In this document: positions 1-64,000 of the stretch, one piece after another
Position numbering within the stretch: position 1 is the stretch's first letter
How the letters are laid out: every line of letters begins with the position of its first letter
DNA from: Cyanophora paradoxa CCMP329
Lineage: Eukaryota; Plantae; Glaucophyta
Assembly (NCBI GenBank): GCA_004431415.1
Contig: QPMI01000064.1
Coordinates: forward strand, 186,001-250,000
Reading direction: 5' to 3'
Length of the DNA: 64,000 nt
Program-made: the position numbers and the translations under genes
Notes under the pieces: model-generated
The model's database searches: none
What the model was told of the DNA's origin: nothing
Seen by the model: only the letters and a program-made list of their open reading frames with translations

Positions 1-503
1 GATCTAAATCTGCAAAATTGCAGCACGCAGATCTAGAACAGAGATATAATGCCGAGAAGATATCTACGAACTCGATCGAGCACGTCGCGATTGGATTCGA
101 ATCTCGAGTTCAAGCTACAGTCATAGGCACGCGAAAATGGGAACGTAACGGAAGTCGTGGGCTAAATTCAAAAGGCGATGGCGAATAATAAAGTGAAGAC
201 TGAATGTACATGTTCAAAAGCTACCACCAAGCCAAGTATTAGCTATGCATATGGTAGATAATACGCATCCGTATGCATGGGGCTATACACTACCAGTATT
301 GCATGTTAATCTACCGGTACCCTGATCAAACGCAGAGTTGAAGAAAATTAAACTATTCACTAAACACACAGGAGCTGGCACTCGATCAAACGCTATAAGC
401 GTGTCTGGCCGCGCAGTGCTGCGACGGCTTACAATCATGAAACAGACGGCTGGACCAGGGCGAAATTGGGCGAGCCGCTGTTGGTATCTACATATCTAAC
501 GAG

Positions 504-3500
504 CTAGAACGATCCGGTGAAAAAACGCGCCGCAAGGCAGTTGTAATGAGTGTCTGAATCGAAGCTGGTGAAGACTCGACGCAGGCAATCCTGGCCAGTC
601 GGCGTCGTGCGATGAGCACACATGTACACGTGCAGGCCGCCTGAGCGGACTCGCTCGCTCACGCCTGCTGCAGCCGCGGCAGCTGCGGCAGCTGCTGGAG
701 CGCCCCGCTGACCATGCTGCGCGCGCGGGGCGGCCCAGGTCAGTCGGCTCGCTCGTTCGGCGCCGGCCCGCAGGCCCCCGAGGCACCTGCGGAACTCTTC
801 CACGCGGAAGGGCTTCACGAGCACGCCCTCGATCCCCGCCCGCCTGCGACCCGGAGAAAGGCGCCGGTCAGCCGACGCGAAGCGAAAGAGCGAAGGGAAG
901 GGCGCACCGGCAGCGGTCGCGGACGGCGGCGTCGACGTCGGCGGTGACGGCGGCCACGAAGGGGCGGGGCCCGGCGCCCGCGAGGGCGAGGATGCGCTCG
1001 CAGGCCTCCACGCCGCCCATCCGCGGCCTGCCGCACGGTCACGGTCAGCTCGGCCCGCGCGCGGTGCGATCGACAGAGATGACGTCCCCTGTAGCTAGAG
1101 CTAGCTAGAGCCGGGGCGCAGCGCCCAGATTCCCGCCCCGCCGTGCTCCGCCCTCCCTTGGCGCCCCGCCTCGCCCCGGCCTGGCCCGGCCCGCCCCGGC
1201 CCGCCCCGCCCCCGGGCCGGCGCACATGTTGAGGTCGAGGAGGACGCAGCGGTGGCGCCCGGCGGCCCAGCGCTCCACCGCCTCGGCCCCGTCCTCGGCG
1301 AAGTCGGCCCGCAGGCCCATCCCCTTCACCACCCGCGCGATCACCATCCGGTTGATCTGAGGGGGGGGGGGGGGGGGGGGGGCGGATCAGAGGGCGGCCG
1401 CGCGAGAGGGCGGAGGAGGAGCAGGGCGCACCGGTGGTCGTCAGCCACGAGGACGTCCGCCGGCGCCTCGGCCGGCGCCTCCGCCGCCGCCGCCGCCGCG
1501 GCCGCCGCCGAGTGCGGCCGCGAGCGCTGCTCCAGGACGGGTACGGCAGCCTCGGGCAGCGGCGAGAAGCGGACCGTGCTGCGGCGGTCCGCGGGCGGCG
1601 GCGCCGGCGGCGACGGGAGCGTCGCCGCCTTGATCAGCGCCCGCTGCGATCAAGCGCGCGCGGCTCGCGTCAGCCCCACAGCGGCGGCGCGGAGCGGCGG
1701 CGGGGCGCGGTTCATTGTCTTTAAATAATTTATCGCGTATAAGTTATCGCGTATAATTTATCACCTGGACGCGGGCGAAGGTGACGGGGGTGGTGAGGAA
1801 GGTGCGGCCCTGGGCCTGTCCCGCCCGGATCGGCGACACGGGGCTGCCCTGCCCCGCCGCCGTCGTCTCCTGCGCGAGCGAGCGGAAGCCGTGAGGCGCA
1901 GCGGCGGGTGGGCGGGCGGGTGTACGCACGTCGCGGCCCGATGCCTCCGCCGCCTTCTTGCGGTCGTACTCGCGGTCCTGCGTGCATGCCGCCCGCGCTC
2001 AGAGACGCAATAAAAGATGGGAAGGAGGGCAGGCACCTGGGGCGCCACGAAGATGACGCGGGGCCAGGCGGAGCCGGAGCCGGCGCCGGCGCGGGCGCCG
2101 CCGAGACGCTCGAGAGCGGCGGCCTCGGCGGCGTCGAGGCTCTCGGCGAGGTCCAGCCCCACCGGCACGAAGAGGAAGTCCGGTGCGGGCGAGGCGGGGC
2201 CGGCGAGGGCGCGGGGCCCGGCCTCGGGGGCGGCCTCGTCGAGGACCGCGAGGCCGGCGGCGCGGAGGGAGGACTCCAGCGCCTCCCGGACGATGGGCGG
2301 GAGGCCCGGCGCCACCGCGGCCGCGCGGGCCGGGCCTGCCGGGCACGCCGAGGCAAAGTCCTCGCCCCCCTCCTCGCCCCCCTCGGATCCCGCCGGGCTC
2401 CAGCCGACGCGGGCCGTAAAGTAGACCGTCGTACCCGCCCCGAACTGCGTGCGGGTGTGAGCGCGGTGTCCGCTATCGCTCTTTGCGCAAGCGCGGCCTC
2501 GCACCCTGCTCTCGACGCGCATCTCGCCCTGCATGCCCTCCACGATAGCCTTGGCGATGCACAGGCCCAGGCCCGTCCCCAGGCTCCGCCGCGCCCCGGA
2601 GTCCCCCACCTGCAGCCGCCCTGCTTAAGCGGGCGGGCGGATACGCCGGCCCGAAGGGCGAGAGGGGCGGGCCTGGACGAAGGAGGCAAAGAGCTTGGGG
2701 AGGTCCTCCTCCTTGATGCCGCACCCCGTGTCCTCCACGGCCACCTCCAGCAGCGCCCCGCCCTCCGCCGCCCCCGCGCCGGCACGCGCCCCCGCCTGCA
2801 AGCACGCGAGGGTGAGCCGCGGTCACTCGCGCGCGGCGGTCGCGCACGGCCTCGGCGTCGAAGGGTATGGCGCGGCAACGGACGGCGACGGCGCCCTCGT
2901 CCGTGAACTTCAGCGCGCTGCAAGCAACGGGCCGGCCGGCCGGGGTCAGGTCAGAGGGCGGCGCCGGCGTGTGGAGGCGAGAGGGCGCAGCGCACTTGGA
3001 GGTGACGTTGATGAGGACCTGCTTGAGCTTGCCCTCGTCCCCGACGGGGCCGCCCCGCGGCAGCCGCCCGTCGATCTCCACGCTGCACGCCAGCTGCGCG
3101 CGCGCCAAGCGTGCCAAGCGTCGGCCGCGGGCCGGCCGGCTCGGGCAAGCGAGCTCGGGCCCCGGGCGCACGTGGACGCCGGCCTTGGCGCGGGCGGCGC
3201 AGGCGTGGACGGCCGAGTCGATGCAGCCGCGCAGGCCGAAGGGGTTCGCCAGCAGCTGCAGCTTGCCCGCCTCGATTTTGGCGAAGTCCAGCACGTCTAA
3301 GAGGAAGAAAGAAAGAAAGGAGTAAGGAAAGAAAAGAGAGGAAGAGGAAGAGGAAGGGGAGAGGGGGGGTACCGTCGAGGAAGTCAAGGAGGCCGTTGCC
3401 GGAGGCGCGGATGCCCTCGGCCAGCTCCCGCTGGTCCGCCGTCAGCGGGTCCGTCTCCAGCAGCAGCTGCGGGGCGGGGCCGGCGCGGTAAGAGAGGGGT

Positions 3501-5609
3501 AGAGGCTTCGGAGGGGTGGGGGAGGACGCGCCTGGGTGCTGGCTATGAGGCCGTGGAGCGGCGTGCGCAGCTCGTGCGACGTGTACGAGACCCTACGGCG
3601 GCCACCGAGGCCGGCCGGGCCCGATCAGCGCGGTCCGACCGGCCGGCCGGCCGGCCCGCGCGCCCTCGGGCCCGCTCGGGTCTCACCAGGAGGATTTCGC
3701 CTGGGAGGCGGCCTCAGCGCGCCCCGCCTTCTCCTTCTCCGTCGCCAGCGCCGCCCGCGCCGCCTTCTGCGCCACCTCCGCCACCTTCTGAGCCGTGACG
3801 TCCTGCAGGCGGGGGGTACGCGGGTGAGGGGGGGCGCGGGGGGGGGGCAAAGGGGGGAGGGGGGTACGGCGCACGCGGACGAGGCCGAGCCAGTTCGTGA
3901 TCTCCCCAGTGGCCGCGCAGCGCACGGGCTGCAGGTGCACCTAAGGTGGTACGCCTCGTTAAGGGGCGCGAGGATGGGGGTACGGCGAGCGACGAGGGGG
4001 GTACGGGGCACCTGGGCCCACCAGGGCGTCCCGTCGCGGCGGCGGGCCGGAAACTCAAGGATCTCGCTGCGGGGTACCCCGGTCGGTTCGAGTCGGGGGG
4101 GGGGGGTCGAAGGGGGTACGGCGCACTTGCGGCCGGCGGTGAGTGCAGCGACGAGGGAGGCGTGCGTCTCGCTGCCGGCCTCCACGCAGCCGAGGATCGG
4201 GCACAGGAGGCCCACGACCTGCGCGGCCCGGGTTCGATTCCGGGCGAGAGGGAAACGCGGCCGGGGCGCCGCAAGCACCTCGTGGAACTTGAATCTGGGG
4301 AGGGGGTGCCAGGGGGAGGGGTCGGCCGCCACAGAGAGGAAAAAGGTGTGCGCGAGGGGCGGCGGATTCAGCGTACCCGGTCAGGCGCTCGTACGAGGCG
4401 TTGCTGCGGGCGGGGGACGCTTCGGTGAGGACACGCCCTTGGGAGATTCGAAAACGAACGAGCGCGCACCCGTACACGAGCTGGGAGCCTTGCGCGTTGG
4501 CGATCGCGATGCCCTCGCGCGTCGAGTCAAGGGCGCTGCGCCGAAAAGATTCGAGCGGCGGCTCCGAAAGAGATTTGATCCCAGGAAAAGCCGGCACCTG
4601 AAGACGACGCGGGACGTGTCGGACTTCCATAGAAGGTCCTCGCGCGCCTTCTCTCGCCGCACCCACCGCAGGGCTGCACGCGCCGAGCGACCGGTCAGAC
4701 CGGCCACGTGTAACAACCGGATCACATCGTCGAAGGAATCGCACCTTCGGCGGTGGCAATGGCGTGGGCGGCGCTGTGGAGAAAGATGCGCGTGGCGGGG
4801 TCGAAGCAGCCGTCGGGGGCCCCGCGAGCAGAGACGGTGAGGGCGGCCGAGCGCCCGTTGCAGATCGCCGAGGCCCGTAGCACGTGCTCGACCTCCCGGG
4901 CGGACTCGGTGCCCTTCTTCTCGCCGCTTCCGCAGATGCACGGCATCGCCGGAGGACCGAAAAACGATCCGCCGATGCCGGCCTCCTTGTCGAGCGCCGG
5001 CGAGGTCCAGGTGTGCTCCGGGGCGCTGGACTTGTCCGCGAGCCGAACGGTGATGCGGGCGTGCGGGGAGGGAAGCGCGAAGGCGATGAGCCGCCCGTAG
5101 AAGCTCGCCTCCAGCTCGCGGGCGGACTGGCGCGCTTCGCTAAACTCTGCGGCGAGCGGGCCCGCGGCCGCATGCGCATCGCAATCCGCGTCCTCCGAGC
5201 CGAGGGCATGGAGGCGGGAGAGCGTTTGGAGTTGACGGGTCAGGTGGCACGCGGGGGCGGCCGGCGGCAACGCAGGCCCGCGCGCAGATAACGATGGGTG
5301 AACGGCGGCGGGCTTCGGCTGCCACGCCGGGCAGTTGAGCGGCGGGACAAGGCTCTCGGGAGTCGGGTCAAGCTGCAGCTCCGGCACTGCCGCGCATGCA
5401 TCCGCGAGCTCGGGCGCCGCGGTGCCGTTGGAGGGAAGGCGGCACGAGGGCCTCTCCTGGTCGTTCGGCAGGCTGGATCTTCGCCGGATCGTGGGCAAGC
5501 TCTGCGGTCGCCGCGGCACGGGCTTCCGAAGCTGAAGAAGCCGGGAGAGCGCGTCGTTGACCGCAGGAACCGGCCGCGCGCCGAGTACGCAGCCTCCCTC
5601 CATGGGCAT
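504..5609 (-). CDS. Multi-exon cytosolic hybrid sensor histidine kinase (GAF-like, PAS/PAC LOV-like, HisKA, HATPase_c, receiver)
   Basis: Spliced motifs: H-box VSYTSHELRTPLHGLIA (~3540-3590); LDVLDFAKIEAGKL; N-box GDEGKLKQVLINVTS-N-ALKFTDEG; G1 DTGCGI; G2 GTGLGLCIAKAIVEGMQG; PAS/PAC NASYERLTGY..RRRDGTPWW..QPVR..GEITNWLGLV-QDVT; receiver LVADD..INRMVIARVVKGMG..VLLDLNM..LVKPF. No hydrophobic TM seen. The ATG at 5609 follows an in-frame stop. Confidence 0.9.
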
Positions 5610-6254
5610 GCCGCTCTAGTTGGAATGCTGCTGCGCCGAGCGGCGAACCCGCGCCGAGGAGAAGCGGAAGCTGTCCTGGTCTATGAGCTTGAACGCCACG
5701 CTGCCAAAGAGGGCTATCTCCTATCTTCTGTTCCGCGCGCCGTTCCGCGCGCGCTTGACGGGTGCGCCGCCAGTGCACGCCACAGTGCGCGCTTTGAGCC
5801 TTTGACTGTCGGGCCGGGCCCAGGCGGATTCGATCCGATTCGATCGACAGCGCGCGGCTTGAACCGCCTCGCAACTTAGAGTCGCAAGCGATGCACAACC
5901 GCGGCCCTAATGACGTTCGCAATTCAAAAAGCGGCAATTGCAAGCCAAGTGAACGAATTCGAAAACGCTATCCTGGCAATTGATTTACGTCGATTTGACG
6001 ACAATTACGAGGCGCCGCCGCGCCGGCGCCGGGCCGCCGGCCCGGCGGATCCGGATCGACGAGTTTTCATGCGCGGCCCAACTTCCCCTTAATCTGAATC
6101 GAAGCACGTGCTCGCAATCGCAAAGACGGGTACGCGATGAATTGTTCCGCTCGCGCCGCTTCGATATCGATATCGACGTGGACGCAAATGGCATGCGCAG
6201 TGCGCATCATGCATATGGCATTGCGCATATGCATGCGCATGCATGCATGCAGAC

Positions 6255-6724
6255 TAGGGCTGGGTTCAGTCACTGTCAGTCAAAGTCAGAGGGTCTGACT
6301 GACCCGACTGAGTCACCAAATTGGCCGACTGAGGTTCTCTCAGTCCCATACAAAACCCTGCTGGGAGCGTGCCCCCCTGTGGGCTTTTTCCATCTGAAGC
6401 TCGACGTGGATCGACCTAAAAAGGATCTTCTGTCGTCTTACCTCCAGAAAAACAACGAAATCTGAACGAAACCGCCCGCGCTAACGAGGCTAACGGGGGT
6501 CGAATTCCTTTCACCAGTGTTCTTAAGCTTTGCTCGCCTAATCACTCCCTACTGCCCGCGCATTGTGCTTGGCAACTAAAATGGATCGCATCTGGGTCAT
6601 TTCCGGGTCATTTTCCTCAGTTTTTCCACGGTAGCCTGACTGAACCTCGGGTTGACTGATTCAGTCACAGTCAGGGGGGCTGAGCGACTGGGTCAGGGGT
6701 GGTGCCTGACTGAACCCAGCACTA
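6255..6724. mobile_element. Non-autonomous hAT-type DNA transposon (MITE), 470 bp
   Basis: 18-bp TIRs TAGGGCTGGGTTCAGTCA / TGACTGAACCCAGCACTA (1 mismatch), perfect 8-bp TSD ATGCAGAC (6247-6254 and 6725-6732), subterminal TCAGTC/GACTGA motifs. An 8-bp TSD with a TAGGG terminus is typical of hAT elements. Confidence 0.9.
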
Positions 6725-6931
6725 ATGCAGACTGATGATGCAGTGCGCAGCTGCAGTGCGCACTGGCGCCGCCGCGCCGGCAGTGCCCGGCACAGTCACC
6801 ACAGTCACGTGCACGTGCACGGCCCGGCGGCCGGGCACAGTGCCACACAGATTCAATGATTGTGAGAATTTGTGACACAGTTAAACGTTGGCACTGCGGC
6901 GTGACTGCGCACAGTGCGCACTGCGCTGCCT

Positions 6932-7326
6932 GGGCCGTTTCTCGCTGTCGCGGCACTACGTAGCGAAAATTAAAGACGCCTAGCGAGATATTGAAAAACC
7001 GCTAGAGGCAAGATCGGAAGCTCGGAGCTTGCGTGCAGCTCAAGCTTGCGTGTAGCTTACGCGGCTGAGGAAAACCGCGTAGCCCCGGAGCTCCCAGCGC
7101 CGCGATTGGCTGCCAGGCTGCTCGCGTAACGCGTAGCTTGCGGCTGTAGCTTACGCGCGGAACCTTAATCTTCAAATTAGGGTTCCGCGCGTAAGCAAAA
7201 TTGCTTACACTCCGTTACGAAATTATCTTTTCCTTAACATCGTGCTACGTAGCTTAATTCGTAAGCGCTACGTAAGGCCTTACACGCAAGGCCGCCATAC
7301 ATTTTGGCGACAGCGAGAAACGGCCC
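6932..7326. mobile_element. MITE-like element with perfect 20-bp TIRs (PIF/Harbinger-like termini)
   Basis: GGGCCGTTTCTCGCTGTCGC ... GCGACAGCGAGAAACGGCCC. Internal 16-bp perfect inverted repeat at 7149-7164/7181-7196 and repeated GCTTACG/CGTAAGC motifs. No clean TSD. Confidence 0.7.
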
Positions 7327-7737
7327 TGCGCAGTGTTTACCACTGTGTAAGTCACTTGGCCGGTACTGCGCAGTGCGCACTGCGCAGTGTTTTACGTTCC
7401 GCGACATGTACGTTAGACCAGGACAAGATCATGATCATTGTCCGTCTGGCATGAGTCATGACTTCCCCGAGGCTCCGCCGGGCCGGGCTGGCCCAGTGGC
7501 CCACGGGCCACGGGCCACGGCGACTCGGCGAGCAGTACGTATATGTATATACTAGCTCTGGTCCGGTATGCACTGTACATGTGCAGCTGCGCATGCAGAT
7601 GCAGCCCGTCATCCTAGGACGTCGACTGAGGGCCTTGGCTTAGACTTGGGAATCAAGATCTAAATTAAACCGGATCGGGCAAGTCTGATCATGACCTGGG
7701 GGGCAACTCGAGTGCTCGAGCTCACGTGCACCGCGAT

Positions 7738-10387
7738 TTAGATCTCAGCGGACGGACGTCGACGGCCCTGGCCGGCCGCGGGGACGCCGGCGCCGCGCGC
7801 GGCTAGCATTTGTACTGGCAAGGCTGCCAAGGCCGTGGGCCCGACTGCGAGTTCACGTGAAGGACCGGACTCCGTGGCGCGAAGCGTACTTGAGACAAGG
7901 AGGGGACGGGGAGGAAAAAGGGGGGGGGGGGGGGGAGGGCGGCAGGGGAATTCGAAGGGGCGTAGGGATCGGAAAATATGGGGAGGGGGGGGGAAGGGGG
8001 GGGGGGCTACAGGATGAGGACCCCGAGCCAGACAAAGGCGAAGATGAACAAGTACTGGGTACTCCCCTGGGAGCTCGTCGTCTTGACCAAAACGCCCTGA
8101 GCGAGGGGCGGGTCGGTTAGGCAGGGTACAGGTCGGGCAGAGCAAGGGGCGCAGGAACGGAGAGAAAGAGGAGGGGCAGGGGTGGAGTAACACGCAGGGG
8201 TAGGGGTGGAGGTGGTCAAAAGGCTGGGCGGGAAGGAAACAATGTAGGCGGAGCGGGGCCGGGGAGGGGGAACAGGCACGGAGGCAGGGCAAGCGGCAGG
8301 GGTTGCATGGCGCGCTATCAGCAGGGGGCGGGGGCGGGGGGGGGAGGGGAGGGGGGAAGAGGGGGAGGGGGTGTAGCGGGGGGGGGGGGGAGGTACCTGG
8401 ACGGCGAGGAAGTCTTCGCGCTCGAGGGTCTCGGCCGCGCGCCCCTCCGGCGTCTCTGCACGCCCCCGGTCCGAATTCAGATCAGATCAGATCAGAGTCG
8501 GATCAGTCAGCGGCTCCTCAGCAGCCAGCAGATGCGGGGTAGATCCCGGCGCCTCGCTAGAGTCTGCAAGCTTAAGGGGCGCACGGGGCATGGAGACGGC
8601 GACGTTGGCGCTCGTCGAGATGGCAAGCATCCGAAGGTAGTTGCTGTACCTGCGCGGCAGGGGGGAGGGAAGGGGGGCGGGGGGACCGGATTAGGCGGGC
8701 CGGAAGGGCCGAGGGGGTTTGGATCTGAGCGGCGCACTTGTTGAAGATGTTCTGGAGCTTGAGGAACTCCTTCGCGTCCTTCATCTTCACCTGAGGCAGA
8801 GGCGGGTACAGTGTCAGAACGGGAAGCTTTACGAGGCGAAGGTGCAGAGCGGTCAAGGGGACGGGCTCAGGAGCAGAGGGGTAGGCCTCGGCGAGGGGCG
8901 CGGGGGGCCGCGGGGACCTCGAAGGCGGGCGCGGCAGCGAGGCCGCGGAGGCGCGCTTGCAGTGGAAAAGGGAAGCTTAGGAGGCGGAGGGGGCGCGAGG
9001 CGGAAAGGGGGGCTGGTGCCCCTGGATCTCCGGGGGGGGGGGGGGGGGGGAGGGGGGGGAGGGGGGGGGGCACCTTGAAGGCGGCGGTGAGGCGGAGGGC
9101 GGAGAGCGTGGAGAGCTGCACCTTGCTCGACTCCTGCGCGCCGCGCCCCGCCGAGGTCACAAACACGAGGTGGGCGATGGGTGGAGGGACCCCTAGAGAT
9201 CTATTGCTCGCTCGGACGCCCCCGCCCCTCCGCCCCCGCCCCGCCTCCCGCACCTTCCGGCTCCTCGCGAGGCCGCCGCCCCCGGCCGGAGATCTATCGC
9301 TCGCTCGCTCGGACGCCCCCGCCCCCACTCGCCCCCGCCCCCACTCGCCCCCACTCGCCCCCGCGCCCTCCGCCCCCTCCGCCCCCGCCCGCCGCACCTC
9401 CCTGGTCTTTGCGAGGCCGAGGGCGTCGAGCTCGGTGAAGCCGAAGGTGAGGAGCACGGAGCCGCGCCGCAGCTTCAGCACCGCCACCCGCCCCACGTCC
9501 ACCTGCGCGGAGGGGAGAGGGAGGGGGTCGCTCTTGTTGCAGGGCAGCGCCCCGCCTCGCGGGCGGGCGGGCGTGCACGCCGCCTTTAATGAGATAGAGG
9601 GGGGCGGATGGGGCGAGAGAGGGCTCAGAGAGGCAGACGGCGAGCCGGCCTGGACTAGAAGCCCCCTCTAGAAGCTTCGTCTCGTTCTCTGGGAGGAGGC
9701 GGGAGCTGGAGAGAGGAGGACGGCCCGCCGGCCTCGGCTAGCCGCTCCGGTCCCTCTCGCGGAAGGACGGCCTCTAGCCGCTAGAGAAGGACGGCCCGCC
9801 GGCCTCGGCTGGACCCTCCCTCTCGCTCTTTCTTTCTCTCAAGGAAGGCGCGCGCGCACGGCCATGTACTCAGCGACCGGCCCCGGTCTAGGCCTGGGCC
9901 TAGATCTCTGGAGGGTCGGACGGTCTAGGTCTGGGCCTAGATCGCTCTTTGTAGGGCGCGCGCGGGCGCGCACGGTCATGTACTCGGCGACGCCCCTGCG
10001 GAAGGCGTCCCCCGACTTGTTCGTGAGGAAGCCTTCCAGGTCCGTGTCGAACTTCACCTGAGCAGGGCGGGGCGGGGCGGGGCGGGGCTGGCGCGTCAGG
10101 TTTGCTGAGGGGCGGGGCGGGCGGGGCGGGGCGGGGCGGGGCGGATCGGATTGGATCGGATCGGATTGGATTGGACTGGACTGGACTGGATTGGATTGGA
10201 TTGGATTGGATTGGATTGCTTAGGGTCGCTCTCTCTGAGGGGGCCGGCGGCCAGTGGCGCTTAGGACTGCATCATCCCCTCATTGGATTGCTTAGGCGTG
10301 ATCTGAGGGGGATTGCTTGGCTTGGATTGGATTGGATTGGATTGGATTGCTAGGATTGCTCATTGGATTGGATTGCTTGAGGTGATC

Positions 10388-10419
<32 letters not shown>

Positions 10420-13400
10420 GGTGCCCTATGGCGCCCACTCACCTCGATGGGGATAAGGTTCTCGACGACGGCCGAAGCTGCGGGACCAGGGTCGCCCGCG
10501 GAGGGCGAGCGAGGGCCCGCCCCGGGCCGGGCGGCGCGCACGGGGGAATGCGCAGAGGTCGAGGCGCGTGGCGTTGGCCGCCGGCTCGTAGTTCGACGCC
10601 CGCTTGTCCATGCAGCCCTCGCCTGGCGTGGCGTAGAGTAGAGGAGGTGAGGCGCGAGCCCGAAGCGCAGCGCGCGCCGGCCGCGCGGGGCGGGGCGGGT
10701 CGCACGGTAGCTGCAGTCGAGGCCCGTCCAGCCCGGCTCGCACGTGCACGTCCCGTTCGCCTCGCACACCCCGTTCGCGTACGGCCCGAAGTCCCCCCGG
10801 TCCCAGTTCTGGCCCCGCCCGCCCGCCCGTCCAGTAAGAAAGGGAGGGGCGAAGAGCACACGCCCGCAGCCCGCCGAGCCAGCCCGGCTAGGCGTTTGTG
10901 CGAGCCCCGGGCAAGCAAGCGCCGTGGGGGAGCCGGAGGGCGCACCTGGATGCGGCCGTACTTGAGAATGTAGGGTGCCTGCCCATTCGAGAAGACCTGC
11001 CGGCGCCCGCCCGCGTGAGTCCCCGAGGCGCCGGCGCGACGGCGGCGGGCGGGTGGGCGGGCGGGCAGGCGGGCGCGCCTGCCCCGTCGAGGCGGATCGG
11101 ACCCAGGCGCGGGGACGGCAGTCCGCCAGGCAGAACGCTGCGAACAAAAAGAAGGAGAGTAGGCCGCGCTCAGCGAGGAGAAGGGCGAGCAGCGCTGGCG
11201 GCTTGGCTGATATTTGCGGGGCTCTGCGCACTCAGCTCGCAGGAGAGGCCCGTGGCGAGGCCCTGGCACACGCAGCTCCCCCGGCCGTCGCAGATGCCCC
11301 TCCCGTTCGTGCACTGCGTGCAGACCTACGCGGCAAAGGAGTAAGGGTCGGCTGGGGTGGGCCGGGGGGGAGGGAGGGGGGGAGGGAGGAGGAGGGGGCG
11401 GGTAGGCAGGCAGCTGTCGGGGGGTACGCGCCTGGCGCAGCGCGTCGTAGTTGTAGTAGCAGGACGCGTCCGGGCACAGCGCTGCGCCGAAAAAGGTGAG
11501 AAGGCGCGGGGATACGGAAAGAAAAGTGCAGGGGTGCAGGGGCGCGGGGGGTACGGGCGCGGCGCACTCCCCGAGCAGTCCGAGAGGTAGCTGGACGCCT
11601 CGCAGACACAGTGGCCCTTGTAGCAGCGCCCGTACCCCGAGCAGCCGGTCTTGCAAGCCCCTGTGGTACGCGAACGAAGAGGGGCCTCAGGGGTACGGGG
11701 ATTCGGGATGGAAGGGGGGGGGTACAGGCCGCACGCAGGTCCATGAGCCAGAGGTCGCCCTCGTCCTCCTCGGACTTGGCCACGTTCTGGGTTTGAATTA
11801 GGGGTACAAAAAAATCAAAGGCGCCTGGACGACGCTGGGGGCGCGTACCCCCCCGAAGACGAGGACGCGGTGGTCCAAAAAGGTCAGGCCCGTGTGCCGG
11901 GTTCGATTCCCTGGCGGAGGGTTCAGCGAGCAGGAGGGAGAAGCGGGGAGGAAGGGCGCGGAAATGGGTACCCGGGGACGGCCCGGGAGTGCTGACGTCT
12001 TTGACGTCGAAGAGGAGCCAGCGGCCGGTCGCTGGCGGGCGGAGCGCGCGTCGGGCGGCGTCCAATACGCGGCGCGGTGCAGGGGAAAGAGGGCACTCGT
12101 GTTGAAGAACCAGGTATCCCCCCCGACGACACCGAGCCGGTCCATCCCCCCGTAGATCCTGGGCCGGACTCAGGGAGTACCGCGCGTCGAAACAGGAGAA
12201 ACGGCGTACCCGATGACTTCGTCGTGGAGGAACATGACGGCATCGGCCCGCGCGGTCGGCGCCGCCCGCGTGACGTTCACGGTCGAAATGGGGTACCACG
12301 TGTTCGTCGCTGCGGGCGGGCGGGGGGGGGGTACTGCGTTAAGCGATTGGAGAATGGAGGGGTACGGGCAGCGCACCGTGGTCGTACGCCCAAAGGTCAT
12401 CGTAGAAGACCGAATCCGCGCCGACCTCCAGCGCGCTCGAGTTGGTCTTGTACCCCCCAACTGCGAGGGGGAGAAACGCGTTGGAGGCGGGGGTACACCG
12501 AGGAGGCGGGGGGGTAGGCGTACAGAGGATGAGGCCCTCCTCGGGATGGAAGGCGTACGCCGAGCCAGTGCGCCGCAGATGCTCGAGGCCGTACCCCCCC
12601 GAGACGGCGGGGTACAGGCGCGTGGCGAGGAACGCGGGGGGCCGGACCATGCGCCGCCCGTCCGCGTCCAGCACCTCCCCCGCGTCTGCGAACGAAGTTT
12701 TAAGAGGGTACCCGCATCTACCGGGGTACGCGCTGCCGGGCGCACGGAAGTCGAGCTCCCAGAGGTCGTTGAGGTACCCCCGGTCCGCCGCCTCCTCGTC
12801 GGGATCGTTGAAGGACCTGAACCCCCCGTAGACCTGCCGGGGTACGTCAGAAAGAGGGCGCGGGAGCCGGAAGGGGGTACGGGCGCACGAAGACGTAGCT
12901 CTTGTACGACCACATGATGCCCCGCCACCTGCGGGGTACGGGGTCGGTCAGGGGGGCACGGGGGGCGCTCCTTCGCTGAGAGCAAGCGAACGGATCGCGC
13001 CTCCGGCCGAGCCAGGAGGTGGAATCGCTGCCGTCCGAGCGGATGCGAAAGGCGCTGGGCGGGAGCTTGCGCCACAGGCGCGTGTCTACGGGGGCGGCGT
13101 AAGCCGCAGAGAGGCGCGCGCGGCCCGGACCAGCGGCGGCGGAAGGTGCCGCACCCAGCCGGAACTCCCACATATCGCTGCAGAAGTCGAAGCAGAGGGG
13201 CGAGGCGCCGCCGTAGACGATGAGGCTGAAGTTGGGCGCGCCCGAGGCCGGCAGGTCCCACTCGAGGAACCGGCGATCCAGAGCCGCAGCGCCGTGGCCG
13301 AAGCGGCCCGCGGGATGGTCCTCCGGCACGAGCGCGTCGAAGTAGTTCGCGAAGAGCTCCGTCCACTCGTTCGAGGCTGCGGGACGGATCAAATCGCGCG

Positions 13401-13916
13401 GGGCGCGGCGAGCGGGGGCGGCTCAAGCCGCACTCATGTTGTAGAGCCAGACATCGTTGAAGTACATGTAGAAGGTCTCGCCCGACGTCTCGTTCCGCTC
13501 CTCGAGACGCCCGCCGAAGAGGACGGTGCAGTTCTTGTCGACGAGTGTCAGCGTCGCGTGCCGCCGCGGCTGGGGCGAGCGGCCCGGCGTGTACTCGCTC
13601 AGCAGCGTCCACGTATTCCGCGGCGTGAAGGGCAGCGGCGGCGGTCGCGTGGGCGCCGGGCTCGGCGATGCTGCGCTTCAGTCGGTCGGGCGCTGGGGCG
13701 GGGCTTGGCTAAGGCGTATGGGCCGTGCGTGGGCTCACTGGAGTTCGCTGATGCCGGCAGCGACGCTGCGGCGGGCGAGGAGGAGCCGCCAGCTCAGCTC
13801 GGGTCAGCATGAGGTCGCGGGCTCTCCCGGCGCGCACCGGCCAGGCGCGAAGCTGCGAGCACCGAGAGAAGCACCAGGACGAGCTCCGCGCCGGCGGCCC
13901 CTCTGCTCGGCGCCAT
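7738..13916 (-). CDS. Single-pass surface protein: signal peptide, Kelch beta-propeller, tenascin-like EGF repeats, GCMD motif, SEA-like segment, C-terminal TM
   Basis: Signal MAPSRGAAGAELVLVLLSVLAA (ATG 13916). Kelch motifs PRRHATL..VLFGG..YFNDVW, GRFGHGAA..IVYGG..SDMWEF, YGGF..YLNDLW, VGGY..YDDLWAYD, RTRHTG..VLVFGG..GDLWLMDL. EGF CSGYGRCYKGHCVC and GVCEANGTCTCEPGWTGLDCS. GCMDKRASNYEPAA; LRRGSVLLTF; TM YLFIFAFVWLGVLIL (~8010-8055). 3' end approximate. Confidence 0.8.
10143..10376. repeat. Intronic pentanucleotide microsatellite (GGATT/GGACT/GGATC)n in two blocks
   Basis: Tandem TTGGA units visible at 10143-10218 and 10322-10376. Confidence 0.9.
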
Positions 13917-14006
13917 TTTGCTACGTACCCCCCTGCGCGTTCTCCTCAGCCTTCTCGGCGGCTTCTTTTTTTCTCCGCTCCCACGGGGAGCGCAGGCGCA
14001 GGCGAC
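13917..14006. promoter_or_regulatory. Putative bidirectional promoter (90 bp between divergent ATGs)
   Basis: CAT at 13914-13916 and ATG at 14007. Depends on both start codons being correct. Confidence 0.45.
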
Positions 14007-16518
14007 ATGGAGAGCAAGTCCAAACAGCAGCGCTTGGAGAATTCGACGCATCGCGCGGGCCAGAATGCGGATGAAGTGAACGCGCATATGCACGCTGTCC
14101 TTGTCGTCCGCAAGCGCTCGCAGCGTCCACCCGACGCCGGTGCGTGTATCCGCGCGGGCCGGCCGCCGGCACGCGCAGGAAGCGATCGCGAGCTGTCACG
14201 CGCAGGAATGTCACGCGCCGGGGCCGGCCGCGGGGATGAAGATGTCATCGACCTGCCGCCAGCAGCCTTCGAGCTTTGCACAACGCTGCGCGACGCTTGC
14301 GAGTGCGATGACGCAGCCGCAGCTGCAGCTGCAGGTGCGATCGTTATATCCGAATCCCCCGGCCCGCACGACGTCGAGGTCGGCTCGCCTGCAGCGCTAG
14401 CTGATCATGACCGCGCGCCCGACGCGCGCGTCGACGTCGCAGGGATATTGGTAGGCGCCGGCGATGAGATTCGAGTGCCGATCCCGGCCGGAGCGATCAG
14501 CCGAGGCGTTCTGGAGGCCATCGGGGCCCTCTGCGAAGCGCATGCGCAAGGCGGACCAGCGTTCGACACTGCGATGCATATGGTCGCGAAAAAGAAGAAA
14601 ATAGCGAAGAGCGATGTTGACGGCCGCGGGGAGCTGCGCGCGCTGCTGGCTGCGGCCGACTACTTGAACTGTTCCGTCGTTCGGAAGTCGATCTGCGGAA
14701 TATTCTGCTGTCCGATCTGGCGCGAAGTCCGGCGGGGCGTATCCGTAGTCCCTTTCCCGGCCGACCTCGTAACTCGGTTGAATATTAATAGATCCCCTGT
14801 CGACATCGACGTGGCGCCTGTGCGCAAAGACCGCTCCCTAACTTTTATAAAGCTTCGAATCGGCTAATTATAATCGCTTATAACTAAGCTTGTCACCGGA
14901 TCCCGCCCGCGCGCAGCTACTCGAATATCTGAGGCGCCTCTGCAATCTGATCCCAACGGGAGTGAAGAAAGAAGACCTGCACCGCATCCCTGCTACCTGT
15001 AACTCTGCCGCTGCCTACAATGTGAGCGATATCGAATTCAAACAAGTAGCCAGATATATAATTTGCCCCACCCGATGTCTGATCATAACGAGCCGTGGCA
15101 TATATGTTTAATAGTTCTAGAAATAGCAATATTTCATTATGACATGGGCATCAGATTGCGTTCAATCTTACAGATGGAGCTTCACCCGAAATGAGAAACA
15201 ATCGGTGCGCATGCGCCGCCTCTTTTCCTCTGAGCTAGCTAATTATAAAGGGCTCATGATCAAGCCTCAAGCGGAATTTAGGACAGAGCTCAAGCGAAAT
15301 TTAGTGTCAAGGTCATTGCCGCCAGCTGCAGGCTCAGCGGCTGATTCGAGTTTTAATTTGCGAATTCACCGACAGCCAACTTCTCTACAACTTCGTCGGC
15401 GAGCTTTTCGTGTGCACCGAATTATTATAATTAGTGAGTACGGCTGTGGACATTCGTGTGCTCAGAAATGCGCGCAGGAGGCGGCCGCTATCTGGCTCTT
15501 TAGGTTTGGTCGGGAGGTGCCGGTCGCTATGCGCCGACTCGAGCTCCCGAACAGCTGCGATCAGGGCCCGCCCTGTGCTCTGAACTGGCTTAAGACTGCC
15601 TGCAGCTAATGTGCAATGCGCAGAGATTCTTGATCAAGCGGGAGCACCGCTCCCACCTAGGAAAGCGAGTCTCGTGCAGGCGGCCGGCTACGCAGCGGCG
15701 GTTCTCGAGTGGGCGCGCCCTCGTCACGAGGCGTTCAGTAAGCTGTTGGGCCGCACGTTCTCCAATATCGAGCGATCTCGCCTGCAAGGCATGAAGCCTT
15801 TTTCCGAGCTCGGTTCGCGATCACCCGCGGCCGCATATATATGCATGTGCTGGCGCGTCGGATATTAAGAAGCGCTAATTGGGACGCTGGGCGGGCCGCG
15901 GCAGTGGCCCCCGCGCTCCTCCGCGCGTGGCTGCGCGAGGAGCTGCCGCCCCTCGCCGACGCCGCCGCCGCCTCGCTCCTCGGCTGCGCCCGCGGCCTCC
16001 CGGACCCCGAGGGCGTCCGGGCCTTGACCGAGCTCTACGGCCTCGTGGACTACGCGGTTCGTTCCCATTGTCGCCCTCTGCATATATATCTACCCTCGAA
16101 TTTGAATCAAGGTGGACCGTCCATATGCATGCATATATATGCAGGGCGACGTCGACATTCTCAAATTGTGGGAGCCGGCCTCTGTAGAGATCGGAGCCCG
16201 CATCCAGAACAGCCTGCTGGACGCTGTTTCTCGGGCCCTCCGCCCCGGCGCCGACCCCTGCCCCGCCCCTCAGGTGACGAGCCCTGTCACACCCTCTCCA
16301 GTCTGGGACCTACTACGGGTCTTTTAGGACTCTGAATCCAATCTACACTCCCGCAGGCCCTCGCGGAAGCTGCGAAGCAGTACGCGCCCCCGGCATGGGC
16401 ACGGTACCGGTACCGGTGGGATCCGGAGGGCGTCTTATCCTTTGGCTATCCCTTCAAGGTGCCTTTTGCCTTTTTTGTTTTTGTATCCTCTGCATTGATC
16501 ATAATCATTGAATATTAA
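14007..16518 (+). CDS. Skp1/BTB-POZ-like domain protein with an uncharacterised C-terminal region; middle may be degenerate
   Basis: EDVIDLPPAAFELCTTLRDACE..IRVPIPAGAISRGVLEAIGALCEAH..ELRALLAAADYLNCSVVRKSIC resembles Skp1 (ELILAANYLDI). Downstream exons have canonical splice sites, but frame continuity around 15600 is doubtful and the end is approximate. Confidence 0.5.
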
Positions 16519-16874
16519 TCAGCGCTGCGCGCGCACGGGGCCTTGACTAATGCTTGCACGCGCGCGTACGTGCGTTTGTAGAAACTCGCGGAGGAGAGAG
16601 CGGCCGCGGGCATTTAACTGTCTAGTCATGCTCGTATGATCGATTGAGGCGGTATATATACGTATCGATTGCAATAGCAGTGAGCATTAATCATGTTGAA
16701 TACTAAATACTTCAAATACACACAATAGCATCATCATGATCATGAGGCGATTGCATTTGCGCCGTTGCATGCGTAATTTGATGATTGAGCATTTCCCGTG
16801 CATTGAAAAAATAATAATATTGCATGACCGGCACATCTAAATTCAAATCAATCGATCTCTATGGCCAGCGGCTA

Positions 16875-19800
16875 TCAGGGCGCCGCTAGCCGCTCCTCTG
16901 CACCGCCTAGACTGCGGACGAAGGGGAACCCCGGACCCGGGGCCCGTCGGTGGGGCACCTTACCCTCTCCCCGCCCGGGGGGTCGCGAGGGGCGGGGTGA
17001 GGCGAGGGGGGACGAGGGGGGGGAGGGGCGGGGGGAGGAGCCCGAGCCCCGCGAGAGGGGTACGTGCCCGGGGAGGGAGGAGCGGCGCCACGGGAGGCGC
17101 CGGCCGTGCCGGGGGGTACTGACTTCACCCCCAGACGGCAGCGACGTGCGGCGTCCCGGGGGGTACGCGGCGCTTACGCCCGCGGCGTCAACGCTCGGGC
17201 TGATGGGGACGAGCTCCTCATCGGTAGCCCTCTCCAGCGCGCCCCGTACCCCCAGCACGCCCTGGATCTCCAGGCTGGCCCGCCGGAGCTTCCAGCGTAC
17301 CCCCTCCGTCCGGCGCTGCGCCGCCGCCGCCGCTCGCCGCAGGAGCCTGCGGATGAGGGAGTAGAGGCACGACAGGTTGGCGCAGATCGTGCCTGACGGG
17401 TACGGGGGATGCGTCATCGGTGGGCAGGGGTACAGGAGAGCAAAGCGACAGGTCAGGCGCACCGGCCACGCCGAGAAAGATGAAGGCGAGGGGTACGGCC
17501 AGCGAGCGGCGGGACGTGGTGTACCCCTAGAGGGAGAGAAGGGGTCGGACCGCCGCGAAAAGGGATGGCAGGGGGGTGCAGCGCACCGGCCGAGCGATAA
17601 CTAGCAGGCGCCAGGTCGCCTGGCCCATCCGGAGCTCCACGCCGCTGCAGGGGTACTGTCACTCGGAGCAGAGTGGGAAAACGAACTTAGCAAAGAGGGC
17701 GGGGGGTACACGCGAACCGGAACGCGTCGCCCGCGGCGGCAGCCCGCTCGGGCGTATTCGCCAGCAGCCACGCCTCCTCCATGTAGGGCGCTGTACCCCG
17801 CGTGGGCACGGGGTACGACGCGGAGGGGTTGGGAGGGGAGGGGGTACCCGAGAGGCGGCCGGGGGCCTTCCAGTGGCCGATGTACTCCCAGGAGGGGGTA
17901 CCCCCCGCGTCGCCGGCCGTGAGCTGGTTAAACACGGCAACGTCGATGTCCTGCGTCGCGGGTTCGGATCCGGGCGGGAGGGATAGAGGCGAGGGGCCGG
18001 GGTACCTCGATGCCCATCGTCTCGCACACTTTGTGAAGGGCCTTCCCAATTTGCAGCGTACCCGTCACCTGAGGCGCGCCGGAAATCAGTCGGTGGCAAA
18101 CGAGCAAGGCAGGGTACGGCAATGAACACGGACCATTCCGTAGTACCCCGCGGATCCAGCCTCCTTGGAGGTGCTGATGAGGCCCCCGGGGGTCTGAAGG
18201 AGGCAGGTTGAAGGCCGATGAGGTGTTGGAGGTGGGGGGGAGAAAAGTGGGGGGGAGGGGGGAATTCGAACGGACCACGAAGAGGGGTACCTGGAAGACG
18301 ACCTTGATCGCGCCCTCTACTCGCAGCCCGTTCGTGTACGTCGTCTGGTCGGTGTAGATTAGATAAGGGGTAGGAAAAAGCACGAAGAGGAAAAACGGGG
18401 GGGAAGGGGGGGGGGGGAAGGGGGGTACCTGGCCGGTGTCGCGGGAGTGGAGGATAAGGGAGCGGCGGGGCCCGTCCCCCGGCGAGGCCGTGTCCAACAT
18501 GTACCCGAAGCTCGAGAAGGGGTCTGGAGGAGGAGTAGTCAGTGGTTCGCTGATTCGGCGAGAGGGCGGGAGGCCTAGGGGGCGCACAGAGGGCGGTGAT
18601 GGGGTAGTAGTCGTTGTAGCGGGGCGCCAGCGCCGGCGGCTGCCCGTTCGGCTGCCGCTGCACGATCCGCTTGCCTGCGCGGCCGGCCGGGCGGGGTCGG
18701 GGAGCGGCGAAGGGTGCTGGGGGGCTACAAATAGACAGCTCAGGTGAGCGCACCGGCCCAGGCCTCGACGGCGGCTCGCCCGGAGTCCTCGACCCGCGTG
18801 AGGAGGCTCACCTGAGGAGGGGGTCGGCGGGGGGCTAGGGCGCAGCAGGCGGCGCCGGGCCGCAGCTAAATCATTAATATTAATATAACAAAATTCGCGG
18901 CGCACCCCGGCAATCCGAGTCGGGTCCCAGAGGGTCCCGTTCCCGCTGCGATCGCGAGGGGCCGGGGTCACCCGGTCAGACAGACAGAGAGACAAGTAAA
19001 AGGTTGAGTGGGGAGTGAGGGGGGAGTGAGGGGGAGGGGGGTTACCAGAAGGCGAGGAAGGCGGCGCGGGCGCGGTCGAGGTCGGCGGCGGGGACGCCGG
19101 CGGCCCCCACGTGGTTCGCCATCATCCGCGTCCACCTGCGCCCCGCCACCACAATTAGATCTTGAGCGACTATGATGGCCCCCACGTGGTTCGTCACATC
19201 GATCCGAGCTACGAGCGACTTGAGCGACTTGCTCCCCTCCCCGCCCTCCTACTGCAGCCTGGCCAGGCATGCGCGCACACACGACTCGGTGTGGCGGAGA
19301 GATATAGCCTAAGGTGGCTTAGGTGTGGCTTAGTTAAGACTAGAGAGAGTCAAGACTAGAGTTAAGAGTTGAGAGTTGAGACTCTGCCCTGTATGTATCT
19401 CTCCGCGCACGACTCGGTGTGGCGGAGGGTGCGCTTGAGGTTGTCCGCGACGAAGCTCGACGTCGACTCGAAGCGCTCTGCGGCGCCGCCGGGTCGGATC
19501 GGATCAGATAAGGTCGGATCAAATCAGATCAGACGAGATGTGAGGGCGGACCACGGACGAGGCGACCCTCGTCGAAGACCGCGAGCCGGAACTGGGGGGG
19601 GGGTAGATAGACAGGAGAAGGACGTCAGGCGGGGTACAGAATTGAACGGGAAGAGCGGCTCGGACCTTCGCGAAGGCGAAGGCGCAGGCGACGAGGGCGA
19701 GGAGGGCGACGTGGAGCGCCGGCGAGCGAACGAAGGCCCCCAGGCGGCCTCTGCCCCCCCCTCCGAGCTCGAGGCTAAGGGCGGCCGGGGCCCACGCCGG

Positions 19801-20541
19801 CCCCCGGACGCTCTTGCCTCCGCCTGAGCGGTCGGTGGGGCCCGGGCCCGGGTTCGGGCCCGGGTCCGGTGGCGCATCGAGGTTCAGAGGGATTATCTCC
19901 AGGCTGGGCGGGGCGGGGCCCTTCTGGGGCGGCGATCGCGCGGCGCCCTCCGCGCTGGGCTTGCGCTTGGTGGGTGGCCCCTCCACCCGATCGGCCTCCG
20001 ACGGCGGGCGCAGGCCAGCACCTCTGCAGCAGGCGCACCGCCCCTCGCCCTCGTCCTCGTCCTCGCCCGAGGGCCGCCGGCGACTCGGCGCCGCCGGCGC
20101 GTCGACGTTCAGGGGCGAGCCGAGTGCCCGCAGGGGCACGCGGCGCGGCGGGCAACTCGGGCTTCGCGGCGCCGGCCCCGATCCGGCGCCCACGGCGGCC
20201 GCGGGTTCGGTCTCGGGCTCAGAGGGCGGCGTCCGTGGCCGCGGGCGGATGGGCTGGGCCGGAAACCCGCCGTATACGTAGAGTCCCGCGGCGCGGCCGC
20301 GGCGGGAGGCGGACTGCGGGCTCGGCGAGGACGGCGGCGCGTCCAGCGCCTTCGGCGACGGGTTGTGGCTGCCGCTACTTCCGCTTCGGGAGAGACAGGA
20401 GCTGCTGCCGGGCTCGGGAGGCGCGAGCAGGGCCGGCGAGGACCGCGCGCCGAGCCCGCTCAGTTCTATCTGCAGCTGCGCGTGCTGGGCCGACCGCGCC
20501 CGCAGCCGGGCGCCCCACGACGCGTCGGCATCTTGGGCCAT
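16875..20541 (-). CDS. Two-TM CHASE-domain membrane sensor without a kinase or cyclase domain
   Basis: Pro/Ser-rich N-terminus, TM1 ALHVALLALVACAFAFAK, then RFESTSSFVADNLKR..VSLLTRVEDSGRAAVEAW..IVQRQPNGQPPALAPRYNDYYPITAL..FGYMLDTASPGDGPRRSLILHSRDTG..VTGTLQIGKAL (CHASE core YYP..G.D...RR....RDTG). TM2 LAVPLAFIFLGVA-GTICANLSCLYSL, then a low-complexity tail to the stop at 16875. Confidence 0.7.
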
Positions 20542-20976
20542 GCTTGCACCGTCGCTGTCGTGTCTCTTAACGTTGTTGACTTCCTGCTGGCAACAGAGAG
20601 CGGCGGATCGGGGCCGGAGGGCGCCGGCTGCGAGCCTCCGACTCGCGCCGGCCGCGTCTGCAGCTGGCGCCGGCTGAATGGGACCGGACACACCGGAGCC
20701 GCAGCCTCGCGCCTCGCGGTCTATGCTGTCCGATGACTCCGATCCTTCATCTAATATGTTCCAGCCGACGTGGAGCGGCCCGAATAACGCCCGCCCGCAA
20801 GCCGGAGGGGCGCGTGCCGGCGCCCTCACACGTCGTCTCTGCTTGCTCTGCTGGTTATGCTGGTTCTGAAACCGACGTTGTAGTATGCGCCGAATCGCCG
20901 CCGATCGAGAAGCAGCGAGTCGGCCACAGGCGTGGGGGTACAGGTACCTGGTCGAAGAGAGTTGAGCGACAGCGGC

Positions 20977-23900
20977 ATGATCGCAGCGCTGCGAGCGGCC
21001 CGTGGCTGCCGCGCAGCGCTCTGGCGAGCTCCCGCCCTCGCGCCGGGGTCGCTGGGATCCACGGCCTTCATCCGCGTCGGCCCGCGCGCCCCGGCGGCGC
21101 TGCCCGGGCGCTGGCGGACGATCCACGTCGCCTCTCTTCGTCCCGTGCCCCGCCATGAGGCACTCAGCGCGGCGGGGAACAGCCAGCCGTCGCCAGCGCC
21201 CAGCGACGAGCGAGGAGTGCGCAGCGGCTCGCTCAAGAGCGCCGGCAAGCAGCCAGCCAGCAAGAGCAACAGCCGTGGAGCAACGCAGAGCGGGCGACCG
21301 CGCGGCGAGACGGGGCCCTCAGAGGAGCAGCGAGCGCCGCCCGCGGCGCTCCTGGCGCTCGAGAACGCCGCGCGGGAGGGCAAGGCGACGGACGCGCAGC
21401 TGGCGGAGGCGATCGAATCGCTGCTTGACGCGCGGCGCGTCCACGAGGCGCGGGCGCTGTTCGAGCGCGCGCGGGCGGGCGGCGGCGGCCTCCCGCGGCC
21501 CTCCGCGGAGTCCTGGGGCACGCTCGGTGCGCAGATTCGCCTCCAAGCTCGCCCTAGAGCCGCTCAGATGCGGGTGCGCGCGCGCAGTGGAGGCGCTGAG
21601 CAGCCACCCGGCGACGGCGCGCCGGTCCCTCGGGTACGCGTCCGAGGCGCTCCGCGCGTTCGAGAAGGCCCCGGCCCCGGCCGTGTACGCCGCAGCGATC
21701 CAGGCGTTCGTCCGCGCCGGCGGGTTTGCGTACCCCCTCTTTCTCGCCCCCGCCCCGAGCCGAGCCCCCGCGCGCAGAGAGTCGGATAAGCGGAGGGCGC
21801 ACAACCTTTTTAGAAAAGCGCTGGCGAAGGGCGCCGCCAACGAACGGGCCGCGCGCGCCCTCGTGCGCAGTACCCCCGCGCGGCCTCGCCGGTACCCTCC
21901 TCATTTCCTTCGTACTCTCCCGGCAGCTCGTACCCCTCCTGAACGTGCGGGCCGATGCGGAGGCGGCGGAGCTGTTGGAGACATGCGCCGCGCGGGGACT
22001 CGTACCTGGGTCCATCATTTACGAGGCGGCCCTCAGCGCCTACGCCGAGCGGTTCCCCCCCGCCTGGGACGAGGGACGGGTACTGTGGGAGCGCGCCGCC
22101 GCCCTCCCGCCTGCCGCGAGGCTACCCCGCCTCTGGAGTACGCACCCCCTACCCCTAACCCCCTACCCCGTGCCCAACGATGGTTCTTGGACCCTCGGCT
22201 CATTCCTCCTCCTCCCCCCCCCCCCCCCCCCCCCCCCGCGGCGCAGACGGGTACCTGAAGCTCTGCCTGAACGCCCTACCCCGGGCGCTTGCCGCCCACG
22301 GACCCGAGCTCGACGCCGCCGGCCTGCCCCGGGACGAGCACGGCATCGTCTCCTTGATCAGGGTACCCCCTCCTTCTTTCGCGTACCCCCTGCCCCTCCG
22401 ACCCCGTCTCCCAAGGCGAAGATGAAGGCGGAGGGACTCTCCTTCGATAGGGGTACGTACTCCACACTGGTGCGTACCCCGTCCCGAAAAAGGCGGTAGC
22501 CCCCTTCCTGTCCGACGCGGGTACCGGGCGCAGTGCCGCTACTTCGAGGAGAAGGGGGATACAGCCGCCGGCGAGCGGTGGCTCGAGGAGGCGCGCTCGC
22601 GTACCCCCCGGCCCCGCCCCGCGTCCCCTAGTCCCTTATTCTGTACCCCCCAACCCGCAGGCCCGCGGGGCGGGGATGGCGGAGGGAGGGCTTGCCGCGG
22701 TCTTCGTACCCGCCTTCGAAGCCGCCGCGAAGGCCGCCGACGCTCCCCGCGTCCGGAGGGTGCGCCCCCGTACCCCTCTCCGTTCGCCCACACACACACA
22801 CGCCGCCCCGGCAGCTTCTCGCGGCGATGGCGAACGAAGGCGTCGAGCCTACCCCCCGCCAGCGGTCCGTCCTCTCTCTCTATAGCTACCCGCCCCATCT
22901 TCCTCGATGTCATCCGATCTGCTCCGCTCATCTGATCTAATCTGGCAGGGCGCTTGCCGTGCGGGCGCTGGGGCTTGCTGGGCGCGGGGCGGAGGCGGCG
23001 GGGCACGCGGCGGCGCTGCGCGGGGCGGACTACCTCACGCCCCGCGAGCTCTCCATCCTCTTCGGTGGGCCCCCGCCCGCCCGCCCCGCCCCGCCCCGCC
23101 CGTGGCTGCAGCCGTGGCTTGCAAATTGCCGGGGGCCCTCCTCCTGATTATAAGCATCCTCTTAGCCGTTCTTAGCTTCTTTTTAGCTTCTTCGATTCGG
23201 CGGGCCTCCTCTTTGGAGCAGGAGGGGCTGGCCGGGGGCCGTTCTTAGACTGGAATACTCGAACCGCTAAAGCGACGGGCTTCTAGGCCGGGCTTTCCCT
23301 GCAAATCCGTCCCTTCCGCCGACGCCGGCGGCCCGCGCGGCCCGCGCCCCGCGCCCCGCGTCGCGCCGCCCGTGACCCTTCCCTCCCTCCCTCCTTCCCC
23401 CCTACAGACTACTACGGCCTCGAGGGCGGCGACGAGGGCCGCGAGCAGGTACCCCCCCACCCCCTTCCCCCCCCCCCCCACCCCCCCCACCCCTCCCTGC
23501 GCCGCAACCGTACCGCGACCCCGGCCCCCGCCGGAACCCCCCTTCACGCCTCCGACCAGAGCTTACTACTATAAACCATCCCGCCAGCCCTCCGTTTGTA
23601 GCTTGCAAACTGACGGGCTGGGGGGCGGGCAGGTCTCGTCGCTGGTACGGGAGCTGCTGGCGGGCGGCCGCGGCGGGCACGCCTGCCTCAACGCAAACGT
23701 CCTCTGCTCCGCCATTGAGGCAAGCTTTGAAGCCCCGGCGCCCCGGCCGTCCCGCCCCGACCGCCCAGAACGGCGGGGCTTGCTTAGAACTCAAGATCCG
23801 AGAGTACTAGGAGACCGAGGGCTGCGCCGCCCGCTTAGACAGCTCCCCTGCCCTCCCTCCCGCCTGACGCTCGCGCCGGCGGCAGTCGCTGGGGCGGTGC

Positions 23901-24697
23901 GGGGCGCCGGAGGCGGCGGTGCCCCTCGTCGACGAGGCGATGCCGGCCCTCGGCTTCGCCCCCAACTCCAAGGCCCGCCTCCCCCCGCCCCCCCGCCCGC
24001 CTGCCTCGTCCCGGAGTCTGGGATGACGCTGGTAACGGCGGTCTAGGTCGCTGACCTTCCGCAGGTGCTGACGAGCCTGTTCCAGGGCTTCGCGGCCGCG
24101 GGGCGCCTCGCCGAGGGCGTCAGGTGCGCCCGAGACGCCGAACGAGGCGGCAGATCGAGCTTCTATAGAGCCTTGAGCACGGTTCACTAGAGCTCGCCTA
24201 CCGCACGGTTGCCTCCGCACCCCCCTCCCCCCCCCCCCCCCCCCTTTCGCCCCCTCCCCCCGCACCCCCCGCACCCTTCCTTTCCCGATCTCCACCAGCG
24301 CTGAGCGGCGGGGTCTGACGCGCGCGGCCGGCAGGCAAGTCCGGCGGCTGCTCGAGGTACCCCCCGGGGGGAAGGCCCCCAAGCCCGACAAGCACCTCTG
24401 GGTGCGCTATATTTAGCTCGCACCCCCCGGTTCCCGCGCCGCTCCCTGAGCCCTCCCTCCGGGCAGGGCGCGCTGGCGGGGCGCGTGGCGGGCTGGCGGG
24501 CGCGGACGGTCCACGACCTGCGGGAGCGCTGGAGGCGGCTCGGGCCCTGGCGCCGCTCCTTCCCCCAGGGGCGCCCCGGGGGCGACGCCCCGGGGGCCGA
24601 GGCCGTGCGGGGCATCGCGGCGGCGGCGTCGCCGCTCGGGCCGGGCTCGCGGGGGGGCTCGAGGGGGGGCGTGCCGGGCGACCTGGGCGTCGTGTAA
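20977..24697 (+). CDS. Pentatricopeptide-repeat (PPR) protein, probably mitochondrion-targeted
   Basis: Arg/Ala-rich, acid-free presequence MIAALRAARGCRAALWRAP. PPR-like helices: LAEAIESLLDARRVHEARALFERARAGG..PSAESWGTL, APAVYAAAIQAFVRAG, ELLETCAARGLVPGSIIYEAALSAY, KMKAEGLSFDRGTYSTL, LLAAMANEGVEPT. Confidence 0.75.
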
Positions 24698-25590
24698 GGG
24701 GTCCTGGCCCCGCGAGAGTCTCTCCCTCCCTCTCCCCCTCCCTTCTTCCCCCCCCACTTTCTTCTCCCCCCTAGTAAATTGTGCCCTGCCTCTGTCTCTT
24801 CAAGATTTTTTTTCGTATGCTTGGCGCTTCCCTGGCATGAAGGCATCTTTTCTTTTCGCAGACGCGCGAGGATCGCGAAAGAGCTTCATGCGTATGACTC
24901 GGTGATTGTTTAAAGTCGTTGGTTATACAGAGTCTTGCAGACGTGCGCGGAAAGGGAACGTGTACGGAAGAGTCATGCCCACGTACAGTCTAGATCTCTA
25001 TATATAGCTAATTATAATTTCAGATATAGATCTAGAATCAAAAGGGATCCGGAACTATCCCAATCCGATCATTGAATTGGAAGTTTAAATGCATCCTAGT
25101 CGCTCTCACATCGCTCGCACTCGTAGTGATAGCGTAGATAGCGTGAATATTGACAATTGCCACAGTGCATTCATGATTGCAATTGCGATTGTGCCGTACG
25201 CGCGGTGCATGCATCAATGCGGCGTCCGCTTCATCTAAAACAATTGCAACCCCCCGACAAGAGACGAATTCGAAATCCTTATTTAGTTCCCCCCCGCATG
25301 CGCATCACCCACGTGCACACCCCGTGCGCGTGCAGACATCAATGCAGGGCCCCCGCGCTGTTCGCCAGCCATGCAAGCCATGCGCGCGTACGCAATATAC
25401 GAGTTCCGATCAGCGACCGCAAATCATTATATAAATACTTCGCCGCGCATCGCTTTCAAAGAAAACATGATCTGTAACAATCAAATACGTAGAATAACAT
25501 TGAATACTGGCGACTATAAATGCGGCGCCGTCGCCTTGCAGCTTGGCAACTAAGCCAAACTATAGCTACTAGAGAGAAGCGGCCCGGGCC

Positions 25591-28500
25591 TCAGGGCGCG
25601 GTGGCCTCCCAGCCGAGGCCGCCGCGGTCCTGGAAGACATGCCTGGCCAGGGCGTCTGCCTCCGTTGTCCCGTCGGCCTGCTGCCGGTCAGGGGGCGGGG
25701 GTAGGGGCACGAGAGGCCCGGCCGCGCACCCTGGCCCCCGCGACGCTCAGCTGGAGCGCGCGGCCGACGCGGCGGACGCAGAGCGGGCGGGCGCGCCGCG
25801 GCTCGGCCTGCGGCTTGGCCTGCTCGAGGGCGCGGGCGGGGGGAGCCCCCGCGAAGCTCCAGACGCGGAGGCTCTTGTCCGCCCCCGCAGACACGACGGC
25901 TGCGTCGCCGAGGGCCAGGGCGCAGACCCACCCCGCGTGGCCCGCGAGCGCGCACAGGGGCGCCCCGTCCCGCGCGGACCACAGGCGGACGGTCCCGTCT
26001 TCGCCGCCCGTCGCCGCCGTCTCCCCGTCCTGCGCCCGGCTTAAGGCGGAGGAAGAGAAGAGAGCCGAAGGGGGCGCACGGGGGAGAGGGCGACGCTGAG
26101 GACCCAGCCGGCGTGGCCGGAGAGGACCCGGCACGAGTCGCCGCCGCCGCCCCAGAGTCGCAAGGCGCTGTCGCCGACGCTCCACAGCCGCCCCGTCCCG
26201 TCGCTCGACGCCGACGCGAGCGTGCGCCCGTCTTCGGAGAAGGCGAGCGCCCGCACCCAGTCCGAGTGTCCAGCCAAGGTCCGCACCGCCCGCCCCTCGC
26301 CCGCGGCCCAGAGTTGCACGGCCCCGTCCGTGTACCCCGCCGCCAGCAGCGTCCCATCCTGCGCGGCCCTCGGCTCCGGGGGTACGGCCGGCGGCGGCTG
26401 GGGAAGGGGGTACCCGCGTGAGGGCGAGGGAGAGGGCGGAGCGGGCGGGCCTCGCGCCCTCCTCCCCATCCGCCTCGTCGCTCGGCCTTGCGAATCGGAC
26501 GGCCTCAGGCCGATCAAAGGAAAGCAGAGCGCAGGGGCGCACCGCCGGAGGACGTGCCGCGCGGCGCCCGTCTCGGCGCTCCAGAGGCGCACCGTTCCAT
26601 CATCGCCGCCGGAGGCGACCGTCGAGCCGTCCTGACCGAGCCGGCCGATGAGGGCGCGCAGCGAGCGCGAGGCGGGGCCGCACCTGCGAGAGGGCGACGC
26701 ACTGGACCCAGCCGCGGTGCCCCCGGAGCTGCACGAGCCGCGCCTCGCCCGCCGCCCACAGCGGCGCCCGCGCGCCCGACGGGTCCGCCACTCGCCACAC
26801 CCCTACCGTCCCGTCCCCGCTGCCCGACGCCAGCGTCCGCCCGTCCTGCGGCGGTGTCGGGCGGCGCGCGGCCCGACGAAGGCGCCGCAGCGCACGCGGG
26901 AGAGGGCGACGTGCCGCGCGGCGCCCGTCTCGGCGCTCCAGAGGCGCGCCGTCCCGTCGTCTGCTCCCGAGGCGAGCGTCGCGCCGTCGCGGGAGATGGC
27001 GAGCGCGCAGACGGCGCCCGTGTGCCCCTCGATGCTCCGCACCGCCCGCCCCTCGGCCGCGTTGTACAGCGTGATGCGGCCGTCCTCGCCGCCCCAGCAG
27101 AGCGCCGCGCCGCTGGGCGAGAGGGCGAGGCAGGCGGCGGCGGGCGCCTCGACGGCGGAGCGGTGGCGGAGGGCGGCGGGGCTCGCGAGGGCCCAGAGAG
27201 CGACGCGGCCGTCGGCCCCGCACGAGGCGAGCGTGCGGGCGTCGTCGGAGAGGGCGACGCAGAGGACGGCCCCCGCGTGCCACTCGGCGCAGTCGAGCTG
27301 CCGCCGCTCCGGCGCGCCCCACAGACGCAGCGTCCGGTCCTCCCCGCCCGATACCAGCAGCCGCCCGTCCTGCGCTCCGTTCGGCCGGCGCCGGCCCTCG
27401 ATAGTCCGGCGGGGGTGGCGGCGCACGCGGGAGAAGGCGAGGGCGCGGACGGGGCCCGCGTGGCCCTCCAGCACCCCCTCCAGCGCCCCGCTCGCGGCGG
27501 CCCACAGCCGGAGGGCGCCGTCCGGCCCGCCCGTCGCCAGCATGCGCGCATCCGCCGAGAGGGCCAGCGCGAGGACTTCCCGGTCCGCCACGATCCGCCG
27601 GACCTGCGGTGCCCGTCAGTGGCCGCGCGAAACGCTTTCCCGCCGGCGCGCGCCTCGCGGCCGGTCTCCGCCTCCAGCACCGCCACGCGCCCGTCCGCGG
27701 AGCCCGAGACGACCCAGCGGCCCTCCGCCGCCTCCGAGAAGAGGACGGCCGTCACCTGCGCTCCGCTTCGTGAGCGGGGCGGGCGCCGGGCGGCGGGCGC
27801 GGCGCGCCCGGTCCGTGTGGCCCCGGTAGACGGGCTTGACGCCCAGCCGGCAGCCGGCGAGGCGGGCGCCCCGCAGGTCGGCCCCCTCCAAGTTCGCCTC
27901 CTCCAGCACCGCCTGAGAGAGGTCCGCCCCGCGAAGGTCCGCCCCCGCCGCCTCCATCGCGAAGAGGTTCGCCCCCGGCGCGCGCACGCCGCGCAGGTCC
28001 GCCCCGGCGAACGAGACGCCAGCTGCGCCGCGGTCGGACCCAGGGCGCGGTTCGCGGTTCGCGCGGGGGTGCGCGCCCATGTTCAGGATCGTGAGGGAGT
28101 TGGCCGCCGCGATCTGGGAGCCCCCGCGCGCCGACTCGCGCACGCAGCGCCAGAGCGCCTGCCGGCGGCCCGAATCAGCTCGCCCAAGCGCGGAGGCGAA
28201 GCGCGCCAAAAGGTCACACGCACCGAGGCGAAGTGCGGCTCCCGGCGCGCGTGGTCGGCGAGGAAGGGCAGCACTTTGGTGTCGTCCGTGAAGAGGCTGC
28301 GCGGCCCTTGGCTCAAAGATCGGACGGAGGCGAAGCCGACCGAAGACCGCACCGCTGGCTCAGCTCGCCCGCGATGACGGCCGTGTCGATGAGGGCGTCC
28401 AGGCGCCTGCCCGCGATGCCGTCCGCCAAAAAGTACTCCTGCGCCGCCCCGCTGAGCCTTGCCGTCCTCCCTCTGCTCGGCGGAGGGGCACCTTTAGGGA

Positions 28501-31500
28501 GGCATGCAGGAAGTAGTACGAGACGCGCAGGCCGCCCTCGGCCGCCGCCGTCAGCGGCGCGGCCCCGAGCACGTCCGCCTTCTCCTTGTCCCGGCCGCTG
28601 CGGAGCTTCAACACGACGCGCTTCATTGGGGAGGGCCAAGAATAGCGCACGCGAGGTAGGCGCGGAGCCCGGCCTCGACCTGCGCGTCGCCCCCCTCGCC
28701 GGCCTCGGCCAGCGCGGGGTCGCCCACGAAGAGCGAGAGGCCCGCCGTCCCGGCCTGCGGGGCGCGGGCGTGGGCGCCACGCCTTCAGGGGAGACAGAAG
28801 GGGAGGGCGAACCGTGTCCATGGCGCGGGCGAGGAGGCGGCAGACGATGCGGCACTCCTCGACGAGGGCGGCGGCGCCGCCCTGCCCGCGGCGCTTCTCG
28901 GCCTCGCGCGTGAACCACCCCTCCACAAAGGCGTCGTAGATGTCCTTCATGAGGAGGCGCGCGCCGCCGCCGGCCTCGCCCCCGCCCTCCTCCGCGCGCC
29001 GGGCGATCGCCGGCAGCTCCCGGCACGCGATCGAGAGCACGAAGGGCGTCCGGATGATGTCGAGCAGGCTCCCGATCTGCTTGACCTTGGCCACGTACCA
29101 CTCCACGTCGTGCAGCGGGTCCGGGCTCGCGGCCAGCAGCTGCTGCACGAAGGCCCGCGTCTGGCCCGCGTCGAAGGGGCACGTCCACGCCTCGCAGACG
29201 GAGGGGGACGGCCCGGGGTCCAGGGAGAACGAGTCGCGGTACGACTTGCCGAGGGCGGAGAGGTACTGAGCGCGGCAGGAGACAACCAGCCTCGCGGACC
29301 AGAGGGGCAGGTCCGGGTCCACCACGTGCGGGGCCTGCGACAACCTTGTCAAGGCCCGCTTTCCGAAGCGCGCGCGAAACACGAGTGACCTCCCGGAGGC
29401 GGCCTTCGTCGTAGGCGTCCAGTATGGGCAGGAGGCGGCACCTGCGCCGCGTGAGGAGGCGGGGAGAGCGGGGGCGGGAAATCGCGCACCCCGCGAGGAG
29501 GGCGTCCTCGAGCTCGCGGTCCCGCTCGCCGCGGCCGAGGCCGAGCTCGCGGAGGAGGAGGCGGGTGAGGGGCGAGCGGGCGGCGCCGCCGCGGAGGGAG
29601 GAGAGGGGAAGGAAGGCGGGGAAGGGGTCCCCCGAGGCGGGCGCCCAGGCGAGCAGGAGCCGGCGGTGGAGCCGCTTCAGGCTGGTCGTCTTCGAGCAGC
29701 CCGAGTCGCCGGTGAGGAGGAGGGAGCGGAAGGGGCCCGGGCCGGCCGACGCCGGGCCGGCCCCCGACGCGGCGAACGCGTCGAGGAACGAGTCGAGGTC
29801 GAAGCGGCGGCCCTCGCCGTCGGCGTAGCGGCCGTCGCTGTCCGGCGCCGCCCACGCCGGCACGTACACCTGCCGCGCCAGGCCCTCCCTCTCGTACGCC
29901 TCCAGCGCCCGCTCGCGCGCCTGCGCCGGAGCTCAGAGGCGCGTGGCGGGGCTGAGCGGGGGGGGGGCGCGCCGTGACGAGGCGGTCGCGCAGGCGCTGC
30001 TCGGGCGTGCGCGCGCCCTCGACCTCCAGCGCCTTGCGCAGCAGGGCGGACTGGCCCGCCGCCGCGCTCTGTGCCGCCCGGGGCGCACGCGGCCGGCTCG
30101 GCCGCACCTGCGCCGCCGCGGCCGCCTCCCGCGCGCGGGGGGCGCCCGAGTCGCGGAGCCGCTCGAGCGCTTCGAGGGCGGCGCGGGAGGCAAGGCCCCG
30201 CCCTCGAGCCCCGCCGCGTCCGCGAGGGCGCACGCGATCGCGCGGTGCACGCGCTCGCCGGCGCCCTGCGACGCCGCCGCCCCGGCGGCGGCCTCCAGCA
30301 GCCGCACCGCCTCCGCCGCTGCCTCCTCCGGGCCGCCCTCCACCACCTGGGCGCGGCTCAGTCTCTCAAACGGATCGAATCAAAGATTGAAGGGGGCGGG
30401 CCCGAAGGAGGGCGGCGCAGAGCGCGAGCGCCAGCTCGGGGCAGCGGACGACGTCGCGCAGGGCCCGGCCCTCCTCGCCCAGCAGCAGCGCGGAGAGCTG
30501 CGGCAGGCGCTCGGGCGTGGCGAGGGAGACCAGCAGCCGTGCCTCTGAGAACCTGCCGCGGGTGAGGCGGGGGCCCGCCTCGGTCCGCGACGCGCGCACC
30601 ATGGGCGGGCCTTCTTGACGCCGTCGGCACCCGCGACGGCCCGCAGGTCCGCCCACACGGACTGCAGCACCTCCCGCGCCTCCCCATGGTTCTCCTGAGC
30701 GGGCGTAAGGACACGCGGGATCAGGGCGGCGGCGCCCGGCGCGAACCTTGAGCCACATGACGGCGTCGATGACGGTCGTGGCGCCGAAGCTGCGGGCGAA
30801 GGTTAGGCGAGCGCGACGCGAAAGCTTTGAAGGTGCATGCGCCTGCCGAGGCCCTCCACGACGAACTTGGCCGCTTTGTACGCCATCTTCGCGAGGCGCA
30901 CTGCGGCGGCTCGGCGCGGGCGGTGGCGGATCGGGCGCGGCGGCGGCGGCGGCGCACGGGCGGCCTGGAAGCGGCGGACCATGTCGCCGAACTTGTCGAA
31001 GTCGCTGTTCGCGGAGACGAGCGCCTGCCGGCGGGTTCGGCTCGGCGGCCGCTGCGCGGGCGGCGCGGCCGACTCGCCTGCTGCGCGAGGACGGCGGCCG
31101 CCTCGGCGCGCCACCAGCCACCCGCGCCGCCCGCCTCCTTCGCCAGCGCCAGCAGCCGCTCGCTCAGCGGCTTGACCGTTTCCTCGTGGCTGACCGCCGC
31201 TCCATCGCCCGCCGCCTCGAGCGCGGCCAGCGTCGCGGCGACGAGCTCGAGGCGCGCGAGCGTGTCCGCCTCTCCGTACTTGATCCCGCGCACGCGCTCG
31301 AGCTGCGGGGGCGGCGCGTGAGAGGGCGGCGAGCTTCGCGCGGGCGGCGCGCGCCTGCTGCGTGCAGAACTGGACGACTTCGGCGCAGTCGGAGGCGGTG
31401 AACGTGTTCGGCGGCAGGCGGCCCAGCGCGTCGACCAGCGCGGCCAGCAGCGCGGGCTCCACGAGGGCCGCCCCGCGCGCCCGCTCCATGAGCTCTCCGA

Positions 31501-32094
31501 CGACCTGCCGCCGCGTCGTCGGGCGCGCACGGCGCGCGGCGGGCGGCGCGGCGGCACCTTTCTGCAGGAAGAGGCGTGGCGGGTAGAGACCAGGGCGCAG
31601 AGATCCGCGATGTGCACTCCGGAATCTGGAAGCGAGCGGAAAGCGAAGACCGCGGCCTCGCAGAGGACCCGCAGCTTCTCCTTTGCCGAGGCCGCGTCTC
31701 CGTCGAACTCGTGCTCAATGAATCGCTTCAAGGCTCGCGCGAGGCGCCCCACCTCGCCGAGCGCCGTGCCCTGGTTCATCAGGTCGCTGGATTGAAGCAG
31801 GACGAACAGGACGGCCATTTGCTCGCCATTCTGGATGCTGTGCAGCGAGAGGCTCGCGCTCTCGAGCGCCACAAGCTGCGCACGGGCCTTCTTGGCCGTG
31901 TCTGGGTCCAGCACAGTTTCCAGCGCGCCTTCTCCCACACCAACCGGCGCCGCGGCCGGCGCCTTCGCCTCCGCTCCGCCGGGAGAGGCAGGCTGAGGCG
32001 CGCCGCTCGCCACTTCTCCCGCCGTACGCGTGGCTGCATGCTCGGCGGCTGGCGGCGCGCCGCCCGCGGCCGCGGTGCTCGCTCCGCAGCCCAT
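25591..32094 (-). CDS. NLR-like STAND protein: acylation motif, ARM-like domain, NACHT, pentapeptide repeats, ~13 WD40 repeats
   Basis: MGCGAST start. NACHT: YVP, Walker A LLLTGDSGCSKTT (~29684-29720), Walker B LLPILDAYDE, sensor LVVSCRAQYL, TPFVL, winged-helix YYFLHASLK-EYFLA. AAANSLTILN then FAGADLRGVRAPGANL..ADLRGADLSQAVLEEANLEGADLRGA. Many GH..V..LA.S.DG..LASG..DG..RLW repeats. C-terminus LQLSVAGAR..ARHVFQDRGG, stop TGA at 25591-25593. Confidence 0.92.
30160..31870 (-). other. ARM-like helical N-terminal domain of the NLR (copy 1 of the shared domain)
   Basis: Aligns by eye along its length with 32690-34450 (+); see findings. Confidence 0.85.
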
Positions 32095-32210
32095 CAGAAG
32101 CTGCCGTGCTCACCGCAGCTTACTGCACGCTCCAGACCGGCGGAGAGGGCTCGCTGCTCGCTGCATCGTTGCGTTTGATCGCTTGACCCGTTTTGTTCGG
32201 AACCCGCCCC

Positions 32211-32241
<31 letters not shown>

Positions 32242-32353
32242 TATCCGAACTCTTGGAGCCTCGTCGGGGCGTCGGCTGTGGCGCCCAGGACGGGTGAAAG
32301 TTAGCTATGGACAACTAGCGACCTGTTGGTGCGCGAGGGACCGCTCCGTGCCC
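32095..32353. promoter_or_regulatory. Putative bidirectional promoter shared by the NLR and the chimeric dynein (259 bp, poly-C at 32212-32241)
   Basis: Divergent ATGs at 32094 (-) and 32354 (+), both encoding MGCGAS. Confidence 0.6.
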
Positions 32354-35300
32354 ATGGGTTGCGGCGCAAGCTCCGCGTCCGCTCCGCCGGCGAACGCAAG
32401 CGTGGCCGCGACGCCAGAGAGCCAGCGAAAGCATGCGGTAACATCCGCGAAGTATTCTGAGGTACGCAGAGCACTCCGCCCCCGCTCTCGAGCTGAATGT
32501 CCGTTCGCATGGTCCAGGCGGCGCCAGCCGAAGCCCCGCGTGCTGCTGAACCTGCGGCGAGCTCGGCCCCAGCTACAGCTCCAGCTCCGGTCGCAGCGCC
32601 AGTCCCAGCGTCTCCCCTGGAGCCCGATGCGCCGCCAGCGAAGGCCACGCGCGCCGCGCGCCGCGGCCGTCCGCGGCCTGCGCCCTTCGGCGCCGTCGAG
32701 GCAGCGGCACACATCGGATCGCTGGACGATATCCTCGGCCTAGAACACATCTCGCACCTGTACCGCATTGTTGCGGCCGCGGCCGCGAGCTCGAGCGCTA
32801 GCGACGAGGCGCCCGATGCGGACGCCGACAGCAAGGCGCTGCGTCGCGCCGCGCTCGCCCTGCGAGTCGTCCGGGACAGCTTCAACGGCGATCTGAACGC
32901 GGCGCTCTCCAAGCTTCACTCTCTTTGCATCGCAGGTCCGCGCGGCCTTAAAGCTTAGCGCGCAGGGCCGCGTTAGCTGACACTCTCCTCAGCGCTGTCC
33001 GCATTCGCCGAGGACGCGTCGCCATCGGACGACAGCATTTGCGACGTCTGCGCGATATCCGGCACGGGAGACAGCGAGCTGTGCCGCAGGGTCCGCGAGA
33101 CCGCGCCGCGGCCCCGGGCCCGCGCCCACCGCCCGCCGACGCCGCCCGGGCGCAGCTGCTGGCGGCCCTCGTGTCCAAGCTGGAGAGCCGGCCCCTCGTT
33201 CCAGGCGCGGCTCTGTACGAGGTGGTGGGCGCGCTTGGTCGCATCCCGCCGGACTCGCTCGGGCCTCGGGACTGGGCCGACCTCCTCGCCTTCTGCGGCC
33301 GCCTCGTGCGCGCCGCGGAAATCCGCATGCATATGCCCCTCTGGCGTGCTGATCTTCCTGCAGGTGGAAGGGGCGACGTCGACGGATGACGGCGCTGCGT
33401 GCCTCGCGCGGCTTGAGCTCGCCGCTGCCGTCCTCTCCGCCCTCGAAGCGACCGATCCCGAAGGTCCGATCCGCTCTCCATACCGCGGCCCTGCCTCGCC
33501 GACGCGCCCAACGTGCAGCGCTGGCGTGGCGGGCGCGGCACGCCGGCGTGGTCCGCCCGATGTGCGAATTTCTTCAAAACATCGCGGCGAGGGCGGCAGG
33601 CCCCGGCGGCTGGTGGCGCATCGAAGCGACCGCCCGCCTCTGCCTTCGTGCAATCGCCTCCACTCGCGGCGACTGCGACCGCTTCGGTACCGCTGTCTCC
33701 CGCTGCCGCGCCGCTGGTGCGTGTACTGCCTTGGAGTGCGTGTCGCAGTGCCGCATCCGGCCTCACGTTCCGCAGCCGAGGCGCTGGAGCAACTGCACAA
33801 GTCCGGGCGGCTCGCATCCCGTGCCGTCTCCTCTTACGGCGTCGGATCCGTTCTCGAGATCATTCTATGGCCCCAGGTGCGCTCGCGATCCCAGGCGGCC
33901 CTGCACCCACGCACGGCTGATGCGCAACGAGAGCACAGGATGGGCAAGAAGACGCGGCGCGGGCGCTGTGGGAAATGTGGGAGAACTCGCGAACCGTCAC
34001 CGGCGAGCCCGTGCCGCTCAGCGATTCGCCGTGGTTCGATAATCCGCGTTGATTTTCTTGCCGCCCTCCCCTGAAACACGCGTAGGTTCGTTCGGGCGCG
34101 CCTGGTGGCCGAACTGGGGGCCCGAGGCGCGATGGAGGAGCTGGAGACCCTTCTGGCTGCGGCGGGCGGGCGCCCCCTCGCAGACATCGCCTCTTGCAAG
34201 GAGCTCGCTCTCGCCTGCACCGCCACACTCGCCGCGGTGCGCGCCGCGCGGGGCATGCGTGGGCCCGCCTCACGTCGCCTCAGGTGGCGGAGGCCGAGTC
34301 GGGTGACACGGCCGTGGATGCAGTGCAGCTGCTGGAGCGGCTCGCAGCAAGGGGCGCGGCGGCGGCGGCGCCGGCCCTCGAGGACCTGGCCGCAAACGCT
34401 GCCTCCGACACGGCCAAGGCTGCTGCGCAAGCCCTCGAACGGCTCCGAGTGAAGCCCAGCGGGATGCAGCGACCGCCCGTCGCACGTGCTTCGCGCCGAA
34501 CCGCGCGGCATCCTGGCGAGCGAACGGCACTCGTCGCGGCAATTCTCGGAGCTGCGTCCAAAGAGAATGCAGCCGCTCCGAAATCGCACGGGCCGAGCGC
34601 GGCCTCGTCGGAGGAGGGGACGGAGGGCGAGCCGAGGGGCGCGATCAGCGTCGACCAAGAGTGCGTGGCGATGCAGGCGCTGTGGCTGGCGGCGAAGCTG
34701 CGGCCGTGGAAGCTCGAGTTCTACGCGCCAGAGGAGCTCCTGGATCTCTGCGACGAGCACGCCACACGCACGCACTCCCTCCTCTCAGCGCCCGTCGCGC
34801 GGGAGGCCGAGCCGCGCGCCCGGCTCCTCGAGTGGCAACGCCGTCTGGACGACCTTCGAGAGCTCCTGGAGACGCTGCAGCGATGTCACCGCGAGCTGCG
34901 GGATCTCGAGGTCAGGAAGAAGAATGTACTCGCGTGCACTGAGCCAATGCAGCTCTTGACCGATTTCCCCAGTTCACTTACACCGGCGGCGGGTCGGAAG
35001 TGGACGTGCCCGGGGCTCAGACGTTCGCTGCGGCGCAGGCTCTCTGGCGAAATGTGGCAGGCGCAGTTGCCGCTGCGGATTTCGCGATACTTCCGCTGGT
35101 CGGTGCCGCGGGCGTCTTGGCGGACGCGCAAGCTGCCCACCAGCGGCTTGAGGAGACAAGGAAGGCGCTGACGGAGCACCTCGACGTGCTGCAGGACGAC
35201 TTCCCCCGCTTTTTCTTCCTCTCGCACTGGGAGCTCGCGTCGGCCATCCCGCAGTTCAAGGGGTACGAGCAGGACCCGGGCCTTCTGGAAGGCACCGCGC

Positions 35301-38300
35301 GCCACCTGTTCCAGGGCGTCAAGGCGCTGGACGTCCGGGCTGGCGCCGTGGTTGCCGCCCGCTCTTTCGAGGGCGAAGTCCTGCCCTTCGAGGAGCCCAT
35401 CCCGCTCAAGCAAGCCGGCCTCGCACCGCTCTGGCGCGCCATCGAGGGGGCCCTGCGGGGCGCCGTGCGCGCCCAGTTGACTCGCGCCCTCCCCACCTAC
35501 AACCCGGTGCGGCTCGCACTCTTCCTGCCCCCGCCTTGGCTGAGCGCCCGCGCAGCACGCGAAGTGGGCGACGGAGTGGCCGGCGCAGGTGGCGCTTGTC
35601 TGCTCTCAGCTCGTGTGGACGCGGGAGGTGGAGGCGGCCATGGAAGCCGGCAGCGTGCGCCCGTACCTTGAGGCTTTTCGGGCTCACATGCTCGAGATCG
35701 TTCGCCTGCTACCCGAAGAGATGCCGAGGGCGAGACGCTCGGCGCTGCAGTCGCTGCTGACAATCAACGTGCATGCACGCGACGTCCTCGACTCGCTTGC
35801 CAACGCCGAAGTGTCCGACAAGCGCGACTATGCGTGGATCTCCCAGCTGCGATGTGCGTCCCTCGCTTTTCTCTAACGACGCCCATTCACGCGCCACAGA
35901 CTACTGGGAGGACGGAGTCGTGATCCGGATGGCGGACGCCTCGCGCGTGTACGGCTACGAGTACTACGGCTCCATCGAAGCGCTCGTCGTCACACCGCTC
36001 ACCGACCACTGCTACCGCATTCTTCTCGGAGCGATGCACAACTGCCTTGGCGCTGCGCTCGAGGGGCCCGCCGGCACTGGGAAGACCGAGACCGTCAAAG
36101 CGCTCGCTGTGGCCTGCGCGCAGCAGTGTGTAGGTGAGCCACCCCGCGCAAACGCCCCGCCCCCACCGCGCGCCCCTGCCGACGATCCTGCACAGTGCTC
36201 AACTGCTCGGACAGCCTCGACTACCTGATGCTGGCCAGGTTCTTCAGGGGCGCCGCGCAGTCGGCCGCGTGGGTCTGCTTCGACGAGTTCAACCGCATCG
36301 ACGTCGACGTCCTCTCCGTGGTGGCCCAGCAGATGCTCGCCGTCCAGCGAGCGCTGCAGGCCGGCGCCGCGACCTTCCTCCTGGAGGGCGCCGAGGTCCG
36401 CCTCGCGACCGGCCCGACCCTCGGCCTCTTCTTCACCATGAACCTCGGCTACCTGGGGCGCTCGAGCCTGCCGGACAGCCTCAAGCCCCTCATGCGGCCC
36501 GTCGCGGTGACCCTCCCCGACTTCAGCGCCGTGTACGAGGTCACGCTCTTCTTCTACGGCTTTGGCGAAGCCCGCCAGCTCGCCGCGAAGATCGCGGCCT
36601 TCTACCAGCTCGCCCGCAACCTCCTCTCGCAGCAGGATCAGTACGACTGGGGCATGCGCGCGGCCAAGCACGCCCTCTCCATGGTCCAGACCCTCAAGGG
36701 GCTCTACCCGGGGACTTCGGAGGAGAGCATCGTGCTGCAGGCGCTCATCACCGCCAACCGCGCGAAGCTCGTCAAGGCCGACGTGCCCCTCTTCGACGGC
36801 CTCTGCGCCGACCTCTTTCCCGGCGTCTCGGCCGCCAGCACGGACCACAGCGCCCTCCTCGGCGCCCTGCAGCGCGTGGCGGGGGAGATGCGCCTGCAGC
36901 TGACCGACTCCTTCCGCCTGTCGGCCCTGAAGCTCTACGAGGCGATCCTGCTGCGACACGGCGTCATGCTCGTCGGGCCTCCCATGGCAGGGAAGACGGC
37001 CCTGTACAGGCTGCTGGCGGCGGCGCTCGGCGAGCTCAACGCGCAGGGCCCGGCGGTTGAGCGGGCCGTCTCGGTGGCAGTGATCAACCCGAAGGCCGTC
37101 CCGCCCGGGCGGCTCCTCGGGTCCTTCACAGACTCCACGCAGGAGTGGCAGGACGGCGTGCTTGTGGGCCGCCTCCGCGACTTCTGCGGGTGGCGCAAGC
37201 AAGCGGGCGAGAGCGAGCCGCGCAAGTGGCTCGTGCTCGACGGGCCCGTCGACCCTGCCTGGGTCGAGGACCTGAACTCGCTGCTCGACGACAACCGCGT
37301 CCTGACCCTCATGACGGGCGAGCGGCTGCTCCTGCCGAAGAACGTGACCGTCCTCTTCGAGCTCCAGGACCTGGTCGTCGCGTCCCCCGCCACCATCTCC
37401 CGCGTCTGGATCGTCTTCATGGACGCAACGGACCTCGGCTGGCGGCCCCTGGTCGAGTCCTGGCTCGCGTCGCTGCCCGTGGCCATCGAAGCGGCTGGGA
37501 AGGAGGTGCGCCCGCCCGCCCGCCACGCGGCGCCGCGGCCTCGTAATCGTTGTGCGCAGGCGATCCGCGTGCTGGTCGACTGGCTGGTGGGGCCGAGTCT
37601 CGAGTTCGTCCGGGCCCGCGTGCGGGAGCCGTGGGGGACGCAGGACGCGCAGCTTGTGGCGGGCCTCCTCCGCCTCCTCGGGGCGCTGCTCGAGGACGCG
37701 GCGGACCCGAAGCAGCTCGCGGCCCTCTTCGTCTTCGCGCTCGTGTGGACGGTGGGCGCCTCGGGCGACGAGCCCGGGCGCGAGGCCTTCGACGGATTCC
37801 TGCGGCCGATCGTGGCGGGCGTCGACCCCGCGCGCCCGCCGCCGCCCCGCGCGGCGTTGGACCTCCCCGACGGCGCATCTCTCTACGACCTCCGCTTCGA
37901 CGGGGCGGCGGGCCGCTTCGGCCGCTGGGCCGACCGCATCGGGCCCGACTGGCGCCCGCCCCCCGGGGCCGTCCCGGGTGGCTTCCTCGTCCCGACGCCC
38001 GAGACGGAACGCGCGGCCTTCGTCCTCGCTAAGCTGGTCTCGCACGGCCACCCCGCGCTCCTCGTCGGGCCGCCCGCCGCCGGCAAGACGGCGATCGTGC
38101 GGGCCTGCCTGTCGCACCTCCCGCCCCGCTTCCGCCACGCCTCGCTGGCCCTCGCCACCCGCACCGAGGCCTCCGTGCTCCAGCAGCGGATGGAGGCCGA
38201 GCTCGTCAAGCGGGCCCGTGCGTCCTCCCCGGCCCCTCCCTCGGCCAATCTGACGGCCGGCAGGCGGCGTGCTGGCGCCGGATCCGGAGGGGGCCCGCCG

Positions 38301-41300
38301 GCTCGTGGTCTTCCTAGACGACCTGAACCTGCCGCAGCGGGAGAAGTACGGCTCGCAGCCGCCCCTCGAGCTCGTGCGCCAGTTCTGCGACCACGGCGGC
38401 TGGTACGCGGCTGCCGGGACCGACTTCCTCCGCGTGGAGGGCGTGCAACTCGTCGCCGCGATGGGCCCGCCGGGCGGCGGCCGGACAAGCATCAGCGCCC
38501 GCCTCAGCCGCCACTTCGGCCTGCTCTCCATCCCCGGGCCGAGCGGCGAAGCGCTCCGCAGCATCTACACGAGCGTGTGTTCGTGGTCGCTCGCCCAGCA
38601 CGGCTTCAGCGGGGACGTCGTGCGCCTGGCCCCCGCGCTCGCCGCCGCGACCGTGCAGCTGCACGAGAGGGCCGTGCAGGCGTTCCTCCCGACGGCCGCC
38701 AGGCCCCACTACGTCTTCACCGCCCGCAGGGTCGGCGAGCTCCTCCGCGGCGTCCTGCTCGCCTCGCCGCAGCGCGTCGCGACGGCCGAGGCGGCGGCGC
38801 GCCTCTGGGCCCACGAGGCGCTCCGCGTCTACGCCGACACGCTCGTGGACGACGCGGACCGCGCGGCGCTCGTGGCGGCGGTGCGGGAGGCGGCGGCGGG
38901 GCCGCTCGGCGTCCCCTCGAGCGTGCCTGCGCGCACCTCGCGGGCACCGACGCGGAGGGCTGCGGGAGCTGCACTGGGCGGGCGTGGCGGGCCGCTACGA
39001 GGAGCACGAGGCGGGCGAGCTGGCGCAGGCTCTGCAGGCGGCCGTGGAGGCGGACGGCGCCGGCGGCACGCTCCTCTTCCGCTCCGCCGTCGAGCACGCC
39101 GCGCGCGCCTCGCGCACCCTCACCGTCCCCGGCTGCCACGCCATCGTGCTCGGCGTGCCGGGCTCGGGCCGCGCCGAGCTCGTGCGGCTCGCCGCACGGC
39201 TGGCGGGGGCCGAGGTCGCCGAGCCCGCGCCCGAGTGGCGCAACGGCCTGCGGCGGCTGATGCGGCAGGCGGCGGCGCGGCGGACGGCACTCGTGCTGCA
39301 GGAGTCGCACCTCGAGGGCGGCTCCGTCCTGGATGACGTCTCGGCCCTCGTGAAGGGCGACGAGCTCCCGGGTCTCTTCTCCGCGGCCGAGCGCGCCGAG
39401 CTGGGCGAGCTCGTGCGGCATCTCGCCCCGGCCGGCGCCGCGCCGACGCCCGACGCCCTGCACGCCCTCTTCCTCGGCCAGTGCCGCCAGAACCTGCACC
39501 TCGTCCTCCTCCTCTCCCCCTCCGGCGACGACGCCCGCGCCCGCTTCCGCGACTTCCCCGCCCTCCTTGAGTCCTGCACCGTCGACTGGCGCGCCACGCC
39601 GCCGGTGCCGCGCCGCCGGCCCCGCGCCTGACGCGCTGCCGCAGGTTCGGCGAGCTCCCAGAGACGGTGCTGCACGCCGTGGCGGGCAAGGCGCTTGCCG
39701 GGGCGCAGCTGGAGGCGGCCGCGCGCGCCCCGCTGGTGCAGGCGTCCGTCGCCATCCACGCCTCCGTCGGCACCCTCCTCGTGCAGTTTGGGGCCGAGTT
39801 CAGGGGCCACCTGCCCGCCGCGCCGCCCTCCTTCGCGAGCTTCCTGGCTACCTTCAAGGCCCTGCTCGCCTCCAAGCGGCAGGAGCTTGCCGAGCAGCGG
39901 CAGCGCCTCGGGCTCGGCCTCGCGAAGCTGGCGGCGACGCGCCTGCGGCTCGAGTTCCTCCTCAAGGAGCAGGAGCAGATGGCGGCGGACATCGCGCGCG
40001 CGCAGACGGAGGCGGCCGCGACGGCCGCGTCGATCGCCGCGAAGAAGGTGGAGACGGCGCGCGCGCTGGAACGCGTCGCGGCGCAGCAGCAGTTCGCCGG
40101 GGAGCGCGCGGAGGAGGCGCGGGCGATCAAGGAGGCATGCGACGGCGAGCTCGCGCGGGCAGCGCCCGCCCTCGAGGCGGCGCTGGCGGCGCTGGACACG
40201 CTCAAGCCGGGCGACATCGCGCTGCTGCGGACGATGCAAAACCCGCCGGAGGGCGTGCGCCTCGTGATGGAGGCCGTCTGCGTCATGGCCGACGTGCGGC
40301 CCGTTGTGGCTGGCACCACCTCCGCGGGCGAACCGGTCCGGGACTACTGGGAGCCCGCCAAGAAGGCCCGTCTTCGCGCATCTGAATTCGAGACTCGCCC
40401 CTGACGCGCCGCCGCAGATGCTGTCGGACCCAGACTTCATCCGCAGCCTGAGGAGCTACGACAAGGAGCAGATCATGCCGAGCATCGCGAAGACCATCGA
40501 GGCCGTGTACCTCCCGGACGAGCGATTCCAGCCGGCCGCGGTGCGGCAGGACTCGCGCTCGGCGGCGGCCGTCGGCCTCTGCCTCTGGGTGCACGCCATC
40601 TTCGGGTACCGGCGCGTGCTGCGGGAGCTGCGGCCGAAGCGGGAGGCGGCGCGCGCGGCGGACGCCCTCTGCGAGAGGACGATGGCGGAGGTGGCCGAGC
40701 TCCGCGCGCAGCTGCAGCGGGCGGAGGGCGAGCTCGCGGCGCTCGACCGCCAGCTCGCCGCCACGCAGCGGCGCGCGGCCGAGGCGGAGGCGGCCCGGCG
40801 GCGCAGCGCGGCCAAGTCGGCCCGCGGCAGCCGCCTTTTGGAGGAGCTTGCAGACGAGCGCGAGCGGTGGGAGCGCGCGGCCGCCGAGCTCCGCGCCGGC
40901 GAGCCGCGCCTTGTCGGCGACGTCCTCCTCGCGGCCGCCTGCGTCTCGTACGCGGGGCCCTTCCCCCCCGCCTACCGCGAGCGCGCACTGCCGGCCTGGC
41001 TGGAGGCCTGCCGCGCCTCCGCCCTGGCGCACACGAGCCCCTTCGCGCTCCAGGCGGTGCTCGGGGACCCCCTCGCGGTCGGCGAGTGGCACGCGCTCGG
41101 GCTCCCGGCCGACGGCTTCTCGACCGACAACGGCGTCATCGCCCTCGCCTCCCGCAGGCGCGCCGCCCCACGAGACGGCCGCCTGCAGCTAATTGCATCG
41201 CAGGTGGCCCCTCATGATCGACCCGCAAGACCGGGCGAACCGGTGGGTCAAGAACATGGAGAAGGCGAATGGCCTCGTGGTGCGCGCCGTCCCTCCGATG

Positions 41301-44300
41301 ATTCCGCCGCTCCGCCCGATCGATTCCCCAGGTCCTCCGGTCGCTGCAAGGGGAGGGCCTCCGGCAGTTCGAGGCGGCGGTGCGGGCGGGGAGCCCCGCG
41401 CTGGTCGAGAACGTGGGCGAGGAGCTCGAGCCGGCCCTGCTGCCGCTGCTGAGGAAGGAGGTCGTCGAGAGCGGCGGCGCGCGCTTCGTCTTCCTCGGCG
41501 GCGCCGCCGTCGAGTATGGGGACGGCTTCCGCCTCTACCTCACCTCCCGCCTGCCCGCCGGCCGCCTGCGCGCCGAGCTCGTCGCCCGCGCGTGCGTCGT
41601 CAGCTTCGTGGAGACGCCCGAGGGCCTCGAGGAGCAGCTGCTCGGGGCCGCGCTGGCCATCGAGCACCCGGAGACGGTCGAGTGGAACCAGCGGCTCGTG
41701 CAGGCGCGGCTCGGCCGCGACCTTCGGCGGGCGCAGGAGGCCGTCCTTGAGCAGCTCTCCAAGTCCGACGGGGATCTGCTGGAGGAGGAGGGCGAGGCGG
41801 CCGTCGAGCGCATGCGCGCCTCGCACGCCCTCGCGCGCCAGATCGCCGAGAAGCGCCGCGCCGCCGAGGCCGAGCTGGCGGCCGAGCGGCGGCTGCGGGC
41901 GGGCCTGGAGCCCGTCGCCCGCGCCGGCGCGACCTCTTCTTCGCCGCTTCGGAGCTCCTCCACGTGAACCCGATGTACCAGTACAGGTGCGAGCTTCTGC
42001 ATCCTCGCCGCGAGGTCATAACTGAACTCCTTCGCCTACAGCCTGGCGTGGTTCACGGGCCTCTTCGGTGCCCTCGTGCGGCAGACGCCGCGGCGGGCCC
42101 CCGACCGCGCGGCCGAGCTCGTTGCGGCCGTGCGCTTCGGCGCCTTCTCCGCCGTCTGCCGCTCCCTCTTCGATCGCGACCGCCTCCTCTTCGCCCTGCT
42201 CCTCGCCGCGCTCACCCTGCGGAGGGAGGGCGCGCTGGAGCCCGCCGAGTGGGCCTTCTTCGCCACCGGCGGCCTCTTCGGCGGCGAGGGCGCCGCCGCC
42301 GCCAACCCGGCCCCCGCCTGGCTGCCCGCCCCCGCCTGGTCCGCCCTTGCCCGCCTCGCCCGCCTCCCTGGCCTCGCCGCCTTCCCCGCCCGCTTCGCCA
42401 AGGAGACGGCCGGCTGGCGCACGGTCTTCGAGGGCGCCGAGCCGCACGCGGCGGCCTTCCCCGGCGCGCCGCTTCCCCCCTTCCACCGCCTCCTCGTCCT
42501 CCGCTGCCTGCGCCCCGACTCAGTCGTCCCCGCCGCCCGCGCCTTCGTCGCCGAGACGCTCGGCGAGCGCTTCGCGCGGCCGCCGCCCGCGACGCTCCAG
42601 GAGGCCCTGGACCTCTCGACGCCCGCCAGCCCCCTCCTCTTCGTGCTGAGCTCCGGGGTGGATTTCACGGGCGAGCTGCTGGCCCTCGCGGAGCGCGCGG
42701 GCCGGCGGGACGACCTCTCCATCGTCTCCCTGGGGCAGGGGCAGGGGCCCGCCGCCGCCCGCCTCCTCCTCGAGGCCTCCCGCACGGGCAAGTGGCTCCT
42801 GCTCGCGAACTGCCACCTAGCCGGCTCCTGGCTCCATCAGCTCGAGCGGGCGCGCCCCTCTCTGTACTCTGTTCGGCCCGCGCGCCGCTGACGCCACTGA
42901 TAAATTAGATGTGCGAGAACTTCGTGCCGGAGGCCCTGCATCCGAACTTCCGCCTCTGGCTCACGTCGCAGCCCAAGGAGGACTTCCCGCTGCTCCTCCT
43001 CCGCAGCTCCCTGAAGATCACGAGCGAGGCGCCCCGGGGCCTCCGCGCCGCCCTCGCGCGGTCCCTGGCGGCCAGCGGCGGCGAGCCCGAGCTGCCCGAG
43101 GCGAGCGCGCGCGAGTGGCGCCGCCTCCGCTTCGCCCTCTGCCTCGCGCACGCCGTCGTCCTCGAGCGGCGCGAGTTCGGCCCGCTCGGCTGGTCCGCCC
43201 CGTACGAGTTCCACGACGCGGACCGCGCCGCGGCGCTCGCCGCCCTGCGGGAGGCCCTCCGGCGCGCCGGGGACGGGCCGCCGCCCTGGCGGACCTGGCG
43301 CGGGCGGCCGCCGAGCAGCACTACGGCGGGCGCGCCGACGGCGACCACGACCGTGCCCTCCTCCGGTCCCTCTTCTCCCAGGCGTACGGCGGCGTTGGGA
43401 TCGGCGGCATTCCACTGCCGCCCGACGGGACCCTCGAGGATCACGTCTCCTTCGCCGCCGCGCTGCCCGACGATGGCGACGCCGCCGCCGCCGCGGTCGG
43501 CCTCCACGTGAACGCGAGGCACGCGGTCGCGCCCCGGATTCCTCGCGCCTGACGCGGGCGGCAGCCTCGCGCGGCGGCGGGCGGAGGCGGCGAGCCTGCT
43601 CGAGGCGGTCCTGGCGACCCAGTTCACGGTGCCTCGGCGCGTTTCGCGCGCCGGGGCGCCTGCTGACGCGGCCACAGTCGTCGGCGGCGGCGGCGGCGGC
43701 GCGGGCGCGGGCGGGGCCAGCTCGAACCCCGACGCTCACGCGGTCGCGGGCAGTGCGCGGCCACAAACCGACCGCTCGCGCCCGCGGCTGATCCCTCCAC
43801 AGGCGTGCTGGAGGCCCTGGCGGGCCTCTCGGTCGGCCCCGCCAGCCCCTCGCTGGGGGACGGCCCCCTGCAGTCGGTGCTGGCGGCCGAGTCGGCGCGC
43901 TTCGAGCGGCTGCTGCGCGAGGTCGCCAACGCGCTGCGGACCCTCCGCCTCGCCCTCGAGGGCCGCGTCCCCATGAGCCCCGAGCGGGAGGACACGGCGG
44001 CCGCCCTGGCCGCGGGGCGCGTGCCGGAGAGCTGGTTCCGCTTCTCCTACCGATCCCTGCGGCCCCTCGGCGGGCGCGCCTCCCGCCCTTTGTCCCCTTT
44101 CTCCCTTCCCTCTGACCGCCCGCAGGTACGTGGCGGACTTGGCCGCGCGCGTCGCGTTCTTCGCGGCGTGGGCGGCGGGCCCCGCCCCGCCCGCCGCCTT
44201 CTGGCTCCCGGCCTTTTTCTCCCCGCACGCCTTCCTGGCCGCCGCGCGGCAGGCGCACGCGCGGGCCGCCGGCGCCTCCCTCGTCAGCGTCCGCCTCGCC

Positions 44301-44710
44301 TTCGACGTGCCCGTGCGTGCCCTGGCGATGCAATCCATACCGGCGCGCCGCTGACGCTCCGCAGGCGGCCGGGGCGCCGCCCCCGAGCGTGGCGTGCTCG
44401 TGCGCGGCCTCTTCCTCGACGGGGCGCGCTGGGACGAGGCCCGCGGCGCCCTCGGCGAGCAGAGGCCCGGCGAGCTGTACCCCCCGCTGCCCCCGCTTTG
44501 GGTCCGGCCCTGCGCCCCGGACGACCCCCGGCCGCCTCGAGCTCCGGCCCGCGGCACGCGTGCCCCCTGTACCAGCTGCCCACGCGCCGCGCGCCGCACC
44601 CGCTCCCCCCCTCCCTCAACCACGTCGTCGACGTGGCGCTCCCCTCCGACGCGCCGGCGGGGCACTGGCTCCAGCGCGGCGTCGCCCTCCTCTGCCACCC
44701 CCCCGACTAG
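32354..44710 (+). CDS. Divergent axonemal (inner-arm-like) dynein heavy chain whose tail is replaced by an acylated ARM-like domain; three 1-bp frameshifts as assembled
   Basis: Linker FPRFFFLS; VHARDV..WISQLR; YGYEY..LVVTPLTD. AAA1 GPAGTGKTET (36064), CFDEFNRIDVDVLSVVAQQ, TMN.GY.GR..LP..LK, YDWGMRA. AAA2 GVMLVGPPMAGKT, LDGPVDPAWVEDLNSLLDDN, SPATISR. AAA3 GPPAAGKT, FLDDLNLPQREKYGSQPPLELVRQ. AAA4 GVPGSGR. Stalk/MTBD PALEAALAALDTLKPGDI..NPPEGVRLVMEAVC. AAA5 RWPLMIDPQ. AAA6 SLGQGQG, NCHL, HPNFRLWLTS. C-terminus GLFLDGARWD, CPLY, HWLQRGVALLC, stop at 44710. Confidence 0.93.
32690..34450 (+). other. ARM-like helical domain at the dynein N-terminus (copy 2 of the shared domain)
   Basis: FNGDLNAALSKLHSLC, LGRIPPDSLGPRDWADLLAFC, LARLELAAAVLSALEA, GGWWRIEA, ELALACTATL and ALERLR each match the NLR domain. 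Confidence 0.85.
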
Positions 44711-45050
44711 CCCCTAGTAGTCTAGTACCTAGTTAAGGAAGCAGACGTAATGCTTCGTGATCTCTGTAAAGTGGCATCTCTCTAGTCGCTGTCGCTAGAG
44801 TCCTCGTCCGAGTCTTGGTCGTGCTGGATGAAGCGGAGGGCGGCGGCCCACCGCGCCGCTGCCTCTAGCGACGCCCCCGGCGCCGGCCGCCGCGCCCACA
44901 GGCCCTCCATCTCCAGCCTCAGGTTCTTTGTTCCCCGCCCCCGCGTCCGCGCGGCGGTCCAGCTGCTCGCCCGGCGCGTCCCCCCCGATCGCCCGCACGA
45001 GGAGCCGCACGTCCTCCCAGTCCCCCTCCTCCTCCCGCACGTCGTCTCAC

Positions 45051-45173
45051 GAGCTCCGCGCGGTCCGATGTCCGAAAGGCTTAGTCCCGTAGGTTCATCT
45101 CTCGACTTGACACAGATGGACACCTCAGTTATATCTCTATAGCTAGCCATTTGTCTCGGTGTGTGCGAATTCA
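45051..45173 (+). repeat. Dispersed direct repeat, copy 1 (~120 bp)
   Basis: Near-identical to 52590-52706, apart from a few substitutions and a 6-bp TAGCTA insertion. Confidence 0.9.
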
Positions 45174-45499
45174 GTTATCACTCCCGCGCGTCGTCTGCGG
45201 GCCCCCTGCGCGACTCAGTGGGGCTAACCTCTCTCTCCTTTCGTCTCCCCCCGCCCCCCGCCCCCCCCCCTCCCCCCCCTCCCCTCCGCTTCGCCCTCTG
45301 CTCCCTTTTCCCTTCACATGTACAGCGTCCCTAGCTTCCTCAAACTCCCTCCCCTTCTCACCCCCTCTTGGCCCCACCCATCGTCTGCCAGATCTAGAGG
45401 CCCTGAGGCCCCACCCATCGTCTGTCCCACCCCTCTTTATAACCCACGCGTACGTCTGCCAGAGTCTGCATGTCTGACCGGCAGTGATCATGACCCATT

Positions 45500-47060
45500 T
45501 TTCCCCCGTCCTGAAGCTCCGAGGCTCGATGGCAATCATTGAATGGCCGAGGCTTCCGCTGCGCCGAGCCCCGCTGAAAAAGCTTCAAGGCTTACTCACC
45601 ATCCAGCCTCACTGAGTCAGCGCCGCCGGCGCCGCCGACCGTCGGACTCGGCGAGATCGAGCTAGGCCGGGCGCGGAAACGAGCTCCAAATTCGAAATGA
45701 TCATTTGCCGACTCCATGCGCGCATGCGCGTGCATCGCAGCATGTATGCGCGCATGCTAGCTCTAGAATAGCATATATATTTAATATTCCAATTCTGTGC
45801 GGGGAGCTCCAACATAGATCTCGACGTCGAGCAGCGCAGCTTGGAGCACCTCGCGGAACTCGGGATGCTGAAGGATGTCATCGGCGGCTGCGAGCCAGAG
45901 ATCCAGATGGCGGAGGTGCCGGAGGGTGGCGACGGCGGCGACGCCGCTCGGGGACCTTAGCGGCAGCTTCGAGCGCACAGACAGCCTCTCGAGAGAAGGG
46001 ACGTCGGTGCCAAGTCTCTGCACACAATTACAAGATTAAATGACACCACGTGCACATTTGAAAGCAGCTAAGTTATGGCGAAGTTAAGCACTACAAGCGC
46101 CAGCTCCGAATTCACCTGCAGAAATGCACTCGGTATCTCCTCGCGAATTGGCTCTCTTCTGAGCAAAGCGCTGAGCGTGGGCGCCGGGCAGGAAACAGAA
46201 AGAGACTTGAGCTTCGACCACTGGGTCATGGGATGTTGAGCACAGGCTGAATAAGTCAAGAGACAAGGCCTGCGCATGCACATGATGCATGCGAAATTAT
46301 AGGTTTATATCGATCGATGAGTGGCATGTTGAGAGGTCACGCATGCGCATCTCTAGCTCAGAAAATCTCGTAACTGTCCGAGCAAACATTGTGCGGCTGG
46401 CTTCACTAAATGCAAGGTCGACGTCCTCGAAGCACCCGAACGCGGCATTTCGCAGCCGCTCGGCGCTGTTCAGAAGCGGCCATATGTCCAAGGTACGAAG
46501 GTTGAACAAGGCAACGTATTCGAGCTCCGACATGCCTTGCAAGAAGCCGAGGTGCTCTTGATGCGCTCTCATTTGGAACGCTGCACGATCAAGGTCAGTT
46601 AAAAGGGCGAGACTAGCTATACTTCTTGCATACACTGACTGATTATTATATATACGTGCATGCGCATGCACCACGCAGAGACGTCATGCCAGAGAGCGGT
46701 TGAAGTTCCATCGCGGAGAGAGATGGCTGGATTTCTGATCCGCGGCCTCTGTCTTCAAAATAAGTATAAAACTCTGGAAAAAGCAGATCGATATCGATGT
46801 CAGTATATATGCAAACCGGAAAGAAATATCAATCAAACCAATCAGTCGCAATTACCCATTTTCAGCTGCTCCAACTGTTGGAAGGCTGCAACTGACGAGA
46901 ACACGCGACGCATATGCCCACTGCAGCTGCAGGGCCCGACCTTCCGCCTCGGCCTCCGCCCGACCCTGCGGTTCCGACCCCGCGTGCACTCTCCAGATTT
47001 AGACCTGCCCTGTAGCTACCCTTCCTCCTGGATGCTCTGCCGCGAGCCCGAACCCCATAG
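45500..47060 (-). pseudogene. Degraded LRR-like (F-box/LRR-type) gene fragments
   Basis: Exon fragments with LxxLxL periodicity: PSLERLSVRS, LRHLRHLDLW, WSKLKSLSVSC, MSELEYVALFNL. I could not build a complete frame. Confidence 0.35.
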
Positions 47061-47429
47061 ATCACCCGCTTCGGATACCGAATAACGCTAAGCCTCGGAT
47101 ACCCGTAGCACTGTTTAACTTCTATGCCTACGTACAGATACAAAAACTAAAAAGGGGGACATGTATAATTAAAAGTCAGTCGCAGTACTCAGTAATGACC
47201 ATCGACTTCGATAGTTTCGAGTGATACATCCAGCAGCAGCAGCTTCCGAAAGCCAAGGCGAAGAGAGAGACAGCCCAGACAGCTGCTTGGTAGCCGGCTC
47301 CCACATATCCATAAAGCGCGGATCCTGCGCTTGGCCCCACCTACGAAGCGGTCCGTCTTCATAATCAGACATGCGAGCTTCAAAGATGCTGAAACAAAAA
47401 CAGAGAGGACGCGCCAGATATGCAATCGC

Positions 47430-50160
47430 CATCACAAAATTGTCGGAAGTGTACAGGGCGCCGTAATCGTTGGCTCGATTGCCGTTCGCGTGCTCTTGCT
47501 GACGAAGATCGATATCGCGATCGAGTTCGCTGCAGTGGCGATGGTCTACGTCGATGCCGACAAGCTCGCGATCGCGGCTTCCGGATCCCTGCTCGTGACG
47601 AAAACTCTCATCGCCGCCGAATATAATTAACTCCAACTGTGGCTGATCATGATATAGATCATGATCATGGGTCGGAGGCTGCAATTGCGCATGCATATGC
47701 AAGGGTCGGCCACCACCACCGCAAGGTTCGCTGACAACGCTGGCTATAGCTAGCGCTCCGCACGTATGCCGTTCTAGATCTGAACATGTGCGCTGCTGCA
47801 GCTGATTGTTGGTTGCGCGTGTGTTGGTGCCCATGGGACTGGTACGGCTGTTGTGCATGTTGCGCACGTGTGGTTCCGACGTCGACGTTGCTGGCTGAAT
47901 CCGTGGCTGGCGATCGGATCCGGTGTTAATCTTTCGTATACTGGCTTCCGTCTGCGCTTCCACCCAGTCGTCGTAAAGCTGATACAGGGTCGCTGCGCAT
48001 CATGCGGACGATGTCAGACCTTGAAAAACCATATACTGCGAACTATGAGAAATTAAACTTTCGCGCAAACACGTCTACGTATACTGTCCACGCACTTGTA
48101 CAGATTGCGTCGACCAGGTATCTGGCGGCAGCGATGGCTGCGAAGCCAATCCAGGAGATGATCTGTGGAGATTAACTTCAGAAATTAAAACGTTGCTCGG
48201 CGCTGCTCAACTTCACGAAAATACCAATTTGTTTGCCGCAAACACAGCAAGGACCGCGAGCCCTTGCACCGCAAGACCAAGGACAATGAGCTGCGTTCTC
48301 AGATCAGTCACTGAGTGTCAGCTAGCGCTGCTCTGCATTTTATTGCAGGACAGTACGCACTCGCCACTGTCCTTTGTTCCCGAGTACACGTGCGTTCGCC
48401 ATATAGTCATAAAGCATGCCGGCCAGCAGCGGGACGAAAAAGCCGGCAATAGGCTGCAGCAGGTCATAACTTCGGATGATCACCCATGCGAATTCGAAAT
48501 TACGATCACCTCTATGAGGACTGTGGCACTGATGACCGCAGATGTGGAACCCATCGTCGAGGCCATATACTGATCATGAGGCGCGCCAAATAGTAAGCCG
48601 AACGCGTGCATCCTCGCCGTCGATCGCGAGGGCCGGGTAGATGGACCTGGGGCATGACCGCGAACATAGCATAAAGGGTACAGTCGGCCACCAGCACTGC
48701 GCGCAGTCGATCGCGATCTCAGTCGGAACGTACGTATACGCGTGCAGCGGCTTCAGCTCCCGCGACGCACAGCAGATAATGGGAAGAATAGCTTTCCACT
48801 GGCGTCAACTGTACATGTCAGAATCGCCATCGAGGAAACGGAGCAGCCCTGAAGCGCGGAAACGCACGTGCAAGAAAAATTGGACTAAAGAAGAATAATC
48901 AGTTGCCAGAGCACTGCCCAGTTTGTATTCCACACCACGGCGCCGCCCTCCGCTTTTCCAGGGCCAACCCTGCGGGGCATCGTACTGACGAGCTTCAGCA
49001 ACAGTATTTACAGAGAAAGCGCATGGCTGTGTATCTCTGCAGTGATTCATGATCAGCGATTTCGGAAATTGGCTTACTGGCAGGAAAAACACCCGACAAA
49101 CGCCTTCCGCTGCGAGCGCACAGGTCGCCACAAGGCCGACGCCTCTTCGAGACAGCATTCCCGCGACCAGAAAGCCGCAGAGCTCGCCAAGACACCTGAA
49201 AGAGGCGCGCATTCACGGTCAAGGCACACGCTCAACAGACAAAATCGAGCAAATGCAAATCGCGAAGGACTGACCATGCCGCAATAAAAGTACCCAGAAA
49301 GAAACCGCGACCAATCGGTGGGATTTTGGGGAAGCGCTCAATCGCCATGGCTTGCCCCGCCACCTGGTTGATAGGTGTGATTTTTGTTTTGGTGAATTAC
49401 CGGCTACGAGGGCCTTTAATATTAATAGCGACGGGGGCCTCGCCCCACCGTAGGCTCTCAAAAACTCTTTCGCCATCGATATCCCCGTCTCTCGTAGTGC
49501 CGCTGCCAGAGTTGCAAAATTTAAATTGCCAGTGACGCACCCAGACGGTGCCCATGTTCAGGCCTTGGAGGACCCGGGCCAAGACGACAAGCCAGAAGGA
49601 GTCCGACAGGAACATGATCGAAATCCCAACGGTCACGCACACAAAGCTGATAAGAAGTGGTATCTGCGGCAGACAAATTGGTTTCTGACGTCACACATTA
49701 AATCGGCTGTTGTTTTTTTAGCTAGTTCGCCCCCGCACCTTCCTTCCGACCCTGTCAGACCAGGGCCCTGCGCATGAAATAAATGAAACGCTTTGTTTCG
49801 CACACCCGCATTCAGCTGGCGCCGGCCGTGGATCGGATCCGGAGCTTACCCATGGTCGGAACCGACAGCAGATACTATGATAGCTATATAGCCCAATCCA
49901 AGACCGCCGGATACGAGCCCGATTGTCTTTTCGGACGCCCCCAGCTCGTCGCGAAGGGCCGGAAGGATAGGAACCACCAAAACGCCAACTGATCATGATT
50001 GAGACCAGCGATCAGCCCCGGCGGGGGCCCCGCGGCCGATCCGGGGATCCACTATATATATCAAGCAAGCTTTGAATGCGCACCAACCCCGTCGACGATC
50101 ATGCTCAGCAGCGTGCAAACCCAGACCATGTAGAATGTCCGCGTACACATATGCATGCCG
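47430..50160 (-). pseudogene. Degraded MFS transporter
   Basis: Hydrophobic fragments TFYMVWVCTLLSMIVDGVG, VGISIMFLSDSFWLVVLARVLQGLNMGTVW (MFS TM4 R.LQG motif), LIVLGLAVQGLAVLAV, IISWIGFAAIAAARYLVD, interrupted by stops and frame changes. Confidence 0.5.
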
Positions 50161-50508
50161 TCTGGCTCCGCCAGATGGGCATCTATAGCGCTAGCTAGGT
50201 CTGTCTGGGTGCGCGCGCCACCATCATGCACCTGCACAACAGTCATAGCTGCATATGATATACGCGCGGGCGTATGCTGAACAAGTTTGTCAGAGCTCGA
50301 GTTGCGCCGCGTATCTTTCAGGACCACCACGAGCTCCGAATCCACGGACTGTACATATGCCGCCTTGCAGTTGGCTATGGGGGCCATATGGATGCGATCG
50401 TGGTCTTCGTTTCGCTGAGCTTCACACTCAGAAATCCGCCGGGCCGCGGCTAACTTGAACGCTGCGCATGCAGCTGCAGCTGTGCACGTGACATTAGAAG
50501 CTAGCATC

Positions 50509-50566
50509 CCTATAGCTATAGCTAGCTTTCTGTAGCAGCAAACAGAAAGCTAGCTATAGCTATAGG
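50509..50566. repeat. Perfect 25-bp inverted repeat with an 8-nt loop
   Basis: CCTATAGCTATAGCTAGCTTTCTGT (50509-50533) / ACAGAAAGCTAGCTATAGCTATAGG (50542-50566). Confidence 0.9.
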
Positions 50567-51259
50567 CAGCGCGGCGGTCTCTACAAGGCTAACTAGCTTT
50601 GTCAGTCTCCAAGAGTCTCCAAGAGTCTCGAGCTCTTTCTCCGAGGCTCAGCGGCTCGGCGGCTGCGAGAGTTGCGCCGCGTATCTTTCAGGACCGGTAC
50701 CACCACGTGCACGAGCTCCGAATCCGGCGGTCTCTACAAGGCTATAGCTAACTAGACTCTCGCTCACTGTCTCTCAGTCTCCAAGTCTCTCTTTGCGTTG
50801 GCAGCTAGATCTTTCCGCGGCTGCGCTGAAGGTGCCTGCGCATACTACGCCGCATAGGTACCGGTAGTGCCAGGCTCACACAGCCTCACAGCACAGTGAC
50901 TGCAAGTTTGCAAGCCTGGCACAGTGGCACTGCGGCAAGTTCAACGGTTGCAAGTGTCAGCACTGACTCAGCTGCGTCCGACGTCGACGGACACCGGGTC
51001 TCACGCCGTGACAGTCCGACGGTGCATCACCATGCATATGCGCATGCATATGGCCCAGCAGCATGCATCATGATGCATGGCCCAGTGGGGCCTGGGCGAC
51101 TGAGGCTGCATGGCCCAGCAGCATGCGGCATGCCATGATGGCTGCTGCCAGGCTGCATCATCCTGCATGCACGCGCATGGGTCCCGGGTCCCCGCCGACT
51201 CCTCGGCCGCGCGGACCGGGAGTCCGCGCCGCGGCGGGCGCCGGCGGCCGAGCCGGCAG

Positions 51260-52076
51260 GAAATATTTAAGAGGTTGGATATTAATAGTACTAAAGTTCT
51301 AAGGCCTGAGTACTAAAGTTTTTGACACTATTAAACCGGAGGCCCGGAAGGTACGTAGCGCAGTAGCGTCGGCGCGGCTGTAGTGATTTGCTCGAAGGGA
51401 GCGCAGAATTTGAAGCGCGCGGCGTCGCCGGCGTCGAGCACCCCGGGCCCCCCTTGCACGCGCCGCCTTCATGTGCACCCGGGCCCCGCGGCCGGAACCC
51501 CCTGCTATAGCTAAAGGCTTCCGCGACCAACTCTTAATTATTTTAGGTCCACTTAATTATAATATAACCGGCCAAACCCGGGAATTACTAAACATTTTGA
51601 GGTCTTAAATATTTCCTGCTTTACAGTACATGGCAAATTGCACTGGCAATCAGTGGCAAAAGACCCCGGCCCGGCAGGCCCCGGCTGGGCCCGCCGGGCC
51701 GGCGCCCGGCCGCGGGCCGCCCGCCGCCGGCGGCCGGCCGACTCCGGTCCGGCCGCAGTCCGGCGCCCGGCGGCGCCGTCGCGAAGACTCGCGAATCGCG
51801 ATCGGACAGTCCGGAGTCCGGACTACGGTGTAACAGTGTAACACTACTAACACAATCCTGGAGAACTAGTTAATTTAGTACAGGAAAATAATTAGTACTT
51901 CGCCAAAACTGCCACTTTAGCAGATGGTAAAATTTTAGTAGGTCAGTCTTCGCAGGGCTTTTGTATGGCGGAGGCGGGGCTACCCCTACAAATTCTCGGC
52001 TTTAGCAGGCGAGAAATATTTAGTAGATTGCCCAAACACTTTTAGTACTATATATATGCAGCCCACTAAATATTTC
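51260..52076. mobile_element. Old non-autonomous TIR element (~820 bp)
   Basis: Imperfect ~37-bp TIRs: GAAATATTTAAGAGGTTGGATATTAATAGTACTAAAG against the reverse complement of the right end, GAAATATTTAGTGGGCTGCATATATATAGTACTAAAAG. ACTAAA motifs on the left, TTTAGT on the right. No TSD found. Confidence 0.55.
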
Positions 52077-52589
52077 TAGCTCTCCAGTATTAGTGCGCAC
52101 GATATTAATATTAGAACTCCGATCGAACTCTGATCAATTGGACAATTGCAAACGCTGATCGAATTCGCCGCCGAACGGCCTCGACGTACTCTGAATCGTC
52201 TCTGATGAGTCTGATCATGATTCATGAGTAGCCTACTGTAGTCTGCAGCTGTAGCTCTTTCCCCCGACCAATCTTCCCCGAATGCTCTGAGCCCGGCGGC
52301 TCCACCAGGCTTGCTCTCGGACGAGCGAGCCCCCGACCCGACCCGCCGTGCCGACGACACGGCGGGCCGTACTCTAGCGTGTACAGAGTGGTTTAGATTA
52401 TAGTGCGCCTTCTCGGAGGCCCTAGCTTACTAGGCATAGCGCTAGCTACAGCTGCAGCTCACTTCGCTGCCCACCTCTGATTGCTATTCTCGTCCCTGGG
52501 TAGTCACTCCCTTTCCCGCGTAGGATCTTTCCTGTGCTGCAGCTCTAGACTTAGTCCCCGGGGTAGCGTCTCCAGTTATTTCCATATCC

Positions 52590-52706
52590 GAGCTCCACCC
52601 GGTCCGATGTCCGAAAGGCTTAGTCCCGTAGGTTCATCTCTCGACTTGACACAGATGGACACCTCAGTTATACCTCTAGCCATTTGTCTCGGTGTGTGCG
52701 AATTCA
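52590..52706 (+). repeat. Dispersed direct repeat, copy 2
   Basis: Matches 45051-45173. Confidence 0.9.
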
Positions 52707-54107
52707 TTGATAAATCTGCAGCTGTAGCTATGGACGTCGATTCACCAATGAACTTTCGATCACTGATGAATTCGGCAATTTTAGGGACCACCCCACTCAG
52801 GCGAACCTCCCATATTGAGCGACCCATGGCCGGCACCTTGCTAGCATCTTCGGCTAGATAGATGACCGGTCGGAAGGGCGCGTCACGTAGAACATTGATA
52901 CATGTGCCGTGGTGTATCAATGCGACGTCCACTTTTGCAAAAAAAAGGCAATATTAGGGACCAATTGCAAAACAAATTAAGGGCCCAGGCCTCCGAGGTA
53001 CAACAAAAAACCACAAAAGACCCACGAAATCAATCATTGCGACCGGTACCAGAGTACTGAGTACGCTCCTGAGACCTAGTTTCTGGGTCGATCGATCGCG
53101 AACACGCTCCTCGGAGTTCTGGGACCACCCTCCTGGCCATGGGACCTGGATTTGGGGTCGCGATCGGTACCGGTACCGGTGTATATTTTAGTATATACGT
53201 ACGCGTTGGACCGGTACACCAAATTTTGAATTTGAGGCTAGGGTCCAAGGATCCGCTGGGCGGCCTGGCCCCCGCCGATTCGGCGCCGACTAGTACTGGC
53301 CCCTACTACTGGGCCGGGACCGGCCGGCGCCGGACCGGAATTCAATCATTCGAACCCAATGACTCAGTGATCGAAGCCGGGCCGGCGCCGGCCCGGCGGG
53401 CATGCCGCATGCGCTCTGGAGTCTGGGCGCCTCGCCGGCCTCGGCCCTCCAGTGCCTCCACAAGGCTCCAGCCGGGTGACCCTCGGGACTGGCAAAGGCT
53501 GGCATGCGCAGCCACTGCCAGCCAGTGGCCATCATGATTCATGATCATGGCATGGGCCGGTGGCGTGGTACTAGTATACGTATACCGGCCCGGCGGCCGC
53601 CGTGATCAACTTGGCCAATTGGCAAGTTGGATGATGCCACATTGCCACTGTTGCCACACACGGTGTGACAGTGTGACACACCGTAGCAGTGGTGGCACGC
53701 AGCCAGTGCCGCGAGTCCCGCACTGTCACTGTCTGTCAGTCTGTCAGTGACTGTCACAGACTAAGAGCCTCGGAGTCTAAGACTCACAGTGTGACCTACG
53801 ACACTGCCAGGCTGACCGTACGGACAGTCATTCAAAACTGCATATATGATTTTGCCATCATTACATCAATTTACATGATCGATCATGTTGGATGAACTTG
53901 GATCGCCGGCGATTCGCCGCTACATTAAAATATTGCCAAGTTGAAATGTGCTGCTTATAATTACCCAGTATTAGGGCCAGTATTATCACTGAGTCATACT
54001 GGCCAGTCACTGCTTGTCAGTGTATTATCATATTGTTGTCACTGCTTGTCAGTGTTGCGCATGCCACGCGTACCGTAGTACGTGCACCGTGGCACAGACT
54101 CACAGTA

Positions 54108-54368
54108 CCGTAGAACACATAAATACCGCGCCCACTTAATTACCGCGGTACCAAATTACCGCGCCGAGAATTTGTAAAAACGCGGTAATTTGGTACCGCG
54201 GTAAAAACCTGCTGCTAAGTTGCTCCATATACAGTACCCCCTATTACCGCCCTATACAAGCCAAAAGTTTTTTAAAACGCGGTAATTTGGTACCGCGGTA
54301 TTTTGTTCTATGGCAGGCCGGGTTTTAAAACGCGGTAATTTATGCCGCGGTAATTTAGTGCCCGACGG
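54108..54368. mobile_element. Tc1/mariner/pogo-type MITE, 261 bp
   Basis: TA|CCGT...ACGG|TA termini with TA TSD, imperfect ~23-bp TIRs, many internal ATTACCGCG/CGCGGTAAT motifs in both orientations. Confidence 0.75.
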
Positions 54369-54830
54369 TAGTGAGTACTAGTGACACAGTGACAGACAGT
54401 GACAGTACCACGTATACGTATACATTACTACTATACCAGTAGTACGTACTGGTATACTACTGTAGTAACTGTACTCAGTAGTAGTGACTAGACTACTACT
54501 AGTAGTATACTATGATAGTACTATAGCTACTAGTAGTCTACTATAGCTACTAGTGGTGTCGGTTGGACTCCGGGACTCGGTTCCGTCGGTTGCGCGTAGT
54601 ACTAGTTCAATCCAGCCAGTTCTCCGCGGCAAGGGCCGCAAGGCCACGCCGCCCGCGCGCGCCCACGCCGCGCGCCGCCCCGCGAAATCGCCATCCCGTC
54701 AAGGCGTTCGAAGGACCGTCCGGAATCACTCCGGATCCGTAGCACGAGCCTCCCGGAGTCCGACGCGCCCTTCGCCGAGTCGTTCGGCCAATGGCAAGCT
54801 TAAGACACTGATCCGAGGGTCGACGTCGGC

Positions 54831-55988
54831 ATGGTGGTCCGCTCAACTTCGAATTCGGAGGGCACGGACGCGTCGACAAGCAGCAAGGGCGGCGAGCGTC
54901 CGCACCTTAGGACTGAACAGGTTGGCTGGCTCGACCCGCGCCTGGAGCTGTTTTCTGGCCCGCTCGGTGCGCGAAAGCTTGAGTGCACATATGCATGTAC
55001 AGCTGCAGGTGTACATGTGTACGTACGTGCTGGCCCGCTTGATCATGACCGCGCGCGGCCGCTGCTTCAGGCGACGGGATGTACGCGAAGGCACCGATAA
55101 AGAAGGGCGAGGAGCTCCTGTTCTGGTCCGACCGCCCCTTTTCGCTCGTAAAGTTCCCCCGCCCACCGTCCCGTAATCTTCTCGCAGGTCCGGCAAGATC
55201 GTGCGCGGGGAGGAGATGAAGAATCGGGATCTTACGTGGACGCTTCAGATTGAGGACGGTGCGGCCGAGCTCTGTTAAACGTTACGCATGCATTAATATT
55301 CCCGTGAGCACGGCCGCAATCTGATCCGCCCGCAGACTTCTTCCAGGTGCCCATCGTGGAGGGCGAGCCTGACAAGCCGGATCTCGTCAACCACTCGTGC
55401 TCGCCGAATGCCGGTGCGCTCTAGATCTCAGATCGCCGTTCGGTTCCGAAGTTCGGATCGAATATTAATCCTGACCATTGCTCTGTCCGCAGGCTTTGGC
55501 GCAAACGGCGCTCTGCTCGTAGCGATGCGCGACATCGAAGCCGGCGAGGAGATAACTTTCGGTGCTATATATTCTGTATTACCTCTGTACATCTATTCAA
55601 ATCAGCCGCAAAACGTAACGCTTCAACGGTTCCGCAGACTACTGCATGGCTTACACCTCTCACATCGGCTTCAATCCCCTCAAGTGCCTCTGCGTGCGGC
55701 CCCCCCCCCACCTCTCTCCCGGCCCGTGCCCGCCGGGCGCCGGCTCCTCTAATTATAAATGCGCGCAGGGCTCCCCCAACTGCCGGAAGTTGATCACAGC
55801 CGAGTGCGTCGTACCCCCCGCGCTCGCTCGCTCTGTGTACATCGATATCGGCTCACGGATCGGACGGATATCGATGCAGCGACTGGAGGAACCCCGAGCT
55901 TCAGGCCGCGTACGGAGAGTACTTCAGCCCCTACGTCCGCCGCAAGATTTCGAGATTGCAGCAACCAGATACAGCAATCGGCGCATAG
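54831..55988 (+). CDS. Small SET/post-SET lysine methyltransferase, bacterial-type, 8 exons
   Basis: Spliced: GDGMYAKAPIKKGEELLFW..TLQIEDDFFQ..DLVNHSCSPNAG..LVAMRDIEAGEEITFDYCM..KCLCGSPNCRKLITADDWRNPELQAAYGEYFSPYVRRKI. All seven introns are GT-AG and phase-compatible; stop TAG at 55986-55988. Confidence 0.92.
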
Positions 55989-56043
55989 CTAGTGCCAGAT
56001 TAACGGAAATATTTAACATATGCCATACAGATCCTAGAGAATA

Positions 56044-56283
56044 CTGTAGGACGGCTTAAATTGCCGTGGAGTAGAATTGCCGAATTCGACCAAAACCGGA
56101 ATTGCCTTGGCGATAAATTGCCGAATCCAGACGTTCGAATTCGCTCTTTAGCGGCCTAAGAAAATCCCTACCGGCCCCTGGGCCCCAGCAACATTGCCGA
56201 TGCTTAAAATTGCCGATTTTGGCCTCCGAGGCTCTCGGCAATTTACGGCAATTTAAAACTACGGCTAAAAAGCCATCCTACAG
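56044..56283. mobile_element. Tc1/mariner-type MITE, 240 bp
   Basis: TA|CTGTAGGACGGCTT ... AAGCCATCCTACAG|TA (14-bp TIR, 1 mismatch, TA TSD); internal ATTGCCG/CGGCAAT repeats. Confidence 0.8.
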
Positions 56284-57820
56284 TATCTAGGGCGCGAAAC
56301 AGGGCGATTGGTGGGAGACTGAAGGCGTTGGAAGGATGGGTTAGTAGAGGGAATGCGAGGGAATATTTTGGATCTGCGCGAAGTTCGCCAGAACAGAATG
56401 TCGCTGCTGGGCGGCGCTGCAGCCCGGCCCCCTCTTCAGCTCCTCGCCAGCGACAAGGCAGCAAAGGCCGCCCAGCCCCCCCCCCCCCCCCCCCCCCCCC
56501 CCCAACATTCCTCTTCTGGGGGCCCACGTCTCGATCTCGAACCTGGGGGCCTAAGACAGCTCGCCCGGCGCTCTGTCCTGGATCCGCTTGCAATTGGATA
56601 TCGTAGCAACAACGACATTTAATGAACAGCTACAGGTCCTCTAGATTTGCACGTGCATGCATCATGGCACACCCTTCGAATTCCCTCTAGATCTAGATCG
56701 GACTCCGGGACACTGCATGCTCTGCCGCGCAGCTGCAGTGCACAGGTTTCAGAATGGCTAAATATGAACGAATTTGAACCGAGAGCTCGAGCCCACCAGG
56801 GAGTGTACAGGACACTGGTCTGCTAGTGCCCGCCACTCGCACGGATCTCAGGATAATTTGTGAAGATTGTTTCTGCGAAAGCATGCTCCCAAGAGGCGAG
56901 CCGGCGCCCGTCATGAAATACAGAACGGCCACCGGCCGCGGGCCCGCGCCGGCGTCCTCTGACTATATATATCTAGGCGCCGCCGCCCCACTGGCCATGG
57001 GCGACGCGGTGGATGATCTCCGCCGCGTGCCCTGCCAGTGATGACACGCTCTGCCCCACCGCCGCCTGCGGGGTACACCGCGATTAGATGGGGGAGGAGG
57101 GGGGGTGGAGCGAGGGAGGGGAGGGGGGTACCAGCATGAAGAAGGAGGCCTCCTCCTCGCTCAGCTCCGGCCGCAGCCGCTCCAGGAGCTGAAGGGGGGG
57201 GGGAGGGGGGGTGGGGGGGGATGGGGGGGGGAGGGAGGGGAGGAGAGCAAGCTGCTGAGCCGCGGGTTGACAAGGTGGCCGTCGCCGATCCCCAGCAGGT
57301 AGCTTAACAAGCCGTAGCCCACTGCCGCTGGTGTCGGGCCGGGCGGGGCGGGGCGAGGCGGGGCCGGGAAGACTAGGGGCGACTGCAGGGGCCCAGAGGA
57401 GCACCGAGGCCACGCGCCCGGGCTTGAAAGTTCATCCCGTTATGAACCCTGCGGCGTCTGGCGGGGCGGGGCCGAGCCAAGGCGAGGGCTGGAAGCAGGG
57501 CACGAAAAACACCACCGTGGCACATCGCTTGGATAGGTCATGCCATGTCAATTAACGTTGTTCTTGCAATTTCGCTCGACAGGTGTCTCGCATTGATTCA
57601 ATACATATACAACGTATACATCTGCTCTAGACATGTATACAAAGGCAAGTCCCCAACTCGGCGAACAGATATCGATGTCTTCCTAGTATACGTATAACAG
57701 ATCTAGAATAAACACTGTTGATAACAAATACTTATACAGTAACTCGCTATGTATAGATTAATCAAATAGAAGATCTAGAATGAACTCTAAAACTCGATCT
57801 TAATGATGGACACGAACAGG

Positions 57821-60800
57821 TCACAAGCTGATAGACTTTATGTGCGGAGATGGTGCAGGCTCGCCGCCATGGCTGGCAGAAGCCGTGGACGGATCTGGAG
57901 TCGCTCGCAATCTTGCGGCTTCAGCAGGAGCCAGGACCGAGTTCGGTCGCTCGTCCCGCCCCTCCAGAGTCCCCGTGCGCGAAAAACTTTCCAGAGACTG
58001 CGGATGCTGCAACAGATCGATACCCGATGTGCGCTCCTTGCTCCGCGACAGCGGGCCGATGAATGTGAATGAAGCTCGACGTGTGACGTTAACGTTGGCT
58101 TTTTCGGACTCGGGATCGGCCGTGATATTGACCTCCTCGCCTCGATATTGTCCAAGCGCTGGAGCGTCGTTGTCGAGCTCGGCATCGTGCCGCCTCTGTG
58201 TGTTTGCATCGACATATATCGATGTAAGCTCAAGATAATTATAACCTGAACGGCCACGGGCCGGCATGAAGAAGAGCCCAAGAACGCACCCTCATAATGA
58301 GGCCTCGAACGGCAAGGTACAGAGCCAGAATCTGACCCACAGCCTCGATGGCGCCGCTCCCAAGCGCAAAGACATCCGCGATCTGTTTGCAATTGGTGAT
58401 CGCAAGTCAGTCGAGCATTTTAAGCTTCTGACGTATCCTGGAGGCATTCAGAAGCCACGCACTGCGTCCAAAACGGTGGTGCGTGTGATACGATCAACAA
58501 GCAGGTAGACCTGTCATTGCGTCAGGCGTATAGCTTGAACTTTGAAGCACCGTGTCATCTATATTATTGCACCTGACTGGGCTTGAAAAGCGCACGGAAT
58601 TGAACAACCGCCTCAGCGCACTCTGCGACCGGCCTGCCCGGTGGGCAAACCACCTGCGCAGACGTCATGAAACGATGTAATGGTACTGAATGGCAAACAG
58701 ATTTGCTCACAAAGGTGGACGGGTTTCGCTCAGCCCGCTCTGTGTCAGACGCCGACATCGCGGCGAAGTATCGAGGACTTCCGTCTAGCGATGATGTAAA
58801 ATGCATTGCTGCGCGCGTCGAATTCGAAACGTCATTAGATTCGACAGAGTCAAGTCGGCTCGACCGGCGCACGGGTCAAGTCAACGGGGAGTTCGATGGG
58901 GTCTTTGCCACGGAAGACCGAGCTTTCTGAGCCGGTTGTAATTGCGCCTTCAACTACCACTTGCGTTGGCACCTGCGAAGATAAAATGAGCAAATTAAAT
59001 CAGAGTTATCGATTCTGGAACCCGCCTGAATTTCGTACGCGATGGCGACAGCAAATGCTCGGGACGACCGCAGGCGCATCCCGACGAAGGTGCCGTCTTT
59101 GGCAGAGACCTTGCACTGGGCGCACACCCACGACACGCTGCGCGTATTGCAATTGCAAGTAAAAATTCGATATTTCATCGTTCTATTTATATTTACACAA
59201 TTATCGCAAAAGGCACCTGCATGAGCGTCCACCGTCGACTTGCACATATGTAACGGAGTCCGTGCCCGAGATGCCCGCTCGGTCGGATGAAACGTCGCTC
59301 CCGCTGCAAGGACCTGAAACACCACCAAACGTGAAATTCAATATTAATACATTGCGAACATTTCGCCTCGCACCGTCGTAGCCACGGAAGATTGCTGTTA
59401 CTGCGAAGCGCCCGTCGATCGAACTTTCTGAAGGACTTGTGCCGGGATTCTAAGCAGAAATCGCGGTTAGAGGTTTTGAATTGCGTGCTCGAGAAATACG
59501 TTCGAAAATTGAAGACAAGCTCGACCTCACCAGAGACTGAACAACCTGCACAGACAGAACAACGTTATTATGAAAAGCCGAAATGCGATGTTGTATGTAG
59601 CTATAGTTTATATATGCTCACCATGTAGTTCGCCATCCAAAACTGTACCGCCACAAAGCTCACTGCAAGAGGAAAACAAAAGTCAACAAGTATCGCGAGC
59701 AAGTTGAAGGAGATAATGCAAGACTGCATGCACCGGCCACCACAATGCCTGCAACGGCGGCGATTGAAAAGAATGATCCCGCCACAGATCGCGTATCCTG
59801 CTTCGCCTCGCGATCGGGGTGGAGCTCATGGGCGCCCTCCGCACTCAAATGCATTGGCTTTTCGTCCTTTGCGTTTGCAAGCTCCGGCCTGTGTTGTGCC
59901 GACTCTGTTCCTATATGTGTGAAACACCGCAATCGGGATGAGCGCATATTTCATGATCATCGTACCCCTGAAGAAGAAGTGGAGGCGCCTGAGTTGCTTC
60001 AGGTGCGCTCTCCGCGCCTCCAACGACCCCGAAAAGACCGTGATGTACAGGAAAAACCCGAAAGCCGTCAGAATAAGAAAGATGGCCACCGCAACGCCAA
60101 TCCACATGAATGCCTGCCGTTCGGCCCGTCCCCGATTCAGAAAGCTATTAGAAACGAGTGCAGAGAAAGCCACAGCAATGCACTTTGAAGACATTGTCCA
60201 AAAGACCCCTCTCTGTTTTCACGACAGCCTGCGTTATTCGTACGGTGTTGCGGCCGTAGCGGAATTCCTCTGTCTGCGTCTCAGATCCTGAATCTGACAT
60301 GGAGTTTCCGGTCTGTAACAGTCCGCGAATGCGACCCAGAAGTCTCCTTGCAGTGCTTTGTCCCTGAATTCCAGTCTGTGTTGATGACCGCTCGAGGCGC
60401 AGACCGATGTCAATCGGCTGAGACGTTGCTGCGCATGTGGCAGGGAGAGGCATCGAAATTCGCTCGGGATCGCGTTTAAAACTTATGCGTATCGACTCGC
60501 ACCGACGGGACAGAGCATTCCAGAAGGACAGGCCAAGCAAATGCGCGCCCCGCTCTCGGGAGAGTAGGTGCCGTGCGGGCTGGGCACGTATGTGATCACA
60601 GAGATATGAGCAGAAAGGTCTTAAAGCGCCTTCGCACCAAGGTGTGCAGGCATTCAGCGTTGCGTTTCGGAACGTGCCAGGCTCACATGCCTTGCAGTCG
60701 AGGCCATCCTCCGAAACGCGGCCCTCGTCGCAGGGCAGACACTGTGAGACCCCCGGTGGCGAGTGCGTATTCAGCGGGCACTGAAGACACTCCGAGCTGC

Positions 60801-63800
60801 CGAAGTGAGCGTATGTGCCGGCGTGACACGCCACCTGCATTCGACGCGGTCAGCTTGGCTATTGATATTTGGCATACATTGAGCGACAAACTATATTTTG
60901 CGTACGCATTTGGCACGCTCGGAGTCAGCAACGGTTCCTGCCTCGCAAGTCTTCAAGGAAGTTAATCGGCGAGCGTAGACTCCTCGCACGATTTGCACAG
61001 ACGTAATTGGTGACGCGGACCTTGCACTGAGCCATGCCCTCGTCCGGGGCGGTCGCGTTGCCGGGGCACGCCTGGCACTTTGTGCCCGCCTCGTCCGGGA
61101 CCCGCCCCATAGCGCACGCTGGTTGAAAGTAGAGAAGTAGAGACATTTCTGTCAGAACTTCCGTCTGAATTGTTTGCGAGGGCGCAAAGACGAACCAATA
61201 CAAGTGACCCTGTTCCCGGGAAAATAAGTCACCGATCAATTGCAGGTTTGCGCACGGCAATTTTCAATCGAGCGCAAAACGTACCGGTCTTCTCTTGGAA
61301 CTCTTCCGGCAGGGCTGCGACCGCAAACGCGAGGGGGGGTGAGAGAGGTTGAAATCTGCCAAAATTAAGCGCGCACCATCGGGAACACTCCGCGCTCCCA
61401 ACCTTATCCGAATACTGTCCCGGAGGGCAAATGGAGCAGACCAACATCGAAGGATCGCGATACGTCCCCTGCGCCCGCGATCATAAGGCGAGCACGCGCA
61501 TTACGGGCGGACGTTCAGAGGTCACCGTGTTGCAGAGGTCGCATGTGGTGAAATCTGCGCGGGAGTAGCGGCCCGCGGGGCAGGGCATGCACGCCAGAGT
61601 CTTTCCCGGCTCATCCACATAAGTGTTTTGCGGGCACTGCGAAATTAGAGTCAACGCGAAGAAATTATGTGAGCATGTCGTTTGTGTACATGCGTATGCA
61701 CGCGCAATGACCCAACGCGCCTGCTCGCAAACGCTGCTCCCGTTTCGCATGAACGTGCCGCGCTCGCAGGGGATGCAAACCGTTCTGCGGAAAACGAGAC
61801 CGAATAAATCACACCGCAGCTGCGGTGACGCAGGTACTGCCATGCATATGCAGACCCATCGGTGGATGCAATCGTGCCAAGAGGGCAGGGTGGGCATTCC
61901 TTGTACGTCTTACGTTGTGATACAAATCCCTGGGCCATCGTGCATCAAATACAATGAAATCACATTCAAACGCAATTGTAATGAATCCGAAACAATGCGC
62001 ATGCTCACGTTTTTGCACGGGAAGCAGCTGTTCTGTATTGGCGAACGAGCACGAGTGAATATACGTTCTGTGAAAGTATGTTCATGAGCGTTCAACGGAC
62101 TTGATTTTCGGGTTGGTAGGTGCCAGCTGCAGACATCGATTCCGGTCAACAATTTCGTACACGTGGCACGGGCAACGGTTGAACATGTTCACGGGTAGCG
62201 GGCATAATTTACGAAAGGGCGGACCAGGACAATCTATGCAGCTTGTTTGATCGTCGTTCGCGATTTGGCCCTTTGGAGATATCAACGCACAAGACAAATA
62301 TTGTTTTTTATCACGTTGTCGAGGCTTTCTATCACCTTGTCGCATTGATCGCACGTCGTGCTTCCTGTCCTCGAGCTGATTTGTCCCTGCGCCGTGCATC
62401 AATTAGCCTGATTGTGCATACCAGTAGTTAGCCATCATGATCAATAAGTCCGATCCAACATCAACAAGGCCATCAACAAGCCTGTCCCTGCGATTGACCG
62501 CGGGCCGGAGTGGTGGAGTAACGCACGTTCGGGCAGGGCCAGCAAATGCCGTCCTTCTCAAAGTACCCGAGGGAGCAAGGCCTGCGTGCATCGCATCGCG
62601 ATCGGCAAAAAAGCGTTCGCTCTCGCGATGAGAGGGAAGCGATACGTCGATGGCCGACCTGCACTCCGTACGGTCGTCTGAACTCTCTGCACCAGCATCG
62701 CTATTTCAAGATCGAGGAAGACAGTTAGTCTCGGACGAGGCAAGGTAGGAAAAGGATTGCTGCACCAAGGTATGCATTCTGCTGCTCCAGACGTTTTTGT
62801 GAAGAACCGGAATGGGCACTACGAGAGTTCTGATTTTAATGCTAGAGAGACAGCGACGGAGCTGATCATGAATGCAGCACTGACGGCAAGGCACGTCTTG
62901 TTTTGCTCCGAACGGTAGCTGCCCTGCGGGCAGGGCTGACAAACATCTTTTGTTAGCAAGCAAGTAGAACCAGATTTACAACAAGGAGAATAAAGTTTTA
63001 CCATGCAATTTTGCCGATCCATGGAGGCGATGAACCCAGGCTGACACATTTCGCAGCTCGGGCTTCCGGAAAATGGAGTCACAGAGTTAATCGGGCACCT
63101 GAAGAACACGAAATCAAGTGTCTGTCAGTGAGAAGTAAAGGATCAGACCGGAGACACCCATCGCTTACTCGATGCAGCTGCCATCACGGACAAAGAATCC
63201 AGGTCTGCACGCCTCGCAAGCCGTGCGCTCGACGTTGGAGACGCGGCCAGCAGGGCACTCATTGCATGTCTTCGCGCCGACGCCGCTGAAGTGCCCGAAG
63301 GGGCACACCATGCACTCACTCATCCCCGCTGCACGGTATCGGCCCGGGAGACATCTGGGGAATTGTTGTCTGTTAGAATACTGTAGAGCGAAAATGGTAG
63401 ACGGCTCAGCGCAGATTTGCGCACGACAGGCAGCTCTGCCTGTCCTCGCTTGCGTAAAAGCCTTCCTCACTGTGGGGCAATAATAAAGCCAAGCAGCAAA
63501 GCTGGTAACGGATAGAAGCGAACCAATCAATGCACGACCCTCCTGCTAGGTATGGATTGTGCGTGTTGCCGGTGCACGCTCTGCAGATTCCATTTTCAGC
63601 GACAGTCCCCTTGCCTGCACACCGCAATGCGGTTCATGTTCAGGTGATATCTGAGTGCAGACCATTAAAGACCGGAACAGACCGCAGGGTGAGCAGAAAG
63701 CTCCATCGGGGCTCGGGACATTCCCGGAAAGACAGATCTCAAAGAAAGCGCTGCCTTCAGGGGCCGCGGCTCCGGTGGGCACTGCAGAGCACGAGGTCAT

Positions 63801-64000
63801 CGTCGCGTTCCTGTACGTGCCGCTCTTGCACGCTAAAAAGAAATGTCAGATTCTGATCCGATGCTTGAGGGCCATAAGTGGGTCTAAAGACGACGTACGC
63901 AGGCACGTTTGGCTGTCGGGGGAAGACACCCATCCGACGGGGCAACGGGTGCAGTTTGTCGATCCTAGCAAAGGAGCGATTTCGTTGACTCCGCAACTGC
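57821..64000 (-). CDS. 3' part of a large Cys-rich (GCC2/GCC3, ephrin-receptor-like repeat) multi-pass membrane protein; starts beyond the window, possibly decaying
   Basis: Dozens of C..CP.G.Y/F...C units, e.g. CLPGRYRAAGMSECMVCPFGHFSGVGAKTCNECPAGRVSNVERTACEACRPGFF and CHAGTYAHFGSSECLQCPLNTHSPPGVSQCLPCDEG. TMs FMWIGVAVAIFLILTAFGFFLYITVF and FFSIAAVAGIVVAGACSL. Some repeats lack Cys or change frame (~62100-62800). Confidence 0.7.

Follow-up and report, generated by a model that had tools for sequence, protein, structure and literature searches.

The site at which a dynein motor acts is set by its tail, and the tail of the single-headed inner-arm dyneins docks the heavy chain to the axoneme via actin and p28/centrin. 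Members of this group (DHC7/IAD3; human DNAH3/7/12 and Chlamydomonas a, b, c, e) keep a tail and neck of ~1,060 residues. Among the 3,351 dyneins surveyed by Kollmar, new classes and orphans had tails that could be aligned to those of known classes, with one diplomonad exception, and tail-swapped dyneins are represented by DHC4-alpha, which has a kelch/IPT tail, and by chimeras of a DHC7 head with a DHC9-beta tail (PMC5100056). On axonemal heavy-chain N-termini, neither myristoylation nor palmitoylation was found (PMC10605206).

NLR genes that are linked to a partner have been described in several settings. The plant pairs RRS1/RPS4, RGA4/RGA5, and Pik-1/Pik-2 are arranged head-to-head and have an N-terminal domain type in common, and both partners are NLRs, one a sensor and the other an executor (PMC13071261). 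In the fungal NWD2/HET-S system, the NLR adjoins a non-NLR gene with a homologous segment, a short amyloid motif that lies at the N-terminus of the NLR and at the C-terminus of the pore-forming HeLo effector. ARM_5-NACHT-WD40 proteins of Mortierellomycetes and Mycoavidus combine a long alpha-solenoid N-terminus with NACHT and WD40 domains, and this ARM family is listed as an uncharacterised candidate domain (10.1101/2022.03.16.484565); we found no source showing it to be a homotypic signalling domain.

A divergent NLR-like and dynein gene pair

The window analysed here is a stretch of 64,000 nucleotides of Cyanophora paradoxa tig00000248. As the earlier note had described, an NLR-like gene and a dynein heavy chain gene diverge in it from a 259-bp spacer, with MGCGAS starts at 32094 (-) and 32354 (+) (Table 1). 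We assembled exon models from window coordinates, and the public models tig00000248_g21806.t1 (P0001, NLR-like) and g21807.t1 (P0011, dynein) agree with them. Our model of g21806 has 28 exons and 27 introns and encodes ~1,692 aa, with its stop at 25591, while that of g21807 has 26 introns and a ~3,650-aa product that stops at 44710; the public g21807.t1 is 99% identical to it over residues 1-2850 but ends early at 41936. The window was said to hold three head-to-head pairs, and all of them were located (13916/14008, 20541/20977, and 32094/32354). Such a layout need not, by itself, indicate a signalling partnership.

Table 1. Coordinates of the two genes, their domains, and apparent frame breaks in the window.
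Feature	Position	Strand	Details
NLR-like gene tig00000248_g21806	25591..32094	-	N-acyl motif, low-complexity linker, ARM-like solenoid, NACHT, pentapeptide repeats, ~12 WD40 repeats
WD40 repeats	25850..27830	-	about 12 on visual inspection; 8 individually accepted by Pfam
Pentapeptide repeats	27843..28022	-	PF00805, E 1.7e-13
NACHT-type STAND module (approximate limits)	28440..29870	-	variant Walker A GDSGCSKT ~29687-29710, Walker B, winged-helix FLHASLKEYF
ARM_5-like helical solenoid of NLR	30145..31923	-	residues ~58-510, exons 1-9
Apparent 1-nt deletion	30201..30202	-	G run of NLR exon 9
MGCGAS start of NLR-like protein	32077..32094	-	Gly2 myristoylation and Cys3 palmitoylation predicted from consensus
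Divergent spacer between start codons	32095..32353	.	259 bp; ~30-nt C run at 32212-32241
Gene of the chimeric dynein heavy chain, tig00000248_g21807 with a 3' part that is split off or lacks annotation	32354..44710	+	27 exons, ~3,650 aa
MGCGAS start of dynein chimera	32354..32371	+	
NLR-derived ARM-like solenoid of dynein	32701..34469	+	residues ~98-535, exons 2-10; six introns common to NLR gene
Junction linker	34470..34652	+	inside exon 10 (34284-34910, open frame)
Dynein motor domain, single-headed inner-arm type	34653..44710	+	linker, AAA1-6, stalk, C-terminal domain
AAA1 Walker A	36064-36087	+	
Stalk with microtubule-binding domain	~39860-40950	+	between AAA2-4 and AAA5
Apparent 1-nt deletions in dynein gene	38917..44560	+	~38917, 38959, 41935, 43290, ~44555; ambiguous at donors 43628, 44312

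The NACHT-pentapeptide-WD40 composition proposed for the leftward gene was recovered in full, with NACHT weakly matched in g21806 (PF05729, E 0.009; the profile is also listed for paralogues). The protein has a tripartite build of N-terminal solenoid, NACHT, and repeats, and its core is 46-50% identical to those of NLR-like paralogues. Compared with the canonical GxxGxGK[S/T], Walker A in this family retains its Lys and Thr, and the Gly before the Lys is Ser in all members (10/10). The Cyanophora copies resemble the Mortierellomycetes and Mycoavidus proteins in their long solenoid, NACHT, and WD40 domains; unlike them, they are intron-rich, begin with an MG-C of the acylation type, and have a Walker A of the form GxxGxSK[T/S]. 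MGCGAS itself fits the acylation pattern as a motif (Met-Gly start, Ser at position 6, and a nearby Cys), and dual acylation is predicted for both N-termini. The Chlamydomonas ciliary proteins FAP12 and FAP138 also begin with MGCGAS (PMC9436004).

A solenoid common to both N-termini

The two proteins have in common a ~430-aa helical solenoid that is 36% identical over 335 aa in the exon models (E 2e-44) and 33% identical when the N-termini of the public models are aligned (E 2e-31). The colinear helical homology put forward in the earlier note was therefore confirmed by the alignment that it had set as a check, and every motif pair that it quoted was found in both models. Six intron positions are identical in residue and phase between the copies, for which chance gives a probability below 1e-7 even with strong site bias. 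The homology was not detected by BLAST of six-frame fragments because the exons are short. Fold searches returned generic ARM/HEAT solenoids only, none of them significant, and the Pfam ARM_5 profile (PF23948) matched 10 of the 12 aligned family members weakly (best E 5.8e-7), a match that falls short of the curated cut-off.

Introns and four-fold sites are near saturation between the two ARM copies, and residues are kept at 60% of conserved columns versus 24% of variable ones, which argues that the copies are old and under constraint; a recent duplication was rejected on account of this saturation. In the family tree, the branch of the dynein ARM is the longest (1.1), and this copy also has a lower GC3 (0.77-0.78), so its constraint may be relaxed. 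The pair resembles NWD2/HET-S in that an NLR adjoins a non-NLR gene with a homologous segment, but here a 430-aa solenoid is N-terminal in both proteins, and the non-NLR gene encodes a motor. Amyloid-motif signalling was rejected; the common part is a long, all-helical domain. The pair is also linked and head-to-head, with a common N-terminal domain type, as in the plant pairs, although g21807 has no NACHT/NB-ARC or repeats and only the ARM is common.

A dynein motor with a replaced tail

The rightward gene had been identified as a dynein heavy chain, and all dynein motor domains were indeed found, with linker, six AAA modules, microtubule-binding stalk, and C-terminal domain in order. AAA1 retains the Walker A Lys, Walker B Asp-Glu, sensor I Asn, and sensor II Arg, AAA2 retains its Arg finger, and conservation extends to the AAA3 motifs and the microtubule-binding domain. 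The motor is diverged (Ala 18%), with a GC3 of 0.95-0.97 throughout, and the exons past the early stop of the public model are as conserved as the upstream part. For most segments, the best matches in the structural database are DNAH7/3/12 and the Chlamydomonas single-headed chains; DHC2 (class 8) is the top match of the linker-AAA1 segment. Judged by these matches, the motor is of the single-headed inner-arm type and probably DHC7/DNAH3/7/12-like from linker to C-terminus, with DHC8/IAD4 next.

Similarity to the motor begins at residue 1064 of Chlamydomonas DHC2. In a weak alignment, the motor start falls at about residue 1456-1460 of human dynein-1, where the engineered motor-domain construct 8FD6 also starts. 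The class-specific tail and neck are missing from g21807, whose first 596 residues are either of NLR origin or of low complexity. NLR-like sequence is gone by residue ~565, similarity to dynein begins at ~597, and this junction lies within a single open exon in the independent public model as well; a single-sequence structure model of the junction was uninformative (pLDDT 42). From the gene structure, we conclude that the chimera is real, that its front end is NLR-derived, and that the dynein tail is swapped, within one exon, for a cassette from the 5' end of an NLR gene. As in the known tail-swapped dyneins, recombination would have given a motor another N-terminal part. The tails of DHC4-alpha and the DHC7/DHC9-beta chimeras still dock to the axoneme, however, whereas the new N-terminal part here comes from a gene of immune-receptor-like type that brings a motif for membrane anchoring.

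No published description of an NLR-dynein chimera of this sort was found. In word- or size-limited searches, orthologues of the chimera outside Cyanophora were not found with the g21807 region, in an ARM profile search among proteins of 240-770 aa, in JGI metagenomes, or in ESM Atlas features; the region search also missed the known paralogues, and the search that listed the unlinked family members missed P0001. We also considered a replacement for a lost cytoplasmic dynein and rejected it, as Cyanophora has DHC1 (PMC5100056).

Proposed origin and possible function of the chimera

The reading that we favour, and to which we give an even chance, is that g21807 is an old, exon-shuffled, membrane-anchored monomeric dynein whose linkage to g21806 is a relic of its origin. 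The sequence shows that the 5' exons of an ARM-NACHT-pentapeptide-WD40 gene, which encode the acylation motif, the low-complexity stretch, and the solenoid, were copied and fused within a single exon to a duplicated dynein gene of the single-headed inner-arm type, immediately ahead of the linker of the motor, giving a predicted product that keeps the full motor and lacks the axoneme-docking tail. Such a chimera would most likely be a monomeric minus-end motor held on the membrane by two predicted lipids, with the solenoid serving as spacer and adaptor, and flagellar or cortical microtubules may be the tracks along which it pulls membrane or membrane cargo. The head-to-head layout would most simply be left over from a local duplication, inverted about a promoter common to both genes; no palindromic or inverted-repeat remnant of one was found in the spacer or introns. 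A local origin of the dynein ARM from its neighbour g21806 is weakly indicated by a tree of the ARM sequences of family members, in which the two are sisters with weak support (64/88) and the alternatives are not rejected (p-AU 0.19-0.34).

A natural swap of a tail for a membrane anchor, cut near the site that biochemists use for motor constructs, would exemplify the redeployment of an axonemal motor, and g21807, if acylated, would be the first acylated dynein heavy chain of which we are aware. Even without a functional link to the NLR, the chimera shows the expanded NLR-like family of this glaucophyte giving modules to cytoskeletal genes. A functional link would add an immune output of a new kind, but we consider it rather unlikely that the locus is an innate-immune module in which the activated NLR engages a co-regulated, lipid-anchored, tail-less axonemal dynein via like-to-like ARM contacts, with either microtubule-based membrane movement as the output or the motor as guarded bait.

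It is also unlikely that the chimera is decaying, that is, that a fusion once functional or nearly neutral has suffered real breaks and no longer makes a full motor. The five to seven apparent frame breaks in 10.9 kb of dynein coding sequence, versus one in the NLR gene and no apparent break in the histidine kinase gene nearby, would fit such a history, as would the early end of the public model and the long branch and lower GC3 of the dynein ARM. Yet each break is the loss of a single base in a G/C run, with no in-frame stop or larger indel (only 2.5% of point changes yield a stop, so that the absence of stops is modest evidence), and the exons downstream of the breaks are equally conserved. 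The breaks fall in a stretch of 74-80% GC, comparable local frame slips occur in the paralogue models, and the assembly was made from PacBio RSII data with majority-rule correction (PMC6704402). The deletions in the dynein gene are probably assembly errors.

The first form of the immune module, in which the activated NLR oligomer binds the dynein by such contacts on a membrane common to both and is moved, or moves membrane, along microtubules as output, strikes us as distinctly unlikely. Linkage across the 259-bp spacer has been kept for long, the identical anchor motif would place both proteins together, the dynein ARM is under constraint, and the weak sister placement of the two ARMs, with two small insertions that they have in common, also agrees with it. 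Homotypic partners, moreover, may differ much in sequence, as in TIR and CARD pairs. However, the ARM is the usual N-terminus of at least 10 further NLR-like proteins of Cyanophora, encoded on six different contigs apart from this one, and several of these proteins begin with the same kind of MG-C start. The dynein ARM is 37% identical to that of its neighbour and 34-41% identical to those of unlinked paralogues, and it has 12 exclusive residues in common with g21806 compared with 16 for P0009 and 12 for P0010, so that the domain is neither restricted to the linked genes nor, by identity, closest between them. Of the receptor-plus-motor pair proposed in the earlier note, the homology, divergent layout, and acylation-type starts stand, while a dedicated pairing finds no support in these comparisons. 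The outcome that the note had named as evidence against the pair, the domain sitting on many unrelated, unlinked genes, was seen in part: its carriers are unlinked, but all are NLR-like. Head-to-head pairs are common in the window, and the ARM family is listed as an uncharacterised candidate (10.1101/2022.03.16.484565).

In the second form, which we regard as quite improbable, the chimera is a decoy whose membrane-held dynein surface lures the viral or bacterial proteins that hijack dynein, and an NLR of the family monitors it. The immune-gene origin of the anchor and the divergence of the AAA-rich motor could be read in this way, and dynein is used by many viruses. Viral adaptors usually target the light and intermediate chains of dynein-1, which require the tail; this motor is axonemal rather than dynein-1 and has no tail for such chains, and a bait would not need 3,000 residues of motor in which no catalytic motif is lost. 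Lastly, it is extremely improbable that the assembly created the chimera or that Ala-rich helices resemble each other by chance: both proteins are 20% alanine and the assembly has base errors, but the copies have diverged rather than being identical, the junction lies in an open exon, six introns are common, and the Smith-Waterman score of the N-termini is 559 against a mean of 56 and a maximum of 108 in 500 shuffles, which places it 55 standard deviations above them.

A dynein with an NLR-derived tail

The helical ARM-like domain (ARM) that the earlier note had seen on both N-termini proved homologous between the NLR-like gene g21806 and the divergent dynein heavy chain gene g21807, at 36% identity over 335 aa (E 2e-44; alignment score 559, shuffle maximum 108). 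Six introns are common to both N-termini at the same residue and phase (chance under 1e-7), and the first ten exons of g21807 therefore go back to an NLR gene within this intron-rich lineage. As the NLR/dynein junction lies inside exon 10, with the frame open, the fusion is independent of any splice guess, and the public model g21807.t1, an RNA-guided gene prediction, carries the same fusion. The fusion event is dated as old by sequence divergence, because the common introns resemble each other no more than random introns do and four-fold sites of the two ARM copies match at 51%, versus 36% expected from composition.

Our own model of g21807 has 27 exons and about 3,650 aa, with a linker, AAA1-6, stalk, microtubule-binding domain, and C-terminal domain. 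Its motor matches best the single-headed inner-arm chains DNAH7, DNAH3, and DNAH12 and their Chlamydomonas counterparts, a best-match ranking that does not tell the DHC7 and DHC8 classes apart. Catalytic motifs in AAA1 and AAA3 are conserved, as are the arginine finger and microtubule-binding domain, and the predicted motor is complete in design. Dynein similarity starts at residue 597, equivalent to Chlamydomonas DHC2 residue 1064, so about 1,060 tail and neck residues are missing. The motor start falls near human dynein-1 residue 1456-1460 in a weak alignment, where the engineered construct in 8FD6 begins, and some 50 residues inside Kollmar's motor boundary (1409). The predicted gene structure shows the tail of an inner-arm dynein replaced by the 5' cassette of an NLR gene. 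Kollmar described tail swaps among axonemal forms only and, apart from a single diplomonad case, could align the tails of new-class and orphan dyneins to known classes (PMC5100056). Neither an NLR-dynein pair, which the earlier note also did not know of, nor an NLR-tailed dynein was found among the open-access papers searched; g21807 is a tail-swapped dynein with an unprecedented tail donor.

Integrity of the reading frames

The assembly was made from PacBio RSII reads, polished by Quiver and majority-rule Illumina correction, and annotated with BRAKER/Augustus (PMC6704402). Single-base losses (five clear and two ambiguous in g21807, one in g21806) all sit in G/C runs. The g21807.t1 model is 99% identical to ours up to residue 2850, where it ends at a frame break. 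Assembly error is favored because of this placement, the lack of in-frame stops in either gene's models, the steady GC3 and conservation past the g21807 breaks, and local slips of like kind in paralogue models. Decay of the chimera, which requires genuine breaks and is at odds with these stop-free losses and sustained conservation, is unlikely, although the neighboring histidine kinase gene, with no evident break, speaks for it.

Distribution of the domain

The domain is not specific to the pair: it occurs on at least 10 further Cyanophora proteins, spread over six other contigs (a lower bound, the homologue searches being constrained by word sharing and length), and the g21807 copy is not the nearest to g21806. 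Nine of these proteins have pentapeptide and WD40 repeats and one is a short model; four have MG-C-type starts, one of them MGCGAS itself. Over 299 common columns, the g21807 domain is 37% identical to that of g21806 and 34-41% to unlinked lineages, which g21806 matches at 41-50%. In the tree, support for grouping the two is only 64/88, both branches are long, and three other placements are not rejected, so the local origin that position suggests is no more than plausible. The g21807 copy keeps 60% of family-invariant columns versus 24% of variable ones, and NLR copies keep 72-92% of the invariant columns; it is, by this measure of conservation, constrained yet freer than the NLR copies. The dynein-side ARM exons have a GC3 of 0.77-0.78, lower than the 0.95-0.97 of the motor and of most of the NLR.

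An AlphaFold model is an all-helical solenoid (pLDDT 67), and of 12 aligned N-termini, 10 give a weak hit to Pfam ARM_5 (best E 5.8e-7). Fold searches gave generic ARM/HEAT matches only, so "ARM-like" is a fair label, uninformative on function. Four close-set ARM-NACHT-pentapeptide-WD40 paralogues (P0004, P0005, P0006, and P0008; tig00000042, g15539-g15554), three with ARM identity of 85-90%, are a recent tandem expansion.

Possible function

The MGCGAS-type consensus is a myristoylation and palmitoylation signal. If the start of g21807 is so acylated, its protein would hang on a membrane and could pull along microtubules; each molecule would act as a monomer, many of them together, and the solenoid would serve as a spacer or adaptor. 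We give this reading about an even chance. MGCGAS also opens Chlamydomonas ciliary FAP12 and FAP138 (PMC9436004). In a mass spectrometry study, no fatty acyl groups were found on the N-termini of axonemal heavy chains (PMC10605206). A receptor-plus-motor module of g21806 and g21807 is improbable, as it requires a specific ARM-ARM contact that is here hypothetical. A guarded decoy, with g21807 watched by an NLR of this family, requires a hypothetical ARM-ARM or guard contact and is very doubtful. The genes belong neither with plant paired NLRs, the dynein partner being no NLR, nor with NWD2/HET-S pairs, lacking an amyloid motif.

The NLR-like gene

Our model of g21806 has 28 exons and 1,692 aa, and g21806.t1 equals it save for a detour round a 1-nt gap at 30201. 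Our exon models of both genes, assembled from window coordinates, served for local comparison, and database searches were run with single-frame references or public models. An acylation-type start and Ala/Pro linker precede the helical domain (58-510), a NACHT with a weak Pfam match, pentapeptide repeats, and about 12 WD40; solenoid-NACHT-WD40 proteins of Mortierellomycetes and Mycoavidus are built alike (10.1101/2022.03.16.484565). The NACHT-to-pentapeptide core shares 46-50% identity with seven paralogues; for two others the figure is 32%. Its Walker A reads GxxGxSK[T/S], with Ser for Gly ahead of the lysine, and is probably a functional variant because it is conserved in all ten subfamily members (g21806 and paralogues among P0002-P0012).

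Locus layout

Exact matches put the window on Cyanophora paradoxa contig tig00000248. Both MGCGAS starts and the 259-bp divergent spacer of the earlier note are confirmed, and its count of three head-to-head pairs holds. Genic GC is 70-80%, introns span 39-65 nt, and 15 of 53 have GC donors. GTACCCC is frequent in introns of the Pro/Ser-rich and PPR-like pair. Directly past the dynein gene, GC drops from 75% to about 55%.

Features of the locus and its surroundings
Feature	Position (strand)	Remark
Hybrid sensor kinase gene	~900-5603 (-)	PAS-like, histidine kinase (HELRTPL box), ATPase, receiver; by eye, crude gene finder
GGATT-type pentanucleotide tandem array	10140-10350	
Kelch/EGF-like gene	~10300-13916 (-)	signal peptide; spacer about 90 bp
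Small gene, BTB/POZ-like by eye	14008 onward (+)	divergent partner of kelch/EGF-like gene
Pro/Ser-rich protein gene	19362-20541 (-)	spacer 435 bp
PPR-like organelle-targeted protein gene	20977-~24640 (+)	divergent partner of Pro/Ser-rich gene
g21806 Walker A	29687-29710 (-)	
MGCGAS start codons	32094 (-), g21806; 32354 (+), g21807	spacer 259 bp
Dynein-side ARM exons	32354-34469 (+)	
~135-nt element, two copies	45050-45183, 52589-52716 (+)	7.5 kb apart; identity 90-97%
Cys-rich repeat protein	59800-64000 (-)	GCC2/GCC3-like by eye; TM C-terminus; low-GC region

Follow-up and report, generated by a model that had tools for sequence, protein, structure and literature searches.

The dynein heavy chain gene that begins at 32354 on the plus strand of the window (the whole 64,000-nucleotide stretch of Cyanophora paradoxa DNA analyzed) raises the question of whether a dynein motor has exchanged its docking tail for an unrelated, potentially lipid-anchored N-terminus, or whether that appearance comes from a faulty gene model, a misassembly or a decaying locus. 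A chimeric, transcribed gene of C. paradoxa is present, and the explanation favored here, at a probability of roughly 0.55, is that it encodes a functional membrane-tethered dynein, with the frame breaks near its 3' end being assembly deletions. The gene corresponds, at 100% identity, to public model P0001 (EP00741_Cyanophora_paradoxa, tig00000248_g21807.t1; 2,837 aa), in which the chain likewise passes from the N-terminal domain into the dynein linker. A single reading frame leads from the ATG at 32354 across 13 introns to a complete dynein motor, and the coding frame has no stops in 2,268 codons, compared with 9 and 22 in the remaining two sense frames.

Nine N-terminal exons (32354..34236, plus strand, residues 1-473) were defined from RNA, frame, paralogues and P0001, and lie at 32354-32461, 32518-32935, 32993-33090, 33156-33305, 33364-33463, 33519-33716, 33776-33876, 33939-34033 and 34086-34236. 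Six introns in this interval are confirmed by spliced RNA contigs; those at 33306-33363, 33464-33518 and 33717-33775 rest on the reading frame, their GT..AG ends and alignment to paralogues, and agree with P0001. Ten GT..AG introns of the gene are spliced out in RNA contigs of runs X1-X3, and the X8 DNA contig shows no such joints. The frame of exon 34086-34236 is that of the paralogues (WFVRARLV...) and ends on a codon boundary, so the upstream frame is independent of the splice model of the first-pass annotation. The junction exon that follows (34284..34910, plus strand, residues 474-682 of P0001; from RNA splices, frame and PDB alignment) has 627 nt, or 209 codons, begins and ends in phase 0 and contains no stop. 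The intron before it (34237-34283, GT..AG) is removed in RNA contigs of runs X1 and X3, and the one after it (34911-34972, GT..AG) in an RNA contig of run X3, which upholds the first-pass claim that the fusion lies within one exon and is not an artefact of splice modeling. The match to paralogue P0155 spans the splice into this exon (AALFAV/AEADGG against ATLAAV/AEAESG, the slash marking the splice). The exon reads from VAEAESGDTAVDAVQLLERL...ALERLRV, through a low-complexity spacer of about 64 aa, to ISVDQECVAMQALW...RELRDLE. The N-domain homology ends within it and is followed by an Ala-rich segment (34305-34451) and the spacer (residues 530-593, ~34452-34643), after which the dynein linker begins at residue 594 (34644). 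The last part of the exon aligns with solved dynein heavy chains where their linker starts (9e5c_6a residues 1134-1220), and Chlamydomonas DHC2 residues 1062-1510 align to residues 595-1040. Misassembly at the junction was also considered; there is no sign of it over 33173-37800, because the X8 DNA contig is colinear with that interval with zero differences.

From residue 594 onward the protein has the full motor set of linker, AAA1-6, stalk/MTBD and C-sequence, the 3' part with frame corrections. By Pfam (DHC_N2 for the linker, and AAA_6) and PDB alignments, the linker region occupies 34644..36133 and extends to GPAGTGKT, the Walker A motif of AAA1 (residue 1015), with exons after the junction at 34973-35506, 35556-35853 and 35900-36133 whose introns are RNA-confirmed. 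The remainder of AAA1, AAA2, AAA3, AAA4, the stalk/MTBD and AAA5 occupy 36196..41986 on the same strand, assigned from motifs, intron ends and Pfam matches on P0001 (AAA_6, AAA_5, Dynein_AAA_lid, AAA_7, AAA_lid_1, AAA_8, MT and AAA_9); introns of the public model are predicted near 37506-37559, 38218-38263, 38923-38968, 39571-39644, 40366/40370-40417, 41159-41198 and 41280-41331. Pfam and motif matches bear out the earlier reading that the AAA1 catalytic elements, stalk and MTBD are present, the AAA1 motifs being intact (located motifs: GPAGTGKT, CFDEFNR, FFTMNLGY, YDWGMR and SPATISR). Its view of AAA4 and the C-terminal domain as shortened or divergent was not sustained: the AAA4 P-loop, GSGR, is the normal inner-arm dynein form, AAA_8 is matched nearly end to end, and every Dynein_C segment is present. 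The earlier reading of the motor as axonemal-class agrees with a maximum-likelihood tree of 2,200 columns, which places it on a long branch (~2.5x the median length) within the DNAH3/7/12-type single-headed inner-arm group, in a clade with the DNAH7-type reference (SH-aLRT 99); its best PDB matches are likewise of the DNAH3/7/12 (IAD-3) group. Identity to the nearest dyneins is 37-43%, at 490 bits against ~830 for ordinary orthologues. The best non-self match among 1.8 billion representative proteins has just 41-43% identity, and no orthologue was found in other organisms, that set included.

The first ~593 residues are not a dynein tail, and the canonical docking tail is missing, as the first-pass annotation had it. 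Pfam DHC_N1 is absent from residues 1-593, no solved dynein tail matches them, and every match to a solved dynein starts at residue 594-625. Instead, the region opens with MGCGAS and contains a stretch rich in Pro and Ala, a ~390-aa helical domain and the spacer. The start codon and MGCGASS motif (32354..32374, plus strand) are supported by the sequence and by the same start in the paralogues. MGCGAS fits the consensus for myristoylation plus palmitoylation, with Gly2 and Cys3 as the respective predicted sites and Ser6 fitting the NMT preference, and an MGCG(A/C)S start is kept in 4/4 family members (the dynein, its neighbor starting at 32094 on the minus strand, P0154 and P0155). The predicted N-acylation signal of the first-pass annotation is thus retained, and we infer from the motif that Gly2 is myristoylated and Cys3 palmitoylated. 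Dual-acylated SH4-type N-termini such as those of Lck (MGCGCS) and G-alpha-i (MGCTLS) share the Met-Gly-Cys start and a small residue at position 6, and P0154 has the first six residues of Lck; unlike in those proteins, the motif here, with its predicted acylation, heads a helical domain and a motor of ~3,000 aa.

The all-helical domain (residues ~90-480; 32677..34304, plus strand) was delimited by paralogue alignment and an AF2 model, which consists of helices throughout at a mean pLDDT of 61.5. A Pfam search matched it to no family, and its structural matches are limited to generic solenoids; the "ARM-like" label given earlier is supported no further than a generic alpha-solenoid prediction. 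The domain is homologous only to the N-termini of three Cyanophora NACHT-pentapeptide-WD40 proteins (E 3.4e-48 to P0154 and 7.7e-33 to P0155), the head-to-head neighbor included, and a search for relatives outside Cyanophora found none. That neighbor (25600..32094, minus strand) starts MGCGAST and further on has a paralogous version of the helical domain, a P-loop of NACHT type (GDSGCSKTT), and both pentapeptide and WD40 repeats. A phase-0 intron position (CRK/VV against CRR/LL) is common to it and the dynein gene, which points to duplication at the DNA level. By these homologies, the N-terminal domain of the dynein comes from the immune-receptor-like NACHT-WD40 family. This origin, and the three frame breaks in the last 2.8 kb, had been missed in the first-pass annotation.

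Compared with known dyneins, the motor parts are those of IAD-3 dyneins (human DNAH3, DNAH7 and DNAH12; Chlamydomonas monomeric inner-arm dyneins; DHC7 class, PMC5100056), with the linker, six AAA+ modules, stalk/MTBD, C-sequence and AAA4 GSGR P-loop in common, although the Cyanophora motor is far more divergent than ordinary IAD-3 orthologues. The tail of IAD-3 dyneins serves for doublet docking and for binding actin together with p28 or centrin, whereas the Cyanophora protein has unrelated sequence in its place. The main precedent for exchanging the N-terminal assembly region with non-dynein domains is the third outer-arm heavy chain (Chlamydomonas alpha, Tetrahymena gamma; DHC4-alpha), a paralogous motor on which kelch and Ig repeats have taken the place of that region (PMC5100056; PMC12338079). 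That exchange is ancient, Diaphoretickes-wide and still allows docking in the outer arm via the beta chain, whereas the Cyanophora exchange is known from one species, involves an inner-arm-type motor and has as donor a lipid-anchor-motif module of a STAND family. Chimeras of a DHC7 head and DHC9-beta tail in green plants and stramenopiles (PMC5100056) have the same motor class, but both halves are dynein. With the exception of a single diplomonad case, the tails of all orphan dyneins are reported to align with a known class (Kollmar 2016, PMC5100056), unlike the N-terminus described here. DNAHX and DNHD1 are likewise lineage-restricted, unusual heavy chains (PMC11785096), but DNAHX, a heterodimer-forming chain, retains its tail while its AAA1 motifs are degenerate, the reverse of the tail-less Cyanophora protein with its intact AAA1. 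Engineered tail-truncated motors carrying a foreign N-terminal anchor (human dynein-1, 8fd6; Dictyostelium 380-kDa, 3vkg) are also alike in architecture: their dynein part starts close to the same point of the linker, and for human dynein-1 motor constructs of the PDB the start falls within ~40 residues of the point aligned to residue 594 (8fd6 residues 38-469). Their anchor is an N-terminal tag, whereas that of the natural protein would be a predicted lipid plus the helical domain. Published descriptions of a lipid-anchored, tail-less dynein were looked for and none was found.

A wrong merger of two genes, one for a small acylated helical protein and one for a tail-less dynein, is very improbable. 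At 70-77% GC, long frames without stops are frequent, and RNA contigs inside the junction exon (34107-34439, 34455-34660 and 34724-34910) leave 34440-34454 and 34661-34723 bridged by no single contig among those listed, nor does any of these span the whole exon. However, an upstream gene would have nowhere to terminate, since its frame runs stop-free into the linker; RNA splices connect the junction exon to exon 9 on one side and exon 11 on the other, and two further runs have RNA over its inside; an independent gene predictor gave the same chain; and the dynein would be tail-less even if the gene were split. A more serious, though still doubtful, alternative is that the chimera is real, transcribed and spliced but decaying, lacking motor function and yielding either a ~2,837-aa product that stops short of AAA6 and the C-terminal domain or nothing stable. 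It draws on the 3' end (41987..44710, plus strand), where the AAA5 extension, AAA6, lid and C-terminal domain were modeled tentatively by tblastn against four full-length dyneins and intron candidates (predicted introns 41987-42041, GT-AG; 42850-42908 and 44074-44125, GC-AG; 44317-44364 or 44313-44364), with Pfam Dynein_heavy, AAA_lid_11 and Dynein_C matched on stop-free pieces and the chain ending ...HWLQRGVALLCHPPD at a stop at 44708-44710. Three one-base corrections of the frame are required in the last 2.8 kb, compared with none in the first 9.5 kb. The break at 41920..41933 has 14 nt where homologues require 15, between conserved PVA and LFF, and the public model passes it to end at a stop at 41965-41967; that at 43269..43289 leads from ...RRAGDG to AAALADLARAAAEQHYGG within a G/C run, where the codons overlap and an intron would not fit; that at 44511..44554 separates ...LWVRP from HACPLYQ by 44 nt, a number not divisible by 3, in which C-runs occur, and none of the intron candidates examined fits. 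The breaks could reflect decay, as could the long branch, the low identity and score, the failure to find an orthologue, and the low RNA expression (contig depth ~2-8). Against this, each break is compatible with one missing base in a G/C-rich run, the usual long-read assembly error; the 2,820-codon frame is stop-free despite large divergence; the MTBD and the full set of AAA1 catalytic motifs persist; and exons past the first break match dyneins no worse than upstream ones (35-44% identity), with usable splice sites and the terminal stop retained. The breaks are probably homopolymer assembly errors.

For the favored membrane-tethered motor, the myristoyl group on Gly2 and palmitoyl group on Cys3 would tether the N-terminus to a membrane, and the earlier proposal of a membrane-bound motor appears reasonable on the sequence. 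Because the spacer would join the lipid anchor to the linker, the ATP-driven linker swing would shift a microtubule with respect to the membrane or carry the membrane toward the minus ends of microtubules. Such a motor, single-headed and probably non-processive, would act collectively, like motor domains fixed to a surface in gliding assays. It might operate where the flagellar membrane faces the axoneme or, alternatively, at the glaucophyte cortical vesicles that overlie microtubules. A functional motor whose N-domain serves mainly as a homotypic adaptor, binding the N-domain of the neighboring NACHT-WD40 protein so that this receptor-like protein, once activated and oligomerized, recruits or clusters the motor, is unlikely, although the domain is limited to the N-termini of STAND (NACHT-WD40) proteins and the dynein, and the two genes lie head to head, 259 bp apart. 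The analogy is with NLRs, whose N-terminal domains are typically effector or adaptor modules, and with the adjacent fungal NWD2 and HET-S genes, which have a common N-terminal motif; such an arrangement would resemble NLR/effector gene pairs with a common N-terminal module. Against it, the dynein and neighbor N-domains are merely ~30-40% identical. Since the acylation motif is kept in all family members, membrane location is probably common to them, and this does not separate adaptor from anchor. The shared region between the divergent start codons (32095..32353), delimited by sequence and RNA contig ends, contains a C-tract of ~30 bases (~32212-32242), the dynein 5' UTR and a 3-codon uORF with its ATG at 32307. 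The RNA contig over the 5' end of the neighbor extends to 32197 and those of the plus-strand dynein gene start at 32262 and 32273.

The dynein gene extends on the forward strand from an ATG at 32354 to a stop at 44708-44710, and its domain architecture is real and unusual, with a non-dynein N-terminal region running into a dynein linker and motor inside a single exon (34284-34910). The locus is already covered by a public gene model. Queried against 1.8 billion representative proteins, the AAA1-AAA3 exon gave one 100% match, to P0001, the stored Cyanophora protein for this gene (2,837 aa; EP00741_Cyanophora_paradoxa_P022582 / tig00000248_g21807.t1), and the exon chain of the dynein gene is identical to that model. 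Contigs from four public sequencing runs were aligned to 31900-37800 (5,901 letters). Those of three runs (X1-X3) carry ten GT..AG joints, each skipping 46-65 bases, and thus contain spliced RNA; a contig of the fourth run (X8) is colinear with 33173-37800 (4.6 kb) with zero differences, and is therefore DNA, with no misassembly visible over that interval or at the junction within it, where the first-pass annotation had allowed for one.

Ten plus-strand introns are confirmed by the spliced contigs, at 32462-32517, 32936-32992, 33091-33155, 33877-33938, 34034-34085, 34237-34283, 34911-34972, 35507-35555, 35854-35899 and 36134-36195, the final four falling within the dynein linker and AAA1. Two of these (34237-34283 and 34911-34972) flank the junction exon and give exactly the borders originally assigned to it. 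Three further introns on this strand (33306-33363, 33464-33518 and 33717-33775) are predicted from frame, splice signals and the paralogue alignment; for 33464-33518, an RNA contig begins at 33517 and its first 18 letters are unmatched, as this intron predicts. Removal of the 13 introns leaves a stop-free frame from the ATG at 32354, itself covered by RNA contigs, through the junction exon and into the motor. The claim that the fusion is no merging artefact of a splice model was likewise upheld, with the upstream frame fixed independently by paralogues. Exon 34086-34236 carries the paralogue-matching frame and ends at a codon boundary, so that 34284 begins a codon in the linker frame, and a short match to P0155, a Cyanophora NACHT-pentapeptide-WD40 protein, spans the splice between this exon and the junction exon. 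An upstream gene could not terminate in the junction exon, since its frame contains no stop before the linker. The interior of the exon is covered by three RNA contig pieces from three runs, none of which alone bridges it.

Ordinary inner-arm dyneins have about 1,060 tail residues, and here 593 unrelated residues take their place. Absence of the normal tail, as first described, is borne out in that Pfam finds no family in residues 1-593, DHC_N1 included, and no solved dynein chain aligns to them; with query residues 1-1040, solved dynein chains align only from residue 594-625 onward, residues 1062-1510 of Chlamydomonas DHC2 corresponding to query 595-1040. A dynein tail normally serves oligomerisation and docking to cargo or doublets, and in the IAD-3 group of inner-arm dyneins it binds actin together with p28 or centrin, with the chains placed in the 96-nm axonemal repeat; neither Pfam nor the solved chains revealed homology to such tails. 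Motor constructs of human dynein-1 deposited in the PDB start at most about 40 residues from the equivalent point (residues 38-469 of 8fd6 correspond to query 625-1033), so the structural linker seems complete.

The N-terminal region contains a helical domain (the N-domain, residues ~90-480) whose relatives are few. A length-matched search among proteins of 264-840 aa found no stand-alone relatives, and a search of metagenome contigs found no relatives of the junction region. When long proteins were admitted, the search returned two other Cyanophora proteins only, P0154 (E 3.4e-48) and P0155 (E 7.7e-33), which start MGCGCSKPK and MGCGASSPT respectively and continue into WD40 propellers; a NACHT domain (PF05729) is listed in the database for P0154 only. 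These represent at least two further family members on other contigs. Another is the immediate neighbour, a gene of about 6.5 kb on the minus strand (25600-32094) that diverges from 32094, starts MGCGAST, and has the acylation motif, the same helical N-domain, a NACHT-type P-loop (alignable to the one in P0154), a set of pentapeptide repeats and numerous WD40 repeats. Homology (alignment A1 of the paralogues) and the MGCG start place the N-domain of the dynein-gene protein in this Cyanophora family of putatively acylated NACHT-pentapeptide-WD40 (STAND) proteins; neither a NACHT NTPase nor WD40 repeats follow it there, and the dynein motor stands instead. The neighbour and the dynein gene also carry a phase-0 intron at matching positions of the alignment (CRK|VV versus CRR|LL), evidence for DNA-level duplication.

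The fold of the N-domain was approached with an AlphaFold (AF2) model built on a small paralogue alignment. The model is all helical with a mean pLDDT of 61.5, good confidence being confined to about the first 170 residues. Foldseek on the PDB returned no match at E <= 0.001, VIA-align (wide) scored HEAT/ARM solenoids at Z ~9, where ~13 is needed for helical repeats, and Atlas TM-scores were 0.35-0.54. Across Foldseek, VIA-align, and Atlas by shape and by features, the resemblance is a generic HEAT/ARM/TPR-like one, below levels meaningful for helical repeats, and Pfam finds no armadillo or HEAT repeat family in the domain. The earlier label "ARM-like" thus survives only in part: the N-domain is predicted to be all helical and should be read as alpha-solenoid-like, with no specific repeat family matched. 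An MLKL- or HeLo-like domain was also considered, and nothing supports it.

For the motor, the stored P0001 served for codons 1-2,837, and the 3' exons were searched as separate stop-free pieces rather than as a joined protein of ~3,650 aa. Pfam identifies DHC_N2, AAA_6, AAA_5, Dynein_AAA_lid, AAA_7, AAA_lid_1, AAA_8, MT and AAA_9 in P0001, and Dynein_heavy (AAA6), AAA_lid_11 and all parts of Dynein_C on the downstream pieces, which puts six AAA+ modules after a linker (DHC_N2). The stalk and microtubule-binding domain reported earlier were recovered between AAA4 and AAA5 (Pfam MT, residues 2241-2545, E 5e-32), and the AAA1 catalytic elements are kept as described (GPAGTGKT, CFDEFNR, sensor-I Asn, YDWGMR and SPATISR). 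Two other features of the first-pass annotation were not sustained. AAA4 had been called divergent, and its P-loop is GVPGSGR, in which GSGR is the form common to ordinary inner-arm dyneins, so that AAA4 is not degenerate; the C-terminal domain had been called shortened, and every part of Dynein_C is found.

The motor belongs to the IAD-3 group (DNAH3/7/12 type) of inner-arm dyneins with a single head. The top solved matches are DNAH3, DNAH7, DNAH12 and Chlamydomonas single-headed inner-arm chains. In the motor-domain phylogeny proposed earlier, here an IQ-TREE analysis (LG+G4; 2,200 motor columns of a 43-row MAFFT alignment, with reference clades identified by PDB look-ups and database names), the protein groups within a 13-row clade with the DNAH7-type reference P0002 (SH-aLRT 99), distinct from the DNAH1-type, DNAH6, DNAH2 and DNAH11 clades, and FastTree on AAA1-3 agrees. 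Its branch length in the IQ-TREE tree is 1.16 against a median of 0.45, its best non-self identity among the 1.8 billion representative proteins is 41-43%, and against human DNAH7 it scores 490 bits where a fungal orthologue scores about 830. By these measures of divergence the motor is, as judged from sequence, a fast-evolving orphan. Its composition is biased, with 40% Ala+Gly+Arg+Pro, and the GC fraction along the gene is 0.69-0.79.

The 3' end of the gene is interrupted in the assembly, a feature missed in the first-pass annotation. P0001 ends at a stop at 41965-41967, and just before it, at ~41920-41933, 14 bases lie between conserved PVA and LFF where homologues require 15, so that the frame slips and the model stops. 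Dynein similarity beyond this first break is good to the proper end (...HWLQRGVALLCHPPD, stop 44708-44710), with further shifts of the conserved frame at ~43269-43289 and 44511-44554 that leave no space for an intron; no GT/GC..AG intron candidate rescues any of the three breaks while preserving the conserved residues. Single missing bases in G/C runs are a typical residue of long-read assembly, and the three breaks, which lie in G/C runs of the highest-GC stretch, can be explained as one missing base each. Decay after a real truncation would also fit, as the three breaks fall within 2.8 kb and the 9.5 kb before them contain none. The 2,268 coding codons checked contain 0 stops, compared with 9 and 22 in the other two sense frames, which speaks for constraint. 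A search for transcript-derived proteins across the first break returned none, with a length filter that would hide a 195-aa ORF, and the window offers no Pfam-recognisable gene at 1-25 kb or 46-64 kb as a control for assembly indels. The remaining frame changes in the 3' region are accounted for by predicted introns, two with GC-AG ends. These lie at 42850-42908 and 44074-44125, with donors (GCGCGCC..) resembling this gene's usual GTGCGCGCC donor with T changed to C; with them removed, the sequence aligns almost perfectly with other dyneins (LER|MCENF.. and ..RPLGG|YVADL..).

What this architecture, with its demonstrated splicing and motor class, would do in the cell can be proposed beginning from its N-terminus. 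The protein starts MGCGASS, with a Met-Gly start, Cys3 and a permissive position 6, as in SH4-like patterns; from N-myristoyltransferase substrates and SH4-type motifs, we infer that Gly2 is myristoylated and Cys3 palmitoylated. All four family members retain an MGCG-type start, an argument for the motif being used. Among short-tailed dyneins in the top matches (AAA1 at residue 650-1040), none has a Met-Gly-Cys start. The two lipids would anchor the N-terminus in a membrane. Dynein mechanics suggest that a motor fixed at its linker's N-terminus would move whichever microtubule its stalk binds; an array of such lipid-anchored motors would then make microtubules slide along the membrane. As a second reading, compatible with membrane anchoring, the shared N-domain may mediate contact with the neighbouring receptor-like protein. 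A more elaborate proposal makes the gene pair a receptor and its effector, a NACHT-WD40 sensor and a dynein motor that are both bound to membrane and have a homotypic N-terminal domain in common; the activated sensor would cluster motors on the membrane and convert a STAND/NLR-type signal directly into microtubule-based force, for example to move or rupture a compartment during infection. This last proposal is improbable, with perhaps one chance in ten of being correct.

Tails are thought to target dynein heavy chains, and STAND receptors and dyneins, two gene families joined in the dynein gene, are not to our knowledge known to exchange modules. Full-text searches on myristoylated or otherwise unusual dynein heavy chains, and on dyneins or NACHT-WD40 proteins of Cyanophora, turned up no account of the gene. 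The case is limited in being known from one species, with low expression and a 3' end that is frame-broken in the assembly. In Kollmar's survey (PMC5100056) the tails of all new classes and orphans, bar one diplomonad dynein, can be aligned with a known class; dynein-dynein chimeras are described there too, as is the third outer-arm chain with its kelch/Ig replacement, which King revisited (PMC12338079). DNAHX (PMC11785096) is odd in another way. Following the kelch/Ig chain of the outer arm, a natural motor with its tail swapped for a lipid-anchor motif and a domain of an NLR-like family would be the second independent tail replacement, and the first found in the searchable literature that points to direct membrane attachment. 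It would be a testable natural counterpart to the surface-anchored motor domains of in vitro work.

Several smaller features of the locus were also observed. Short GC-rich words at 34350-34378 and 36270-36307 are common to far more abundant transcripts from elsewhere, and in all three RNA runs they raise the depth to spikes of 20-60 and create joints that look chimeric (33435>34350, 37450>34360), which were attributed to repeats and rejected as splicing of the dynein gene. The 54-base intron at 37506-37559 that is removed in P0001 is in frame and stop-free; if it were retained, the AAA2 lid region would gain 18 residues (..VRPPARHAAPRPRNRCAQ..), at a site that none of the aligned RNA contigs covers. 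Right past the dynein stop, GC falls from ~0.69-0.77 to 0.52-0.58 (~45500-64000), in a stretch with few long ORFs, ten of which have no convincing Pfam family. The two divergent start codons are separated by a 259-bp interval containing a run of about 30 C at 32212-32242, and the 5' UTR of the dynein gene includes a 3-codon uORF (ATG 32307).
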